From NCBI GenBank assembly GCA_045576375.1, contig JAZNGI010000025.1, positions 1 to 42,770 of the forward strand: 42,770 bases of DNA. Reading direction: 5' to 3'. Shown one piece after another: positions 1 through 42,770 of this stretch. Source of the DNA: Eubacteriales bacterium. Its GTDB lineage: Bacteria > Bacillota > Clostridia > Oscillospirales > SIG627. The position numbers were made by a program, and so were the translations under genes. How positions within the stretch are numbered: position 1 is the stretch's first letter; each line of letters starts with the position of its first letter. The notes beneath the pieces were generated by a model, which saw only the letters and a list, made by a program, of their open reading frames with translations, was not told the DNA's origin and searched no databases.

Positions 1-1915
1 TCAGTTGGGGCAGGAAGATCTTCCCCGCCTCAAAGAGTTCCCCTGCCCGATCCAGGGCGGGAACGATCCTGCCGTTCACCACCTCCAGGGGGGCTTGGCT
101 TTCCAGTGCCAGGGCGGCGGCCTTTTGCGCCTCTTTTTGCAGGCCGTTTTCCAGGCAGTATTCCAAAGAATATTCCTGCTCCTTCAAGGGAGCATCGCCG
201 GGCTGTGCCTGAGTATAGCAGGAAACGTAATCCGCGCTGTCCTTATCCCAGGCGGCCAAAGCGCGATACGCCCGCACGGCACCCGCCATTGCGGCGTTGT
301 TGGGATTGAGAATGGGGAGATCCAGGCCCGCGTAGAGCGCCATGGTGAGAAAGCTCTGATTGAGAAGCTCTCTTGCGGGCAGACCGAAGGAGATGTTGGA
401 CACTCCCAGCACGGTTTTCACCCCCAGCTTTTCCTTACAAAGCTTCAGCGCCTTCAAGGTCTCCAAGGCGTTTTCCTGGTCGGTGGCGGCGGTGAGGGTG
501 AGACAGTCGATGAACAGATCCCTTCTGGGGATGCCCATCTTATCACAGGCAAGAGCGATCTTTTGGGCAATGGCAAAGCGCCCCTCGGCCTTTTTGGGAA
601 TGCCCTCTTCGTCCAGCGTCAAGCCCACCACGCAAGCGCCGTAGCGCTTCACCAGAGGCAACACGGTTTGTAAGGATTCCTTTTTGCCGTTCACGGAATT
701 CACGATGGCTTTTCCGTTGCACACCCGAAGCCCCGCTTCCAGCGCCTCAGGCGAGGAGGAATCCAACTGGAGGGGAAGATCGCTCACCGATTGAATGGCC
801 TTCACGGCGCGCACCATCATGGCGGCCTCGTCGATTCCCGGCAAGCCCACGTTCACATCTAAGATCTGCGCTCCCGCCCCGGTCTGTTCCACGGCTTGGG
901 AGAGGATATACTCCATATCCCCTGCCAGAAGCGCCTCTTTCATTTTCTTTTTCCCCGTGGGATTGATCCGTTCTCCGATGATACAAGGCCCTTGGATCAC
1001 CACGGTTTTGGTGCCCGAGCAAACGGCGGGCAAAAGCTCTTGCGTTTGGCGAGGACGGGAAAGGCAGGAAAAGCTTTTGCTCAGTTCTCTTTTCACCGCG
1101 GCAATATGCTCGGGAGAGGTGCCGCAGCATCCGCCGAACAGCTTGGCGCCGCAACGGGAAAGAAGGGAAAGCTCCCTTGCAAACTCCTCGGGGCTCAGAC
1201 GGTATTCCCCGCTCACGGGGTCGGGCAAGCCGGCGTTGGGCTTCACGAACACGGGAAGGGCGCTCAAGCGGCAGAGCTTACTCACCAAGGGCGCCAGTTC
1301 CTTGGGGCCCAGGGAGCAGTTGATCCCCAGTGCCGAAGCGCCCAAGCCCTCCAGGGTGAGGACCATTTCCTCGGGAGAGGTGCCCGTGAAGGTTCTGCCG
1401 TTTTCCTCAAAGCTCATGGAGCAGATCACGGGAAGGTCGGTGGTTTCCACGGCGGCCAAAAGCGCCGCCTTCAATTCATAAAGCTCGGTGAAGGTTTCAA
1501 ACACCACCAAATCCGCTCCCTCACTATAAGAGAGCATCTGACGGAAAATATCGTAGGCCTCTTCAAAGCGCAAGGAGCCCGCGGGCTCCATCAACTGTCC
1601 GATGGGGCCGATATCCAGCGCCACCAGCGCCTTGTCACCCGCCGCTTCCTTGGCGATTCTGACGGCAGCGCGGATGACCTCTCCCACCTTTTCCCCGTCC
1701 TTGAGCTTATAGCGGTTGGCACCGAAGGTATTGGTGTAGATCACCTGCGCCCCCGCATCCACATAGCTTTCGTGGATGCTTTTCACAAGCTCGGGCGCAG
1801 TTAAGGACAACAGCACGGGATCTGCCCCCGCCTGCAGACCTTTTTTCTGCAACACGGTGCCCATGGCGCCGTCCAACAGAGCAAAGGGTCGTTGTAACAG
1901 TTCATTCCAGTTCAT
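1..1915 (-). CDS. metH: Cobalamin-dependent methionine synthase MetH, N-terminal ~638 aa (homocysteine-binding, pterin-binding and start of the B12-binding cap). The 3' end runs off the left edge of the window.
   Basis: Absent from the ORF track because it is open to the window edge. My own reverse-strand translation from the ATG at ~1915 reads MNWNELLQRPFALLDGAMGTVLQKKGL...VIYTNTFGANRYKL...GGCCGTSPEHI...IIGERINPTGKK...NVGLPGIDE...LGVSNISFGLP...GKIFLPQL with no stop. A GGGGA Shine-Dalgarno (SD) lies ~7 nt upstream. Confidence 0.9.
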   Translation of the reverse strand, partial: MNWNELLQRPFALLDGAMGTVLQKKGLQAGADPVLLSLTAPELVKSIHESYVDAGAQVIYTNTFGANRYKLKDGEKVGEVIRAAVRIAKEAAGDKALVALDIGPIGQLMEPAGSLRFEEAYDIFRQMLSYSEGADLVVFETFTELYELKAALLAAVETTDLPVICSMSFEENGRTFTGTSPEEMVLTLEGLGASALGINCSLGPKELAPLVSKLCRLSALPVFVKPNAGLPDPVSGEYRLSPEEFARELSLLSRCGAKLFGGCCGTSPEHIAAVKRELSKSFSCLSRPRQTQELLPAVCSGTKTVVIQGPCIIGERINPTGKKKMKEALLAGDMEYILSQAVEQTGAGAQILDVNVGLPGIDEAAMMVRAVKAIQSVSDLPLQLDSSSPEALEAGLRVCNGKAIVNSVNGKKESLQTVLPLVKRYGACVVGLTLDEEGIPKKAEGRFAIAQKIALACDKMGIPRRDLFIDCLTLTAATDQENALETLKALKLCKEKLGVKTVLGVSNISFGLPARELLNQSFLTMALYAGLDLPILNPNNAAMAGAVRAYRALAAWDKDSADYVSCYTQAQPGDAPLKEQEYSLEYCLENGLQKEAQKAAALALESQAPLEVVNGRIVPALDRAGELFEAGKIFLPQL

Positions 1916-1934
1916 CGGATCGTCCCCGTTTTTC

Positions 1935-2540
1935 TTAGGTTTCGTTTTTTATGCCGATCACGGCGGTGACGGTTTTTCTCGGAAGAAGCAAGCCGCCCTC
2001 GGACAGGCTGACTCCCAGGCGGCGCCGGGCATCCAGCACCTGCAAGAGATCTTTTTGGATCGTTAAGCTCAGATCCCCGTAGCCGGGGCTGAAGCGGGAG
2101 GTGGCGTGGGAAGGAGCAACGTTTAAAGAGGAAAGGATCTGTTCCTGGACGTCGTCGCAAAGAAGCTCCGTGAGGGCCGAGGCCACGGCGTCCGCAACCA
2201 TTGCCAGGGCCATATCCTTGGCTTGGGCAATGGCAAGAGCGCTTTCCACGCCCGCCCCCAGGGTGGCGCAGAAAAACGCGGCACGGTCGCAGTCCTTCAA
2301 ATGGGAACGGATGGCGTTTCCCGTGAGGATCAGAGTGCTTCCCCGTGCCCGAATTTTCTCGGCAGAGAACACCAAGGGAAACACCCGAAAGGCGAACGCT
2401 TGGCGAAGCCGCGGGAGCAAAAGAGCCTCCGCCTCTTCAAAGAGAGACAGGCAACAATCCTCGGAAGCGTTTTTCATTTTCAGAAAGCCCCGCGCCATCT
2501 TGCGCCAACGACGGGGATCCGAAAAGATTCTCCCGTCCAT
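1935..2540 (-). CDS. Stand-alone methionine synthase activation (SAM-binding reactivation) domain protein, ~201 aa
   Basis: C-terminal 201 aa of track ORF 1935..2750 (MDGRIFSDPRRWRKMARGFLKMKNASEDCCLSLFEE...FSPGYGDLSLTIQKDLLQVLDA...) resemble the Met_synt_B12 activation domain. The ATG shares one base with the metF stop (TGATG). The track N-terminus (arginine-rich junk) lies inside metF. Confidence 0.75.
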   Translation of the reverse strand: MDGRIFSDPRRWRKMARGFLKMKNASEDCCLSLFEEAEALLLPRLRQAFAFRVFPLVFSAEKIRARGSTLILTGNAIRSHLKDCDRAAFFCATLGAGVESALAIAQAKDMALAMVADAVASALTELLCDDVQEQILSSLNVAPSHATSRFSPGYGDLSLTIQKDLLQVLDARRRLGVSLSEGGLLLPRKTVTAVIGIKNET

Positions 2541-3403
2541 CAGCCGAACAGCTTGCCCACGGCGGCCACGATTTTTCTTGCCACCTCGGGGCGGTTCATG
2601 GTGTACAAATGAATGCCGTCCACTCCGTTGGAAAGAAGATCCACGATCTGATCCACGGCGTAGGCGATGCCCGCGTCTTCCAACGCCTCGGGATTGTCTC
2701 CGTAGCGCTGGAGGATCCGAACGAATTTTGCAGGAAGAGATGCGCCGCAAAGGGTGACCATCCGCTGGATCTGCTTACTGTTGGTCACGGGCATGATCCC
2801 CGCCTCAATGGGAACGTTGATCCCCGCGATGCGGCAACGTTCACAAAAGGAATAGAAGGCAGTGTTATCAAAGAAGAGCTGGCTGATCAGATGCTCCGCT
2901 CCCGCCTCCACCTTCTTTTTCAGATTCAAAACGTCCTCCACCGCATCCTCCGCCTCGGTGTGCACCTCGGGATAGCAGGCGCCGCTGACGTGGAAATCAC
3001 CGCGGGACTTCACGTAGGCCACCAGGTCGCAGGCGTGGGAGAACACGTGCTTGGGCTCCACGTCGGGACTGCGGTCTCCCCGCAGGGCGAGAATATTTTC
3101 CACTCCGCTGGCCTGCAGGCTTTTGAGCACCTCGTCGATCTCATGGGCATCGTGGCTCAGGCAGGTCAGATGGGCCATGGTTTCCAGCCCATAACGGTTT
3201 TTGATGGCATCCGCGATCTGCACGGTGGTGCCCTTGGCACCGCTGCCGTTGGCGCCGTAAGTCACGCTGATAAACGCAGGCTTCAGATCGGAAAGCTCCT
3301 CAATGGTGGAAAACACGCTTTGAATGGATCCGTCTCTTTTGGGAGGAAAGATCTCAAAAGAAAGGATCTGGCGGGATTGGGAAAACAGTTGACTGATCTT
3401 CAT
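2540..3403 (-). CDS. metF: 5,10-methylenetetrahydrofolate reductase MetF
   Basis: Track ORF 2540..3499. The likely true start is MKISQLFSQSRQILSFEIFPPKRDG, preceded by an AAGAGG SD. MTHFR hallmarks present: SVTYGANGS, HLTC, LALRGD, GACYPEVH, HLYTMN. Confidence 0.9.
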   Translation of the reverse strand: MKISQLFSQSRQILSFEIFPPKRDGSIQSVFSTIEELSDLKPAFISVTYGANGSGAKGTTVQIADAIKNRYGLETMAHLTCLSHDAHEIDEVLKSLQASGVENILALRGDRSPDVEPKHVFSHACDLVAYVKSRGDFHVSGACYPEVHTEAEDAVEDVLNLKKKVEAGAEHLISQLFFDNTAFYSFCERCRIAGINVPIEAGIMPVTNSKQIQRMVTLCGASLPAKFVRILQRYGDNPEALEDAGIAYAVDQIVDLLSNGVDGIHLYTMNRPEVARKIVAAVGKLFG

Positions 3404-3489
3404 TTTCAACCTCTTTTTTGAAAAGAGAGAGGAGCGCAAAAAAGCAGTCCTCTCGATCCATAGTATCGTTACCGATGATAGTTTCCAAC

Positions 3490-3518
3490 AGTATACCACG
3501 ATCCCGGAAAAAAATCAA
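3490..3518 (-). promoter_or_regulatory. Putative SigA promoter of the metF/activation-domain/metH operon
   Basis: Minus strand reads TTGATT, 17 nt, TATACT, about 80 nt upstream of the metF ATG. Confidence 0.5.
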
Positions 3519-3630
3519 TTCTTTTCCATAAATTTGCAAGCGAAAACCCGCCGGAATCCCCGTTTCGGAGAAACCGTCCCCGATTTTATAAAAAAACGAG
3601 AAATTATTTTTACATTTTTTGCTTTTCATG

Positions 3631-3659
3631 TTGACTTCTATGGAAAAAACTGATAAAAT
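3631..3659 (+). promoter_or_regulatory. SigA promoter of fba
   Basis: TTGACT (3631-3636), 17 nt, TAAAAT (3654-3659). AAAGGAG SD ~8 nt before the ATG at 3698. Confidence 0.65.
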
Positions 3660-3697
3660 ATCAGAAGAAAAATCTATGTTTAAAGGAGATTACGAAT

Positions 3698-4633
3698 ATG
3701 CCACTGGTTAGTTCCAAAGAAATGTTCGAGAAGGCATACAAGGGCGGATACGCCATCGGTGCTTTCAACGTAAATAACATGGAGATCATCCAAGGTATCA
3801 CCGAGGCCGCCAAGGAAGAGAACGCTCCCGTTATTCTTCAGGTTTCCTCCGGCGCAAGAAAGTACGCAAACCGTACCTACCTTGTAAAGCTGGTTGAGGC
3901 CGCTATCATCGAGACCGGTCTTCCCATCTGCCTGCACCTGGATCACGGCGACACCTTCGAGCTGTGCAAGTCCTGCGTGGACGACGGCTTCACCTCCGTT
4001 ATGATCGACGCTTCCAGCAAGTCCTTTGAGGACAACATCGCTCTCACCAAGCAGGTGGTGGAATACGCTCACGCTCACGGCGTTACCGTTGAGGCAGAGC
4101 TTGGCACGCTGGCCGGCGTGGAAGACGACGTGAACGTTTCCGCAGAGGACAGCTCCTACACCCGTCCCGAGGACGTTCAGGAGTTCGTTGAGAGAACCGG
4201 TTGCGACTCCTTGGCCATTGCCATCGGCACCAGCCACGGCGCTTACAAGTTTAAGCCCGGCACCAAGCCCCAGCTGAGATTTGACATTCTGGAGGATGTT
4301 TCCAAGCGTCTTCCCGGCTTCCCCATCGTTCTCCACGGCTCTTCTTCCGTTCCCCAGGAATACGTGAAGATGATCAACGAGAACGGCGGTAACATGCCCG
4401 GCGCCATCGGTATTCCCGAGGATCAGCTTCGCCAGGCCGCAAGAAGCTCCGTTTGCAAGATCAACATCGACTCTGACCTTCGTCTGGCTCTCACCGGTAC
4501 CATCCGCAAGTACTTCAACGACAACCCCGCAGAATTTGACCCCAGAAAGTACCTCGGACCCGCAAGAGAGAACATCAAGCAGATCGTTAAGCACAAGCTG
4601 GTTAACGTTCTGGGCTGCAACGGCAAGGCATAA
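3698..4633 (+). CDS. fba: Class II fructose-1,6-bisphosphate aldolase
   Basis: 311 aa. MPLVSSKEMFEKAYKGGYAIGAFNVNNME..., LHLDHG, GTSHGAYKF, VLHGSSSVP are typical class II FBA motifs. Confidence 0.95.
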   Translation: MPLVSSKEMFEKAYKGGYAIGAFNVNNMEIIQGITEAAKEENAPVILQVSSGARKYANRTYLVKLVEAAIIETGLPICLHLDHGDTFELCKSCVDDGFTSVMIDASSKSFEDNIALTKQVVEYAHAHGVTVEAELGTLAGVEDDVNVSAEDSSYTRPEDVQEFVERTGCDSLAIAIGTSHGAYKFKPGTKPQLRFDILEDVSKRLPGFPIVLHGSSSVPQEYVKMINENGGNMPGAIGIPEDQLRQAARSSVCKINIDSDLRLALTGTIRKYFNDNPAEFDPRKYLGPARENIKQIVKHKLVNVLGCNGKA

Positions 4634-4653
4634 ACTCACGGCAAGTTGGGATC

Positions 4654-4682
4654 GGAAGGCAAAAGCCTTCCTATCTTTTTTT
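4654..4682 (+). terminator. Rho-independent terminator of fba
   Basis: GGAAGGC-aaaa-GCCTTCC followed by a TATCTTTTTTT run. Confidence 0.8.
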
Positions 4683-4692
4683 ACATTTTCGG

Positions 4693-4721
4693 TTGCAAAA
4701 AAGAGATTCCTATGATATAAT
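4693..4721 (+). promoter_or_regulatory. SigA promoter of alaA (extended -10)
   Basis: TTGCAA, 17 nt containing TG, then TATAAT (4716-4721). Confidence 0.7.
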
Positions 4722-4759
4722 ATTTATTGTCATTATTTTTTGAAAAAGGAGGAAGCACA

Positions 4760-5974
4760 GTGAGCTCACATAAGATAGCACGGCGCATGGAAAACGTTCA
4801 TTCGGACATTCGCGGCCCGATCTACGTGGAAGCAATGAAAATGCGCGAGCGGGGCATCGACGTTCTGCGGCTGAACACCGGCAATCCCGCTACCTTCGGC
4901 TTCACAATGCCCGACAGTATTCAACAAGCACTTTTTGAAGGTGCGAAAAACGCGGTCGCATACTGCGATCCCAAAGGAATGCCTGCCGCGCGAGCGGCCA
5001 TCTGCTCTTATCACCGAAACAAGCAAGTGAACGGCATCACCGAGGACGACGTGTTCGTGGGCAACGGTGTGAGCGAGCTGGTTCCTTTTGCAATGCAAAC
5101 GGTGGTGTACATCGGCGACGAGGTGTTGGTTCCCTCCCCCAGTTATTCCCTGTGGACCAACTCCGTGTATCTTTCCGACGCCACTCCCGTGTTCTACACC
5201 TGCGACGAAAGCTCCAATTGGTATCCCGACATTGAGGATATCCGCCAAAAGATCACTCCCAAAACCAAGGCCATCGTGATTATCAACCCCAACAATCCCA
5301 CGGGCGCCCTTTATCCCCGCGAGTTGTTGGAGCAGATCGTGGCGTTGGCAGAGGAGCACGATCTGACCATTTTTTCCGACGAGATCTACGACCGTCTCGT
5401 TTTCAACGACAAGGAGCACGTTGCCACCGCTTCTCTTACGGACAAGCAGTTGGTGATTACCCTCAACGGACTTTCCAAGTCCCACGTGATCTGCGGCTTC
5501 CGCGTGGGTTGGATGGTGGCCAGCGGCCCCAAGGGCTTGGTGGAGGAATTTAAGAACGGCGCGTTCAAGCTTTGCTCCATGCGCCTGTGCTCCAACGCTT
5601 TGGGGCAATCGGTGATTCCCGCTGCTCTGGAGGACGAGCTGAGCACCCGAGAGATGATCGTTCCCGGAGGCAGACTCTACGAACAGAGCAAGGCAACGGT
5701 GGAAGAACTGCAGAAGATCGAAGGGATCAGCGTGATCCCCAACGACGCCGCCTTCTACGTGTTCCCCAAGCTTGACAAAAAACGCTTCCACATTGAAAAC
5801 GACAAGGAATTCGCCTTGGGTCTCCTGCGAGCCAAGAACATTCTGATCGTTCCCGGAAGCGGCTTCGACTGGCCCCACAACGATCACTTCCGCATCGTGA
5901 TGCTTCCCCAACCCGAAACCCTTCGTCAAGCGGTGCGGGATATGGGAGAGTATCTGAAAACAAGAGAAGCCTGA
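4760..5974 (+). CDS. alaA: Glutamate-pyruvate (alanine) aminotransferase, AlaA/YfbQ family, PLP-dependent
   Basis: Near-colinear similarity by recall to E. coli AlaA: ENVHSDIRGP, LNTGNPATFGF, GNGVSEL, INPNNPTGALY, NGLSKSH, GGRLYEQ, DHFRIV. I place the start at GTG 4760, 7 nt after AAGGAGG, not at the track TTG 4727. Confidence 0.85.
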   Translation: MSSHKIARRMENVHSDIRGPIYVEAMKMRERGIDVLRLNTGNPATFGFTMPDSIQQALFEGAKNAVAYCDPKGMPAARAAICSYHRNKQVNGITEDDVFVGNGVSELVPFAMQTVVYIGDEVLVPSPSYSLWTNSVYLSDATPVFYTCDESSNWYPDIEDIRQKITPKTKAIVIINPNNPTGALYPRELLEQIVALAEEHDLTIFSDEIYDRLVFNDKEHVATASLTDKQLVITLNGLSKSHVICGFRVGWMVASGPKGLVEEFKNGAFKLCSMRLCSNALGQSVIPAALEDELSTREMIVPGGRLYEQSKATVEELQKIEGISVIPNDAAFYVFPKLDKKRFHIENDKEFALGLLRAKNILIVPGSGFDWPHNDHFRIVMLPQPETLRQAVRDMGEYLKTREA

Positions 5975-5992
5975 CTGTAACATACATCATGC

Positions 5993-6030
5993 AAAAAAGC
6001 TCCCGTCTTTTCGACGGGAGCCTCTTTTTA
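5993..6030. terminator. Bidirectional rho-independent terminator between convergent alaA and the AAE permease. It marks the end of the 11-gene operon.
   Basis: AAAAAA, then GCTCCCGTC-ttttc-GACGGGAGC, then CTCTTTTT. Confidence 0.85.
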
Positions 6031-6033
6031 TGG

Positions 6034-7293
6034 TTAGAACAATAAGATCAAAAACTGAGAAACCAAAACCACGGCGATCAAGGCCACGGGATAGGTGGAA
6101 GCGTAGGCGCTGGCCACGTCCTCGGTGCCTGCGGTGCTGATAAGCGTTCCCAAAGCGGGGGTGGAGGTCATGCCGCCGGTGATGGAGCCCAGGTTGTTGA
6201 GAAGGCTGAGCTTCAAAACGTACTTGGCAAACAAGAAGCCGACGATAAGAGGGAACACGGTCATCACGATTCCGTATACGAAATACATAATGTCAAAGTT
6301 CTCCACGAACTCTGCGCCGCCGGGGATTCCCGCGCCCACCAGGAAGAGCACCAGACCCAGCTCACGGAAGAGCTTCAGAGTGCTTGCCTCGGGCATGATC
6401 TTCACCTTGCCGATGCGGGAGAAATGGCCCAGCACCAGGCTGACCAAAAGGCATCCGCCGGTGGTGGTGAGAGAAAAGCAGGTGCCGCTGAGGCCGGCTC
6501 CGGACAGAGGAATCTTAACCTGTCCCAACACGGTGCCCAGAACGGCGGCCAAGGAGAAGGCCGCAATGCCCATGTGATCAATAGAGAAAAGCTTTCCTGC
6601 AAAGGACTTCTTTTCTTCCTCCTGGGAAACCACCAGTTTGGCTCTTTCTTCTTCCATGTTGGCTTTGGAGAGCTTGGGAACCAACTGCACGAAGAGAACC
6701 ACGCCGATCACGCCGAAAATGTAGGCAATTCCGTGTCCCACGGAAACCAAGCCCTGGTACTGCTCTGCCACGGTGGCTTTTGCCGCGGAGAAGGCGGGAG
6801 TGGAGGTGAGAGAGCCGGACAAAAGGCCCACGATCATGGCCACGAAGCCGTCTTGCTCCTGGATCTCTCCGCCGTAGCCCACGACCTCGCCCATGCCGAT
6901 ACAAGCGGCGGCGGAAAGACCGCCTGCCACGATGATAATCAGACCGATGAGAACGTAGGACTTGAAGTTTCTCTTGAAATTACCGAAAAACTTGGGGCCC
7001 GCGATGAAGCCCACGGAGGTGACAAACAAAACCAGGCCCAGGCTTTCCACCAGAGAGAGCCCGGAGGAAAAATCATAGGGAGCCTTAGAGAAGCTGAAGG
7101 TCAGACCCGCGTCTCCCACGCTGAAAAACAAAGCGCCGATAAGAAGAGCGATGATGAACACGCCCGCGTCTCCGAGAGAGACCCCCTTCACGGTGATCCT
7201 TCCCAGAGCGTAGCCCAGCATCAGCACGGTAAACACCACGAACAACAAAGTGGAAATATTACTGATGGAGATCACTCCGCCGAATAAACTCAT
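6034..7293 (-). CDS. AAE (aspartate:alanine exchanger, AspT/YidE/YbjL/SucE) family permease. Two duplicated transmembrane (TM) halves joined by a short charged linker, with no TrkA-C domains.
   Basis: 419 aa, highly hydrophobic. The repeated halves each end in a G..TSTPA-type motif (LSGSLTSTPAFSAAK and ITGGMTSTPALGTL). Central linker KANMEEERAKLVVSQEEEKK. Confidence 0.75.
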   Translation of the reverse strand: MSLFGGVISISNISTLLFVVFTVLMLGYALGRITVKGVSLGDAGVFIIALLIGALFFSVGDAGLTFSFSKAPYDFSSGLSLVESLGLVLFVTSVGFIAGPKFFGNFKRNFKSYVLIGLIIIVAGGLSAAACIGMGEVVGYGGEIQEQDGFVAMIVGLLSGSLTSTPAFSAAKATVAEQYQGLVSVGHGIAYIFGVIGVVLFVQLVPKLSKANMEEERAKLVVSQEEEKKSFAGKLFSIDHMGIAAFSLAAVLGTVLGQVKIPLSGAGLSGTCFSLTTTGGCLLVSLVLGHFSRIGKVKIMPEASTLKLFRELGLVLFLVGAGIPGGAEFVENFDIMYFVYGIVMTVFPLIVGFLFAKYVLKLSLLNNLGSITGGMTSTPALGTLISTAGTEDVASAYASTYPVALIAVVLVSQFLILLF

Positions 7294-7312
7294 ATTTGCT
7301 CAAAACCTTTCT

Positions 7313-7344
7313 TTCGGGGATCCCCCAAACGAGAGATCCCCGAA
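7313..7344 (-). other. Intercistronic stem-loop between the flavoprotein gene and the permease gene
   Basis: A 10-bp stem TTCGGGGATC/GATCCCCGAA with a 12-nt loop. There is no adjacent U-run on the minus strand, so it is more likely a processing or stability element or a weak attenuator than a full terminator. Confidence 0.5.
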
Positions 7345-7364
7345 GCAATCAAATATTCCTATGT

Positions 7365-8990
7365 TTAGAAATCCTTCTTCTGAAATTCGGGGTTGCCGTG
7401 AGAATAGTTGGGAAGAAGCTTGGGAGAAACCACTTTGGGCTCGATGCCGGCTTCCTTCAACTGCTTCTCAAAGGCTTCCACGTGCTCCAGGGTGAGCTTG
7501 CCCGTCTCCTTGATGGTGGCGGCCTTTGCGGAAGCGCTCTTACCGGCATTTCTGCCAAATACGATGATATCCAACAGAGAGTTACCCATCAGACGGTTTC
7601 TGCCGTGAATACCGCCTACAGCCTCACCGGCAACGAACAGGTTCTCCACGCCGCTCATACCGTCGGCAGAGATGTCGATACCGCCGTTCTGATAGTGGAG
7701 GGTGGGATACACCAGGATGGGCTCCTTGCGGATGTCGATGTTATGCTTAGCAAACATTCTCATCATGGCGGGGATTCTCTTCTCGATGGTGCCCTCGCCG
7801 TTCTTCAGCTCGATCATGGGCGTATCCAGCCACAGACCGACGCCCTGTGCAGTCTCCACACCGTTGCCGCGGTCGGAGCACTCACGAATGATGGAGGCGG
7901 CGGAAACGTCGCGGGTCTCCAGAGGATGCATGAACACTTCGCCGTTCACGTTCACCAGCTTTGCGCCCAGAGAACGGACCTTCTCGGTCACCAAAGCGCC
8001 GAAGATCTGCTCGGGATATGCAACGCCGGTGGGATGGTACTGCAGAGTATCGGCGTAGAGCAGCTTTGCGCCCACGCGGTATGCCAGCACCAGGCCGTCT
8101 GCGGTGGCACCGTAATGGTTGGAGGTGGGGAATCCCTGATAGTGCAGTCTGCCCGCACCGCCGGTGGCGATGATGACCGTCTTGGCTCTGGCGATCTTGA
8201 TCTGGCGGGTTTCCATATTCATCAAAACCGCGCCTGCCGCCTTGCCGTTTTCGTCAAGGATCAGCTCGATGGCCGCGGTGAAATCCACCACGGGGATGCC
8301 TCTGTTGAGCACTTCGTCACGAAGAGTACGCATGATCTCCGCGCCGGAATAGTCCTTGGCGGCGTGCATTCTCTTTCTGGAGGTACCGCCGCCGTGGGTG
8401 GTGACCATGGTGCCGTCTTCCATCTTGTCAAACTCCACGCCCAGATTGCTCAGCCACTGAATGGCCTCGGGAGCTTCGTTCACCAAACGGTACAGCAGCT
8501 CGGGCTTTGCGGCAAAGTGTCCGCCGCCGAACGCATCCAGATAGTGCTGAGCGGGAGAATCGTTGGGCTTATCCGCCGCCTGAATGCCGCCCTCTGCCAT
8601 CATGGTGTTGGCATCGCCGATTCTCAGCTTCGTGACGATCATGGTCTTAGCGCCGCCGTTATCTGCCTCGATGGCCGCGGAAGAGCCTGCTCCGCCGCCG
8701 CCGATCACCAGAACGTCCACGTCGTAATCCACCTTGGAAAGGTCGATGTCCATATCCTTCACGCGGCTGTTGGCCTGGAGGAGCTCTGCCAATTCCAGAG
8801 GAACCTTCTCTCCCTTGTTGGGGCCCACGGTCAGAACGGCAAATTCGCTCTGCTTATAATCGGGATGGTAGGTTGCCAGGAGCTTTTCCTTCTCCTCGGC
8901 TGTCATTCTTCTGGGTTCCAGGACAGCGTTTGCTTCTCTTGCCGCCTCCACCTTCTTGATGGAGTCAAGCATATTTTGATTGGTATACAT
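7365..8990 (-). CDS. Fumarate reductase/succinate dehydrogenase-type flavoprotein (FrdA/SdhA/TfrA-like). Soluble, predicted non-covalent FAD.
   Basis: 541 aa. Dinucleotide fold VDVLVIGGGGAGSSAA, AEGGIQAA (no His at the covalent-FAD position), LQYHPTG, ETRDVSAASI, GGIHGRNRLMGNSLLD. GGAGGA SD 6 nt upstream. Confidence 0.85.
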   Translation of the reverse strand: MYTNQNMLDSIKKVEAAREANAVLEPRRMTAEEKEKLLATYHPDYKQSEFAVLTVGPNKGEKVPLELAELLQANSRVKDMDIDLSKVDYDVDVLVIGGGGAGSSAAIEADNGGAKTMIVTKLRIGDANTMMAEGGIQAADKPNDSPAQHYLDAFGGGHFAAKPELLYRLVNEAPEAIQWLSNLGVEFDKMEDGTMVTTHGGGTSRKRMHAAKDYSGAEIMRTLRDEVLNRGIPVVDFTAAIELILDENGKAAGAVLMNMETRQIKIARAKTVIIATGGAGRLHYQGFPTSNHYGATADGLVLAYRVGAKLLYADTLQYHPTGVAYPEQIFGALVTEKVRSLGAKLVNVNGEVFMHPLETRDVSAASIIRECSDRGNGVETAQGVGLWLDTPMIELKNGEGTIEKRIPAMMRMFAKHNIDIRKEPILVYPTLHYQNGGIDISADGMSGVENLFVAGEAVGGIHGRNRLMGNSLLDIIVFGRNAGKSASAKAATIKETGKLTLEHVEAFEKQLKEAGIEPKVVSPKLLPNYSHGNPEFQKKDF

Positions 8991-9002
8991 CTTCGCTCCT
9001 CC

Positions 9003-9677
9003 TTACTTCTCGATCTCTCTGTTGTTATAGAGTTCCTTCATTTCAGCGACGGGCTTTTGCATGATCGCTTCCATCAGATCCTTGAAGGTGCCGTCCTTGA
9101 TCTCCTGAACACGGTTGTCAAGGTGCTCGCACTTGGGAGCCAGATACTTACCGTTGATTCTTCTGGCAAGCATGGCCACCTGAGGATGAGAAATTCCGGC
9201 GGGGCAACGGGAAGAGCAAACGCCGCACATCACGCAGTCAAAGCTCTCCTCGGCGCACTTTTCAAACTCGCCTCTCTGAGCGTAGGCAATGTACTGCATC
9301 ACGTTCAGGCTCTGGGTGCAGCTCTTGGTGCAGGCGTTGCAGCCGATGCAACTGTAGATCTCGGGATAGAGCTGCATCATCACCGCCTGGGTGGCGGGGA
9401 TCTTTTCAACGTCGAACACCTTTTTCACCAGGGGGAAGAAGGGCAGCGTGGCAACGTACATGCCTTCCTGCACCTTGGTCTCGCAAGCCAGACAAGCCTT
9501 CAGCTCCACCTGGCCGTGAATGCGGTAGATGGTAGCGCAGGCACCGCAGAAGCCGTTACGGCAGCCGCATCCGCGAACAAGCTGATAGCCGGCGTATTCC
9601 ATCGCCGTCATAATGGTGAGATTGGAGGGCACGCTGTACTGCTTGCCCATCAAATATACTTTTACCATATCTTCCAT
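9003..9677 (-). CDS. SdhB/FrdB/TfrB-like iron-sulfur subunit (2Fe-2S plus two Cys4 cluster motifs)
   Basis: 224 aa. CRNGFCGAC...C (2Fe-2S pattern C-x4-C-x2-C-xn-C), CIGCNACTKSC and CVMCGVCSSRCP. Confidence 0.8.
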   Translation of the reverse strand: MEDMVKVYLMGKQYSVPSNLTIMTAMEYAGYQLVRGCGCRNGFCGACATIYRIHGQVELKACLACETKVQEGMYVATLPFFPLVKKVFDVEKIPATQAVMMQLYPEIYSCIGCNACTKSCTQSLNVMQYIAYAQRGEFEKCAEESFDCVMCGVCSSRCPAGISHPQVAMLARRINGKYLAPKCEHLDNRVQEIKDGTFKDLMEAIMQKPVAEMKELYNNREIEK

Positions 9678-9701
9678 ATCGTTCGTACCTCTTTTCGATA
9701 A

Positions 9702-10529
9702 TCAATATTCAGCGGGCAGCTGCTCCAGCTGATCGCAACGGAACACGGGGCCGTCTTTGCAGATATACTTGGAGCCGATGTTGCATCTGCCGCACTTGCC
9801 GATTCCGCACTTCATTCTCATTTCCATGGTGGTGTAGACCTGGTTTTTCACAAAGCCCAGCTCCACCAGTCCCGCCAAAGTGAATTTGATCATAATGGGG
9901 GGACCACAGATGATGACGGTTTTGTTTACGTCAAAGCCCAGCTCCTTCACGTAGTTGGGAACGAAGCCCACGTGGCCTTCCCATCCCTCCTGAGGACGGT
10001 CGATGGTGAGGTACACGTTGATATCCTCGCCCTTCACCCACTCGTTAACGATCTCGGGATAATCCACCAGATCGTCCGCACTGCGGGAGCCGTAAACAAT
10101 GTCGATGTGACCGTAGTTGGCGCGATTGTCGCGGCAATAGTTGATCACGGAGCGCAGAGGCGCCAGACCGATACCGCCGGCAACGAACACCAGATCCTTG
10201 TGCTTGAAATCGCTTTCCACGGGGAACCCGTTGCCGTAGGGACCGCGGATGGTGATCTGCTGACCTGCTTCCATGCGGTGGAGCCAATTGGTGAGGCAGC
10301 CGCACTTTTTAATGCTGAATTCCATGAACTCGCGGTTGGTGGGAGAAGAGGTGATGGAGAACATGGCCTCCCCCACGCCGGGAATGGACAGCATGGCGCA
10401 CTGTCCGGGAATATGTTCAAAGGGTTTCTTACCGTCCAGACCCACCACGCGGAAGGTTTTCACGTCGGGCGTGTCCACTCGCACGTCGGTCACGACGCCC
10501 AGGATCGGTACGAGTACGTTTTCATTCAT
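9702..10529 (-). CDS. FlxA-like FAD/NAD(P)H-binding oxidoreductase with C-terminal 2Fe-2S (PyrK / AsrB / sulfhydrogenase gamma family)
   Basis: 275 aa. FNR-like motifs (AMFSITSSP, FVAGGIGLAPLRS) and a C-terminal CGIGKCGRCNIGSKYICKDGPVF. The start overlaps the upstream stop (TGATG). Confidence 0.8.
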   Translation of the reverse strand: MNENVLVPILGVVTDVRVDTPDVKTFRVVGLDGKKPFEHIPGQCAMLSIPGVGEAMFSITSSPTNREFMEFSIKKCGCLTNWLHRMEAGQQITIRGPYGNGFPVESDFKHKDLVFVAGGIGLAPLRSVINYCRDNRANYGHIDIVYGSRSADDLVDYPEIVNEWVKGEDINVYLTIDRPQEGWEGHVGFVPNYVKELGFDVNKTVIICGPPIMIKFTLAGLVELGFVKNQVYTTMEMRMKCGIGKCGRCNIGSKYICKDGPVFRCDQLEQLPAEY

Positions 10530-11560
10530 CAGTTCTTACCTCCCAACGCTTTGATGACCTTAACAATGTTGAGGGATACGGGACATTTCTTCAGGCAACG
10601 TCCGCAACCGACACAGGAGAATTCTCCTTGGTTGTTCTTGGGGAAATACACCAGCTTGTGCATAAATCTCTGACGGAAGCGCTCCATCTGCGTGGTGCGG
10701 GGATTGTGACCTGCCGCCTGAGTGAACTCAGAGTACATACAGGAGTCCCAGCAACGGAAACGGGTGACGCTCTTGCCGTTGTCAAAATCGCGGATATCGT
10801 AGCACTGACAGGTGGGACAAACAAAGGTGCAGGTGCCGCAACCCAGACAAGCCTCGGAAAGCTCCTCCCATTTTTCGGATCGGAACATTTCCAATTCACT
10901 TGCCTCGCCGAAGGCACTCACGTCCAGATCGCTGTAGGGCAGACGGTCCACGATAGCCTTGATCTGCGCCTTGGTGTCTTCCAGGGCCTTTTCATCGGCG
11001 GCATTCGTCTCAGTCAGTGCGTCTTTCAGCGCCTTCAGAAGCGCCTCGCCCTTCTCGGTGTTGGCGTTGAGCATCATCTCGTCGCCCACGATGGTGGCGC
11101 TCACGTCGCCGCCGGGCTGAGAAGCATCCACGCCGAAGACCTTACAAAAGCAAGTTTCCTCGGGCTCGTTACAGCTAAGGGTCACTACCGTGCCGTTTTC
11201 TCTGCGACTGCGGTAGAGAGCATCCACGGGCTCGGAGAGGAACACACGGTCCAGCACCTCAAAGCTCTTGGCGTCGCAGGCGCGCACGCCGAAGAGGACG
11301 AAGGGATCGTCGCAGGTGGGCAGAGCCTCCACGCTGATCTCGTTCTTGTTCAGATGAAAGCGGGCGTAGCACTCGCTCTGAGGGAAGAAGAGATCCTTGG
11401 GAGATTTCACGGTGTGAAGGGCATCCAAACGCACCTTCTCGCCGGCAGACCACTGATAAAACTGAACCTGACCTGCCTTTTCGATGGGCAGATACAAGGT
11501 TTTTCCTTGGCTGATCAGCTCAAACAGGCTGTCAAGCCGGGTAAGAGAGATCTTCATCAT
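10529..11560 (-). CDS. FlxB-like 4Fe-4S protein (AsrA / sulfhydrogenase beta family)
   Basis: 343 aa. CLGCGTCTFVCPTCQCYD and CVGCGRCLKKCP. ATGA overlap with the upstream gene. GGGGAGG SD. Confidence 0.75.
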   Translation of the reverse strand: MMKISLTRLDSLFELISQGKTLYLPIEKAGQVQFYQWSAGEKVRLDALHTVKSPKDLFFPQSECYARFHLNKNEISVEALPTCDDPFVLFGVRACDAKSFEVLDRVFLSEPVDALYRSRRENGTVVTLSCNEPEETCFCKVFGVDASQPGGDVSATIVGDEMMLNANTEKGEALLKALKDALTETNAADEKALEDTKAQIKAIVDRLPYSDLDVSAFGEASELEMFRSEKWEELSEACLGCGTCTFVCPTCQCYDIRDFDNGKSVTRFRCWDSCMYSEFTQAAGHNPRTTQMERFRQRFMHKLVYFPKNNQGEFSCVGCGRCLKKCPVSLNIVKVIKALGGKN

Positions 11561-12540
11561 CCGTTATTACCTCCCCTTTCGTGTACAATGGAGGGTTCCG
11601 CATCGTTCTTGTCAAAGTCCATCACGGGAGATCTGCCCGCATCGGTCTCTCCCGCCTGATATTCACCGTAGAGCTCGTTGATATCCTTGATGAACTTGCG
11701 GTTAAGCAGGTGCAGAGGGATCTTCTCGGGACACACGCGGGAGCACTCGCCGCAGTCGGTGCAACGGCCCGCCACGTGGAAGGCGCGAATGATGTGGAAC
11801 ATATTCTCTTCAAAGGTGTCGCTGTTAGCTTTGGAGGCGATGCCGGAGTTATCGTTGTCGAACACGCACTTTTCGCAGGTGCAGGCAGGACAAGCGTTAC
11901 GGCAGGCGTTGCAACGGATACACTTGGAAAGCTCGCTTCTCCAGAAAGCAAAGCGCTCCTCGGAGCTCATCTTCTCCAGGGCGGCGACCTTTTCGAAGCG
12001 GTCGTTACGGGCGGGAGCTTCCTCGTCGGCACAGATCAGCTCGTCATAGATCACGTGCTTTCCGCCGCGGCAAACGGTGCATCTGCCGAGAACGGCGCTC
12101 TTTCTGGGAAGGGTCTTGGTACCGTAGAGAGTCTCCACGGTGAGAGTCTCCCCGTCGTCCTTCACGGAGGTGATTCCCTTGATGCCCTGGGCGCGGATCA
12201 GATCAATATCCACCATTCCGGGGCAACCGATGCCCAAAACGTAGATCTTACTGCGATCCACTCGGTGCTCGGTGAGAAGCTGATTCAGACTGTAGGAATC
12301 ACAGGGCTTAAGACAAACCAGGATCTTTCCCTCTTTTTTGGCTTCCTTCACCAGATACTTGGAGAGATTGGCACCGCAGAAGGAATCGAACACAAAGTCC
12401 TCCAGCTCCTCTGCCGTTTCAAACACGGCGGGGCTGTTGTCGTAGAAAAACTCGCCCCGTTTCCAACCGAGAGCACGGTCAACGGTTTTATTCTCCAGCA
12501 GTTGGAGAATTTTATTTTTGATCAGTTCTGTTCTTTGCAT
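11557..12540 (-). CDS. FlxC-like 2x[4Fe-4S] protein with FrhB-like N-terminal region
   Basis: 327 aa. CIRCNACRNACPACTCEKC and CTDCGECSRVCP. GGAGGA SD. The start lies 19 nt inside the mvhD 3' end. Confidence 0.7.
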   Translation of the reverse strand: MQRTELIKNKILQLLENKTVDRALGWKRGEFFYDNSPAVFETAEELEDFVFDSFCGANLSKYLVKEAKKEGKILVCLKPCDSYSLNQLLTEHRVDRSKIYVLGIGCPGMVDIDLIRAQGIKGITSVKDDGETLTVETLYGTKTLPRKSAVLGRCTVCRGGKHVIYDELICADEEAPARNDRFEKVAALEKMSSEERFAFWRSELSKCIRCNACRNACPACTCEKCVFDNDNSGIASKANSDTFEENMFHIIRAFHVAGRCTDCGECSRVCPEKIPLHLLNRKFIKDINELYGEYQAGETDAGRSPVMDFDKNDAEPSIVHERGGNNG

Positions 12541-12971
12541 CGCAGATCCTCCAACTTCTTATTTTCTCCCAAGGCGGTGACCTGGGCCACGAAATCGTTC
12601 ATAACGTTGGCAAACTTTGCGCCTTCGGCGGCAGAAACCCATTCCACACGGGTGCGTTCTCTTTCAATGCCCAGATAATCCAGCATGCTGAAAAGAAGCG
12701 TCATTCTTCTTCTGGCATAGTAGTTACCGGTGGAATAGTGGCAGTCGCCGGGGTGGCATCCGCAAAGAATGACTCCGTCGGCGCCTCTCTGGAAGGCGCG
12801 GAGAATGAACATCGGGTTCACTCTGCAGGAACAGGGAACGCGGATGATCTTCACCTCTGCGGGATAGGTCATTCGGCCCGATCCGGCAAGGTCAGCGCCC
12901 GCATAGCTGCACCAGTTGCAGCAGAAAGCCACGATCAGAGGCTTGAATTCTTTCTTTTCTTCTATTTGCAT
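12522..12971 (-). CDS. mvhD: MvhD/FlxD-like 2Fe-2S electron-transfer protein (methyl-viologen-reducing hydrogenase delta subunit family)
   Basis: True start MQIEEKKEFKPLIVAFCCNWCSYAGADLAG...RVPCSCRV...ILCGCHPGDCHY is a typical MvhD cysteine pattern. The track N-terminal extension lies inside hdrA. 10-nt overlap with the hdrA stop. Confidence 0.85.
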   Translation of the reverse strand: MQIEEKKEFKPLIVAFCCNWCSYAGADLAGSGRMTYPAEVKIIRVPCSCRVNPMFILRAFQRGADGVILCGCHPGDCHYSTGNYYARRRMTLLFSMLDYLGIERERTRVEWVSAAEGAKFANVMNDFVAQVTALGENKKLEDLRCKEQN

Positions 12972-14947
12972 ATTGCGTCTACCTCCGACATAATCTGTCT
13001 GTTGCTGAAGCCCTTCAGGTCCATTGCACCGGAGGTGCAAGCCACGGTGCAGGCACCGCAACCCTGGCACACGGCGGGGTTCACGGATGCGACTCTGCGC
13101 ACCACCATCTTACCCGCAATGCGGAATTCCTTCTCGGAATAGGTGATGGCGCCGTAGGGGCAGACCTTTTCACAGCAGGAACAGCCGTTACACAGCATTT
13201 CATCGCTGGATGCCACGCAGGGGTTTCCTAACAGCTTATCCTTGCAAAGCAAGCCGATGACCTTTCCTGCGGCGGCACCTGCCTGAGCCACGGTCTCGGG
13301 AATGTCCTTGGGACCCTGGCACACACCGGACAGGAACACGCCTGCGGTGGGGCTTTCCACGGGACGGAGCTTGGGATGAGCCTCGGTGAAGAAATCGTTG
13401 GTGTCCATGCTGGCGGTGAGCATCGTTGCCAGGGGACGGGCGCTCTTATCGGGCTCGATGGCAGTTGCCAGAACCACCATGTCAGCCTTGATCTGCATCT
13501 GCTCGCCGGCGATCAGATCGCTGGCCTGAACCAAAAGCTGATCTCCCTCAGGGGAAACCTTGCCTACCATGCCCTTGATGTAATGAACGCCGTATTTCTC
13601 CACGGCACGGCGGTAGAACTCGTCAAAGCCCTTGCCGGGAGTTCTCACGTCGATGTAGAATACGTACACCTCGGTGTCGGGATACTTTTCTCTGGTAAGC
13701 ATTGCGTGCTTGGCGGTATACATACAGCAGATCTTGGAGCAATACTCCTTGCCGCAGCTACGGGTGTCACGGCTTCCCACGCACTGCACGAACACGATGG
13801 TATGGGGATGCTTTCCGTCGGAAGGACGCAACAGGGTTCCCGCGGTGGGGCCGGCGGCGTTCATCAGACGCTCGTACTCCAGGGAGGTGACCACGTCCTT
13901 GGACTTATTGTAGGAATACTCGCCGAACTTATCGGGCTTGATGGGATTGAAGCCGGTGGCCACGACGATGGCGCCGTACTTCTCTTCCACGATCTCGTCC
14001 TTCTGCGTGTAATCAATGGCCTTTGCCTGGCACACCTTGGCGCAGACGCCGCATTTTCCCGTTTTCAGCATGGTGCAATGATCGGGATCAATGGTGGCTA
14101 CCTTGGGAACAGCCTGAGCAAAGGGGATGTAGATGGCGCGGCGGGTGTCCATTCCCATATTGAATTCGTTGGGAACCTTTTTCTGAGGACATTTGTTGGT
14201 GCAGTCGCCGCAACCGGTACACAAGTCGGTGTTGACAAAGCGGGCTTTCTTGCGGATCTTCACGGAGAAATTACCCACGAAGCCCTTCACCTCGTCTACC
14301 TCACTGTAGGAGTAGATCTTAATCTTTTCGTGCTGAGCCGCATCCACCATTTTGGGGGTGAGAATGCAGGCGGCACAGTCCAGCGTGGGGAAGGTTTTAT
14401 CCAGCTGAGCCATTTTTCCGCCGATGGTGGGCTGTTTTTCCACGATGTCCACTTCGAAGCCCGCGTCGGCAATGTCAAGAGCGGTCTGGATGCCGGCGAT
14501 ACCGCCGCCGATCACCAGGGCGCGCTTGGTTACGGGGGACTCCCCTGCTTGCAGAGGAACGTTGAGATTCACTTTCGCAACGGCGGCCTTTCCGAGAATA
14601 ATCGCCTTTTCGGTGCCCTCGGGCATATCCTTGTGGATCCAGGAGCATTGCTCACGGATGTTGGCGATCTCCACCATATAGGGGTTCAGACCTGCGGCCT
14701 GAGCGGTCTTACGGAAGGTGGCCTCGTGCATTCTGGGAGAGCAGGAGCAGACCACGATACCCGTCAAGCGATGCTCGGCAATGGCATCCTTAATGACCTT
14801 CTGGCCCGCCTCGGAGCACATGTACTGATAATCGGTGGAGAAAACGACACCGGGCTCGTTTTTCAACGCTTCCGCCACCGCGTGTACGTCTACGGTTCCG
14901 GCAATATTACTGCCGCACCAGCAGACAAAAACGCCAATTCTTTGCAT
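12962..14947 (-). CDS. hdrA: Heterodisulfide reductase subunit A-like flavoprotein (bifurcating-type FAD plus multiple 4Fe-4S)
   Basis: 661 aa. MQRIGVFVCWCGSNIAG, ALVIGGGIAGIQTALDIA, CTGCGDCTNKCP, CGVCAKVC, FVQCVGSRD, CNGCSCCEKVCP, CQGCGACTVAC. Confidence 0.9.
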   Translation of the reverse strand: MQRIGVFVCWCGSNIAGTVDVHAVAEALKNEPGVVFSTDYQYMCSEAGQKVIKDAIAEHRLTGIVVCSCSPRMHEATFRKTAQAAGLNPYMVEIANIREQCSWIHKDMPEGTEKAIILGKAAVAKVNLNVPLQAGESPVTKRALVIGGGIAGIQTALDIADAGFEVDIVEKQPTIGGKMAQLDKTFPTLDCAACILTPKMVDAAQHEKIKIYSYSEVDEVKGFVGNFSVKIRKKARFVNTDLCTGCGDCTNKCPQKKVPNEFNMGMDTRRAIYIPFAQAVPKVATIDPDHCTMLKTGKCGVCAKVCQAKAIDYTQKDEIVEEKYGAIVVATGFNPIKPDKFGEYSYNKSKDVVTSLEYERLMNAAGPTAGTLLRPSDGKHPHTIVFVQCVGSRDTRSCGKEYCSKICCMYTAKHAMLTREKYPDTEVYVFYIDVRTPGKGFDEFYRRAVEKYGVHYIKGMVGKVSPEGDQLLVQASDLIAGEQMQIKADMVVLATAIEPDKSARPLATMLTASMDTNDFFTEAHPKLRPVESPTAGVFLSGVCQGPKDIPETVAQAGAAAGKVIGLLCKDKLLGNPCVASSDEMLCNGCSCCEKVCPYGAITYSEKEFRIAGKMVVRRVASVNPAVCQGCGACTVACTSGAMDLKGFSNRQIMSEVDAICK

Positions 14948-14962
14948 TTGGTTTTCTCCTCC

Positions 14963-15355
14963 TTATTTGGAATATTTCCGGAACGCGCTGACCAAAGCCT
15001 GCTGAGGCATTTGGTCGTCCAACAGCGCGGGGATCTGCTCGGGCACAAGATGGTTCTCGCCCTGACGGCGGATCTTCAAAACACGGATGGCTTCAATGAT
15101 GTTGGTGGGCTCCACCTGGCGGGGGCAACGCTCCACGCAGGCAAAGCAGGACATACAGCGGTAGAAGGCGTCGGAATTCATGATGCCCTCGATCTGACCT
15201 TTTTCGGCAAGGTAGACAAACTCATGGGGCAGATATTCCATCTCTCCGTAGGCGGGACAGGTTGCGGAGCACTTGCCGCAACGCATACATTTCTTGGCAT
15301 CCACGCCGCTGATGCGCTGGATCTCCTGTGCGGTATGAAGGTTTTTTTCGTTCAT
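14963..15355 (-). CDS. hdrC: Heterodisulfide reductase subunit C-like 2x[4Fe-4S] protein
   Basis: Start MNEKNLHT after a GGGGGAG SD. CMRCGKCSATCP and CMSCFACVERCP. Confidence 0.85.
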   Translation of the reverse strand: MNEKNLHTAQEIQRISGVDAKKCMRCGKCSATCPAYGEMEYLPHEFVYLAEKGQIEGIMNSDAFYRCMSCFACVERCPRQVEPTNIIEAIRVLKIRRQGENHLVPEQIPALLDDQMPQQALVSAFRKYSK

Positions 15356-15366
15356 TCTTCTCCCCC

Positions 15367-16149
15367 TCACTTAACACCCAGGGCTTCGGCAAGAAGCTCT
15401 GTGAAATAATAAACGGGAAGCTGAGTGCCCTCTGCGTTCTTGGTCAGATTATACATACACAGGGGGCAGGCGGTGATGAGCATTTGCGCACCGTTGGCAT
15501 CCGCGGAACGGACGATGGTGCTGCTCTTGTCCTGTGCCAGCTTCTTTGCCTCCAGGGCAACATAGCCGCCGCAGCATTCGTTGCGGTAGGGATACTCCAC
15601 GCTCTCGGCGCCGATGGCGCGGATGAAATCCTCCATCACGCAAGGATCGCCGGGATCGTCAAATTCCATGACACTGCCGGGTCTGAGAAGCATACAGCCG
15701 TAGTATGCACCGATCTTCTTGCCCGTCAGAGGATTCACTACCTTCTTTTTCAGCTCCTCAAAGCCGATGCGGTCACGAAGGATCTCCAAAAAGTGGAGCA
15801 CCTTGGTTTGGCCGGTGTAGGGCGTGTCAAGCTGAAGGTAGTTGTTTGCTTTTTCGCAAATTTCAGGATCGTTTGCCATATCGTCATTCACGCGTTTGAG
15901 CACGTGGTGGCAGGCGGAGCAAAGGGTGACCAGCTCTCTGCCGTTATCTCTGGCATCGGCCAGAGCACGGACGGAAGAAAGCTTGGTGGCAATTTCATCC
16001 CTCGCCAGAGGATACACGCCGCCGCAGCACTGCCAATCCTTGATCTCTTCCAATTGGAAGCCCAAGGCCTCTGCACTGCGTCTGGCATACTCATCCAACT
16101 GTTTTGCTTTCGTTTTCAGGGTACATCCCGGATAATAGCTGAATACCAT
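15367..16149 (-). CDS. hdrB: Heterodisulfide reductase subunit B-like protein with two intact CCG domains
   Basis: 260 aa. YYPGC...WQCCGG...CSAC and YYGC...NECCGG...CPLC, i.e. two complete CCG cysteine motifs. Confidence 0.9.
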   Translation of the reverse strand: MVFSYYPGCTLKTKAKQLDEYARRSAEALGFQLEEIKDWQCCGGVYPLARDEIATKLSSVRALADARDNGRELVTLCSACHHVLKRVNDDMANDPEICEKANNYLQLDTPYTGQTKVLHFLEILRDRIGFEELKKKVVNPLTGKKIGAYYGCMLLRPGSVMEFDDPGDPCVMEDFIRAIGAESVEYPYRNECCGGYVALEAKKLAQDKSSTIVRSADANGAQMLITACPLCMYNLTKNAEGTQLPVYYFTELLAEALGVK

Positions 16150-16205
16150 ATCTTGCCGCCGATCTCTCGGCGTTTCCTCCTGTCAATTATTTTTTATCCG
16201 CAGCT

Positions 16206-17576
16206 TCAGACCATCTGCTCGGGGTGGAACACCTCGTCGAACTTCTCGGCGGTCAAGAAGCCCAAAGCCACGCAGGCTTCCTTGAGAGAAATGTTCTCCT
16301 TGTAGGCCTTCTTGGCGGTCTTGGCGGCGTTGTCGTAGCCGATGTAGGGGTTGAGAGCGGTAACGAGCATCAAAGAGTTGTGAAGGTTATGAGCCATCTT
16401 TTCCTTGTTTGCCTTGATTCCCGCCACGCAGTTATCGTTGAAGGAGACGATGCCGTCTGCCAACAGACGAACGGACTGCAGGAAGTTATAGATGCAAACG
16501 GGCATAAACACGTTCAGCTCGAAGTTACCCTGAGAAGCGGCCATACCCACGGCAACGTCGTTGGCCATCACCTGAACGGCCACCATGGTCATGGACTCGC
16601 ACTGGGTGGGGTTCACCTTACCGGGCATAATGGAGCTGCCGGGCTCGTTTTCGGGAATGAAGATCTCGCCCAGACCGTCGCGGGGACCGCTGGCCAGCCA
16701 ACGCACGTCGTTGGCGATCTTCATCAGATTGGCCGCCAGAGCCTTCAGAGCACCGTGAGCAAACACCAGCTCGTCCTTGGAGGTGAGCGCGTGGAACTTG
16801 TTCTCAGCGGTCACGAAGGGCTTGCCGGTGAGCTCGCTGACCACCTTGGCAACGTCGGCTCCGAAGGTCTTGGGAGCGTTGAGGCCGGTGCCCACGGCGG
16901 TGCCGCCCAGTGCCAGCTCGTGAAGCCCCTTCAGAGAGAGCTCCAGCATTCCCTTGGTCTTTTCCAGCATGTTTCTCCAGCCGGAGATCTCCTGGGAGAA
17001 TTTAATGGGAGTAGCATCCTGCAGATGGGTTCTGCCGCTCTTCACGATGCCCTCGTTTTCCTCCTCCAGTCTTTTGAAGGTGGCGATGAGCTGATCCATT
17101 GCGGGGAAGAGCTTGTCCTCGATGCACAGCACGGCGGCGATGTGCATGGCCGTGGGGAAAGTGTCGTTGGAGGACTGGGACATATTGATATCGTCGTTGG
17201 GGTGGCAAAGCTTTTTGCCTGCCATCTCATTGGCGCGGTTTGCAATGACTTCGTTGGCGTTCATGTTGGACTGGGTTCCGCTTCCGGTCTGCCAAACTAC
17301 CAAGGGGAAATGATCGTAGAGCTTGCCTTCGATCACCTCGTCGCAGGCCTTCTTGATGAACTCCAGCTTTTCCTCGGTCATCTTCTCGGGCTTCAAGCCG
17401 TAGTTAGCGATGGCGGCAGCCTTCTTGAGAATGCCGAAGGCGTGGGTGATCTCGCGGGGCATCAGCTCTCCGCCGATCTTGAAGTTCTGCAGACTTCTTT
17501 GGGTCTGTGCCGCCCAATATCTGTCTGCGGGGACGAGCATCTCGCCCATAGAGTCTCTTTCTGTACGATAGTTCAT
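16206..17576 (-). CDS. fumC: Class II fumarate hydratase
   Basis: 456 aa, near-colinear with E. coli FumC by recall: [52 protein letters not shown]. Confidence 0.95.
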
Positions 17577-17755
17577 TGGAAACCTCCTAAATTTTTTCCT
17601 TAATTATTTTATGGGTGGATCTTCCCCGTCATGCTTTTCTCCCTTCAAAGCGACGCTTCATCGGCGCCGATGGAAAAACCGAGGGCGACAGGGCAAGAAA
17701 GCCGCGGCAAGCGCCTTGCGGGGCTCAGCACACTTCTTTACTTATCCAATATAAA

Positions 17756-17784
17756 ATTTTATCATTTCAACGGTTTTTTGTCAA
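17756..17784 (-). promoter_or_regulatory. Near-consensus SigA promoter of the fumC-hdr-flx-frd operon
   Basis: Minus strand reads TTGACA (17784..17779), 17 nt ending in TGA, then TAAAAT (17761..17756). This leaves a ~170-nt 5' leader. Confidence 0.75.
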
Positions 17785-17930
17785 TAGCATTTCCGACAAC
17801 ATTCCCCCGGATTTGAATTATTTTTTACCGCTTCTGTCATAATTTGTTGTCAACTCTCAAAAAAACCAAGAAGAAAATGTTATTTTTAACATTTCCGAAC
17901 AAATAAATTGCATTTGGACGGCCAAACCGC

Positions 17931-17979
17931 TCTCTTAAAAAAAGAAAACGGAGGAAAGCCTTTTTCAAAGCTTTCCTCC
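17931..17979 (-). terminator. Rho-independent terminator of the dCMP deaminase/MATE operon
   Basis: A 10-bp stem GGAGGAAAGC/GCTTTCCTCC followed on the minus strand by GTTTTCTTTTTTT. Confidence 0.8.
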
Positions 17980-18002
17980 CGGAAAATCTATGGATGGATC
18001 CG

Positions 18003-19370
18003 TCACGGACTCTTTTGTTCCTTTCCCAGACGGGAAAGAACGGGCAGGTGAAGGATCAGAGCGGAAACAAAGCTGAGAGCATCCGCCAGAGGTTGGGCAA
18101 GAAGCACGCCCGTGAGCCCGAAAACAGCGGGCAGACCCAGCACCAGGGGAATGAAACAGATCCCCTGCCGTGCCACGGCAAGAACGCTTGCTCTGACCAC
18201 TCTTCCGATGTTTTGAAGCATCATGTTGCTCATGGTGGTGAAGCCCGCCAGCAAAAAGCCGGCGCACTGATAGCGAAGAGCACGGGCTCCTACCTCGATC
18301 ACCGCGGGATCGTCCCGAAAAAAGCTGACCAAGGGAGAAGCCAACAACACCCCCGCGGCACACAGCAGCACCAGCACCGCCGTGGAGGCGGCAACGCAGA
18401 GCCAAAACGCTTTTTTCACCCGATCGTAGCGGGCGGCACCGTAATTAAATCCGCACACGGGCTGGAAGCCCTGGCCGATACCGATGACGATGGAAAAGGA
18501 AAAGCCCATGATCTTGCTGACCACGCCCATGGCCGCAATGGCGGCGTCCACGGCGGCAGGATCTCCCGCCGCACGGCAAGCCATATTCAAACAGATCACG
18601 CTGAGGGCCATAAACCCTTGGCGCAACAAAGAAGGGAGCCCTCCCCGCACCATTTCCGAAAGATAGGCGCCATTCAGAGAAAACTGCCTCAGATCCAGCC
18701 CCAGACTCTTTTTTCTCATACAGCCCGCCAGAAGCACGAAGAAGCTCACCGTTTGGCTGATGACCGTTGCCCACGCCGCTCCCGCGATGCCCATTTGCAA
18801 CACGTTGATCAACAGAGGGTCCAGGGCAATGTTGAGCACGGCACCGCACACGATGCCCACCATTCCGTAAAGAGTGTTCCCCTGAAAGCGCAGTTGGTTA
18901 TTGAGATTAAAGGAAGCGCACATAAAGGGAGCACCCAGGAGAATGACTTGCATATAACTGAGAGCATAGGGCAAAATGGTTTGGGTGGAGCCCAAAAGAT
19001 AGGCAAGAGGCTCACGAAAGAGCAGACCGAAAAGGGCGATCAGCACCCCCGCGCCCAGCGAAAACACGAAGCCCACGGAGGCCATTTTTTTGGCCGAGGC
19101 AACGTCGCCCTGCCCCAAGCGTTTGGAAATGAAATTGCCGCTTCCGTGTCCGAAGAAGAAGCCGCAGGCCTGAATGATGCTCATCAGGCCGAAGGACACG
19201 CCCACCGCGCCCGTGGCGCCGGTGGAGATCTGTCCCACAAAATACGTGTCGGCCATGTTGTAAAGACTGGTGACCAGCATGCTAAGGATGGCGGGAACGG
19301 CAAGCCCCGCCACCAGCGGGCCCACGGGGGAAGTGAGCATCCGTTCGGTCTTTTCTTTTTGTTGGTTCAT
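18003..19370 (-). CDS. MATE family efflux transporter
   Basis: True start MNQQKEKTERMLTSPVGPLVAGLAVPAILSMLVTSLYNMADTYFVGQ after a GGGAG SD. About 12 predicted TM segments. The track N-terminal extension overlaps the upstream gene. Confidence 0.85.
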   Translation of the reverse strand: MNQQKEKTERMLTSPVGPLVAGLAVPAILSMLVTSLYNMADTYFVGQISTGATGAVGVSFGLMSIIQACGFFFGHGSGNFISKRLGQGDVASAKKMASVGFVFSLGAGVLIALFGLLFREPLAYLLGSTQTILPYALSYMQVILLGAPFMCASFNLNNQLRFQGNTLYGMVGIVCGAVLNIALDPLLINVLQMGIAGAAWATVISQTVSFFVLLAGCMRKKSLGLDLRQFSLNGAYLSEMVRGGLPSLLRQGFMALSVICLNMACRAAGDPAAVDAAIAAMGVVSKIMGFSFSIVIGIGQGFQPVCGFNYGAARYDRVKKAFWLCVAASTAVLVLLCAAGVLLASPLVSFFRDDPAVIEVGARALRYQCAGFLLAGFTTMSNMMLQNIGRVVRASVLAVARQGICFIPLVLGLPAVFGLTGVLLAQPLADALSFVSALILHLPVLSRLGKEQKSP

Positions 19371-19386
19371 TGGTACTCCCGAGAAA

Positions 19387-19869
19387 TCAATCCAGATCCA
19401 GGCGCAGAGTGATCTCTCGGCGCTTGGTTTGCAAGGGGCGGTAACGCACGCCCGCGGCGTCCAGCATCCGCTTGGAAGCAAGAGTGGAAGGGGTGGAGGC
19501 GTATTTATCCGAAAGATAAATCACCTCGCGGATCCCCGACTGAATGATCGCCTTGGCGCATTCGTTGCAGGGAAACAGAGCCACGTAGACGCGAGCCCCC
19601 CGCAGGGATTTTCCGTTGGCGTTGAGAATGGCATTCAGCTCCGCGTGGACCACGTAGGGATACTTGGTCTCCTCTCCCGTGCGCTCCCAGGGAAAGCAAT
19701 CGTCCCCACAGCCGCAGGGAAAGCCGTTATAGCCCGTGGAGAGAATGATGTTATCCTCACTGACGATGCAGGCACCCACCTGCGTGTTGGGGTCCTTGCT
19801 CCTTTGGGCGGCAAGCAAGGCGACTCCCATAAAATATTCTTCCCAGGAAATATAGTCTTCACGCTTCAT
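19387..19869 (-). CDS. Deoxycytidylate (dCMP) deaminase, ComEB-like
   Basis: Start MKREDYISWEEYFMGVALLAAQRS after a GGAGGA SD. Zinc motifs HAELNAI and PCNECAKAI. Confidence 0.9.
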   Translation of the reverse strand: MKREDYISWEEYFMGVALLAAQRSKDPNTQVGACIVSEDNIILSTGYNGFPCGCGDDCFPWERTGEETKYPYVVHAELNAILNANGKSLRGARVYVALFPCNECAKAIIQSGIREVIYLSDKYASTPSTLASKRMLDAAGVRYRPLQTKRREITLRLDLD

Positions 19870-19903
19870 CCGACCGTCCTCCGAAAAAACTTTTTTCTTT
19901 GGA

Positions 19904-19932
19904 ATTGTATCACAGAAGCGTCCGTTTGTCAA
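19904..19932 (-). promoter_or_regulatory. SigA promoter of the dCMP deaminase/MATE operon
   Basis: Minus strand reads TTGACA, 17 nt ending in TGA, then TACAAT. Confidence 0.7.
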
Positions 19933-20012
19933 CCGAGGCGCAAGAGACCGGGGATCCCCCCGAAAAAAACGACAAAAATGCAAAAAAGTTTTACCAAAAT
20001 TTCATTTTACTA

Positions 20013-20041
20013 TTGAATAAATCGGGAAAAAGATATATAAT
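20013..20041 (+). promoter_or_regulatory. SigA promoter of asnS
   Basis: TTGAAT, 17 nt, TATAAT. The leader is only ~77 nt. Confidence 0.65.
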
Positions 20042-20118
20042 ATGATAAGTTACGGTCAGAATCTGAAATATTCCCGCCGAAGAGAATCATTTTCAACATC
20101 TCGGAAAGGATAAAAGCC

Positions 20119-21519
20119 ATGTACCCAAAGAGAATCCAGGTTTCCCAACTGTTTTTAAACCAAACGACCTACGCCGACACCAAGATCACCGTTGCCGGTT
20201 GGATCCGCACTCTGCGCGCCAGCAACCAGTTCGGCTTTATTGAACTGAACGACGGAAGCTGCCACAAAAACCTTCAGGTGGTTTTTGAAAGCGATATTAT
20301 CGACAATTATAAGGAGATCGCCCATCAGAACATCGGCGCATCTTTGCGGGTGGAAGGAACCTTCGTTCTCACCCCCGAGGCCAAGCAGCCCTTTGAGCTG
20401 AAAGCGGAGAAGATCTTCGTGGAGGGCACCTCCACCCCCGACTATCCCTTGCAGAAAAAGCGCCACAGCCCCGAGTTTCTGCGCACCATCGCTCATCTGC
20501 GTCCCCGGGCCAACACCTTCAGCGCGGTGTTCCGCGTGCGCTCTGCTGCGGCCTTTGCCATCCACCGTTTCTTCCAGGAGAAGGGCTTCGTTTACGTGAA
20601 CACCCCTCTGATCACGGGAAGCGACTGCGAGGGCGCGGGAGAAATGTTTCGCGTGACCACTTTGGATCTTGACGATCTTCCCCGCACCGAGGACGGCAAG
20701 GTGGACTTTTCCAAGGACTTCTTCGGCAAGAGCACCAACCTCACCGTTTCCGGACAGCTCAACGGCGAGTGCTTTGCCATGGCCTACGCCAACATTTACA
20801 CCTTCGGCCCCACCTTCCGCGCGGAAAATTCCAACACCCAAAGACACGCGGCGGAATTTTGGATGATCGAGCCCGAAATGGCCTTTGCCGACCTGGAGGA
20901 CGATTGCAACATTGCCGAGGAAATGGTAAAATACATCGTTTCCTACGTGTTGGAGACCTGTCCTCAGGACATGGAGTTCTTTAACCGCTTCATCGACACC
21001 TCTTTGCTGGAGCGTCTGAACGCTCTGGTGAAAAGCGATTTCGGCCGAGTGACCTACACCCAGGCCATTGAGATCCTGCAAAAGGCCGATGCGGATTTTG
21101 AATATCCCGTGAGCTGGGGAATGGATCTGCAGACCGAGCACGAAAGATATCTCACCGAAAAGGTGTTTAAAAAGCCCATTTTCCTCACCGATTATCCCAA
21201 AGACATCAAGGCCTTCTATATGCGCCTCAACGATGACGCCAAGACCGTTGCCCCAGCGGATATGCTGGTGCCCGGGGTGGGCGAGCTCATCGGCGGAAGC
21301 CAGAGAGAAGAGCGCCTGGATCTTTTGGAAGAGCGCATCACCCAACTGGGAATGGATCCCAAGGACTACTGGTGGTACCTGGATCTGAGAAAGTACGGCG
21401 GCGTGAAACACGCAGGCTTCGGTCTGGGCTTTGAAAGAATGGTGATGTATCTCACCGGCATCAACAACATCCGCGACGTGGAAGCCTTCCCCAGAACCGT
21501 TTCCAACGCAGAATTTTAA
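20119..21519 (+). CDS. asnS: Asparagine--tRNA ligase
   Basis: 466 aa. Class IIb OB-fold N-terminus (VAGWIRTLR), FRVRS, GEMF, FRAE.S.T.RH..EFWM.EPE, GGSQRE and GFGLGFER motifs. Confidence 0.95.
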
Positions 21520-21543
21520 TCCCCAAGGAGTGTTTTCTTTTCC

Positions 21544-22836
21544 ATGAGTTATGATTCCCTTTCCCTTTCACAGCTTCTGGCGGAAAAAGAAGCGGTGGAA
21601 GCACAATACAATGAACAAAAAAATTTAAAGCTTTCTTTGGATATGTCCCGAGGGAAGCCCTCCAAGCTGCAGAGCGATCTTTCCGAAGCCCTTCTGACGG
21701 TGCTGAACGGCAACGGCGACTGCGTTTCCGAAGAAGGGATCGACTGCCGAAACTACGGATTCCCCCAGGGGCTCCTGGAAGTGAGAAGGATCTTCGCCCC
21801 CATTTTGGGCGTCAGCGAGGACGAGATCGTGGCCTGCGGCAACTCCACCCTGAACCTGATGTACGACTGCATCAGCGACGGAATGCTCTTCGGCTTTCCC
21901 GAAAGTGAAAAGCCCTGGGGCAAATACGACAAGGTGAAATTTCTCTGTCCCTCTCCCGGCTACGACCGCCACTTCGGCATCACCGAGGCCATGGGAATGG
22001 AGCTGATCCCGGTGGATATGCTCCCCACGGGGCCCGATATGGACGCGGTGGAACGGCTGGCCGCGCAGGACGAACGCATCAAAGGCATTTGGTGCGTTCC
22101 CAAATACTCCAACCCCGACGGCTACGTTTACTCCGACGAAACGGTGAAGCGCCTGGCAAATATGAAGTGCGCCGCTCCGGACTTCAAGATCTTTTGGGAC
22201 AACGCTTACTGCATTCACGATCTTTACGAGGAGTCCGTTCCTCTTCTGAATATTTTAGAGGAATGCAAGAAGGCAGGCAATCCCGATCGGGTGCTGATGT
22301 TTTTCTCCACCTCCAAGATCACCCACGCAGGGGCGGGCATTGCCTTCTTCGCGGGAAGCGAGGGCTCCGTGAAGAATTTCGTGAAGCGTTCTTCCGTGCG
22401 CATCATCGGCTACGACAAGATCAACCAGCTCCGCCACGCCCGTTATTTCAAGACCACCGAGGCGGTGTACGCCCACATGAAGCAGCACGCACGGCTTCTC
22501 CGACCCAAATTCGAGATCGTGTGCAACACCCTGGAAGAGCTTCTTGCTCCCACGGGCATTGCTTCCTGGAACAAGCCCCGCGGCGGCTATTTTGTGAGTC
22601 TGAACGTGATGGAAGGCACCGCCACCCGGGTGTATCGCCTGGCGGCAGAGGCGGGTGTGACGCTCACCAACGTGGGTGCCACCTTCCCCTACGGCAAGGA
22701 CCCCAAGGACAGTAACATCCGCATCTCTCCCAGCGCCGTCAGCGAAGAGGAGCTTTCCCAAGCCATCTGCATCCTGTGCATCTGCGCCAAGCTTGCCGCT
22801 TTAAACAAGCTTCTGGAGCAAAAAAAGCAAAGTTAA
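21544..22836 (+). CDS. PLP-dependent aminotransferase, fold type I (aspartate-aminotransferase-like)
   Basis: 430 aa. SRGKPS, NPDG, FSTSKITHAGAGIAF (Schiff-base Lys context), PRGGYF. 24-nt gap after asnS. Confidence 0.75.
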   Translation: MSYDSLSLSQLLAEKEAVEAQYNEQKNLKLSLDMSRGKPSKLQSDLSEALLTVLNGNGDCVSEEGIDCRNYGFPQGLLEVRRIFAPILGVSEDEIVACGNSTLNLMYDCISDGMLFGFPESEKPWGKYDKVKFLCPSPGYDRHFGITEAMGMELIPVDMLPTGPDMDAVERLAAQDERIKGIWCVPKYSNPDGYVYSDETVKRLANMKCAAPDFKIFWDNAYCIHDLYEESVPLLNILEECKKAGNPDRVLMFFSTSKITHAGAGIAFFAGSEGSVKNFVKRSSVRIIGYDKINQLRHARYFKTTEAVYAHMKQHARLLRPKFEIVCNTLEELLAPTGIASWNKPRGGYFVSLNVMEGTATRVYRLAAEAGVTLTNVGATFPYGKDPKDSNIRISPSAVSEEELSQAICILCICAKLAALNKLLEQKKQS

Positions 22837-22847
22837 TAATTTGTTTA

Positions 22848-22876
22848 TTGACTCTCAATACCAAGGAAGGTATAAT
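22848..22876 (+). promoter_or_regulatory. SigA promoter of the secD/secF-like pair
   Basis: TTGACT, 17 nt, TATAAT. Confidence 0.65.
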
Positions 22877-22928
22877 AATACATATCTGTTCTGATTCAGT
22901 ACATTCAAGGAAGGATTGAAAAATAATT

Positions 22929-24170
22929 ATGGCAAAAAGCATCATGAAATTTGCTCTGGCGTTTCTGCTTGCCGTTGTTGCGGTGATGATCCCTCTGTTG
23001 GGAATCCCTCAACTGGGATATTCGGGTCTGCTCAGCGACGACGACATTAACATCTCCAACGAGCTGGCAGAGGGTCAGTTGGTGCGTTTGTTTCTGTCGG
23101 TGAACACCGATCAGGGAGAAGAGGTTCTGAAGAATAACGCCAACAGGACCGCGGAGATCCTCCGCAACCGTCTCTCCTCCATGGGCTATTACGAGTCCGA
23201 CGTGGCCTTGCTCTCCAACCGCGACGTGATCTTCACCCTCCCCTTTAACGCAGACGTTTCTTTGGTGAAGAACAAGCTTTCCGCAACGGGCAACTTCATC
23301 TTCAAGGATGCCGACTCCAAGGAAATCATTTCCTCCAAGGACATTGAAGCCTGCTCCGTTTATTCCCAGGCTACCGCTTCGGGAACCATTGAATATTACC
23401 TGGGCTTCCACCTGGGCGACGAGGCAATGAAGCTTTACACCGAAAAAACAACGGAGATCTCCAAATCCACCGATAAGACCATTCAGCTCTACGTGGATTC
23501 CACCAGCCTTTCCTCTCTGAAGGTGGAAGAGGCAGTGACCGAGAACGATTTCACCATCGGGCCTTTTGCATACGACGACGCCTTTTGGTACGCATCCATG
23601 ATCAACGCAGGCCCCCTGCCCCAGGCAGTTGCTCCCGCCACTTACGCGGTGGAGCCCGTGCTGAGGGAAGGTTCGTTTCACATGCTCTTTGTGGCGGCTC
23701 TGATCGCTGTGATCGTGATCGCCGTGGCAGCCGTGGTCTTCCTGAAGCTTTCCGGCCTGGCCGTGGCCTTCGGCACCGTGTGCGCCCTGGGCGTTGCTTT
23801 GGCGCTCAACTCCGCCTTTGATCTGGGCGTAAGCCTGGCAGGCGTCTGCTGTATGTTCTTTGCGGCCATCCTCACGCTGTTTGCCCTGATCTGCGTGCTT
23901 CTTGCGGCAAAAGACGAGCCCTCCTCCAACGCATACACCTGCTTGAAAAACGCACTCAGGAAGAAAGCTTGGTTCTTGATCGACGTTTTGGCTCTGCCCT
24001 TTGCCATCAGCCTGGCAATGATGATCTACGGCAACGTGTTCACCCAAACCTTTGCCAACCTTGTTTTCATCTCCGTGCTGGCCTGCGCAATAGGACTGTT
24101 GGTTGCCCTGTTGGTGATCAGCGCCCTGGCCGATGCCCAGCGCAACAAATCCAGCGTTTTCCCCAACTGA
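22929..24170 (+). CDS. SecD-like membrane protein (divergent; conserved proton-path motif degenerate)
   Basis: 413 aa. N-terminal TM segment, ~230-aa periplasmic-type domain, then 5 C-terminal TM segments that align in architecture with SecD. It sits next to a SecF-like gene. Confidence 0.6.
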   Translation: MAKSIMKFALAFLLAVVAVMIPLLGIPQLGYSGLLSDDDINISNELAEGQLVRLFLSVNTDQGEEVLKNNANRTAEILRNRLSSMGYYESDVALLSNRDVIFTLPFNADVSLVKNKLSATGNFIFKDADSKEIISSKDIEACSVYSQATASGTIEYYLGFHLGDEAMKLYTEKTTEISKSTDKTIQLYVDSTSLSSLKVEEAVTENDFTIGPFAYDDAFWYASMINAGPLPQAVAPATYAVEPVLREGSFHMLFVAALIAVIVIAVAAVVFLKLSGLAVAFGTVCALGVALALNSAFDLGVSLAGVCCMFFAAILTLFALICVLLAAKDEPSSNAYTCLKNALRKKAWFLIDVLALPFAISLAMMIYGNVFTQTFANLVFISVLACAIGLLVALLVISALADAQRNKSSVFPN

Positions 24171-24189
24171 GAAAGGCGGTGCAACAAAA

Positions 24190-25017
24190 ATGAAAAAGAA
24201 CAACGTGGAAACCGTGTCCATCGCCCCCAACAAGCTTCTGACCCTGGTGATCGCTTTGGTGCTGATCGCCGTCAGCGCTCTTCTTTGTGTTGTGAAGGGA
24301 ATCAACTTTAACACCGAATTCGGCGGCGGTGCTGCCATCTCCGTCACCTTTGGAGCAGAGCCCTCCCAAGAGGACATTGACAAGGCAGTGAATGCCGTGA
24401 AAGCCAACACCTCCGCAAAAGTGATCTCCGTTCAGAAGTACGGCACGGATGCCGTGCTGATCCGCACCGGAACGCTGGGAGATCCCGAGCAGTTTCGGGA
24501 AGCGGTGAGCAACACCCTTTCTATCAACAAGGATCTCATCAAAGCCGCCAATACGGACCGCTACGTGAGCAAGGACGCGCTCATCTCCATTGCTTACAGT
24601 CTGCTGATCGCGGGAGGCATCGCTTTGGTGTACTTCGCTCTGCGCTTCGGCATCCTCTCCGCTGTGGGAACTCTGTTCGGCATGATCGTGACTGCGGCCC
24701 TGTGGCTGCTTCCCTACACTCTGTTCTGTGTGTTTGATTACAAGGCGTTCACGGTTCTTTCCGTGGGAATCGCCGTGTTCGTCATCGAGAACGCGCTGAC
24801 TTACGGCAAGAAGATCCGCAAGGCGTCCGACGTGAACATTGCTCCCGCCCTGCGCCCCGTTCTTCTGGTAACGATCCTGGGCGTGGTGTCAAGCCTGATC
24901 CTGGGAATCGCAGGCAACCTTTGGAGCATTGCTCTTCCCCTGTGCTTCACCCTTCTGGGTGCGGCGTTCAGCTCCCTGCTTGCCTCCGGCGCCTTCGTGC
25001 TGATGTTCAAGAAATAA
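24190..25017 (+). CDS. SecF-like membrane protein (divergent)
   Basis: Start MKKNNVETVSIAPNKLLTL. GINFNTEFGGG resembles the SecF G(I/L)DF.GG motif. Small P1-type domain plus 5 TM segments. Confidence 0.65.
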   Translation: MKKNNVETVSIAPNKLLTLVIALVLIAVSALLCVVKGINFNTEFGGGAAISVTFGAEPSQEDIDKAVNAVKANTSAKVISVQKYGTDAVLIRTGTLGDPEQFREAVSNTLSINKDLIKAANTDRYVSKDALISIAYSLLIAGGIALVYFALRFGILSAVGTLFGMIVTAALWLLPYTLFCVFDYKAFTVLSVGIAVFVIENALTYGKKIRKASDVNIAPALRPVLLVTILGVVSSLILGIAGNLWSIALPLCFTLLGAAFSSLLASGAFVLMFKK

Positions 25018-25030
25018 GAAAAAGCAAACG

Positions 25031-25058
25031 TCGCCGGGCAGTTCGCCCGGCGATTTTT
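25031..25058 (+). terminator. Rho-independent terminator after the secF-like gene
   Basis: TCGCCGGGC-agttc-GCCCGGCGA followed by TTTTT. Confidence 0.75.
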
Positions 25059-25079
25059 CACCATAAAAGGAGAAAGAAT

Positions 25080-25478
25080 ATGTCCGATCTTCAAGAAGCA
25101 AGAGAGTTTTTTTCTCAGGACCGCTACGCCACCAAATCCACGGGCATCGTGATCGACGAAGTGAGCAAGGGTTACGCCCGCTGTTCCCTGGTTCTCACCG
25201 ACGATCACAAAAACGCCGTGGGCCACGTGATGGGCGGCGTGATGTTCACTTTGGCAGATTTCGTGTTCGCCGTGGCCACCAACTTCCGTCAGCCCCCCAC
25301 CGTCACCGTGACAAGCCAGATCAGTTACCTTGCCTCTCCCAAAGGAACGGTGCTGACCGGCGAAAGCCGCCCGGTGAAGGACGGCAAGCGCAACTGCTTT
25401 TATCAGGTGGCCGTCACCGATGACTTGGGCACACAGGTGGCGCTGGTGAACATTTGCGGCGCCCATCTGCTAAAATAA
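25080..25478 (+). CDS. PaaI/hotdog-fold acyl-CoA thioesterase
   Basis: Start MSDLQEAREFFSQDRYA after an AAAGGAG SD. HVMGGVMFTLADFVFAVA is typical of the PaaI family. Confidence 0.8.
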   Translation: MSDLQEAREFFSQDRYATKSTGIVIDEVSKGYARCSLVLTDDHKNAVGHVMGGVMFTLADFVFAVATNFRQPPTVTVTSQISYLASPKGTVLTGESRPVKDGKRNCFYQVAVTDDLGTQVALVNICGAHLLK

Positions 25479-25562
25479 GAAAATTACCATTGCCCCGCCC
25501 CATCGTTTGGTTCCCCCCTGTTTTCAGTTGGGCGGCAGCCCAAACCCACGAACAACAAAAAA

Positions 25563-25594
25563 AGAGAAGATTCTCACGAGTCTTCTCTTTTTTG
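25563..25594. terminator. Bidirectional rho-independent terminator
   Basis: A-run, then an 11-bp stem AGAGAAGAUUC/GAGUCUUCUCU with a UCAC loop, then TTTTTT. Confidence 0.8.
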
Positions 25595-25601
25595 TCTATA
25601 T

Positions 25602-25768
25602 AGTGATATGCTGACTAAAGTCAGCGTGATATTTTCGCTTTGCGAAAGTGGTATGAAACCCGTCGGTTTCGTGATGTTCTATTCCCTTTTAACTTGCGTA
25701 GCAAATATCACTCGGCGTAAGGCGAATATCACTGCGAAGCAATATAACTCGCTCTAGGCGAATAGAGT
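25602..25768. repeat. Array of eight phased heptamers, each flanking a different small palindrome. Four are forward (GTGATAT-like) and four are inverted (ATATCAC-like).
   Basis: Forward copies: GTGATAT at 25603 and 25626, GTGGTAT at 25648, GTGATGT at 25671 (spacing 23/22/23). Inverted copies: ATATCAC at 25705 and 25726, ATATAAC at 25742, ATAGAGT at 25762. The intervening hairpins have unrelated stems: CTGACT/AGTCAG, TTTCGC/GCGAAA, GAAACC/GGTTTC, TTGC/GCAA, TCG/CGA, TGC/GCA, TCGC/GCGA. Confidence 0.7.
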
Positions 25769-25769
25769 T

Positions 25770-25797
25770 GCGAGATACTCCGCTTGGAGTATCTCGC
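25770..25797. repeat. Perfect 12-bp hairpin closing the heptamer array
   Basis: GCGAGATACTCC-GCTT-GGAGTATCTCGC. Confidence 0.8.
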
Positions 25798-25909
25798 TAA
25801 AGGGTAACGGTGTTCTTTTGCAAAAAAATGTTTTTTAGTTCTTGGAGAATTACCGTTTTTATGTTATGTATTACAATATTTATCATTGTTTTTTGGGTAT
25901 TGTGCGGAA

Positions 25910-25938
25910 TTGACAAAAACATTCCCCTATGATAGAAT
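25910..25938 (+). promoter_or_regulatory. SigA promoter (extended -10) driving the sORF cassette
   Basis: TTGACA, 17 nt ending in TGA, then TAGAAT. Confidence 0.65.
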
Positions 25939-25967
25939 GAAGTTACCAAGAAAAGGAGGAAACGCCA

Positions 25968-26069
25968 ATGAACATTTTGATGACAAACGCTCACCGTGCC
26001 GTCTTGTGCGCCGTCCCCCTCCGTTTTCACAGGAGGATCCCGCAAAAGTTCAGTTTACCGTGCGCATAA
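25968..26069 (+). CDS. Candidate 33-aa small ORF or leader peptide (MNILMTNAHRAVLCAVPLRFHRRIPQKFSLPCA)
   Basis: Not in the track (under 60 aa). AAAGGAGG SD 8 nt before the ATG. Its own promoter lies upstream. The stop codon lies inside the 5' arm of the following terminator. Confidence 0.4.
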   Translation: MNILMTNAHRAVLCAVPLRFHRRIPQKFSLPCA

Positions 26070-26102
26070 GCGGCAGAAAAGCTGTGGCTTATGCGCTTTT
26101 TT
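26062..26102 (+). terminator. Rho-independent terminator or attenuator between the sORF and the lipoprotein gene
   Basis: GCGCATAAGC, 15-nt loop, GCTTATGCGC, then TTTTTT. Confidence 0.8.
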
Positions 26103-26141
26103 ATCGAAAAAAAACAATAAAAAAAAGAAAGGATGAAAAGA

Positions 26142-26930
26142 ATGAAGCACATTTCTCTTTTTCTTTTGTTGTGCCTTGTTTTCAGTCTTTTCTCTTGTGC
26201 GGTCCATGAAACCGAAAAGCTCCCCGAGGAAAGCCCCGGTTTTCCTTCCCAAACCTCTTCCCCTCTCGAAAGTGAAGAGATAATTGACGGCTGTACTTTT
26301 GGTTGGAATTTTCACTGCGAAACGTATGAAGAATACCTTCAAGAGTTCAAACAGACCATGGAATATAAGGAGAACTTCTTCTCTTTTGAGGATCTTATGC
26401 TGTTGGAAGGGTGCGAGTTTTATGAGTTTTGGGCAAACGTCGACCCGAAGCACTCCCTTCCCTTTTCCTCCACGGATCAATTGGAGTTCTATACTTATGT
26501 CGTGAAATATGCAAACGACTTTTGGACCTTTTCGTTTTATGCAAACCAAACACTGATTGATCCCAAGAAAAGCTTAAGCAGCGAAGAGGTTTGCGCAGAC
26601 CGCTTGACTTGTACCGCCGAACCAACAGAGAGTGTTTACCTTTCCGCGGACGGGATCGAGTATCACTACTATGAAAAAAAGCTATCACAAATCTGTTGGT
26701 TAGAAAATGAAGTTCTCGTGAAAGTAAGCTACACAAACGATCGCTCCCTTGCCAAGGGACTTCGTGCATACTACGACCCTACGGGAGAAGCCTTTTTGAC
26801 CAAGCTTTTGGATCCCCAAAGAGCCAAGGAAGCAACCGATTGGTTTGGAAGCAGGACTCCCTATCCTTGGAAGAACGCGGCGACTCTCAACGGCAAAGAG
26901 GAAACGGATGCTTTTCTCGCTCTTTGGTAA
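26142..26930 (+). CDS. Hypothetical lipoprotein (orphan, low GC)
   Basis: MKHISLFLLLCLVFSLFSC: signal peptide with lipobox L-F-S-C. The start may be 26133 or 26142 (AAAGGA SD favours 26142). I recognise no family. A/T-ending codons contrast with the neighbours. Confidence 0.6.
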   Translation: MKHISLFLLLCLVFSLFSCAVHETEKLPEESPGFPSQTSSPLESEEIIDGCTFGWNFHCETYEEYLQEFKQTMEYKENFFSFEDLMLLEGCEFYEFWANVDPKHSLPFSSTDQLEFYTYVVKYANDFWTFSFYANQTLIDPKKSLSSEEVCADRLTCTAEPTESVYLSADGIEYHYYEKKLSQICWLENEVLVKVSYTNDRSLAKGLRAYYDPTGEAFLTKLLDPQRAKEATDWFGSRTPYPWKNAATLNGKEETDAFLALW

Positions 26931-27012
26931 ATGCCGACTCCCTTTACCCACTACAGTGCCCCGGAAGATATCGGAGCGCTAAAGAAGACCTTTAAATTTG
27001 ACCGCCTAATGC

Positions 27013-27041
27013 AAAAAAGAGCCGCACAGCGGCTCTTTTTT
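27013..27041. terminator. Bidirectional terminator between the lipoprotein and SDR genes
   Basis: AAAAAA, then AGAGCCGC-aca-GCGGCTCT, then TTTTT. Confidence 0.8.
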
Positions 27042-27051
27042 CGTTTCGTGT

Positions 27052-27762
27052 TTATAGATCCATGATCTGTCCCCCGTTGGGGCAAAGGACCTGGCCGGTG
27101 AGATAGGAGGAATCCTCCTCACAGAGAAAGCGCACCAGGGAAGCGATCTCCTCTGCTGAGGCAAAGCGCCCCAGGGGAATTGCTTCTTGGAGCAGTTGCC
27201 GTTCTTGGGGAGAAAAACGGGCATTCATATCCGTGTCGATCACCCCCGGGCTCACGGCGTTGACCCGAATCCCCGAAGGGGCCAGCTCCCAGGCCAAAGC
27301 CTTGGTGAGGGACAAGAGCGCTCCTTTGGCCGCAGAATACAAGGCCTCGCAGGATGCGCCGCATTGCCCCCAAAGGGAAGCCACGTTCACCACCGCGCCG
27401 CCCCGCTCCAGCATTTTCGGGCACAGCGCCCGAAGCAAATGGAAGGGGGAAAGAAAATCCACGTTGAAAAAACGTTGGGCTTGGGCAAAATCCGCATCCT
27501 GAAACAGACCGAACAGCGACTCGCCGCCGTTATTCACCACGGCGTCAAAGGTGCCTAAGGTTCGGGCAAGCTCATACACGCCCCGAGGGTCACAAAGGTC
27601 GCAGGGTACGCAGGAAACTGAGGGAAGGGCTTGGCACAGCGCCTTGGCCTTCTCCTCGCTTTTGTGATAGGTGAACACGGTTTCCCAGCCGTTTTCACTG
27701 AACTGACGGACACAAGCCGCTCCCAGACCCCGGGAACCTCCCGTGATAAAGACCCGTTTCAT
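27052..27762 (-). CDS. SDR family oxidoreductase (FabG-like)
   Basis: Start MKRVFITGGSRGLG. Catalytic YSAAKGA. ATGA overlap with the upstream DivIVA-domain gene. Confidence 0.85.
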   Translation of the reverse strand: MKRVFITGGSRGLGAACVRQFSENGWETVFTYHKSEEKAKALCQALPSVSCVPCDLCDPRGVYELARTLGTFDAVVNNGGESLFGLFQDADFAQAQRFFNVDFLSPFHLLRALCPKMLERGGAVVNVASLWGQCGASCEALYSAAKGALLSLTKALAWELAPSGIRVNAVSPGVIDTDMNARFSPQERQLLQEAIPLGRFASAEEIASLVRFLCEEDSSYLTGQVLCPNGGQIMDL

Positions 27763-28262
27763 TCTCCCTTGGTCTGCTGTGAGAGTTTTTCCAGCCCTGC
27801 GCCGATGCCATCCAGCTCCCCGCAAAGCCGAGCGCAAAGAGCAGAACGGTCGGCAACCTCGCTTTGGGGAAAGCTTTCTTCCTTGGGATCCACGCTGAGA
27901 AGCTGACTGAGGGTGCTGGCCAAAGCATCGTACTTGGCGGCCTTAGCGGCGTATTCCCCGCTCTTTTTCAATTCCTCGTCTGCCTGAGCGAGAGCCTGCA
28001 GCAGCTCCTCCGCCGCAATTTTCACGCTTTCCAGACGGAGGGAAAGCTCCTGTGCCTGCTCCTGCACACGCCCGCAAAGGTTTTTTTCGATGCTCTTCAC
28101 CTCTTGTTTGGCGGCGGCAAGCTGAGAAGAGAGGGCGCTGATCTGCTCGTTTTTGCGGGCGATCAGCTCTTCGGTTTCTCTGGCGCGGGACGCCAGGTAT
28201 TCATTCACGTCTTTTTTGTGATATCCCGTGAGGGAAGTGCGAAACATTACCGATCTGGCCAT
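27759..28262 (-). CDS. DivIVA-domain coiled-coil protein (~167 aa)
   Basis: MARSVMFRTSLTGYHKKDVNEYL (DivIVA N-terminal motif) followed by coiled-coil sequence. The upstream 260 aa of track ORF 27759..29042 are antisense to the AGCS gene and were rejected. Confidence 0.7.
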   Translation of the reverse strand: MARSVMFRTSLTGYHKKDVNEYLASRARETEELIARKNEQISALSSQLAAAKQEVKSIEKNLCGRVQEQAQELSLRLESVKIAAEELLQALAQADEELKKSGEYAAKAAKYDALASTLSQLLSVDPKEESFPQSEVADRSALCARLCGELDGIGAGLEKLSQQTKGE

Positions 28263-28376
28263 TGTTTGTTCTCCGCTGTTTTCATAATTTTTTCCGTTTT
28301 GTATATATTGGTAACAACAGTATAGCACAAAACGGCAAGTTTGTATAGAGTTTTTTTCTTTTTTGGGGAGGAAGCC

Positions 28377-29669
28377 ATGCTGGAACAAATCAATTCCCTG
28401 CTTTGGGGCAAGCTGATGATCGCTCTGCTCAGCCTTTTGGGGATCAAACTGCTGATCTTGACGCGCTTTTATCCCATACGAAAGGCAAAATTCATTCTTT
28501 CCTGTCTTTTCTCGCAAGACCGAAAGGATTCCTCCGCTCCCTCTCCCTTTCAGACCATGTGTACCGCTCTCGGGGGCACCATCGGCGTGGGAAACACCGT
28601 GGGTGTTGCGGCGGCAATCGCTGTCGGCGGCGCGGGAGCGGTACTGTGGATGATCGTTTCCGCGTTTTTCGCCATGATCATTAAATTTTGCGAGACCTGG
28701 CTGTCTGCCCGATATCGGGACAACTCCCTGGGCTTCGGAGGCCCGATGCATTACATCCGCACCCTGCTCCATTCTCCCCTTCTTGCCGCCCTGTTTTCTC
28801 TCAGCGTGCTGCCCGCCTCCCTGTTCGTGGGCAACCTGGCGCAATCGGACCTGGTTTGCTCCTCTCTGGAAAGCATTTTCCGCCTGCCGCCCCTGCTCAC
28901 GGGGGTGCTTCTGGCCCTTTTGGTGGGCTGGGTAATCTTCGGCGGGGCCAAGCGCATCACCGACTGTGCCTCCGTTTTGGTGCCTCTGATGAGCGTGTTC
29001 TACGTGATCCTCTGCGCTGTGATGCTTCTGGGGCAGATCCACCGCCTCCCCTGGGCGCTGATGCGCATGGTGACCGAAGCCTTTTCCTTTGACGCCTTAG
29101 CGGGAGGAGCGGGGGGCTTTGCCTTATCCAAGGCCATCTCCTGCGGTTTTTCCAAAGGAATGTTCTCCAACGAGGCGGGCATGGGAAGCGCCCCCATGGC
29201 TCACACCCAATCGGGAGAAGGCGACCCGGAAAAGCAGGGGGCCTGGGGCATCGTAGAAGTGTTCATTGACACCGTGGTGATCTGCCTGCTTACGGCTCTT
29301 GTGATCCTCACCTGCTCCGACGGCTCCCAAGACGTGTTATCCGCGGTGCTTTCCTGCTTCACGGGGCGCTTTGGCACTCTCGGTGCGGTTTTCTTTGCCC
29401 TCTCCATGACCCTGTTTGCCTTTGCCAGTATGTGCGCCTGGAGCATGTATGCCGATTGCGCACTGAAAACACTGACGAGTAAAAAGCTCCCCCGCCTGCT
29501 GTTTCGCGCCGTTTTCACGGCCTGCATTCCCTTGAGCGTGTTTCTCTCCACGGAGCACATTCTCTCCCTTTCCGATCTCTTTAACGCCGTGATGGCCCTG
29601 CCCAACGTTCTTTCCCTTCTGGTGATCACTTCTCTCAAGCCCACCAAACAGGCTCTGAGAGAATTATGA
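28377..29669 (+). CDS. Alanine/glycine:cation symporter (AGCS family)
   Basis: Start MLEQINSLLWGK after a GGGGAGG SD. ALGGTIGVGNTVGVAAAI, GGAGAVLWM, GGPMHYI, SNEAGMGSAPMAH. Confidence 0.85.
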   Translation: MLEQINSLLWGKLMIALLSLLGIKLLILTRFYPIRKAKFILSCLFSQDRKDSSAPSPFQTMCTALGGTIGVGNTVGVAAAIAVGGAGAVLWMIVSAFFAMIIKFCETWLSARYRDNSLGFGGPMHYIRTLLHSPLLAALFSLSVLPASLFVGNLAQSDLVCSSLESIFRLPPLLTGVLLALLVGWVIFGGAKRITDCASVLVPLMSVFYVILCAVMLLGQIHRLPWALMRMVTEAFSFDALAGGAGGFALSKAISCGFSKGMFSNEAGMGSAPMAHTQSGEGDPEKQGAWGIVEVFIDTVVICLLTALVILTCSDGSQDVLSAVLSCFTGRFGTLGAVFFALSMTLFAFASMCAWSMYADCALKTLTSKKLPRLLFRAVFTACIPLSVFLSTEHILSLSDLFNAVMALPNVLSLLVITSLKPTKQALREL

Positions 29670-29670
29670 A

Positions 29671-29723
29671 AACAACCGTCTTGCGGCACACTTCCTCAAA
29701 GGGAGGATCGCAAGACGGTTGTT
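29671..29723. terminator. Long compound hairpin between the convergent AGCS and glutamine synthetase genes
   Basis: A 15-bp stem AACAACCGTCTTGCG/CGCAAGACGGTTGTT enclosing a smaller TCCTC/GAGGA hairpin. Confidence 0.65.
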
Positions 29724-29765
29724 TGATTGTTTCAACAGGGGCAAGACCGGAGTTTTCCTTTTTCT

Positions 29766-31847
29766 TCAGAAACTGAACAGAAGCTCTCCGTAGGTGGGAA
29801 TGGGCCAGAAGGCACGGTCGGTATTGCGCTCCAACTCATCGGCATAGGCGCGAAGCTTTGCCATGGCGGGGATCACCTCATCCTTGAAGCAAAGAGCCTT
29901 GGAAAGCTGATCGGTGAGGGAGCGGGCTTTTTGATCTGCTTTTTCCACGGCATCGGCGGCGGCGATGGCATCCACCAAAAGCTTTGAAAGAGTTTCCACT
30001 GAGGTGATCTCGGGGCAGAGAGCTCTGTCGATGCCGATGGCCAGCTTATCTTTGGCGATTTCGGCCAGCTTGCCGATATATTTTTCCACGGCGGGCAAAA
30101 TGTCTTTTCTTGCCATGCTCACCATGGTCAGCGCTTCAATGTTGATGAGCTTGGAATAGCTCTCCAGTTGCATCTCGTAGCGGCTTTCCAGCTCGCTTCG
30201 GGTGAAGATCCCGTGGCGCACGTAGAGAGAAACGTTCTTCTCGTCCAAAAGGGTGCTCAGGGCATCCACGGTGGTCTTCAGCTCTAAAAGACCTCTTTTT
30301 TTGGCTTCCTCCACCCAGCTTTCGCTGTAGTTATTGCCGTTGAAAATGATGCGTCTGTGGTTGGCATATTCTCGGGAAATGATCTTGACGGCTTCCTCTT
30401 TTTTATTTTCTGCCTTCTCTAAGCGCTGAGCAAAACGGATCAGAACATCCGCCACCACGGTGTTGAGCACCACGGCGGGATCTGCCACGGAGAAGGAAGA
30501 GCCGGGCATACGGAATTCAAACTTATTCCCCGTAAAGGCAAAGGGAGAGGTGCGGTTGCGGTCGGTCCCGTCCTGGTTGATGACGGGAAGTGCGTTTACA
30601 CCCGTTTGCAGGGGCTTGGCATCCCGGCGGCAATAGGGCACTCCCCGGGCATAGCAATCCAAAATTTCTTCCAGATCGGTGCCGATGAACATGCTGATAA
30701 TGGCGGGGGGCGCTTCGCAGGCACCCAAACGGTGATCGTTTCCTGCGCTGGCGGCAGACAGACGGATCAGATCCTGATACTCGTCCACCGCTTTGATGGT
30801 GGCAACCAAAACCAAAAGGAAGCAAAGATTCTCCGCAGGCTTATCCCCCGGCTTGAAGAGATTGCGTTGCCCCTGGGAAATGCTCCAATTCACGTGCTTT
30901 CCCGAGCCGTTGACCCCCTGGAAGGGCTTTTCATGGAGCAAGCAAGCCAAATCGAAACGGGCGGCCACCCGCTTCATGATCTCCATGGTCAACTGGTTAT
31001 GATCCACGGCGATGTTGGAATTGGTGAAGATGGGTGCCAGCTCGTGCTGAGAGGGAGCGGCCTCGTTGTGCTCCGTCTTGGCCAGGATCCCCAGCTTCCA
31101 GAGCTCTTCATCCAGGGCTTTCATATACTGAAGCACTCGGGGACGGATGGTGCCGAAGTAGTGATCGTCCAGCTCCTGTCCCTTGGGGGGCATCAGACCA
31201 AACAGGGTGCGTCCGGTATATACCAGGTCTCTGCGTTTCTTAAACAGCTCCCGATCCACCAGAAAATATTCCTGCTCGGGGCCGATGGTGGTGAATACGT
31301 CCTCGGCATTTTCGCCCAGGCTCAAAAGAAAGCGCTCCGTTGCCCTGTTGATGCATTCCATGGAACGCAACAGGGGCGTTTTTTTATCCAACGCTTCGCC
31401 GCCGTAGGAACAGAAGGCGGTGGGAATGCAGAGGGTGTTATCTTTAATGAAGGCGTAGGACGTGGGATCCCAATTGGTGTAGCCCCGCGCCTCAAAGGTG
31501 GCACGCAACCCCCCCGAGGGAAAGCTGGAGGCATCGGGCTCGCTCTTGATGAGCTCCTTGCCGGAAAACTCCATGATCACCCGACTGTCGGACACGGGAG
31601 AAATGAAGCTGTCGTGCTTTTCCGCGGTGACCCCGGTCATGGGCTGGAACCAGTGGGCAAAATGAGTCACGTCGTGCTCCAGCGCCCATTCCTTCATGGA
31701 GTGGGCAATGGCGTTGGCCACGTCCAGCGCCAGGGGCTTGCCTTCTCTGACCGAAGCCTTGAAGCGCCGATAAATATCCTTGGAAAGACGCTCCCGCATC
31801 ACGGTGTCGTTAAACACCAGGGAGCCGAAAACAGAAGAAATATCCAT
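29766..31847 (-). CDS. glnN: Type III glutamine synthetase
   Basis: 693 aa. Size and motifs (GPEQEYFL, HNEAAPSQHEL, NGSGKHVNWS, DRNRTSPFAFTGNKFEFR) are typical of GSIII. Confidence 0.9.
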   Translation of the reverse strand: MDISSVFGSLVFNDTVMRERLSKDIYRRFKASVREGKPLALDVANAIAHSMKEWALEHDVTHFAHWFQPMTGVTAEKHDSFISPVSDSRVIMEFSGKELIKSEPDASSFPSGGLRATFEARGYTNWDPTSYAFIKDNTLCIPTAFCSYGGEALDKKTPLLRSMECINRATERFLLSLGENAEDVFTTIGPEQEYFLVDRELFKKRRDLVYTGRTLFGLMPPKGQELDDHYFGTIRPRVLQYMKALDEELWKLGILAKTEHNEAAPSQHELAPIFTNSNIAVDHNQLTMEIMKRVAARFDLACLLHEKPFQGVNGSGKHVNWSISQGQRNLFKPGDKPAENLCFLLVLVATIKAVDEYQDLIRLSAASAGNDHRLGACEAPPAIISMFIGTDLEEILDCYARGVPYCRRDAKPLQTGVNALPVINQDGTDRNRTSPFAFTGNKFEFRMPGSSFSVADPAVVLNTVVADVLIRFAQRLEKAENKKEEAVKIISREYANHRRIIFNGNNYSESWVEEAKKRGLLELKTTVDALSTLLDEKNVSLYVRHGIFTRSELESRYEMQLESYSKLINIEALTMVSMARKDILPAVEKYIGKLAEIAKDKLAIGIDRALCPEITSVETLSKLLVDAIAAADAVEKADQKARSLTDQLSKALCFKDEVIPAMAKLRAYADELERNTDRAFWPIPTYGELLFSF

Positions 31848-31862
31848 ACCGAAAAACCTTTC

Positions 31863-32867
31863 TTACAGCAATGCCACGCCTGCCTTGCGGCACACCTCCA
31901 CGGTGTGCGCGTCCCAAACGGAAACCTGCACCTCGCCCACGTGGGCCTTGTCCAGAAGAAGCATGCACAGTCTTGACTGTCCGATGCCGCCGCCCACGGT
32001 GAGAGGAAGCTCGCCCTTGAGAAGCATTTGGTGGAAGGGAAGATCCCTGCGCTGCGTGCAACCGCTCAGCTCCAACTGCTTTTCCAAAGATGCCCCGTCC
32101 ACACGGATCCCCATGGAGCTGATCTCAAAGGCACAGTCCAAAACGGGGTTATAGAACATAATGTCCCCGTTCAGCTCCCAATCGTCGTAATCGGGGGCTC
32201 TCAGATCGTGGGGCTTGCCCGAACGAAGAAGCTTTCCGATCTGCATGATAAACACCGTTTTGTGCTCTCTCACAATGCGGTTTTCTCTTTCCTTGGGGCT
32301 CAGCTCGGGATAACGGTCCTCCAGCTCCTGGGAGGTGATGAAGGTCACCTCTCGCTTCACGGGACAAATCAAAGCAGGATACATTTCCCGCAAGGCCTGC
32401 GCCGTGTCGCAAATGGCGCCCACGATGGCGCTGACGGTGCTTTTCAGGTACTCCACGGTGCGTTCTTCCCGCGTGATCACCTTTTCCCAGTCCCACTGAT
32501 CCACGTACAGAGAGTGAAGGTTATCGGTCTCTTCGTCTCTTCGGATGGCGTTCATATCCGTCCAAAGCCCGTTGCCGGGGTGAAAATCGTATTTGGCCAA
32601 AGCCATTCGCTTCCATTTGGCAAGAGAATGAACGATCTGCGCCGTGACCCCTGCTGCGGGAATATCAAAGCTGACGGGACGTTCCACGCCGCTGAGATCA
32701 TCGTTGAGACCGGAAGCGGAATCCACGAAAAGAGGTGCGGAGATCCGCTTTAAATTCAAGGCGGCGGAAAGCTTCTCTTCAAACACCTTGTGCAAGCGTC
32801 CGATGGCAGTCTGAGTATCGTACACACTCAAAGAAGAGCGGTATCCCTCGGGAATAAACGATTTCAT
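31863..32867 (-). CDS. asnA: Aspartate--ammonia ligase (asparagine synthetase A)
   Basis: Start MKSFIPEGYRSSLSVYDTQTAI after a GAGGTG SD. About 334 aa, colinear with E. coli AsnA by recall (DQWDWE, GGGIGQSRL). 15-nt gap to glnN. Confidence 0.9.
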   Translation of the reverse strand: MKSFIPEGYRSSLSVYDTQTAIGRLHKVFEEKLSAALNLKRISAPLFVDSASGLNDDLSGVERPVSFDIPAAGVTAQIVHSLAKWKRMALAKYDFHPGNGLWTDMNAIRRDEETDNLHSLYVDQWDWEKVITREERTVEYLKSTVSAIVGAICDTAQALREMYPALICPVKREVTFITSQELEDRYPELSPKERENRIVREHKTVFIMQIGKLLRSGKPHDLRAPDYDDWELNGDIMFYNPVLDCAFEISSMGIRVDGASLEKQLELSGCTQRRDLPFHQMLLKGELPLTVGGGIGQSRLCMLLLDKAHVGEVQVSVWDAHTVEVCRKAGVALL

Positions 32868-32927
32868 GGGCTTCACCTCTGTGATAAAATTCAAAACAAA
32901 CACTTCTCGATTCTATTCGATTTTATG

Positions 32928-32956
32928 ATTATAGCACAATCCCCTCTCGGTGTCAA
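32928..32956 (-). promoter_or_regulatory. Consensus SigA promoter of asnA-glnN
   Basis: Minus strand reads TTGACA, 17 nt ending in TGC, then TATAAT. Confidence 0.75.
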
Positions 32957-33024
32957 CAAAAACCCGTGCTTTGTTCCCCTTTTTTCCCTGTTTTTCTCGG
33001 GAGAAGGGAGCTCGGTTTTTGCGG

Positions 33025-33054
33025 TTGACAAAGGGCGGGAAGGTGTTGTATAAT
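33025..33054 (+). promoter_or_regulatory. SigA promoter of the coiled-coil protein/recG operon
   Basis: TTGACA, 18 nt, TATAAT. Confidence 0.65.
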
Positions 33055-33091
33055 AATGTATGATAAAATCCTCATTCAAGAAGAGGTTGTT

Positions 33092-35188
33092 ATGACAGAA
33101 ATTGCATTTTGCTTAGTAAAGCTCTATATAAAACAGTTCGCCTCCCTGAGCGACTTCACGCTGCAAGCCGAGCCCGATTTTTGCGAGATCCGCCTGAAGA
33201 GCGAGGAGAACGCAAGAGATCTTTGCGAATTCATTGCCCAATTCCTTTATTCCCCCTGCCCGCCCGACGGACAGATCGTGCTTTCCTCTCAAGGGGAAAC
33301 GTCCGTTTTGCATGTCACAGAGGGCCAAAGAAGCTACGAGGGAGAGGCGTTTTCCTTCGGGGAAGATCTTCCCGGCGTGGTTCTCACGGGGTTGGAGGAG
33401 CCGATCTTCCGTGAGCTTTTGATCAACGTGATCCACGAGGGAGTTCCCGCTCCCGTTTCCCCCGCCCTGCTGGATTTTTGCCTCCGCCCCTACGGTGCCC
33501 CCGGCAAGCTGATGAGCAACATCCGCAGTTTGGACGAAAAGAAGCGAAAATACACCACCCCCGAGGGCACGGGAAAGACCGATCTGGCTCTCAAGCGCCA
33601 CAAGGAGCTGACCGAGCAGATCGCCGTGGAAGAAGAACTGGAAGCGAAAAAAGCCCAGCTTCAGCGTGACTTGGAACTTTACCACAGCAAGCTGGACGAA
33701 AACGCCAACCGAAGCGTGATTCTCAAGGCAGATATGAAAAACTACGCCGACGACGTGAAGTTGGTGGAGAATCGGGAAAACGCCAGCTCTCTGAAAACCG
33801 AGATCCACGCCAAAGAGAAAAAACTGCGCATCCTGAAATACGAGGCTCAGCAGGAAGCGCCCATGCCTCAGCCCATGGAGCTTTACGACATTAAGCAGGC
33901 CTACGCCGAATTCAGCCGTGTGACCGCCCGCCTTTGCGACGCGCAAAACCGCTTGAATGCCGCCCAGGACAATTTGGATTTCCACGAAAAGGTGTTTGAA
34001 CACGCCGATTTTGACGCCAACGGCGTTCACAGAGAATATTCCAGGATCCACAGCTACCGCCGATGGAGACTCTCTTTTTTGGGGGCCAGCGCCTTCTTGT
34101 GCTTCACGGCGTTTCTGGTTTTCTTGCTCTACACCACCCTCACCGAAAGCTCCCTTTTGTTCTGCGGCTTTTTGGGCGCAAGCATTTTCCTTGGGGCGAT
34201 GATGTTCTTCGTGGCCTCCACCATGTTCTCCCACCAGACCCGCGTGATCCTGCAAAAGCTTCACATCAAAACAAAAAAGGAATTTGACGAGCTCTACCAA
34301 CGGCTGATCGCTCACCGAAAAACGGAGCGGGAGTGCAAGGAGCAGATCGAAAAATGCAAGAGACAATGCGAGCTTCTCACCCGTCTGAGCGAGGAGCAGA
34401 AAAATAAAATGAAGGAGCTTCTTTCCTACACGGGAAGACCCTTGAACACCACGGCGGAGATCACCCATCTGTGCGATCGGATCCTCTGCAACAGCGAGGC
34501 CATCAAGGAGTTGGAGGAGCAGTTGGAGGAGAGCAAGGAAGTCTACCAACGGATGCTCAGCGCCGACGTGACCAAGCCTACCCTCACCGTGAGCGATGAA
34601 TTCATTGCTCTGGAGCGGGAGCTGGACTTCATTCAGCGGCAGACCGCCGCCCTTCTCTCCAAAAAAACAAAAGCGGAAGAAGCCCTGAAAGCGCTGGAGG
34701 AAGAACAAAAGCGCGTGGAGGAGCTGAAAGCCGAGCTTCGTTTTACGGAGCAGGAGATCGAGCAATTATCGGGAGAATACAATTCCGTTTGCGCCTTGCA
34801 AAAGCCCCACTTGAAGGAAGCCGCCTCTCTGAAGGGAAAGCTGGAGGAGCTGTTCTGCGCCAACGCGGACAAGCTTCTCAGAAACATCCGAAAATCCGAG
34901 GAGCACTTTGCCCTTTCCGACCGCTTGCTGCCCATTATGGTGTGCCAGGGAGAGGTGACCGCCCAAGAGAATTCCGACAGCTACATTGCCCGGGCGGCAA
35001 TGCTGGTGTATAAGCTCTTGTTATCCATGGAATATCTCAAGCACCGCCCTATCTTCTTTTTCGACGGTTTCTCCTTTGCGGACCAGAAAACCGCGGGAGA
35101 GATCATCAAAAAGCTGGTGTCAAGCCGCGTGCAACTGATCTCCCTTTTGGGTCCCGATTCTCACTCTGTGAAGGACTATTACCAATGA
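33092..35188 (+). CDS. Membrane-anchored coiled-coil SMC/YhaN-like protein with degenerate ATPase motifs
   Basis: Start MTEIAF after a GAAGAGG SD (the track ATG 33056 lies at or before the predicted transcription start). The N-terminal head resembles the RecF/SbcC/YhaN head. Long coiled coils flank two adjacent TM helices (FLGASAFLCFTAFLVFLLY and LLFCGFLGASIFLGAMMFFVA). C-terminal PIFFFDGFSFAD is Walker B-like. Confidence 0.6.
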   Translation: MTEIAFCLVKLYIKQFASLSDFTLQAEPDFCEIRLKSEENARDLCEFIAQFLYSPCPPDGQIVLSSQGETSVLHVTEGQRSYEGEAFSFGEDLPGVVLTGLEEPIFRELLINVIHEGVPAPVSPALLDFCLRPYGAPGKLMSNIRSLDEKKRKYTTPEGTGKTDLALKRHKELTEQIAVEEELEAKKAQLQRDLELYHSKLDENANRSVILKADMKNYADDVKLVENRENASSLKTEIHAKEKKLRILKYEAQQEAPMPQPMELYDIKQAYAEFSRVTARLCDAQNRLNAAQDNLDFHEKVFEHADFDANGVHREYSRIHSYRRWRLSFLGASAFLCFTAFLVFLLYTTLTESSLLFCGFLGASIFLGAMMFFVASTMFSHQTRVILQKLHIKTKKEFDELYQRLIAHRKTERECKEQIEKCKRQCELLTRLSEEQKNKMKELLSYTGRPLNTTAEITHLCDRILCNSEAIKELEEQLEESKEVYQRMLSADVTKPTLTVSDEFIALERELDFIQRQTAALLSKKTKAEEALKALEEEQKRVEELKAELRFTEQEIEQLSGEYNSVCALQKPHLKEAASLKGKLEELFCANADKLLRNIRKSEEHFALSDRLLPIMVCQGEVTAQENSDSYIARAAMLVYKLLLSMEYLKHRPIFFFDGFSFADQKTAGEIIKKLVSSRVQLISLLGPDSHSVKDYYQ

Positions 35189-37200
35189 AAACCACTCCTC
35201 TCTCCTTGAGCGCGCCCATCGGCGCACTCAAGGGCATAGGCAAAACCAAAGAAGCTCTGCTGTTCCGTTTGGGCATCTCCACGGTCTCAGAGCTTTTGTG
35301 TTATTTCCCCCACGATTGGATCGACACCGCTCTTTCTTCCGTGGCAGACGCACGGGAGGACGGCGCCGTTCATTTGTTGCGGCTGGACGTGCTCACCCAC
35401 CCCTCATCCGCCTTCGTGAGAGGAGGAAAACGCCTGGTCTCCTTTGAAGCCGAAGACCAAACGGGAAAAGTGAGCGTTTGCTTTCTGAACCAGCCCTACG
35501 CCCAAGGCGCCTTTTCCAAGGGAGAAACGGTGCTTCTTTTGGGAAGGATCGGCGTTTTCAAAGACAAGAATTATCTTTTTTCCCCGCAAAAGCTGAAGAC
35601 GCTTCCCCAAAGCGCCTTTTTGCCGGTGTACCCAAAAACCAAGGGCTTGAGCGACAACGCCATTCGCTCCGCCGTGGCCCAGGTGTTGGAGCTTTGCTCC
35701 GAGCTTACCGACCCGCTCCCCCAAAAGCTTCTTGAAAAAAACGATCTCCTTTCTTTGGGAGAGACCGTGAAGATCCTTCACGCGCCCCCCTCCTCCCAAG
35801 CCCTGGCACGGGCAAGACAACGCCTTGTTTACGAGCAGATGCTGCGTTACGGCGTGCGGGCCGCCGCCTTTGAGAAGAGCCTTTCCCTCACGCAGACCGA
35901 GCCCTTTTTAAAGCTTGATTTGAAGGAGTTTTTCCCCCTCCTTCCCTTTGCTCCCACCGCCTGCCAACAAAGGGCCATGGAGCAGATCGCAAGGGATCTG
36001 AAAAGCGGCCGCCCCATGAACCGCCTGCTTCAGGGAGACGTGGGCAGCGGAAAAACCGTGATCGCCGCCGCCGCTTGCTTTCTTTGCGCCCAAAACGGCT
36101 ATAACAGTGCGGTGATGGCCCCCACGGAGATTTTGGCACGCCAGCACTTTGCCTTCTTTTCCAAGCTCTTTTCCTCTCTTCCCCTGCGGGTGGTGTTTCT
36201 TTCGGGAAGCAGCAGCGCCAAGGAACGCAGAGAGTTTAACCTCGCCTTTGAAGGATCTCTCCCCGTGATTGCCGTGGGCACCCACGCTCTGTTGGAGGAA
36301 AAGGCAAAGATGAGCCGCCTGGCTCTGGCCGTTACCGACGAGCAACAACGCTTCGGCGTGAATCAGCGGGGTCGGCTCATCCACCGCTGTGACCTCAAGC
36401 ATTCTCTGGTGATGACTGCCACTCCCATTCCCCGAAGCCTGGCCCTGTTTCTCTTTGATGAAAAGCGCATCTCGGTGCTGGACGAGCTCCCTCCGGGACG
36501 AAAGCCCGTGAGCACCTATCTCATCGGAGAGGACAAGCGGGAGCGGATGAACGGCTTTCTCGAGCGCAAGATCCAAGAGGGCGATCAGGCCTACGTGGTG
36601 TGCCCTCTCATTGAAGAAGGAGAAGATCCGGGAGAATTAAAAAGCGCCCGAGAGGTGTTTGATGAGCTTTCCTCCGCCCTGCCCCATCGCCGCTTCCTGC
36701 TTCTCCACGGAAGAATGAGCGCCGAAGAAAAAGAAAAAGCTATGGCAAGCTTTGAGCGGGGCGAAGCGGATGTTTTGGTGTCCACAACGGTGATCGAGGT
36801 GGGCGTGAACGTGCCCAGTGCCAATCTGATGATCGTTGAAAACGCCGAGCGTTTCGGACTGAGTCAGCTTCATCAGCTCCGAGGGCGGGTGGGGCGCGGC
36901 AATCGGGAGGCCCACTGCGTGCTGATGACCCCGAGAAGAGACCGGGAGAGTCTGAAGCGGCTGAAGCTTCTCACCTCCACCACCGACGGCTTTGCCATTG
37001 CCCGCTACGATCTGGAGCATCGGGGCCCCGGGGATTTTTTGGGCACCCGCCAAAGCGGAAAGCTCTCGGAGCTGTTCTCCGATGAGAACGCCGACGGGGT
37101 TTTGCAAAAGACCAAAGAGGACGCTCTGTGGCTCTTCAAAGCCTGCCCCGAGGAGGCAAAGGCGCTTCTGGGGGCAAGCCACGAAAGCTACTTCCATTGA
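35185..37200 (+). CDS. recG: ATP-dependent DNA helicase RecG
   Basis: 671 aa. Wedge domain plus SF2 helicase motifs (GDVGSGKT, DEQQRFG, MTATPIPR, TTVIEVGVNVP, QLRGRVGRG). ATGA overlap with the upstream gene. Confidence 0.95.
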   Translation: MKTTPLSLSAPIGALKGIGKTKEALLFRLGISTVSELLCYFPHDWIDTALSSVADAREDGAVHLLRLDVLTHPSSAFVRGGKRLVSFEAEDQTGKVSVCFLNQPYAQGAFSKGETVLLLGRIGVFKDKNYLFSPQKLKTLPQSAFLPVYPKTKGLSDNAIRSAVAQVLELCSELTDPLPQKLLEKNDLLSLGETVKILHAPPSSQALARARQRLVYEQMLRYGVRAAAFEKSLSLTQTEPFLKLDLKEFFPLLPFAPTACQQRAMEQIARDLKSGRPMNRLLQGDVGSGKTVIAAAACFLCAQNGYNSAVMAPTEILARQHFAFFSKLFSSLPLRVVFLSGSSSAKERREFNLAFEGSLPVIAVGTHALLEEKAKMSRLALAVTDEQQRFGVNQRGRLIHRCDLKHSLVMTATPIPRSLALFLFDEKRISVLDELPPGRKPVSTYLIGEDKRERMNGFLERKIQEGDQAYVVCPLIEEGEDPGELKSAREVFDELSSALPHRRFLLLHGRMSAEEKEKAMASFERGEADVLVSTTVIEVGVNVPSANLMIVENAERFGLSQLHQLRGRVGRGNREAHCVLMTPRRDRESLKRLKLLTSTTDGFAIARYDLEHRGPGDFLGTRQSGKLSELFSDENADGVLQKTKEDALWLFKACPEEAKALLGASHESYFH

Positions 37201-37226
37201 AAAAGGAAGTTTTTTCAAGAAACCTA

Positions 37227-37255
37227 TTGAAAAAAAACGCCTTTTGGGGTAAAAT
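37227..37255 (+). promoter_or_regulatory. SigA promoter of DUF1015-valS
   Basis: TTGAAA, 17 nt, TAAAAT. Confidence 0.65.
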
Positions 37256-37303
37256 AGTTTGGTGTATATTCAGAGAAGAAATCAATAGAAAAGGATGTTC
37301 ATT

Positions 37304-38575
37304 ATGGCTCAGATCAAACCCTTTCAGGCAACGAGATATCACAACGAGGGGGACACGCTTTCTTTGAAGCTTTGCCCTCCTTACGACATTATTTCCCTCG
37401 AGGAAAAGAAGGAGCTTCTGGCAAAGGATCCCCACAACTTCGTGCGGCTGGAGCTTCCCGAGGGAGAGGATCCCTATGCAACTGCCAACGGAGTCCTTTC
37501 CGATTGGATGGAAAAGGGCGTTCTTGCCCGGGATCCCAAGGAAGGCTTTTACATTTACGAGGAAGAGTTCACTGTGAAGGGCGAGCGTCTGAAGATCAAG
37601 GGCTTCGTTGCGGCGGTGAAGCTGGAAGAATTCTCCAAGGGGATCGTGCTTCCCCACGAAGAGACCCTGAGCAAAGCCAAGGAAGACCGCTTGAACATGA
37701 TGAAGGCCACGGGCTCTAACCTCAGCCTGATCTACTCCATGTTTTCCGATGACGGCAAAGTGAAGGCTCTCATCGATGCCAATTCCTGCGCCGCTCCTGC
37801 CAAGGAAGCCGCCACCGACGACGGCATCGTCCATCGCCTGTGGATCTGCGACAAAGAAGAGGATTGCCAAAAGCTCTCCGCTCTCTTTTCTGACAAGAAG
37901 CTCTACATTGCCGACGGCCATCACCGCTACGAGACGGCCATTAACTACAGAAACTACCTTCGGGAGCAGGGACTTGCCAACAAAGGGGACGAGGCAGACT
38001 ACGTGATGATGTTCCTCATTGACATGGCTCACGAGGGACTGGTGGTGTTCCCCACCCACCGCATGGTGAGAAACCTGGAGCACTTTGACGTGCAAGAGAT
38101 CTTGGAAAAGCTCTCCGCCGATTTTGAAGTGATCCCCCTGGCCTGCCCCCGCTGCATGGAAAAGGAAATGGCAAAGGCAAAGGAAGGGGAACGGATCATC
38201 GGCTTCTACCCGGGCAACAAAAAGTTCTACGCACTGAAGCTCAAAGACGAAAGCGCCACCGACCCCATTGCCAATCATTGCCAAGCCTATAAAGACCTGG
38301 ACGTGACGGCCCTGCACTACTTGATTTTGGAAAAATATTTTGCCATTGACAAGGCCAACATGGCCAATCAGAAGAACCTGGTGTATACCCGCAGCTTCGA
38401 CGAAGCGGTGGACAAAGTGGACGACGGCCAATTCCAATGCTCCTTCTTCCTCAACGCCACCAAGATCCACCAGATCTCCGACGTGGCCCTGGCAGGAGAC
38501 AAGATGCCTCAGAAATCCACCTACTTCTATCCCAAGCTCACCACGGGCCTGGTGATGAGAAAGATCATTGACTGA
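37304..38575 (+). CDS. DUF1015 family protein (function unknown)
   Basis: Start [43 protein letters not shown] are typical of DUF1015. Confidence 0.8.
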
Positions 38576-38591
38576 CAAGGAAGGAACTACC

Positions 38592-41219
38592 ATGTCTACC
38601 CAACTCAACAAAACCTACGATCCCAAAAGCTTTGAGGACAGACTGTACCGCTCCTGGGAGGAACGGGGCTTTTTCAAGCCTTCGGAGGATCGCTCCAAGA
38701 AGCCCTTCTCCATCGTGATCCCCCCACCTAACGTGACGGGTCAGCTTCACATGGGCCACGCGCTGAACAACACCCTGCAGGACATTATCATCCGCACCAA
38801 GAGAATGCAGGGATATAACACCCTTTGGATCCCCGGCACCGACCACGCGGGCATTGCCACTCAGATCAAGGTGGAGGAAGAGCTGAAGAAAAAAGAGGGG
38901 CTCAGCCGCCACGACATCGGCCGAGAGGCCTTTTTGGACCGTGTGTGGAACTGGAAGGAGCTTTACGGCAACCGCATTGTGGAACAGCTTAAGAAGATCG
39001 GCTCCTCCTGCGATTGGTCCCGTCTTCGCTTCACCATGGACGACAACCTGTCCCGCGCGGTGAAGAAGACTTTCGTTTCTCTGTACAACAAAAAGCTCAT
39101 CTATCGCGGTTACCGCATCATCAACTGGTGTCCCAACTGTAACACCGCTCTCAGCGACACCGAGGTGGATCATATTGACACTCCCGGCGGCTTTTGGCAC
39201 ATCCGTTACCAAATCGAAGGCACCGAGGAGTATCTCACCGTTGCCACCACCCGTCCCGAGACCATGCTGGGCGACAGCGCCGTTGCCGTGCATCCCGAGG
39301 ACGAGCGCTACGCCGCCTTGGTGGGCAAAAACGTGATCCTTCCCCTGATGAACCGCCCCATCCCCGTGGTTGCCGATGAATACGTGGACAAGGAATTCGG
39401 CACGGGCTGTGTGAAGATCACCCCCTGCCACGACCCCAACGACTTTGAGGTTGCCCTGCGCCACGATCTGGAAATGATCGAGGTCATCGACGGCAACGCC
39501 AAGATCACCGCCAACGGCGGAAAATACGAGGGAATGGATCGCTTTGAGGCCAGAAAACAGATCGTGGAGGATCTGAAGGCCTGCGGCGCCCTGGTGAAGA
39601 TCGAGGACTATTCCCACAACGTGGCTCATTGCTACCGTTGCGGCACCCTGGTGGAGCCTTTGAGCAGCCGTCAGTGGTTTGTGAAGATGCCTCCTTTGGC
39701 AGAGCCTGCCATTGACGTGGTGAAAAAGGACAAGATCCGCTTCATCCCCGAGCGCTTTTCCAAAAACTATCTCAACTGGATGGAAAACATTCACGATTGG
39801 TGCATTTCCCGTCAGCTTTGGTGGGGCCACCGCATTCCCGCTTTCTACTGCGAGGATTGCGGCGAAATGACCGTCAGCGAAGACCTTGTGACCACCTGTC
39901 CCAAGTGCGGCAGCACCAAGATCACCCAAGACGAGGACGTGCTGGACACTTGGTTCAGCTCCGCTCTGTGGCCTTTCTCCACCCTGGGTTGGCCCGACAA
40001 AACGGAAGATCTCAAGTACTTCTATCCCACCGACGTTTTGGTCACTGCTTACGACATCATCACCTTCTGGGTGAGCAAGATGATCTTCTCGGGCATTGAG
40101 CAGATGCAAGAGATCCCCTTCCCCAAGGTGTTCATTCACGGTCTGGTGCGGGATGCCCAGGGAAGAAAGATGAGCAAATCCCTCGGCAACGGCATTGATC
40201 CTCTGGAGATCGTGGACAAATACGGCGCTGATGCTCTGCGCTTCACCCTTGCCAACGGCAACTCCCCCGGAAACGATATGCGCTTCTCCGACGAGAAGGT
40301 GGAGGCATCGAGAAACTTTGCCAATAAGATCTGGAATGCCGCCCGCTTTATCCTGATGAATCTGGAGATCGACAAGATCACCGAGCCCGACCCGTCCCGT
40401 CTTGCCCCCGAGGATAAGTGGATCGTTCATCAGATCAATCAGCTCACCAAGGACGTGACGGACAATATTGATAAATACGAGTTGGGCGTAGCCGTGGCCA
40501 AGCTCTACGACTTCATTTGGGACGTGTTCTGCGATTGGTACATTGAGCTGGTGAAGCCCCGCTTGATGGATAAGGGCAGCGAAAGCGGCAAAGTGGCTCA
40601 GAACACCCTGGCTTGGGTATTCACCAACGCCCTCAAGCTTCTCCATCCCTTTATGCCCTTCATCACCGAGGAGATCTGGCTGAGCCTCCCCCACGAAGGC
40701 GAGAGCATCATGGTATCCTCCTGGCCCCAGTTTAACGAAAAGTTTGTACTCAGCGAGGATAAGGAAGGAATGGATCGCATCATTGAGGTCATCAAGGGCA
40801 TTCGCGCCCGCCGCACCGAGATGAACGTGCCTCCCTCCAAGAAGACCAGTGTCATTATTATGACTCCTCACAAGAAGGACTTTGAAGTGGCAAGCGCCAT
40901 CTTCTGCCGCCTGGCAGGAGCGGAAAGCATCTCCCTCCCCGAGGATCACGATCCCGAGGGCTGTGCCGTGATCGCTACCGACAGTGCCGTGGTTCACATT
41001 CCCGTGGCAGAGATGATCGACCTGGAAAAGGAAAAAGCCCGCCTGGCCGGGGAAATGGAAAAGACCCAAAAGGAAATCCAGCGCGTGCAGGGCAAGCTGG
41101 CCAACGAAGAATTCGTGAAGAAGGCTCCCGAAAAGGTGGTCAATGCCGAGCGTGCCAAGCTGGAAGGCTATCAGCGCACCCTGGAAAACCTCACCGCCGC
41201 CATGGAAAAACTCAAGTAA
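38592..41219 (+). CDS. valS: Valine--tRNA ligase
   Basis: Start [19 protein letters not shown] after a [22 protein letters not shown] (HIGH) and KMSKSLGN (KMSKS) motifs, with a C-terminal coiled coil. Confidence 0.95.
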
Positions 41220-41229
41220 ACCGTAAAAA

Positions 41230-41257
41230 GCAGAGCCAAAACGGCTCTGCTTTTCTT
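41230..41257 (+). terminator. Rho-independent terminator of valS
   Basis: GCAGAGCC-aaaac-GGCTCTGC followed by TTTTCTT. Confidence 0.8.
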
Positions 41258-41277
41258 CCCTCGCAAAGGAGAACGCT

Positions 41278-41829
41278 ATGAAAAAACCTGTGGAACTTCC
41301 CCGCCCCCATATCGGAATGCGAAAGATCAAAAGTCTGCTTGCCGTGTTTGTGGGCTTCTGGCTATGGCAAGGGATTCGTCTGTTCGTTCCCGGCTTGGAG
41401 GTCCATCCTCTTTATATTTACATCTACGGCATTCTGGAAATGCGAGACTCCTGGGAAAAAACCGTGGATTTCGGAACGATGCGTATCAAAGCGACCCTGA
41501 CTGCCCTTCTCATCGGACTCCCTTTGTTGCTGTTGAGCATTTGGCTCAAAAGTCTCACTCCGTTGCCCTGGGCGCAGACGGCGATGGAATTGGGCGTGAT
41601 CCTACTGGGAACGCTGTTGGTGCTTTGCATTGCCGAGCCGGTGGGATGCAAAAACCTCTGCGGTCTGGCGGCGGCGATCTTCATCATTCTTTTCGTGTCC
41701 CACGCCGAGGACGAGCCGGTGCTCTATTCTCTGCTCCGTGCGGTGCAAACCATTCTGGGTGTGGGCGTGGCCTGGCTGATCAACTCCCAAATATTCCCGT
41801 ACCCCAAAAAAGACAAAGAGAAAAAATAA
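41278..41829 (+). CDS. Small FUSC/ArAE-like integral membrane protein
   Basis: 183 aa. HIGMRKIKSLLAVFVGFWLW resembles the N-terminus of aromatic acid exporter/FUSC-like proteins. 4-5 TM segments. AGGAG SD. Confidence 0.5.
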   Translation: MKKPVELPRPHIGMRKIKSLLAVFVGFWLWQGIRLFVPGLEVHPLYIYIYGILEMRDSWEKTVDFGTMRIKATLTALLIGLPLLLLSIWLKSLTPLPWAQTAMELGVILLGTLLVLCIAEPVGCKNLCGLAAAIFIILFVSHAEDEPVLYSLLRAVQTILGVGVAWLINSQIFPYPKKDKEKK

Positions 41830-41832
41830 CAC

Positions 41833-41871
41833 AAAGAGAAAAGCCCTGCCGTGGGAATCCCACGGCGGGGC
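41833..41871 (-). terminator. Terminator of the minus-strand ABC transporter operon
   Basis: A ~14-bp stem GCCCUGCCGUGGGA/UCCCACGGCGGGGC (one G-U pair) followed on the minus strand by TTTTCTCTTT. Confidence 0.7.
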
Positions 41872-41881
41872 CGTTGTTATA

Positions 41882-42694
41882 TTATTGCAACACTTTGGAT
41901 AAAAACTCCTTGGCACGGGGCGTTTGGGGATTGGAAAAGAACTCTGCGGGGGGCGCCTGCTCGGCGATGACACCGTCATCCATAAAGAGAATGCGGGTGC
42001 CCACTTCCTTGGCAAAGCCCATTTCATGGGTGACAATGACCATAGTCATGCCTTCGTCGGCCAGTTGCTTGATGAGATCCAGCACCTCTCCCACCATTTC
42101 GGGATCCAGAGCGGAGGTGGGCTCGTCAAAGAGGATCACCTTGGGGTTCATTGCCAGGGCACGGACGATGGCGATTCTCTGCTTCTGACCGCCGGAAAGG
42201 GTGGAGGGATACACGTCGGCTTTTTCCTCCAGGCCGATGCGGGCAAGGAGGCTGCGGGCGGTTTCCTCCGCCTTGCGCTTCACTTCCTTAGGATCGCCCA
42301 CGGGGAGCAGGGGCTTCTTCTTTCCCAAAAGCCTGTTGAAGAAATTCTTTCTCTTGGCGGCGCGGATCTTTTTGCATCCCAAATACACAGGGGCCAGCAT
42401 GATGTTTTCCAGCACCGTCTTGTTGTTAAAGAGATTGAACTGTTGGAACACCATTCCGATCTTTTCCCGATGGAGGTTGATATCCACCTTCATATCGGCA
42501 AGATCCTCACCGTCGAAAATGATGTGACCGCCGTCGGGATCCTCCATACAGTTTAAACAGCGCAAAAAGGTGGATTTTCCGCTTCCCGAGGGGCCGATGA
42601 TCACCACTTTTTCTCCTGCATGGATGGTCTCGGTGATGCCTTTGAGAACCACGTTCTCGCCGTACACCTTTTTCAGATCAATGATTTCTATCAC
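41882..42694 (-). CDS. Polar amino acid ABC transporter ATP-binding protein (GlnQ/ArtP-like) with an internal basic insertion
   Basis: GPSGSGKST (Walker A), LSGGQKQR (signature), [11 protein letters not shown] (Walker B), VTHEMGFA (H-loop). I favour the GTG start at 42694 over the track TTG at 42703. Confidence 0.85.
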
Positions 42695-42770
42695 TTTTTG
42701 CAAGACTCCTTTCCATGATTCGGATCAGCAGAGTGATCAACAGCACCAAAACGATGTAGATAATGGCCAT
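42678..42770 (-). CDS. Amino acid ABC transporter permease, C-terminal 30 aa (the 5' part lies outside the window)
   Basis: My reverse-strand translation from the window edge reads ...[29 protein letters not shown]. This is a hydrophobic C-terminal TM segment with a basic tail. It overlaps the ATPase start, as is usual in these operons. Confidence 0.55.

Follow-up and report, generated by a model that had tools for sequence, protein, structure and literature searches.

How does a fumarate reductase that has no membrane anchor obtain its electrons, and might the reaction conserve energy? This question was raised by a pair of genes encoding an FrdA-like flavoprotein and an FrdB-like Fe-S protein in an Eubacteriales bacterium. 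The window, i.e. the whole stretch of DNA analysed, is the 42,770-nucleotide contig JAZNGI010000025.1 of assembly GCA_045576375.1, a gut-type MAG of 1.57 Mb that is 94% complete.

An anchor-less FrdBA pair in an operon with a complete Flx-Hdr module

Profile searches in the window placed the pair near the 3′ end of an 11-gene operon, fumC-hdrBCA-mvhD-flxCBA-frdBA-AAE permease, from which membrane anchor genes are absent. Its genes are as follows.

16206..17576, minus strand: FumC, class II fumarate hydratase, first gene of the operon (TIGR00979, 719.6 bits, above the cut-off of 664.75)
15367..16149, minus strand: HdrB/SdhE-like CCG protein (PF02754 twice; NF042965 SdhE, 148 bits; TIGR03288 HdrB, 126 bits)
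14963..15370, minus strand: HdrC-like subunit with two [4Fe-4S] sites (TIGR03290 and Fer4 matches)
12962..14947, minus strand: HdrA, full length (residues 3-658 against 5odc_A, 709 bits; NF040770 HdrA2, 805 bits)
12522..12971, minus strand: MvhD/FlxD [2Fe-2S] subunit, probable start ATG 12971 (PF02662 FlpD, E = 3e-55)
11557..12540, minus strand: FlxC-like Fe-S subunit (Fer4 dicluster matches)
10529..11560, minus strand: FlxB-like Fe-S subunit of the AsrA/HydB/ShyB type (PF17179 Fer4_22; NF040829)
9702..10529, minus strand: FlxA-like flavoprotein of the AsrB/HydG type, binding NAD(P)H and with a [2Fe-2S] site (PF00175, PF00970, PF10418; NF006220, TIGR02911)
9003..9677, minus strand: FrdB-like Fe-S subunit, 224 aa (Fer2_4 and Fer4 Pfam matches; weak TfrB and dhsB matches)
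7365..8990, minus strand: FrdA-like flavoprotein, 541 aa (PF00890 at residues 92-472; below all NCBIfam cut-offs)
6034..7293, minus strand: AAE-family permease, closing the operon, with two Asp-Al_Ex repeats (PF06826 twice; TIGR01625)

By domain searches in the window, all seven subunits of an FlxABCD-HdrABC module were present with the expected domains. Over its whole length, HdrA matches the bifurcating HdrA of 5odc, and thus represents the kind known from the structure of methanogen MvhAGD-HdrABC. HdrB can be aligned with the PDB HdrB chains and has two complete CCG motifs, C9...C41C42...C77xxC80 and C152...C192C193...C228xxC231. The permease is a candidate succinate exporter. As for the rest of the genome, RnfC is present, DsrC was not found in it, and NadA was not found in the 94% that it covers. 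FrdA (P0001) is its only full PF00890 protein.

The initial annotation had described a soluble reductase tied to an Hdr/Flx module, and related loci agree with this description. Among 51 loci with at least 9 kb of upstream sequence, FrdB adjoined FrdA in every case, and an Hdr gene of any kind was found nearby in 43, the other eight having none within 10 kb. HdrB and HdrC were both present in 39 loci, FlxABC in 34 and FumC in 20. Archaeal and Chloroflexi loci displayed HdrC-HdrB-FrdB-FrdA cores. The partner of FrdBA was almost always HdrBC, and the input module was variable. One of the FrdBA loci came from a Syntrophobacterales MAG.

FrdA keeps the fumarate site and lacks the flavin-linking histidine

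Four features within and next to frdA were delimited.

8998..9004, minus strand: Shine-Dalgarno sequence AAGGAGG of frdA, 7 nt before ATG 8990, overlapping the frdB stop codon (read from the sequence)
8721..8990, minus strand: N-terminal extension of FrdA, residues 1-90 (helices 5-23, 31-41 and 65-71; strands 50-52 and 62-64)
8607..8609, minus strand: Asn128 codon, corresponding to the SdhA/FrdA histidine that forms 8-alpha-N3-histidyl-FAD (from alignments with 7d6v_A and 1nek_A)
7368..7520, minus strand: C-terminal tail of FrdA, residues 491-541, SPxLLPxY (P523, P527 and Y529 invariant; no Pfam match)

The fumarate-site signatures of the flavoprotein are all present: YHPTG (H319), VTEKVR (T335, E336, R339), ETRD (R360), LHYQNGG (H432) and HGRNRLMGNSLLD (R466). 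Residues H319, T321, T335, E336, R339, R360, H432 and R466 were invariant in 80/80 family members, and those that bind the dicarboxylate or donate the proton (H319, T335-E336, R360, H432, R466) align with E. coli SdhA. The best structural matches in Foldseek were FrdA of E. coli QFR (1kf6_A) and Sdh1 of M. smegmatis (7d6v_A), with TM 0.65-0.69 over about 450 columns.

The histidine that carries covalent FAD is indeed missing, as initially proposed. In the alignments, ANTMMAEGG of FrdA corresponds to AHTVMAEGG in Sdh1 (M. smegmatis) and to SHTVSAQGG in SdhA (E. coli), and the asparagine at position 128 was found in all 80 homologues. A shifted histidine was considered and rejected, none being present near Asn128 in FrdA or in its family alignment; the only nearby one, H149, pairs with a histidine of both SdhA chains, which carry a separate linking histidine. 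Soluble fumarate reductases and the His44 mutants of E. coli FrdA, with non-covalent FAD, reduce fumarate and barely oxidise succinate.

An N-terminal domain and a C-terminal tail are integral parts of the FrdA family

FrdA is made of the FAD-binding and capping domains only, plus an N-terminal domain of 90 aa and a C-terminal tail of 50 aa. The PF00890 match stops at residue 472 of the 541, and FrdA has no Pfam match to Succ_DH_flav_C. Only positions 6-426 of the 546 of the TfrA model were matched, the C-terminal third of the model being missing, from which we conclude that FrdA has no helical C-terminal domain. The tail sits where SdhA/FrdA have their helical and C-terminal domains.

The late start of the GxGxxG fold noted in the initial annotation was confirmed: the motif is G97-G99-G102, and the Rossmann fold begins at residue 92. 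The extension of about 90 aa that precedes it is real, because PF00890 starts at 92 and residues 4-7 of E. coli FrdA/SdhA fall on residues 89-90 in the alignments. It is kept in homologues down to about 40% identity, with R18, H42-P43-D44, G56 and G60 invariant, a GxNKG motif, and M1 and Y2 conserved. A mis-called frdA start was rejected on account of the strong Shine-Dalgarno sequence, the conserved M1/Y2 and the invariant residues found throughout the extension. When the pLDDT of FrdA was compared with and without FrdB, the extension reached 88-97 in the model of FrdA alone; it is therefore an integral domain. Foldseek searches with both models matched the FrdA core of about 450 residues only, leaving the extension without counterpart among solved structures. 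Neither the extension nor the C-terminal tail had a significant Pfam or PDB sequence match, the best (E = 0.047, cytochrome f) being taken as chance.

These two elements are integral parts of the FrdA family, and are likely to stand in structurally for the helical domain that is missing. The initial annotation had seen in the extension an arm docking the Hdr/Flx module. As worded, this is unsupported: the extension persists in loci that lack Flx and in the eight that lack Hdr within 10 kb, and it is predicted to fold on FrdA alone. It may nevertheless offer a docking surface.

FrdB carries three all-cysteine cluster motifs

FrdB contains a [2Fe-2S] set (C39/C44/C47/C65), a motif I (C110-x2-C113-x2-C116-x3-C120) and a motif II (C148-x2-C151-x2-C154-x3-C158-P). 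All 12 cysteines were invariant in 79/79 sequences, and are sufficient to bind one [2Fe-2S] cluster and two [4Fe-4S] clusters. The complete C-x2-C-x2-C-x3-CP initially reported in place of the three-Cys 3Fe-4S motif of SdhB is thus present and invariant, the equivalence with SdhB being one of motif order only, within a weak overall FrdB-SdhB similarity. FrdB scored 30.3 bits with TIGR00384 (SdhB/FrdB; cut-off 88), and motif II has four cysteines instead of three. With the TfrB model NF004898 the score was 34.9 bits (cut-off 385), over model positions 19-148 only. FrdB has no CCG domain; different parts of the TfrB model are matched by FrdB, HdrC and HdrB. A natural FrdB-FrdA fusion exists among the homologues (P0129), and a structure model of the read-through FrdB-FrdA chain had a pTM of 0.87.

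FrdA belongs to a clade of its own

The pair had been called archaeal TfrAB-like. What stands of this is that TfrA (NF004900) was the best-scoring curated model for FrdA, at 333.8 bits; its cut-off of 718 was nevertheless not reached. Scores with TIGR01812 (SdhA/FrdA; 274.0 bits, cut-off 567.3) and with NadB TIGR00551 (263.9 bits, cut-off 452.75) also fell short, as did those with all other SdhA/FrdA equivalogs. In a quick IQ-TREE run, where the "TfrA-like" labels are best matches themselves below cut-off, the family with the N-terminal extension and a short 400-aa clade (SH-aLRT 99) stood apart from a clade of TfrA-like and Sdh1-like sequences (95). NadB sequences formed a separate outgroup clade (SH-aLRT 99). 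Since all curated cut-offs failed and the family forms its own clade, the TfrAB-like label is only partly right; in addition, the TfrA C-terminal third is missing and the CCG part resides in a separate HdrB. A NadB identity was rejected on the failed cut-off, the separate clade and the lack of NadA in the genome. Judged on sequence, then, the FrdA family is not TfrA, NadB or classical SdhA/FrdA, and has its own clade. A sister clade without the extension adjoins ComA and ATP sulfurylase genes.

Close FrdA homologues, with an identity of 65% or more in full-length matches, were found in 99 of the 399 Clostridia genomes sampled and in 55 of 217 genera, i.e. in about a quarter of the sampled species.

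Comparison with known systems

The same gene order is found in another member of the Clostridia, Pseudoclostridium (Clostridium) thermosuccinogenes, whose "succinate operon" runs from a fumarate hydratase through seven Flx-Hdr and two Frd genes to a putative transporter (PMC7282089), the likeness being one of published gene order. This organism makes succinate, the operon is transcribed and regulated, and the hypothetical protein at the permease position was suggested as a possible succinic acid transporter (PMC7282089, which cites the preprint of Koendjbiharie & van Kranenburg 2019, 10.20944/preprints201912.0288.v1). NADH-dependent fumarate reduction coupled to ferredoxin reduction, as we propose below, was also proposed there; the system is known from genome context, transcriptomics and fermentation balances, with no purified enzyme.

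The seven-subunit input and bifurcation module is the same as the NADH dehydrogenase/heterodisulfide reductase FlxABCD-HdrABC of Desulfovibrio vulgaris (Ramos et al. 2015). For sulfate reducers, the disulfide of DsrC has been proposed as high-potential acceptor, whereas here DsrC is absent and FrdBA and FumC are in the operon instead. In tubeworm symbionts, putative tfrAB genes are interspersed with an flxABCD-hdrABC/korABCD rTCA cluster (Rubin-Blum 2019, PMC6315080; Mitchell 2024, PMC11636981). By gene context this enzyme resembles ours: it is of the anchor-less AB type, and an independent proposal has it take its electrons straight from the bifurcating complex. However, the cluster serves autotrophic rTCA and includes OGOR, and the carriers are Gammaproteobacteria.

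The thiol:fumarate reductase TfrAB of Methanothermobacter (NF004900/NF004898) is likewise soluble, shares the FAD-binding and capping core, and its system has [2Fe-2S], [4Fe-4S] and CCG-type clusters overall, as here. FrdA differs by its additional 90-aa N-terminal domain, the absence of a helical C-terminal domain and its clade; the CCG half of TfrB is here the separate HdrB, and the predicted donor is NADH via Flx-HdrA, whereas TfrAB uses CoM-SH/CoB-SH. Classical QFR/SQR (E. coli FrdABCD and SdhABCD, M. smegmatis Sdh1) have identical catalytic residues and a B subunit built on the same three-cluster scheme. In contrast to them, the present system has no anchor genes, an asparagine for the FAD-linking histidine, no helical and C-terminal domains, and a Cys4 motif for the third cluster.

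Proposed function and alternatives

NADH-fed, HdrA-based fumarate reduction coupled to ferredoxin reduction is the most likely function of this operon, and we regard it as fairly probable from gene content and conserved residues. FrdB-FrdA would reduce fumarate at the end of a cytoplasmic complex that is independent of quinones and encoded in a single operon. Fumarate would be formed from malate by FumC. Electrons of NADH would enter at FlxA and be carried by FlxB, FlxC and MvhD/FlxD to the flavin of HdrA, where the pairs would be split. The downhill electron would pass through HdrC and HdrB/SdhE to the three clusters of FrdB, then to the non-covalent FAD of FrdA and to fumarate (about +30 mV); the uphill one would go to ferredoxin. 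The net reaction would be 2 NADH + fumarate + 2 Fd(ox) -> 2 NAD+ + succinate + 2 Fd(red). Reduced ferredoxin would then allow Rnf to build an ion gradient, and succinate would leave the cell through the AAE permease. We infer the association of the nine redox proteins in one complex, the order of electron transfer and the bifurcation itself.

A simpler scheme is a plain, non-bifurcating soluble NADH:fumarate reductase, in which Flx and Hdr would merely wire NADH to FrdAB and no ferredoxin would be reduced. It has a precedent in the FrdABCDE of Hydrogenobacter thermophilus, purified as a soluble, NADH-dependent, irreversible enzyme of five subunits (Miura et al. 2008), for which the account given in a citing paper reports no ferredoxin coupling or bifurcation. 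That enzyme is, like the complex proposed here, a cytoplasmic multi-subunit assembly on an FrdAB core, with five subunits against nine redox proteins. Electron transfer from NADH to fumarate is by itself strongly exergonic (-58 kJ/mol in a quoted table), and models of B. luti assume an NADH-dependent enzyme. A full-length HdrA with both ferredoxin domains, aligned end to end with 5odc_A, would however be costly as a wire, and Rnf is available for reduced ferredoxin. Moreover, H2 inhibits succinate formation by P. thermosuccinogenes, which its authors read as ferredoxin coupling (PMC7282089). We hold the plain reductase to be unlikely.

The possible passage of electrons through a thiol should also be weighed. 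The CCG motifs of HdrB are the disulfide-reducing site in methanogens, and because HdrB keeps both of them here, a thiol/disulfide intermediate can be envisaged. In such a two-step relay, Flx-Hdr would reduce a disulfide, of a small molecule or a protein, at HdrB, and FrdAB with the CCG protein would re-oxidise the thiol, as a split TfrAB-like enzyme. The piecewise coverage of TfrB by FrdB, HdrC and HdrB fits this scheme, and the Endoriftia model permits a DsrC-like carrier. But DsrC is absent from the genome, the operon has no thiol-carrier gene and FrdB no CCG domain; with a single HdrB, reducing and re-oxidising one couple would hardly yield a gain. A relay of this kind appears quite improbable.

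Another substrate (L-aspartate as for NadB, or another unsaturated or sulfonated acid), or the reverse reaction, i.e. succinate oxidation with ferredoxin-driven confurcation, is very improbable: the NadB score comes close to that of the Sdh/Frd models (263.9 against 274 bits), the sister clade beside ComA and ATP sulfurylase indicates that substrate shifts occur in the superfamily, and one locus is from a Syntrophobacterales MAG, but FumC leads the operon in 20 loci, NadA is missing and NadB is a separate clade (SH-aLRT 99), every fumarate-site residue is invariant, and non-covalent FAD disfavours succinate oxidation.

Coming back to ferredoxin-coupled fumarate reduction, a more far-reaching statement has, in our opinion, about an even chance of being correct. 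The complex would be a true flavin-based bifurcating fumarate reductase, with fumarate as the high-potential acceptor of HdrA, and would provide, together with Rnf, a quinone-free "fumarate respiration" in about a quarter of Clostridia species and in scattered Spirochaetes, Chloroflexi and archaea. The N-terminal domain (R18, HPD, GxNKG) and the SPxLLPxY tail would plug the minimal FrdA onto the HdrBC/FrdB wire.

Significance

An electron-bifurcating Flx-Hdr fumarate reductase has already been proposed by others and never purified; our full-text literature searches found no purified enzyme of this type and no biochemistry. What is new here is, first, an FrdA family that forms a separate clade, marked by an invariant N-terminal domain and a C-terminal tail of its own; second, the invariant asparagine at the flavinylation site and the predicted all-Cys, three-cluster partner; third, HdrBC as near-constant partner with a variable input module, and the distribution over Clostridia genomes and genera. 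These family features are clear targets for purification, mutagenesis and cryo-EM.

If the proposed function is true, fumarate would join the short list of proven high-potential acceptors for HdrA-type bifurcation. For many gut and rumen Clostridia, making succinate would conserve energy and not simply serve as an NADH sink. Reduced ferredoxin would feed Rnf and an ion gradient, and models of ATP yield and hydrogen balance in these communities would change.

Fumarate site and flavin attachment in FrdA

The flavoprotein and its Fe-S partner together fill positions 7365-9677 of the window:

9677-9003, minus strand, ORF of P0002, the Fe-S protein FrdB, 224 aa
8998-9004, Shine-Dalgarno sequence AAGGAGG of frdA, overlapping the frdB stop codon, 7 nt ahead of the ATG at 8990
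8990-7365, minus strand, ORF of P0001, the flavoprotein FrdA, 541 aa
7368-7520, minus strand, C-terminal tail of FrdA, residues 491-541

FAD_binding_2 (PF00890, residues 92-472) is the sole Pfam domain in FrdA, and the Pfam search gave no match to Succ_DH_flav_C. Among NCBIfam models, TfrA ranked first with 333.8 bits (cut-off 718), followed by sdhA_frdA (274.0, cut-off 567.3) and nadB (263.9, cut-off 452.75), all below the curated cut-offs. A quick maximum-likelihood search with NadB as outgroup, in which the reference labels are themselves matches below cut-off, grouped the family bearing an N-terminal extension with a clade of extension-less flavoproteins of ~400 aa (SH-aLRT 99), apart from TfrA-like and Sdh1-like sequences (95). 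The description "TfrAB-like" in the initial annotation thus captures a fair resemblance to the archaeal thiol:fumarate reductase, and not membership in that family.

In PDB alignments, M. smegmatis Sdh1 (AHTVMAEGG) and E. coli SdhA (SHTVSAQGG) have their FAD-linking histidine where FrdA has Asn128 (ANTMMAEGG), and no substitute histidine was found close to Asn128. N128, H319, T321, T335, E336, R339, R360, H432 and R466 are invariant among 80 FrdA members drawn from 80 genome loci. Fumarate-site signatures and a missing covalent-FAD histidine had both been noted initially; both were borne out, and by this alignment the flavoprotein features noted are traits of the whole family. The flavinylation factor SdhE/Sdh5, missing from many bacteria in any case, was absent when the 94%-complete assembly (1.57 Mb) was searched.

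N-terminal extension and C-terminal tail

Residues 89-90 of FrdA align with residues 4-7 of E. coli FrdA/SdhA in PDB alignments, so that approximately 90 N-terminal residues are extra. Homologues of 531-541 aa (82-94% identity) cover 98-100% of the protein; the cultivable Clostridium leptum, Solibaculum mannosilyticum and Phocea massiliensis have FrdA at 85-87% identity. The extension is kept in more distant full-length relatives (41-58% identity), with the motif LLxxxHPDY...GxNxGE..P.EL and invariant R18, H42, P43, D44, G56 and G60. AlphaFold2 predicted a helix at residues 5-23, another at 31-41, two short strands and a helix at 65-71, with pLDDT values of 88-97 for FrdA folded alone and 74-98 in a read-through FrdB-FrdA chain (whole model pLDDT 85.7, pTM 0.87). 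In these models the extension is an ordered, integral part of the flavoprotein and not a floppy arm. A mis-called start was rejected, given the conserved and ordered fold, the invariant residues and the strong Shine-Dalgarno sequence, and the extension reported initially is real. It matched no Pfam family or PDB sequence, and Foldseek covered only the core of ~450 residues, with E. coli QFR FrdA and M. smegmatis Sdh1 as best matches.

The extension is conserved in loci without Flx and in eight loci without a nearby Hdr gene. It is absent from the sister clade, which has neither Fe-S partner nor Hdr among its neighbours in the two loci examined (L089:7001-10205, Miltoncostaea marina, and L090:7001-10208, a related metagenome contig). 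This distribution, together with folding on FrdA alone, is weakly compatible with the extension helping to bind partners; the docking to Hdr/Flx suggested initially is possible. In both sister-clade loci, a LysR regulator precedes what looks like an operon joining the ~400-aa flavoprotein, which also lacks the C-terminal tail, to ComA (phosphosulfolactate synthase) and ATP sulfurylase; a sulfonated enoate could be the substrate that this flavoprotein reduces.

The C-terminal tail takes the position that the helical domain has in SdhA. It carries the motif SPxLLPxY and invariant H503, P523, P527 and Y529, and has no Pfam match. Several distant extension-bearing relatives are devoid of it (P0137, P0138, P0141, P0146 and P0167).

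The Fe-S partner

FrdB consists of a Fer2_4 [2Fe-2S] domain and a two-cluster ferredoxin domain (Pfam), with no CCG domain. Twelve cysteines, forming three all-Cys cluster sites, are invariant in 79 sequences: C39/C44/C47/C65, C110/C113/C116/C120 and C148/C151/C154/C158(-P). The last site is the complete Cys4 motif recognized initially; it matches the three-Cys [3Fe-4S] motif of SdhB by motif order alone, similarity of FrdB to SdhB/TfrB being weak (30-35 bits).

A representative search recovered a natural single chain of 727 aa (P0129), made of an FrdB-like Fe-S protein, the N-extension and an FrdA-like flavoprotein. This fusion indicates that FrdB and FrdA are obligate partners, and because of it the FrdB C-terminus and the FrdA N-terminal domain are probably close together in the complex.

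Operon and distribution

On the minus strand, the gene order is FumC, HdrB, HdrC, HdrA, MvhD/FlxD, FlxC-like, FlxB-like, FlxA-like, FrdB, FrdA and an AAE-family permease. FumC is a class II fumarase scoring above its cut-off. HdrA is complete: its alignment with the HdrA chain of the methanogen MvhAGD-HdrABC complex (5odc_A, 709 bits) runs from end to end.

15367-16149, minus strand, HdrB, both CCG motifs complete

HdrB scored best, at 148 bits, with the NCBIfam model for SdhE, the "membrane anchor" of 8-methylmenaquinol:fumarate reductase, versus 126 for HdrB proper, both far under cut-offs. The curated TfrB model was covered piecewise by FrdB (positions 19-148), HdrC (117-220) and HdrB (265-487). 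This piecewise coverage, and the slightly better score of HdrB against the Campylobacter-type MFR SdhE, fit a direct contact between FrdB and HdrBC.

The 71-nt spacer between frdA and the permease gene contains a GC-rich inverted repeat, GGGGATC...GATCCCC, at 7300-7345 (minus strand), which may form a hairpin or attenuator between the cistrons, ahead of the transporter gene. The operon flanks (1-5974 and 20119-22836) encode a split methionine synthase with MetF, a class II fructose-bisphosphate aldolase, an alanine-type aminotransferase, asparaginyl-tRNA synthetase and a type Ic aspartate aminotransferase; through the aminotransferases, oxaloacetate or aspartate could enter the reductive branch.

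Of 399 genomes spread evenly over the class, 99, belonging to 55 of the 217 genera, carry a homologue at E <= 1e-120, with full-length matches at 65-86% identity. FrdB is adjacent in all 51 related loci having at least 9 kb upstream; 43 of these have some Hdr gene, 41 HdrA, 39 HdrB and HdrC, 34 FlxABC and 20 FumC. The full operon was found again in gut Clostridia and Treponema, and HdrC-HdrB-FrdB-FrdA cores without Flx occur in Chloroflexi, Thermoplasmata, Bathyarchaeota, Theionarchaea and others. Gene linkage therefore points to HdrBC(A) as the constant partner of the FrdBA family, the electron-input module being the variable part.

Eight loci (L024, L052, L056, L058, L063, L066, L070 and L076) have FrdB-FrdA without Hdr or Flx within 10 kb upstream, and the genes for their electron donor may lie at another site in the genome. 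Two loci labelled Bacteroidaceae or Bacteroides uniformis (L006, L013) carry a Clostridia-type full operon (FrdA 76% identity), L013 adjoining Treponema copies in the tree; mis-binned contigs or recent horizontal transfer could account for them.

Proposed electron route and alternatives

A link from fumarate reduction via Flx-Hdr to ferredoxin reduction was proposed for Pseudoclostridium thermosuccinogenes, which produces succinate (PMC7282089); by its published description, the "succinate operon" of this species has the gene order seen in the window. Independently, direct electron supply by flxABCD-hdrABC was proposed for the interspersed "tfrAB" of tubeworm symbionts, and co-expression data support it (PMC6315080, PMC11636981). 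In our full-text literature search, no report came up of such an enzyme being purified or assayed.

In the route we favour, NADH electrons would enter at FlxA and pass through FlxB, FlxC and MvhD to the HdrA flavin, where they would bifurcate. The high-potential branch would run from HdrC through HdrB, FrdB and the FAD of FrdA to fumarate. The low-potential branch would reduce ferredoxin, to be used by Rnf; RnfC is present in the genome, scoring above its cut-off.

An NADH:fumarate reductase working without bifurcation, like the one described for H. thermophilus, is an unlikely alternative to coupling at the complete HdrA. For Blautia luti, fumarate reductase activity was measured only as methyl-viologen-dependent, and an NADH-dependent enzyme was assumed. 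A split Tfr operating by a thiol/disulfide relay appears improbable; DsrC is absent from the 94%-complete genome. A different substrate or the reverse direction is very improbable: NadA is absent from the genome, and non-covalent FAD, typical of one-way fumarate reductases, argues against succinate oxidation. FrdA is the only full FAD_binding_2 protein of the genome.

Genomic context supports the soluble reductase linked to low-potential carriers that was suggested initially, in agreement with the published hypotheses. FrdBA is very likely a soluble module that reduces fumarate together with Hdr, and the organism would, with moderate probability, couple NADH-fed, HdrA-bifurcating fumarate reduction to the reduction of ferredoxin.

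Follow-up and report, generated by a model that had tools for sequence, protein, structure and literature searches.

The window, i.e. the whole 42,770-nt stretch of DNA that was analysed, carries at 25525-25801 an array of short direct and inverted repeats among housekeeping genes. Its left neighbours are the remnant of a conserved non-coding element, designated U module, and a thioesterase gene. The nearest homologue of the thioesterase is 78% identical, and exact matches to three window proteins were not found. The features are as follows.

25525..25557, + strand: U module, truncated, 3' half, with hairpin TTGGGC-GGCA-GCCCAA followed by AACAACA
25558..25595, unstranded: bidirectional intrinsic-terminator hairpin composed of A-run, 16-nt arms and T-run (inverted repeat I1, 94% complementary)
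25602..25677, + strand: left arm with boundary A, heptamers H1-H4 and hairpins A-C; matches Rfam Gut-1
25603, 25626, 25648, 25671: forward heptamers GTGATAT, GTGATAT, GTGGTAT and GTGATGT, spacing 23/22/23
25610-25625: hairpin A, GCTGAC-TAAA-GTCAGC (forward half)
25633-25647: hairpin B, TTTCGC-TTT-GCGAAA (forward half)
25655-25670: hairpin C, GAAACC-CGTC-GGTTTC (forward half)
25678..25687, + strand: 5' strand of a long-range helix, TCTATTCCCT (family consensus TMTATTCGCC), pairs with 25757-25766
25694..25768, - strand (Gut-1 sense): right arm with hairpins D-G, four inverted heptamers and the 3' strand of the long-range helix (25757-25766)
25694-25704: hairpin D, TTGC-GTA-GCAA (inverted half)
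25705, 25726, 25742, 25762: inverted heptamers ATATCAC, ATATCAC, ATATAAC and ATAGAGT, spacing 21/16/20
25712-25725: hairpin E, TCGGC-GTAA-GGCGA, one G.G mismatch (inverted half)
25733-25741: hairpin F, TGC-GAA-GCA (inverted half)
25749-25761: hairpin G, TCGC-TCTA-GGCGA (inverted half)
25770..25797, unstranded: terminal 12-bp hairpin GCGAGATACTCC-GCTT-GGAGTATCTCGC without T-run (perfect inverted repeat I2)

All array features described in the first-pass annotation were found in the window sequence. GTGATAT occurs six times in the 42.8-kb window (expected: 1.18), four of these within the array, and the phased heptamer-pair pattern twice versus 0.00 expected. When 25595-25800 was shuffled 20,000 times with dinucleotides preserved, no shuffle reached five GTGAT/ATCAC cores (maximum 4) or four exact heptamers, and only 12 reached four perfect hairpins of at least 5 bp. 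As the shuffle test, proposed as a possible refutation, was negative, the array is not due to chance.

In foldings of both strands, the terminator hairpin at 25558..25595 is the strongest helix. It closes both the U module and the transcript of the thioesterase gene and lies inside a block homologous to two other loci, L036 and L112, whose flanking genes are unrelated to those of the window. An nhmmer search with the L112 U module matched window positions 25525-25596 (U positions 93-171). The complete U module, for which no Rfam match was obtained, is present in L112, L036, L040 and L109. At its other end, the homology block shared by the window and L036 stops at 25801. That the array borders a low-GC islet, as had been remarked, is supported; a syntenic relative lacks the entire 1.57-kb segment in which the window copy lies. 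Within the array, the hairpins of the inverted half (D-G) are shorter than those of the forward half (A-C), and the right-arm loops on the + strand, GTA, GTAA and GAA, are of the GNA/GNRA types. Eight of the 10 pairs of the long-range helix are Watson-Crick pairs and one more is a wobble.

Initially, no known RNA family was recognized here, but both halves match Rfam Gut-1 (RF01706), the - strand at 25700-25770 with 43.2 bits (E 4e-7) and the + strand at 25601-25682 with 41.7 bits (E 9.5e-7). Both matches cover model positions 1-77 of 77, which comprise three hairpins and their GUGAWAU linkers. With a gathering cut-off of 50 bits, the window copy is below threshold on both strands, but homologues are above it: L036, 85% identical to the window copy, scores 60.3 bits, L040 73.4 bits, and L054, L037, L069, L075 and L117 score 51-59 bits. 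Therefore, the window copy is a decayed member by homology and not by curated score. At 25525-25801, the window contains a single solo copy, decayed to some extent, of a two-armed Gut-1 repeat; the decay shows in two heptamers that are altered, in mismatches within hairpin E and within the long-range helix, and in the truncation of the upstream module. Gut-1 was reported from gut Clostridia as three hairpins with GUGAWAU linkers between them and, based on covariation, classed as a certain, non-cis-regulatory RNA (Weinberg et al., 2010, Genome Biol 11:R31). Its Rfam description names neither function nor partner and gives 'human gut only' as source; in the literature searched, no further discussion since 2010 was found. 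Whereas the Rfam model spans only one arm, the window element has two, and the same two-armed layout is seen in the flanks of the original seed alignment. Paired arms, long-range helix, terminal hairpin, docking at tRNA genes, wider hosts and a link to PF05635 proteins are new compared to the published description.

About 140 relatives share a common plan: A|GTGATAT, three heptamer-separated hairpins, a second arm closed by the helix and a terminal hairpin. The Gut-1 unit is composed of a 7-nt single-stranded linker (GTGAWAT) and an obligatory Watson-Crick hairpin of free sequence, and the arms face each other. Only 7 nt of the ~22-nt unit are conserved. The A/T switch in the heptamer is lineage-specific and common to all units of an element. 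That the hairpins are conserved in shape and variable in sequence had been noticed in the window, and a covariation analysis of homologues had been suggested; the hairpins covary strongly. In a structure alignment of 25 homologues, 95.5% of the cells are paired and 27 pairs have changed on both sides. None of 500 shuffles matches this, and slid controls are 34-43% paired. Compensatory changes affect all six pairs of hairpins A and C and five of six in B; hairpins D and E covary, too, and F and G are almost invariant. The long-range helix connects the 10 nt located 3' of the fourth forward heptamer with the ~10 nt at the very end of the element. Its pair 106:208 is A:U in 14, C:G in five and U:A in four homologues and unpaired in two, and the GTGAAAT class contributes several compensations. 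The terminal hairpin, regarded at first as a cap, is indeed present and perfect, but it is more than that: It represents a conserved terminal module with homologous counterparts in L036 and L069, where two pairs show compensatory changes, and in other copies its position is taken by a bidirectional A-run/T-run terminator common with a tRNA gene.

The idea that forward and inverted heptamers pair with each other was rejected. Pair 35:188 is broken in 14 and pair 9:209 in 23 of the 25 homologues, and the left heptamers do not follow variation in the right arm. In the absence of compensatory changes between them, the proposed stacked junctions fail. Likewise, the UAU/GUG hairpin extension suggested by RNAalifold is not kept in the GTGAAAT class and was taken as spurious. 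The stems are nearly strictly Watson-Crick (G.U ~0.5%, A.C ~1% of pairs), and most loops are GNA triloops on the ATWTCAC strand. For G.T versus A.C, only heptamer-delimited counts were used; an unguided search for right-arm hairpins was contaminated by spurious stems. Strict stems and GNA loops are more in keeping with single-stranded DNA, or with constraint acting on the two strands alike, than with a typical RNA. Furthermore, loop and mismatch statistics point to the strand opposite to the Rfam orientation and call the annotated strand into question.

Gut-1 is a family of promoter-less, ORF-less cassettes dispersed in gut Clostridia (Oscillospiraceae, Acutalibacteraceae and Ruminococcaceae MAGs). 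Several near-identical copies with different flanks can occur on one contig. The search for further copies, intended to reveal both dispersal and target-site duplications, confirmed the former in relatives; a target-site duplication was not seen at Gut-1 copies. The left boundary is sharp, with A at position -1 in 106 of 118 relatives, and the ends are imperfectly inverted, agreeing at 7/9 positions (TAGTGATAT vs CAGTTATAT). In 118 distinct flanks, no promoter conserved at a fixed distance 5' of the left arm was detected; scattered candidates exist in a few left flanks. The elements dock immediately 3' of transcription terminators, and a tRNA gene is very often what precedes them exactly. In 24 of 138 elements, a tRNA lies 34-45 nt from the right end, and the junction always reads CCA, A-run hairpin T-run, then CAGTTATAT; the tRNAs concerned belong to 16 different types. 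The automatic test for a terminator upstream of each arm is blurred by T-runs that form part of the stems, and gene-orientation counts from a crude ORF caller that mis-called the window's own thioesterase were set aside. Neighbours are heterogeneous, and no fixed gene family suggesting cis-regulation was found among them. A cis-regulatory role for one gene family was therefore rejected, clusters of ABC and AraC genes being generic. Near ~170 loci, no transposase, integrase or HUH gene recurs. A plasmid or phage origin was rejected, too, since no plasmid and only one weak gut-phage match was obtained; of 120 viral pattern matches, only ~5 were real arrays.

The initial assessment that the array is neither a CRISPR array nor iterons nor a classical REP sequence was right. 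CRISPR arrays consist of identical 24-48-nt repeats and unique non-palindromic spacers with leader and cas genes; in Gut-1, the conserved part is 7 nt long, the variable parts are palindromic and kept between species, and no Rfam CRISPR repeat matches the array. Iterons and plasmid centromeres consist of 17-22-bp repeats that are identical over the whole unit and adjoin rep or par genes on a replicon. Gut-1 units share 7 of ~22 nt, the neighbours of the window array are housekeeping genes, and no plasmid match was obtained. Closer to Gut-1 are the REP/BIME elements of Enterobacteria and Pseudomonas with their RAYT genes. Either type consists of short palindromic units outside genes whose single-stranded head is conserved; the units form clusters of opposed orientation behind genes and terminators and occur in many solo copies as well as in copies flanking a presumed partner gene. 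However, REPs are near-identical imperfect palindromes of ~35 nt with a GTAG head, while the Gut-1 palindromes of one element all differ (9-20 nt) and the head is a 7-mer between hairpins. RAYT is a Y1/HUH transposase, whereas at ~170 Gut-1 loci no transposase-like family recurs and the recurrent neighbour is a non-enzymatic-looking four-helix bundle, PF05635. A MITE would have terminal inverted repeats, a target-site duplication and a related autonomous element that encodes a transposase; in Gut-1, the ends are imperfectly inverted (7/9), the boundaries sharp and the copies dispersed, and neither duplication nor transposase was found. Resemblances to omega-protein heptads, lambda operator half-sites, a parS half-site, box C or the 16S 3' end served as leads only, and they do not fit the unit geometry.

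The PF05635 neighbour is a small Avd-like protein (PF05635/TIGR02436). In 16 of ~200 pattern-selected loci, its gene begins 4-56 nt past the left arm and always has the same orientation, and, vice versa, sampling that started from the protein revealed arrays at three of three independent loci. At these linked loci, arrays are located directly upstream or on both sides of the gene. One linked locus, L365/L381, is identical with the locus of Gut-1 seed row BAAZ01025322. At one of the loci reached from the protein, ten strains have an identical protein, and the number of units and pairs differs between them on both sides of the gene. There, the downstream arm is located between stop codon and terminator and is therefore transcribed. 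In the majority of protein-linked loci, the array precedes the promoter of the gene and stays outside its transcript, ending 6-8 nt 5' of the -35 box. This position suits a DNA operator as well as an RNA. Protein clade and heptamer type (GTGAAAT vs GTGATAT) co-segregate, which may reflect shared ancestry instead of co-evolution. Similarly, the adjacency of array and gene could be due to co-mobility or to a preference of both for positions 3' of tRNA terminators. When the 42.7-kb window was searched in six frames with a profile, no PF05635 gene was found. The window copy is a solo element, as the proposed module is defined by such a gene that starts on the opposite strand no more than ~60 nt from the left arm.

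Multi-site RNAs that titrate proteins are CsrB/RsmZ for CsrA and the GAG repeats of the trp leader for TRAP. They resemble Gut-1 in a short motif repeated at regular spacing, hairpin presentation and an oligomeric protein. In contrast, the Gut-1 motif is located in linkers instead of loops, the arrays are dispersed, promoter-less inverted pairs, and binding is putative. Outside diversity-generating retroelements (DGRs), PF05635 proteins occur in rRNA intervening sequences and cas loci. Avd of DGRs is a PF05635-like four-helix bundle forming a barrel oligomer and binds a structured RNA encoded beside its gene (PMC10053308; bioRxiv 10.1101/2023.10.23.563531), while the candidate nucleic-acid partner in Gut-1 is a repeat array. 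The Gut-1 loci are not DGRs: In all flanks examined at four-helix-bundle loci, neither reverse transcriptase nor template/variable repeats were found, and the genes called there encode peptidase, CHAP, TrmO, PNP and oxidoreductase. DUF3800-I, drum and skipping-rope (Weinberg et al., 2017, PMC5737381) are likewise orphan structured motifs recognized by covariation, with a recurrent neighbouring protein gene in either orientation as the sole hint at function, but they involve another protein family and are not modular repeats.

The explanation we prefer is that the heptamer-plus-hairpin units are putative cognate sites of the PF05635 protein. The probability of this explanation, with the window copy as a solo ORF-less repeat, is about even. 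'Master' copies would be those that adjoin the gene on its upstream side or, in some cases, flank it. An oligomeric state of the protein is probable, as judged from the five chains in the homologous PDB entry 2RLD and from the Avd barrel of DGRs. Such an oligomer would bind more than one heptamer simultaneously, and the hairpins would be rigid spacers fixing the ~22-nt register. The arms usually contain four heptamers and not five, which counts against this explanation. RNA is more likely than DNA as substrate. The RNAs bound would be the 3' UTR of the mRNA that encodes the protein and transcripts reading through terminators, and a ribonucleoprotein would form as with Avd and DGR RNA. Solo copies like the one in the window may be extra sites or relics, comparable to REP sequences in relation to a RAYT gene. 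In the broader proposal, for which the probability falls slightly short of even, Gut-1 arrays and PF05635 proteins would constitute a previously undescribed two-component module, in which an oligomeric barrel reads heptamers on a hairpin comb with co-evolving specificity and the module or its ORF-less offspring spreads behind tRNA genes and terminators. Each of the three readings originally offered, protein-binding array, structured RNA and decayed miniature repeat, captures something of this element.

Less probable, though to be taken seriously, is an element that acts at the DNA level, be it single-stranded DNA that is folded and recognized in replication or recombination, a non-autonomous MITE/REP-like cassette moved in trans whose heptamer arrays would be bound as ends, or a dsDNA operator array for the four-helix-bundle protein in front of its promoter. 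The near-strict stems with GNA triloops and many GCGAAGC-type hairpins, arms whose symmetry lets the GNA-loop strand run 5'-3' outward at both ends, and the sharp, imperfectly inverted boundaries all agree with DNA. So do identical copies at separate loci, docking with nucleotide precision behind 16 kinds of tRNA gene, the inversion of a hairpin loop between copies in L090, expansion and contraction of units across strains, the array's place just before the -35 box and the window copy's 1.57-kb segment missing from the syntenic relative. However, the lack of a recurring mobility gene and of target-site duplications argues against a DNA-level element, as do the missing plasmid and the weak phage match. 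Moreover, an operator leaves palindromic spacers with compensatory changes unexplained, and at one locus the arms are within the 3' UTR of the partner mRNA.

Improbable is a free-standing small RNA, where Gut-1 would be an independent ncRNA gene (a sponge or base-pairing sRNA) and the adjacent protein gene incidental. This corresponds to the original classification by Weinberg et al. (2010), and one-armed copies followed by terminators in L005, L007, L022 and L096 as well as plausible promoters in a few left flanks are in line with it. By contrast, the 118 flanks share no fixed-distance promoter; in Rfam orientation, Gut-1 starts right after the terminator T-run, so that there is no room for one. 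In addition, G.U pairs are no commoner than other mismatches, and the recurrent PF05635 link with its fixed geometry can hardly be called incidental. Very improbable is passive padding without a specific partner that reinforces termination or protects upstream tRNA or mRNA 3' ends: The constant position behind terminators, with each arm sense to the gene reading into it, and a symmetry suited to convergent transcription agree with it, but the hairpins lack U-tracts, and the invariant heptamer, its lineage-specific A/T switch and the link to one protein family would be unexplained.

With the small Avd-like four-helix-bundle protein, the 16-year-old motif Gut-1, in Rfam since 2010 without function, partner or host, gains its first testable partner. 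If true, the two-component module would provide the first function for this orphan RNA motif as well as for the large non-DGR branch of the 23S-rRNA-IVS/Avd family. The fixed-geometry, reciprocal and strain-variable link reduces the matter to one question: does the protein sit on the heptamer comb, and is the comb RNA or DNA? The window itself contributes a modest result, one solo decaying copy of a dispersed repeat family whose docking behind tRNA genes is precise to the nucleotide in abundant gut Clostridia. In annotation, Gut-1 arrays may pass for sRNAs, terminators or CRISPR-like repeats, and as strains differ in the number of units, the arrays are also relevant to strain typing. Arrays are present in MAGs from the guts of ruminants, horse and chicken, too.

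The array at 25595-25800 of the window is not a chance arrangement. All features listed in the first-pass annotation are present exactly as described:

25558-25593: A-run/T-run terminator hairpin
25603, 25626, 25648, 25671 (+): forward heptamers, spacing 23/22/23
between the forward heptamers: three 6-bp hairpins of mutually unrelated sequence
25705, 25726, 25742, 25762: inverted heptamers, spacing 21/16/20, a short hairpin before each
25770-25797: perfect 12-bp hairpin

GTGATAT occurs six times in the window, four times within the array, against an expected 1.18; for the phased heptamer-pair pattern 0.00 is expected. When the 206-bp array region was shuffled 20,000 times with dinucleotides preserved, neither five GTGAT/ATCAC cores nor four exact heptamers were ever obtained (0/20,000). 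Four perfect hairpins appeared in 12/20,000 shuffles.

In a permissively run Rfam scan of the window, the left half matched Gut-1 (RF01706) over its full length on the + strand (25601-25682, 41.7 bits) and the right half, also at full length, on the - strand (25700-25770, 43.2 bits). Both matches have E ~1e-6 and lie under the 50-bit gathering cut-off, which is passed by the right arms of the related locus L036 and of six other relatives. As the halves match on opposite strands, the array consists of two convergent Gut-1 units. The window shares 85% identity with L036 and a second related locus, L112, confined to 25525-25801; the flanking genes are unrelated. Judged by homology, the feature is real and a member of a known, functionally orphan family. 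The sole Gut-1 paper reports a non-coding RNA from human gut only and nothing beyond (Weinberg et al., 2010; PMC2864571). When the Gut-1 seed alignment is read with its flanks, the same forward-then-inverted layout is already visible, and the switch between GUGAAAU and GUGAUAU is common to all heptamers of one element.

A single plan is common to 138 two-armed elements:

boundary A: in 106 of 118 distinct flanks
left arm: GTGAWAT, hairpin A, heptamer, hairpin B, heptamer, hairpin C, heptamer
strand of 10-11 nt after the left arm: TATATTCGCC in the window's class, then a short linker
right arm: hairpin D, inverted heptamer, hairpin E, inverted heptamer, hairpin F (usual sequence TGCGAAGCA), inverted heptamer
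end of the right arm: TCGCC-loop-GGCGAATATA-AC
terminal hairpin: 10-14 bp, 2-4 nt past TCGCC-loop-GGCGAATATA-AC

Covariation was tested on alignment A1 (25 sequences) and gave strong support to the local hairpins: pairing holds in 95.5% of cells and 27 pairs changed on both sides, a support reached by 0/500 shuffles, and slid controls were 34-43% paired. In addition, the final 10 nt of the element form a helix with the strand that follows the fourth heptamer. This long-range helix is 96.8% paired, its sole variable position covaries (A:U 14, C:G 5, U:A 4, 2 broken), and in the GTGAAAT class it varies at several positions (GAAATAAATCC/GGATTTATTTC, GAAATTTGCCC/GGGCAAATTTC, TAAATCCGTCC/GGACGGATTTA). 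Its 3' strand can form a local hairpin G instead, which allows two conformations. Conservation extends to the terminal hairpin, where the window's subfamily shows two compensatory pairs; other copies have an A-run/T-run terminator in this position. Helices between forward and inverted heptamers, which were to stack into multi-way junctions according to the first-pass annotation, were rejected: they are without compensatory change and are disrupted wherever right-arm heptamers vary. The hairpins are selected single-strand structures and the heptamers unpaired linkers that change in concert.

Pattern scans of genomes and of metagenomes yielded 120 loci each. Real heptamer-plus-hairpin arms were found in 77 of the 121 sequences of the genome set (120 loci and the window). 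The hosts are nearly all Clostridia/Oscillospiraceae/Acutalibacteraceae/Ruminococcaceae MAGs from human, ruminant, horse and chicken gut. Arms were also seen in a few bins assigned to Akkermansia and Bacteroidaceae, which could be due to real spread or to binning contamination; well-formed GTGAAAT-plus-hairpin arms are present in three Akkermansia MAGs (L004, L009, L089) and one Bacteroidaceae MAG (L002). The family was absent from plasmids in plasmid searches and is barely represented in phages. In three loci (L046, L090, L111), copies within one contig are alike in the element and unlike in their flanks. The terminal terminator hairpins of two L090 copies (2818-2987 and 3533-3702, - strand) differ by an inverted loop, CTTGC-TTAC-GCAAG vs CTTGC-GTAA-GCAAG, a signature of template switching or palindrome flip-flop.

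No conserved promoter was found upstream of either arm (118 distinct left flanks examined), and the neighbours comprise neither a cis-regulated gene family nor a recurrent transposase or integrase. A tRNA gene lies within 400 nt of 30 of the 138 elements, and for 24 of the 138 it is to the right, encoded on the opposite strand and 34-45 nt off. In tRNA direction, the junction is invariant across 16 different tRNA types: CCA, 1-2 nt, A-run hairpin T-run, then CAGTTATATTCGCC. Since hairpin families are common to different tRNAs, the hairpin travels as part of the element. Gut-1 elements are dispersed cassettes without a promoter that dock behind terminators and tRNA genes.

Clustering of neighbouring ORFs revealed one non-housekeeping family, a ~118-aa protein of PF05635 (23S_rRNA_IVP)/TIGR02436 ('four helix bundle protein'). 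A search of all loci with the PF05635 profile gave 19 ORFs, spread over 18 loci, and zero in the window. At 16 loci, ORF and left arm are directly adjacent (gap <=56 nt between stop-to-stop ORF and arm, or overlap), with the ORF on the strand opposite to the arm. In most cases such a gene is served by a near-consensus promoter of its own, TTTACA-17-TATAAT, located between the boundary ...ATATCAC|T and its start codon. The proteins that accompany GTGAAAT arrays form one clade (NQLERSATSIGANIxEANYAH), those of GTGATAT arrays another (NQLLRSGTSIGANIHEAQYAQ); the differences fall inside the signature motif of the family.

In the reciprocal test the protein was the start (7,877 homologues at E <=1e-10), and four homologues were looked up, with arrays disregarded in their choice. 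P0186 and P0183 belong to one locus (peptidase, tRNA, terminator, Gut-1 pair, promoter, gene), which is that of the Gut-1 seed row BAAZ01025322. At the P0233 locus, two tRNAs, terminator, pair, promoter and gene follow each other, and at the P0161 locus, between trmO and a membrane-protein gene, Gut-1 units flank the gene on both sides. Arrays are thus present at 3/3 independent loci. Among ten strains with an identical P0161 protein, array size varies (gaps of 217-693 nt upstream and 157-491 nt downstream) because the numbers of units and whole pairs differ. Downstream, the arm comes after the stop codon and ahead of the first terminator and is therefore transcribed there in Rfam's sense. No reverse transcriptase was found near the PF05635 genes of the looked-up loci.

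The Gut-1 element is physically coupled to PF05635 genes. A literature search found no paper tying the two families together. This reciprocal link to an Avd-like protein is, together with the precise docking behind tRNA genes, new and testable, and belongs to the family, not to the window copy.

Some loci deserve separate mention. The trmO/four-helix-bundle locus (L371-L380; variable arrays at about 760-1500 and 1857-2350) behaves like a variable-number repeat and could be used as a strain marker. The arms of L004 are 339 nt away from a PF05635 gene. In an Oscillospiraceae MAG (L028), a divergent PF05635 gene (1085-1516) adjoins tandem GTGAAAT with GAGCAAT between and without hairpins (972-1020), a hint that the heptamer may be relevant to the protein by itself. 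In one strain (L388, 1-1200), a large-serine-recombinase element, apparently integrated in a tRNA gene, replaces the tRNA genes beside a Gut-1/four-helix-bundle cassette.

PF05635 is the Avd family (PMC10053308). Avd forms a barrel and binds structured DGR RNA (PMC10053308; bioRxiv 10.1101/2023.10.23.563531). Among solved structures the closest homologue is 2RLD, with five chains. Most likely, an oligomeric PF05635 protein would bind several heptamers simultaneously, with the hairpins serving as spacers between them; solo copies like that of the window would be extra sites or relics. RNA is the preferred substrate, given the arm in the 3' UTR and the example of Avd. Alternatively, the element could act as DNA, as operator, folded single strand or in mobilisation, for which the array position upstream of a promoter, the loops and the stems speak. 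Loops between sense heptamers are TTC (51), TGC (27), TTAC (17), TTT (16), TTGC (15) and TAC (13); read on the ATWTCAC strand, they correspond to GNA triloops (GAA/GCA/GTA), GNRA tetraloops (GTAA/GCAA) and AAA. The stems are almost strictly Watson-Crick (1777 pairs in sense orientation, with 9 G.T, 21 A.C and 24 other mismatches), so wobble pairs are no commoner than other mismatches. Left arms alone have 12 G.T vs 24 A.C, a 2:1 bias that speaks weakly for the strand that Rfam does not annotate. DNA hairpins with GNA triloops and a C-G closing pair are exceptionally stable, and genuine RNAs commonly contain G.U pairs; rare wobbles and GNA loops therefore leave a DNA-level mechanism plausible. 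Protein-binding array, non-coding RNA and decayed miniature repeat, the initial readings of the array, were each partly right.

The window copy shows decay: two of its heptamers deviate (GTGGTAT, GTGATGT), hairpin E contains a G.G mismatch, the long-range helix retains 8/10 Watson-Crick pairs and one wobble, and the upstream U module, whose 3' half with its terminator is the left neighbour of the array, is truncated. The copy could only be transcribed via read-through of this terminator. In the syntenic locus L244 (GCA_052846995.1), the gene order aminotransferase -> glutamine synthetase is kept, and thioesterase and dehydrogenase are 92 nt apart (3906-3997) vs 1,573 nt in the window (25479-27051). 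The window's segment (GC 0.41-0.45) comprises the element and:

25910-25938: near-consensus promoter TTGACA-17-TAGAAT, AT-rich
26133-26930: lipoprotein-like ORF without Pfam domain

The U module is a conserved non-coding stretch of ~165 nt that precedes the left arm in four relatives:

L112, 7640-7815
L036, 660-827 (-)
L040, 6096-6270
L109, 1576-1737
window, 25525-25596: remnant, 3' half only

It matches zero Rfam families. It has an outer helix GGGT..ACCC around three hairpins, an invariant ACGGAGAATTT stretch, and AACAACAG followed by an intrinsic terminator at its end. It looks like a riboswitch or small RNA.

Follow-up and report, generated by a model that had tools for sequence, protein, structure and literature searches.

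A probable ATPase-dead SbcE/YhaN-like membrane-hairpin protein encoded in overlap with recG in uncultured Oscillospirales

The window, a 42,770-nt stretch of contig JAZNGI010000025.1 from a member of the Oscillospirales (assembly GCA_045576375.1), carries a gene that runs directly into recG (Table 1). Its open frame extends from 33056 to 35188. We accepted 33092 (MTEIAF...) as the start because it has a ribosome-binding site upstream, lies downstream of the -10 box and is the same start as in all close homologues; from there to the stop codon the frame is open end to end and gives a product of 698 aa. A preliminary description made from the sequence alone had reported that the gene overlaps recG and that both genes share a promoter, and we recovered both features. 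The stop codon (TGA, 35186 to 35188) and the ATG of recG (35185 to 35187) overlap as ATGA, and a promoter scan found no second promoter of comparable quality between the two genes. As read from this arrangement, the 698-aa gene and recG form one operon behind a common promoter. The gene is single-copy in its source genome, and its upstream neighbor in the window, asnA, is divergent.

The downstream gene is RecG. Its product matches the Pfam domains RecG_wedge, DEAD, Helicase_C and RecG_dom3_C, all above their cut-offs, and against the best NCBIfam RecG model it reaches 700 bits, slightly below that model's cut-off of 718 bits. This copy is the sole recG of the genome, the other match being mfd-like.

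Table 1. Features of the 698-aa gene and its surroundings (positions in the window; aa, residues of the 698-aa protein)
Feature	Position	Strand	Basis
Sigma-70-type promoter, TTGACA-18-TATAAT, score 12/12, serving the gene and recG	33025..33054	+	sequence
Ribosome-binding site GAAGAGG, 7 nt 5' of the ATG	33078..33084	+	sequence
CDS (P0001), 698 aa, probable ATPase-dead SbcE/YhaN-like membrane-hairpin coiled-coil protein	33092..35188	+	frame, homologues, AF2, tree
N-terminal half-head, aa 1-150, predicted beta-sheet and helix like Rad50 lobe I	33092..33541	+	profile, AF2
Former Walker A, LKSEENARD, aa 35-43, aligned to G-x4-GKT[ST]	33194..33220	+	alignment
N-terminal coiled-coil arm, aa 151-326	33542..34069	+	AF2, sequence
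Arm block 1, most conserved of the family, aa 204-247, N..R.VILKADM...DDVKL.EN.ENA..LK.EI..KEKKLRI	33701..33832	+	alignment
Hydrophobic helix 1, aa 327-350, preceded by RRWR	34070..34141	+	hydropathy, AF2
Hydrophobic helix 2, aa 355-379, followed by R..KLHIKTKK	34154..34228	+	hydropathy, AF2
C-terminal coiled-coil arm, aa 380-600	34229..34891	+	AF2, sequence
Arm block 2, conserved, aa 493-525, V.K..L.VS.EF..LERELDF..RQ...L..KK	34568..34666	+	alignment
C-terminal half-head, aa 601-698	34892..35185	+	profile, AF2
Former signature, ENSDSYIAR, aa 626-634, aligned to xAAGGGxxSE	34967..34993	+	alignment
Former Walker B, PIFFFDG, aa 653-659, aligned to PMIFD[DE]	35048..35068	+	alignment
recG, 671 aa, ATG overlapping the upstream stop (ATGA)	35185..37200	+	Pfam, NCBIfam

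The 698-aa protein consists of two half-heads separated by a long antiparallel arm of about 175 plus 215 residues. The heptad-rich stretch noted earlier between the heads appears in the AF2 model as a nearly continuous helix from aa 162 to aa 595. Two adjacent hydrophobic helices had also been recognized correctly but were placed at residues 345-395, slightly C-terminal of where we locate them. Their 19-residue Kyte-Doolittle means reach 2.2, they are joined by a loop of four residues (TESS), and both sides are flanked by stretches rich in Arg and Lys. No CxxC hook motif was found in the center of the protein. The two conserved arm blocks coincide with irregularities of the predicted coiled coil: block 1 flanks a helix break at aa 216-218, and block 2 adjoins a break at aa 490-501. 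Given these breaks and their similar distance from the hairpin, the blocks probably lie opposite one another along the antiparallel arm. The protein is also predicted to insert into the membrane and to dimerize.

Direct searches of the 698-aa protein against Pfam, NCBIfam and PADLOC returned only coiled-coil or transmembrane noise, with no match to a Pfam head domain, and its Rad50-type kinship is therefore visible only through relatives that retain the motifs. It aligns end to end with relatives of 720 to 750 aa bearing AAA_23, SMC_N or AAA_15, and a family profile built from 31 sequences matches both lobes of Rad50 head structures (E 2.6e-17). The AF2 model (pLDDT 86.7) has Rad50 7zr1 as its top Foldseek match (8e-14), followed by LmuB, JetC, MukB and Smc5/6. 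A model computed from the eight sequences of the window's own clade alone (pLDDT 84.6) again matched Rad50, at 1.6e-13. When a profile of that clade was compared with PDB sequences, Rad50 was absent and the best matches were designed transmembrane hairpins; with hhalign, the same profile aligned over the N-terminal head with a YhaN-like protein of GTDB family f8 (P 85%, E 5.8e-6).

AAA_27 (PF13514) has no match in the 698-aa protein or anywhere in its source genome, and 6 of the 31 family members match it at E<=0.01. More distant relatives exceed its 22-bit cut-off, one of them being named "YhaN" by one source. Across the family, no NCBIfam cut-off was reached, and the matches were to generic RecF, Rad50, ASRP, arcadin-4 and TrlF models. 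Together, the profile, Foldseek and AAA_27 matches bear out the SMC/YhaN-like head-and-arm architecture that had been proposed. All AAA_27 relatives examined carry central hydrophobic segments, and relatives with a CxxC hook have none. A membrane hairpin is the normal design of the YhaN/SbcE family, a point that the preliminary description had missed.

Reading the motif positions from an alignment with motif-bearing relatives, we found all four ATPase motifs to be lost. At Walker A, which had been described as degenerate, the P-loop Lys is replaced by Ala and the Thr by Arg. At the Q-loop, the Y-F-x-Q of relatives aligns with I-N-V-I, such that Gln has become Ile. The signature had likewise been called lost, correctly, but its site had been taken to be YIARAAMLVY, a helix that lies right after the true position, where the A-G-G-G of relatives aligns with S-D-S-Y and GGG has become DSY (aa 629-631). 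In the degenerate Walker B, also anticipated, Asp658 is retained and the catalytic acid is Gly. GxxxxGK[ST] is present in all 16 distinct sequences aligned outside the window's clade; in a larger alignment, genus g4 carries AxxxxGKT at this position.

The family in which these losses occurred is small and comes from uncultured Oscillospirales; the majority of its members keep all four motifs. The window's clade comprises eight sequences of 698 to 699 aa each, with identities of 46 to 79%, all lacking the four motifs and together representing each of the three species sampled in the window's GTDB genus. In the tree this dead clade forms a monophyletic group (100/100) on a stem of 1.19 changes per column. 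Its sister clade is active, and it is nested within the active members of f1; genus g5 groups with the AAA_27 outgroups. The topology and alignment thus indicate that motif loss was a single, derived event. Homologues with an intact P-loop had been proposed as a sign of artefact. Such homologues do exist, but only at <=30% identity, and every close homologue (46 to 79%) is dead. This criterion was thus poorly chosen, as the intact relatives show that the loss is derived and no sequencing artefact.

Selection has maintained the gene after this event. We restricted dN/dS to the one pair that is 79% identical, since in pairs of 61 to 62% identity compensating indels misaligned the codons and dS was saturated; the values for that pair were 0.13 overall, 0.12 for the N-terminal head and 0.16 for the C-terminal head, a pattern that indicates purifying selection. 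Relative conservation within the dead clade was 0.77 for the N-terminal head, its least conserved part, and 1.08 to 1.12 for the arms; the corresponding values were 1.13 and 0.89 to 1.02 in the active sister clade. Constraint has moved from heads to arms in the dead clade, and the low conservation of the N-terminal head could reflect partial decay.

The linkage to recG, for which the preliminary description had proposed a survey, extends well beyond the window. All but 2 of the 24 distinct family sequences have recG as their immediate downstream neighbor, in most cases with an overlap of 1 or 4 nt, and this adjacency spans protein identities from about 23% to 79% and at least two GTDB families. 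No other neighbor is conserved across genera, and a search for a conserved upstream partner was unsuccessful: the gene is preceded by asnA/glnN in most of the window's clade, by a polysaccharide deacetylase gene in genus g2, by DUF4358 in genus g6 and by AP_endonuc_2 in two lineages. The association also has exceptions. In the G046-type lineage an active gene is present away from recG. Sister genus g3 lacks the gene, no remnants of it were found upstream of recG, and a DUF4358 lipoprotein gene overlaps recG equally tightly. Overlap with recG is therefore no proof of a complex, and gene content indicates that the 698-aa protein is dispensable for RecG in some lineages.

A nuclease partner is found among relatives. 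In GTDB family f8 the gene order is Metallophos, AAA_27 ATPase, recG. Within the window's GTDB family, a YhaO-like gene occurs in 3 of 51 genomes, all of genus g5, where it is directly upstream. No Mre11-like or YhaO-like nuclease gene was found in the source genome. The loss of this nuclease partner in the window's lineage had gone unnoticed in the preliminary description.

Comparison with characterized systems helps to place the protein. B. subtilis YhaN, with 963 aa, is much longer. Like B. subtilis SbcE (YhaN), the partner of SbcF (YhaO), the 698-aa protein has Rad50/SbcC-like half-heads, two long heptad arms and a central hydrophobic domain in place of the CxxC zinc hook; in SbcE this domain is reported to be hydrophobic and insoluble (Krishnamurthy et al., Nucleic Acids Res 2010, PMC2811018). 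In B. subtilis, yhaN is reported to adjoin yhaO and yhaM, with recG unmentioned (PMC2811018), and relatives of the 698-aa protein likewise follow a gene for an Mre11/SbcD-like phosphoesterase. Unlike SbcE, however, the window protein has no nuclease partner in its genome, has no complete ATPase motif and falls below the AAA_27, AAA_23 and SMC_N thresholds, and its gene overlaps recG, an arrangement not described for B. subtilis (PMC2811018). Rad50/SbcC provides the best structural and profile match to the two lobes of the head and to the coiled coil that emerges from them, and it pairs with an Mre11-fold nuclease, as the window family seems to have done ancestrally; the window protein differs in having a membrane hairpin at its apex and no zinc hook, nuclease or ATP site. 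There is also fold-level similarity to the defense modules Lamassu (LmuB-LmuA), Wadjet (JetC-JetD) and Gabija (GajA with the GajB helicase), which share with the window locus the logic of a coiled-coil ABC ATPase beside a DNA-processing effector. PADLOC head and coiled-coil matches to Lamassu, Wadjet, Gabija and Septu were weak, none being significant over the whole protein. In contrast to such modules, the window gene has one copy in its genome and has been passed on vertically in a bacterial family, and its partner is the genome's only, housekeeping recG, and we therefore rejected a defense role.

From these observations we consider it very probable that the product of the 698-aa gene belongs to the SbcE/YhaN branch of Rad50/SbcC-like ABC ATPases as a derived form without catalytic activity, and that it has the following history. 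The ancestral operon would have encoded an Mre11/SbcD-like nuclease, an ATPase and RecG in that order, an arrangement that persists in one genus of the window's family and in a second GTDB family of the Oscillospirales. The nuclease would then have been dropped by most members of the window's family, which kept an ATPase gene overlapping or abutting recG, before all four ATPase motifs disappeared in one step in the window's genus. Functionally, the hairpin would sit in the cytoplasmic membrane; by the positive-inside rule the head and the two arms would be on the cytoplasmic side, and the dimerized protein would be an ATP-free, membrane-anchored scaffold. Made stoichiometrically with RecG, it may tether or position RecG on branched DNA near the membrane. 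As an overall explanation, a dead SbcE/YhaN-like hairpin protein acting as a RecG-linked scaffold strikes us as reasonably likely. The RecG-scaffold function itself, which the preliminary description had put forward as localization of RecG or of repair intermediates at the membrane, is a more tentative proposal, plausible at somewhat under even chances, and it is slightly weakened by the replacement of the gene in g3. More speculative still, and on balance doubtful, is that the lineage swapped its Mre11-like nuclease for RecG, with the protein of the window's genus being an ATP-independent tether that binds RecG directly. On this direct-tether reading, the binding site would probably be a candidate "joint" formed by arm blocks 1 and 2.

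Other explanations have to be weighed against the RecG-linked scaffold. The protein could serve in the envelope, in division or in anchoring the nucleoid, with its place beside recG being an inherited operon arrangement. The DUF4358 lipoprotein of g3 is extracytoplasmic and unable to contact RecG, yet its gene overlaps recG; the G046 gene lies elsewhere; comparison of RecG from partner-bearing and partner-less lineages revealed small indels only, with no domain or indel specific to the partner-bearing ones; and the B. subtilis yhaN locus is described without reference to recG. Yet it would then be surprising that recG is the sole conserved neighbor, usually with overlapping codons, across the full range of identities and families, and the ancestry of the family lies in DNA-repair machinery. 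We regard a role unrelated to RecG as a serious minority possibility. That the gene no longer has a function and is being lost in stages, first the nuclease, next the motifs and finally the gene itself, as in g3, is improbable. Such stepwise losses are documented, and conservation of the N-terminal head is relaxed in the dead clade, but eight sequences diverging down to 46% identity remain intact, free of stops and frameshifts, with low dN/dS in the heads as well as overall, and the arms and hairpin flanks are conserved more strongly than in the active sister clade.

Two further readings concern the motifs themselves. Heterodimeric ABC proteins with one degenerate site exist, and the modeled head fold and Asp658 are retained, so that the protein might still be driven by nucleotide through a non-canonical site or by pairing with the active head of another protein. 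We consider this very unlikely, as substitutions have removed Lys and Thr from the P-loop, Gln from the Q-loop, GGG from the signature and also the catalytic acid, the genome holds a single family copy, and its other SMC-type heads are only SMC, RecF and RecN. An artefact of sequencing, assembly or frame might be suspected in a fragmented metagenome-assembled genome of 220 contigs, but the open frame speaks against it and the recurrence of these motifs in seven further sequences, each obtained independently of this assembly and sample, refutes it, leaving this explanation a negligible probability.

SbcE/YhaN proteins are widespread yet little studied: our literature searches brought up a single experimental paper on them, which gives no reason for anchoring a Rad50-like machine to the membrane (PMC2811018). 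We found no paper on a link between YhaN and recG or on an ATPase-dead SMC-like protein. The lineages compared here offer a natural dissection series, running from nuclease, ATPase and RecG, through ATPase and RecG, to dead ATPase and RecG, and finally to RecG without such an upstream gene. The series tells which parts are dispensable, and it presents RecG as a candidate partner and the two arm blocks as a candidate interface. If the direct tether were true, fork-reversal and branch-migration activity would be placed at the membrane, and the protein would be the first of the Rad50 family with a helicase effector and the first natural "pseudo-SMC" scaffold. More generally, if the link to RecG is physical, it would tie branch migration or fork reversal to the membrane and would offer a rare example of an ATP-free protein of the SMC type; if it is only operonic, the gene is still a clear instance of a pseudo-enzyme that selection has maintained.

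Taken together, our results very strongly favor the view that the 698-aa protein encoded directly upstream of recG has a Rad50 fold and a history rooted in the SbcE/YhaN family of coiled-coil proteins. This protein has neither an ATP site nor a nuclease partner, and its gene is nevertheless maintained by selection. The coding sequence begins with an ATG at 33092, which we take as the true start because a GAAGAGG ribosome-binding site lies upstream, the position follows the -10 box, and the N-termini of all close homologues agree. The gene shares one promoter with recG, and the two overlap as ATGA (TGA of the former, ATG of the latter). A promoter scan revealed nothing comparable between the two genes, and the next good promoter (10/12) was found upstream of a DUF1015 gene at 37227. 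A second perfect promoter, with a TG extension, is located ~70 bp from the first and drives a divergent asnA-glnN unit; the two operons stand back to back.

Features of the window, of its protein, and of related loci
Feature	Position	Strand	Sequence or remark
Open frame	33056..35188	+	encloses the coding sequence of the window protein
Promoter, perfect	33025-33054	+	TTGACA-18-TATAAT
Ribosome-binding site	before ATG 33092	+	GAAGAGG
Promoter of asnA-glnN	32928-32956	-	TTGACA-17-TATAAT
Walker A	aa 35-43		active relatives G-x4-G-K-T-[ST]; window's clade L-K-S-E-E-N-A-R-D
Q-loop			active relatives YFxQ; window's clade INVI
Signature	aa 628-631		active relatives AGGG; window's clade SDSY
Walker B	aa 653-659		active relatives PMIFD[DE]; window's clade PIFFFDG
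Hydrophobic segments	aa 327-350, aa 355-379		
Conserved arm blocks	aa 204-247, aa 493-525		
AP_endonuc_2 genes	L001 3124-3900; L002 5051-5791		
DUF4358 genes, genus g3	L066 2753-3256; L067 2739-3272		
In-frame-stop relatives	G141:C4:6484-8676; G052:C24:5397-5912; G323:C57:27957-28463		

The downstream gene is recG, with a score of 700 bits against an NCBIfam RecG model and wedge, DEAD, Helicase_C, and RecG_dom3_C domains. It is the single recG of the genome; the only other match to the model was partial (model positions 209-608) and fell within a 1197-aa frame that looks like mfd. Across the family, recG lies directly downstream in 22 of the 24 distinct sequences with enough flank, mostly with an overlap of 4 nt or 1 nt and never with a gap of more than 11 nt. 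The exception is one lineage (G046 type) where an AP_endonuc_2 gene follows instead, and no neighbor other than recG was conserved among the loci compared. The AP_endonuc_2 gene, which encodes a xylose-isomerase-like TIM barrel, is found directly 3' of the active G046-type gene and also directly 5' of the most divergent gene with degenerate motifs; it is not conserved elsewhere, and the link may therefore be chance.

On its own, the window protein was not assigned a head domain by Pfam, NCBIfam, or PADLOC; its matches there were limited to coiled-coil hits to Rad50, SMC, and LmuB along with transmembrane noise. The family is small: among 5.8 billion proteins, a word-indexed search gave 8 matches, and among 1.84 billion cluster representatives, a full HMMER scan gave 15. 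Five relatives, each exactly 698 aa and 46-79% identical, have the same odd motifs. Others, 720-750 aa in length and 23-30% identical over their full length, match Pfam AAA_23, SMC_N, and AAA_15; their Walker A is ordinary, their signature is of the GGG type, and their Walker B reads PMIFD[DE]. When every distinct sequence of the family was aligned to read motif status, the P-loop lysine and threonine had become alanine and arginine in the window's clade. This dead state covers all three sampled species of the window's GTDB genus and is common to eight sequences from independent assemblies, which rules out an artefact. In genus g4 (L032-L034, L038), Walker A reads AANRAGKT, with the first glycine replaced by alanine; because the remaining motifs are intact, the variant has probably stayed active. 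Within the order, three distantly related YhaN-like sequences have one in-frame stop each (TAA, TAG, and TGA) and may be pseudogenes or assembly errors.

Despite motif loss, the fold is predicted to be retained. When searched against the PDB, a 31-member family profile matched Rad50 heads of archaea and bacteria in both lobes (E 2.6e-17). The AlphaFold2 model of the window protein (mean pLDDT 86.7) has a beta-rich N-terminal lobe, a small alpha/beta C-terminal lobe, and nearly unbroken helix from aa 162 to 595, in which helices 309-350 and 355-389 are joined by a four-residue turn. Its top Foldseek match in the PDB was Rad50 of the Mre11-Rad50-Nbs1 complex (7zr1, E 8e-14), followed by LmuB, JetC, MukB, and Smc5/6. 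Because the underlying alignment contained active members, the prediction was repeated with the eight dead sequences only; topology was unchanged (pLDDT 84.6) and Rad50 was again the top match (1.6e-13). At the sequence level, a profile of the dead clade alone did not find Rad50 in the PDB, and its N-terminal half-head still aligned to a canonical YhaN-like relative (hhalign P 85%, E 5.8e-6).

The two central hydrophobic segments reach 19-residue Kyte-Doolittle means of up to 2.2 and are joined by a TESS loop, with RRWR on one flank and R..KLHIKTKK on the other, so that by the positive-inside rule the arms and head would be cytoplasmic. Such a pair was present in every family member examined and in all of the next-nearest relatives from profile searches, which carry the YhaN domain AAA_27 and include one labeled "YhaN" by one source; the still more distant Rad50/SbcC-like matches lacked hydrophobic segments and carried a CxxC hook. 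In Bacillus subtilis, SbcE (YhaN) is described as an SMC-like protein nearest to SbcC that functions in competence and in the repair of double-strand breaks together with the nuclease SbcF (YhaO), and the first half of its unique central domain is reported to be hydrophobic and insoluble (PMC2811018). These shared features make the predicted membrane hairpin the normal design of the SbcE/YhaN family and no novelty of this gene.

All eight dead sequences are uninterrupted (698-699 aa). Against a 79%-identical homologue, Nei-Gojobori dN/dS was 0.13 overall, with 0.12 in the N-terminal half-head, 0.16 in the C-terminal one, and 0.10-0.12 in the coiled-coil arms. Conservation has shifted by region: relative to the protein mean, it is 0.77 in the N-terminal half-head and 1.08-1.12 in the arms of the dead clade vs 1.13-1.15 in the heads and 0.89-1.02 in the arms of its active sister clade. 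Two arm blocks, each adjoining a predicted helix break, are the best-conserved parts of dead and active members alike. One block precedes the hairpin and the other follows it, each at a distance of ~110-120 residues, so that in the folded arm the two are probably opposite one another and form a joint or docking site.

One gene copy occurs in 35 of the 51 species genomes of the window's GTDB family, and all 16 genomes of genus g3 are without it. YhaN-like relatives were found in 130 of 301 sampled genomes of the order. Among 20 fetched distant loci, three (all from another family, f8) have the order Metallophos (SbcD/Mre11-like), AAA_27 ATPase, recG, and in a fourth recG is one gene further downstream. 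Within the window's family, only g5 was found to have a YhaO-like nuclease, encoded immediately 5' of the ATPase gene, and in the maximum-likelihood tree this genus falls next to the canonical outgroups. In that tree the dead clade forms one monophyletic group (100/100), sister to active genus g2 (96/96), on a long stem of 1.19 changes/column. Most economically, an ancestral nuclease-ATPase-recG order would have lost the nuclease and then, once and in the window's genus, the ATP site, with a clean and independent loss of the whole gene in g3. No gene remnant was found at the g3 recG loci, where a DUF4358 lipoprotein gene (~170 aa, lipobox LVSC) now overlaps recG by 4 nt. In genus g6 (L001, L017, L028), the DUF4358 gene is directly upstream of the SbcE-like gene; together, these arrangements suggest an older order of DUF4358, SbcE-like gene, recG. 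Because SMC (1189-aa frame), RecF, and RecN were the only SMC-type heads found in the window's genome (94% complete), and no SbcC-sized AAA_23 protein, AAA_27 protein, or YhaO/SbcD-like nuclease was seen there, that genome may lack any Mre11-Rad50-type end-processing nuclease.

The SbcE/YhaN family and its membrane hairpin are already known and barely studied; our literature searches returned one experimental paper on the family (PMC2811018). They returned no description of the short, nuclease-less, recG-coupled subfamily, of its ATPase-dead offshoot, or of an SMC-like RecG partner of any kind. An argument can be made against partnership with RecG: the gene is dispensable in g3, where the lipoprotein gene overlaps recG equally tightly, and RecG has no partner-specific feature. 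We regard a RecG scaffold as a tentative proposal, somewhat less probable than not. Under that proposal, the hairpin would insert in the membrane, the protein would dimerize, and it could scaffold RecG or branched DNA near the membrane independently of ATP.
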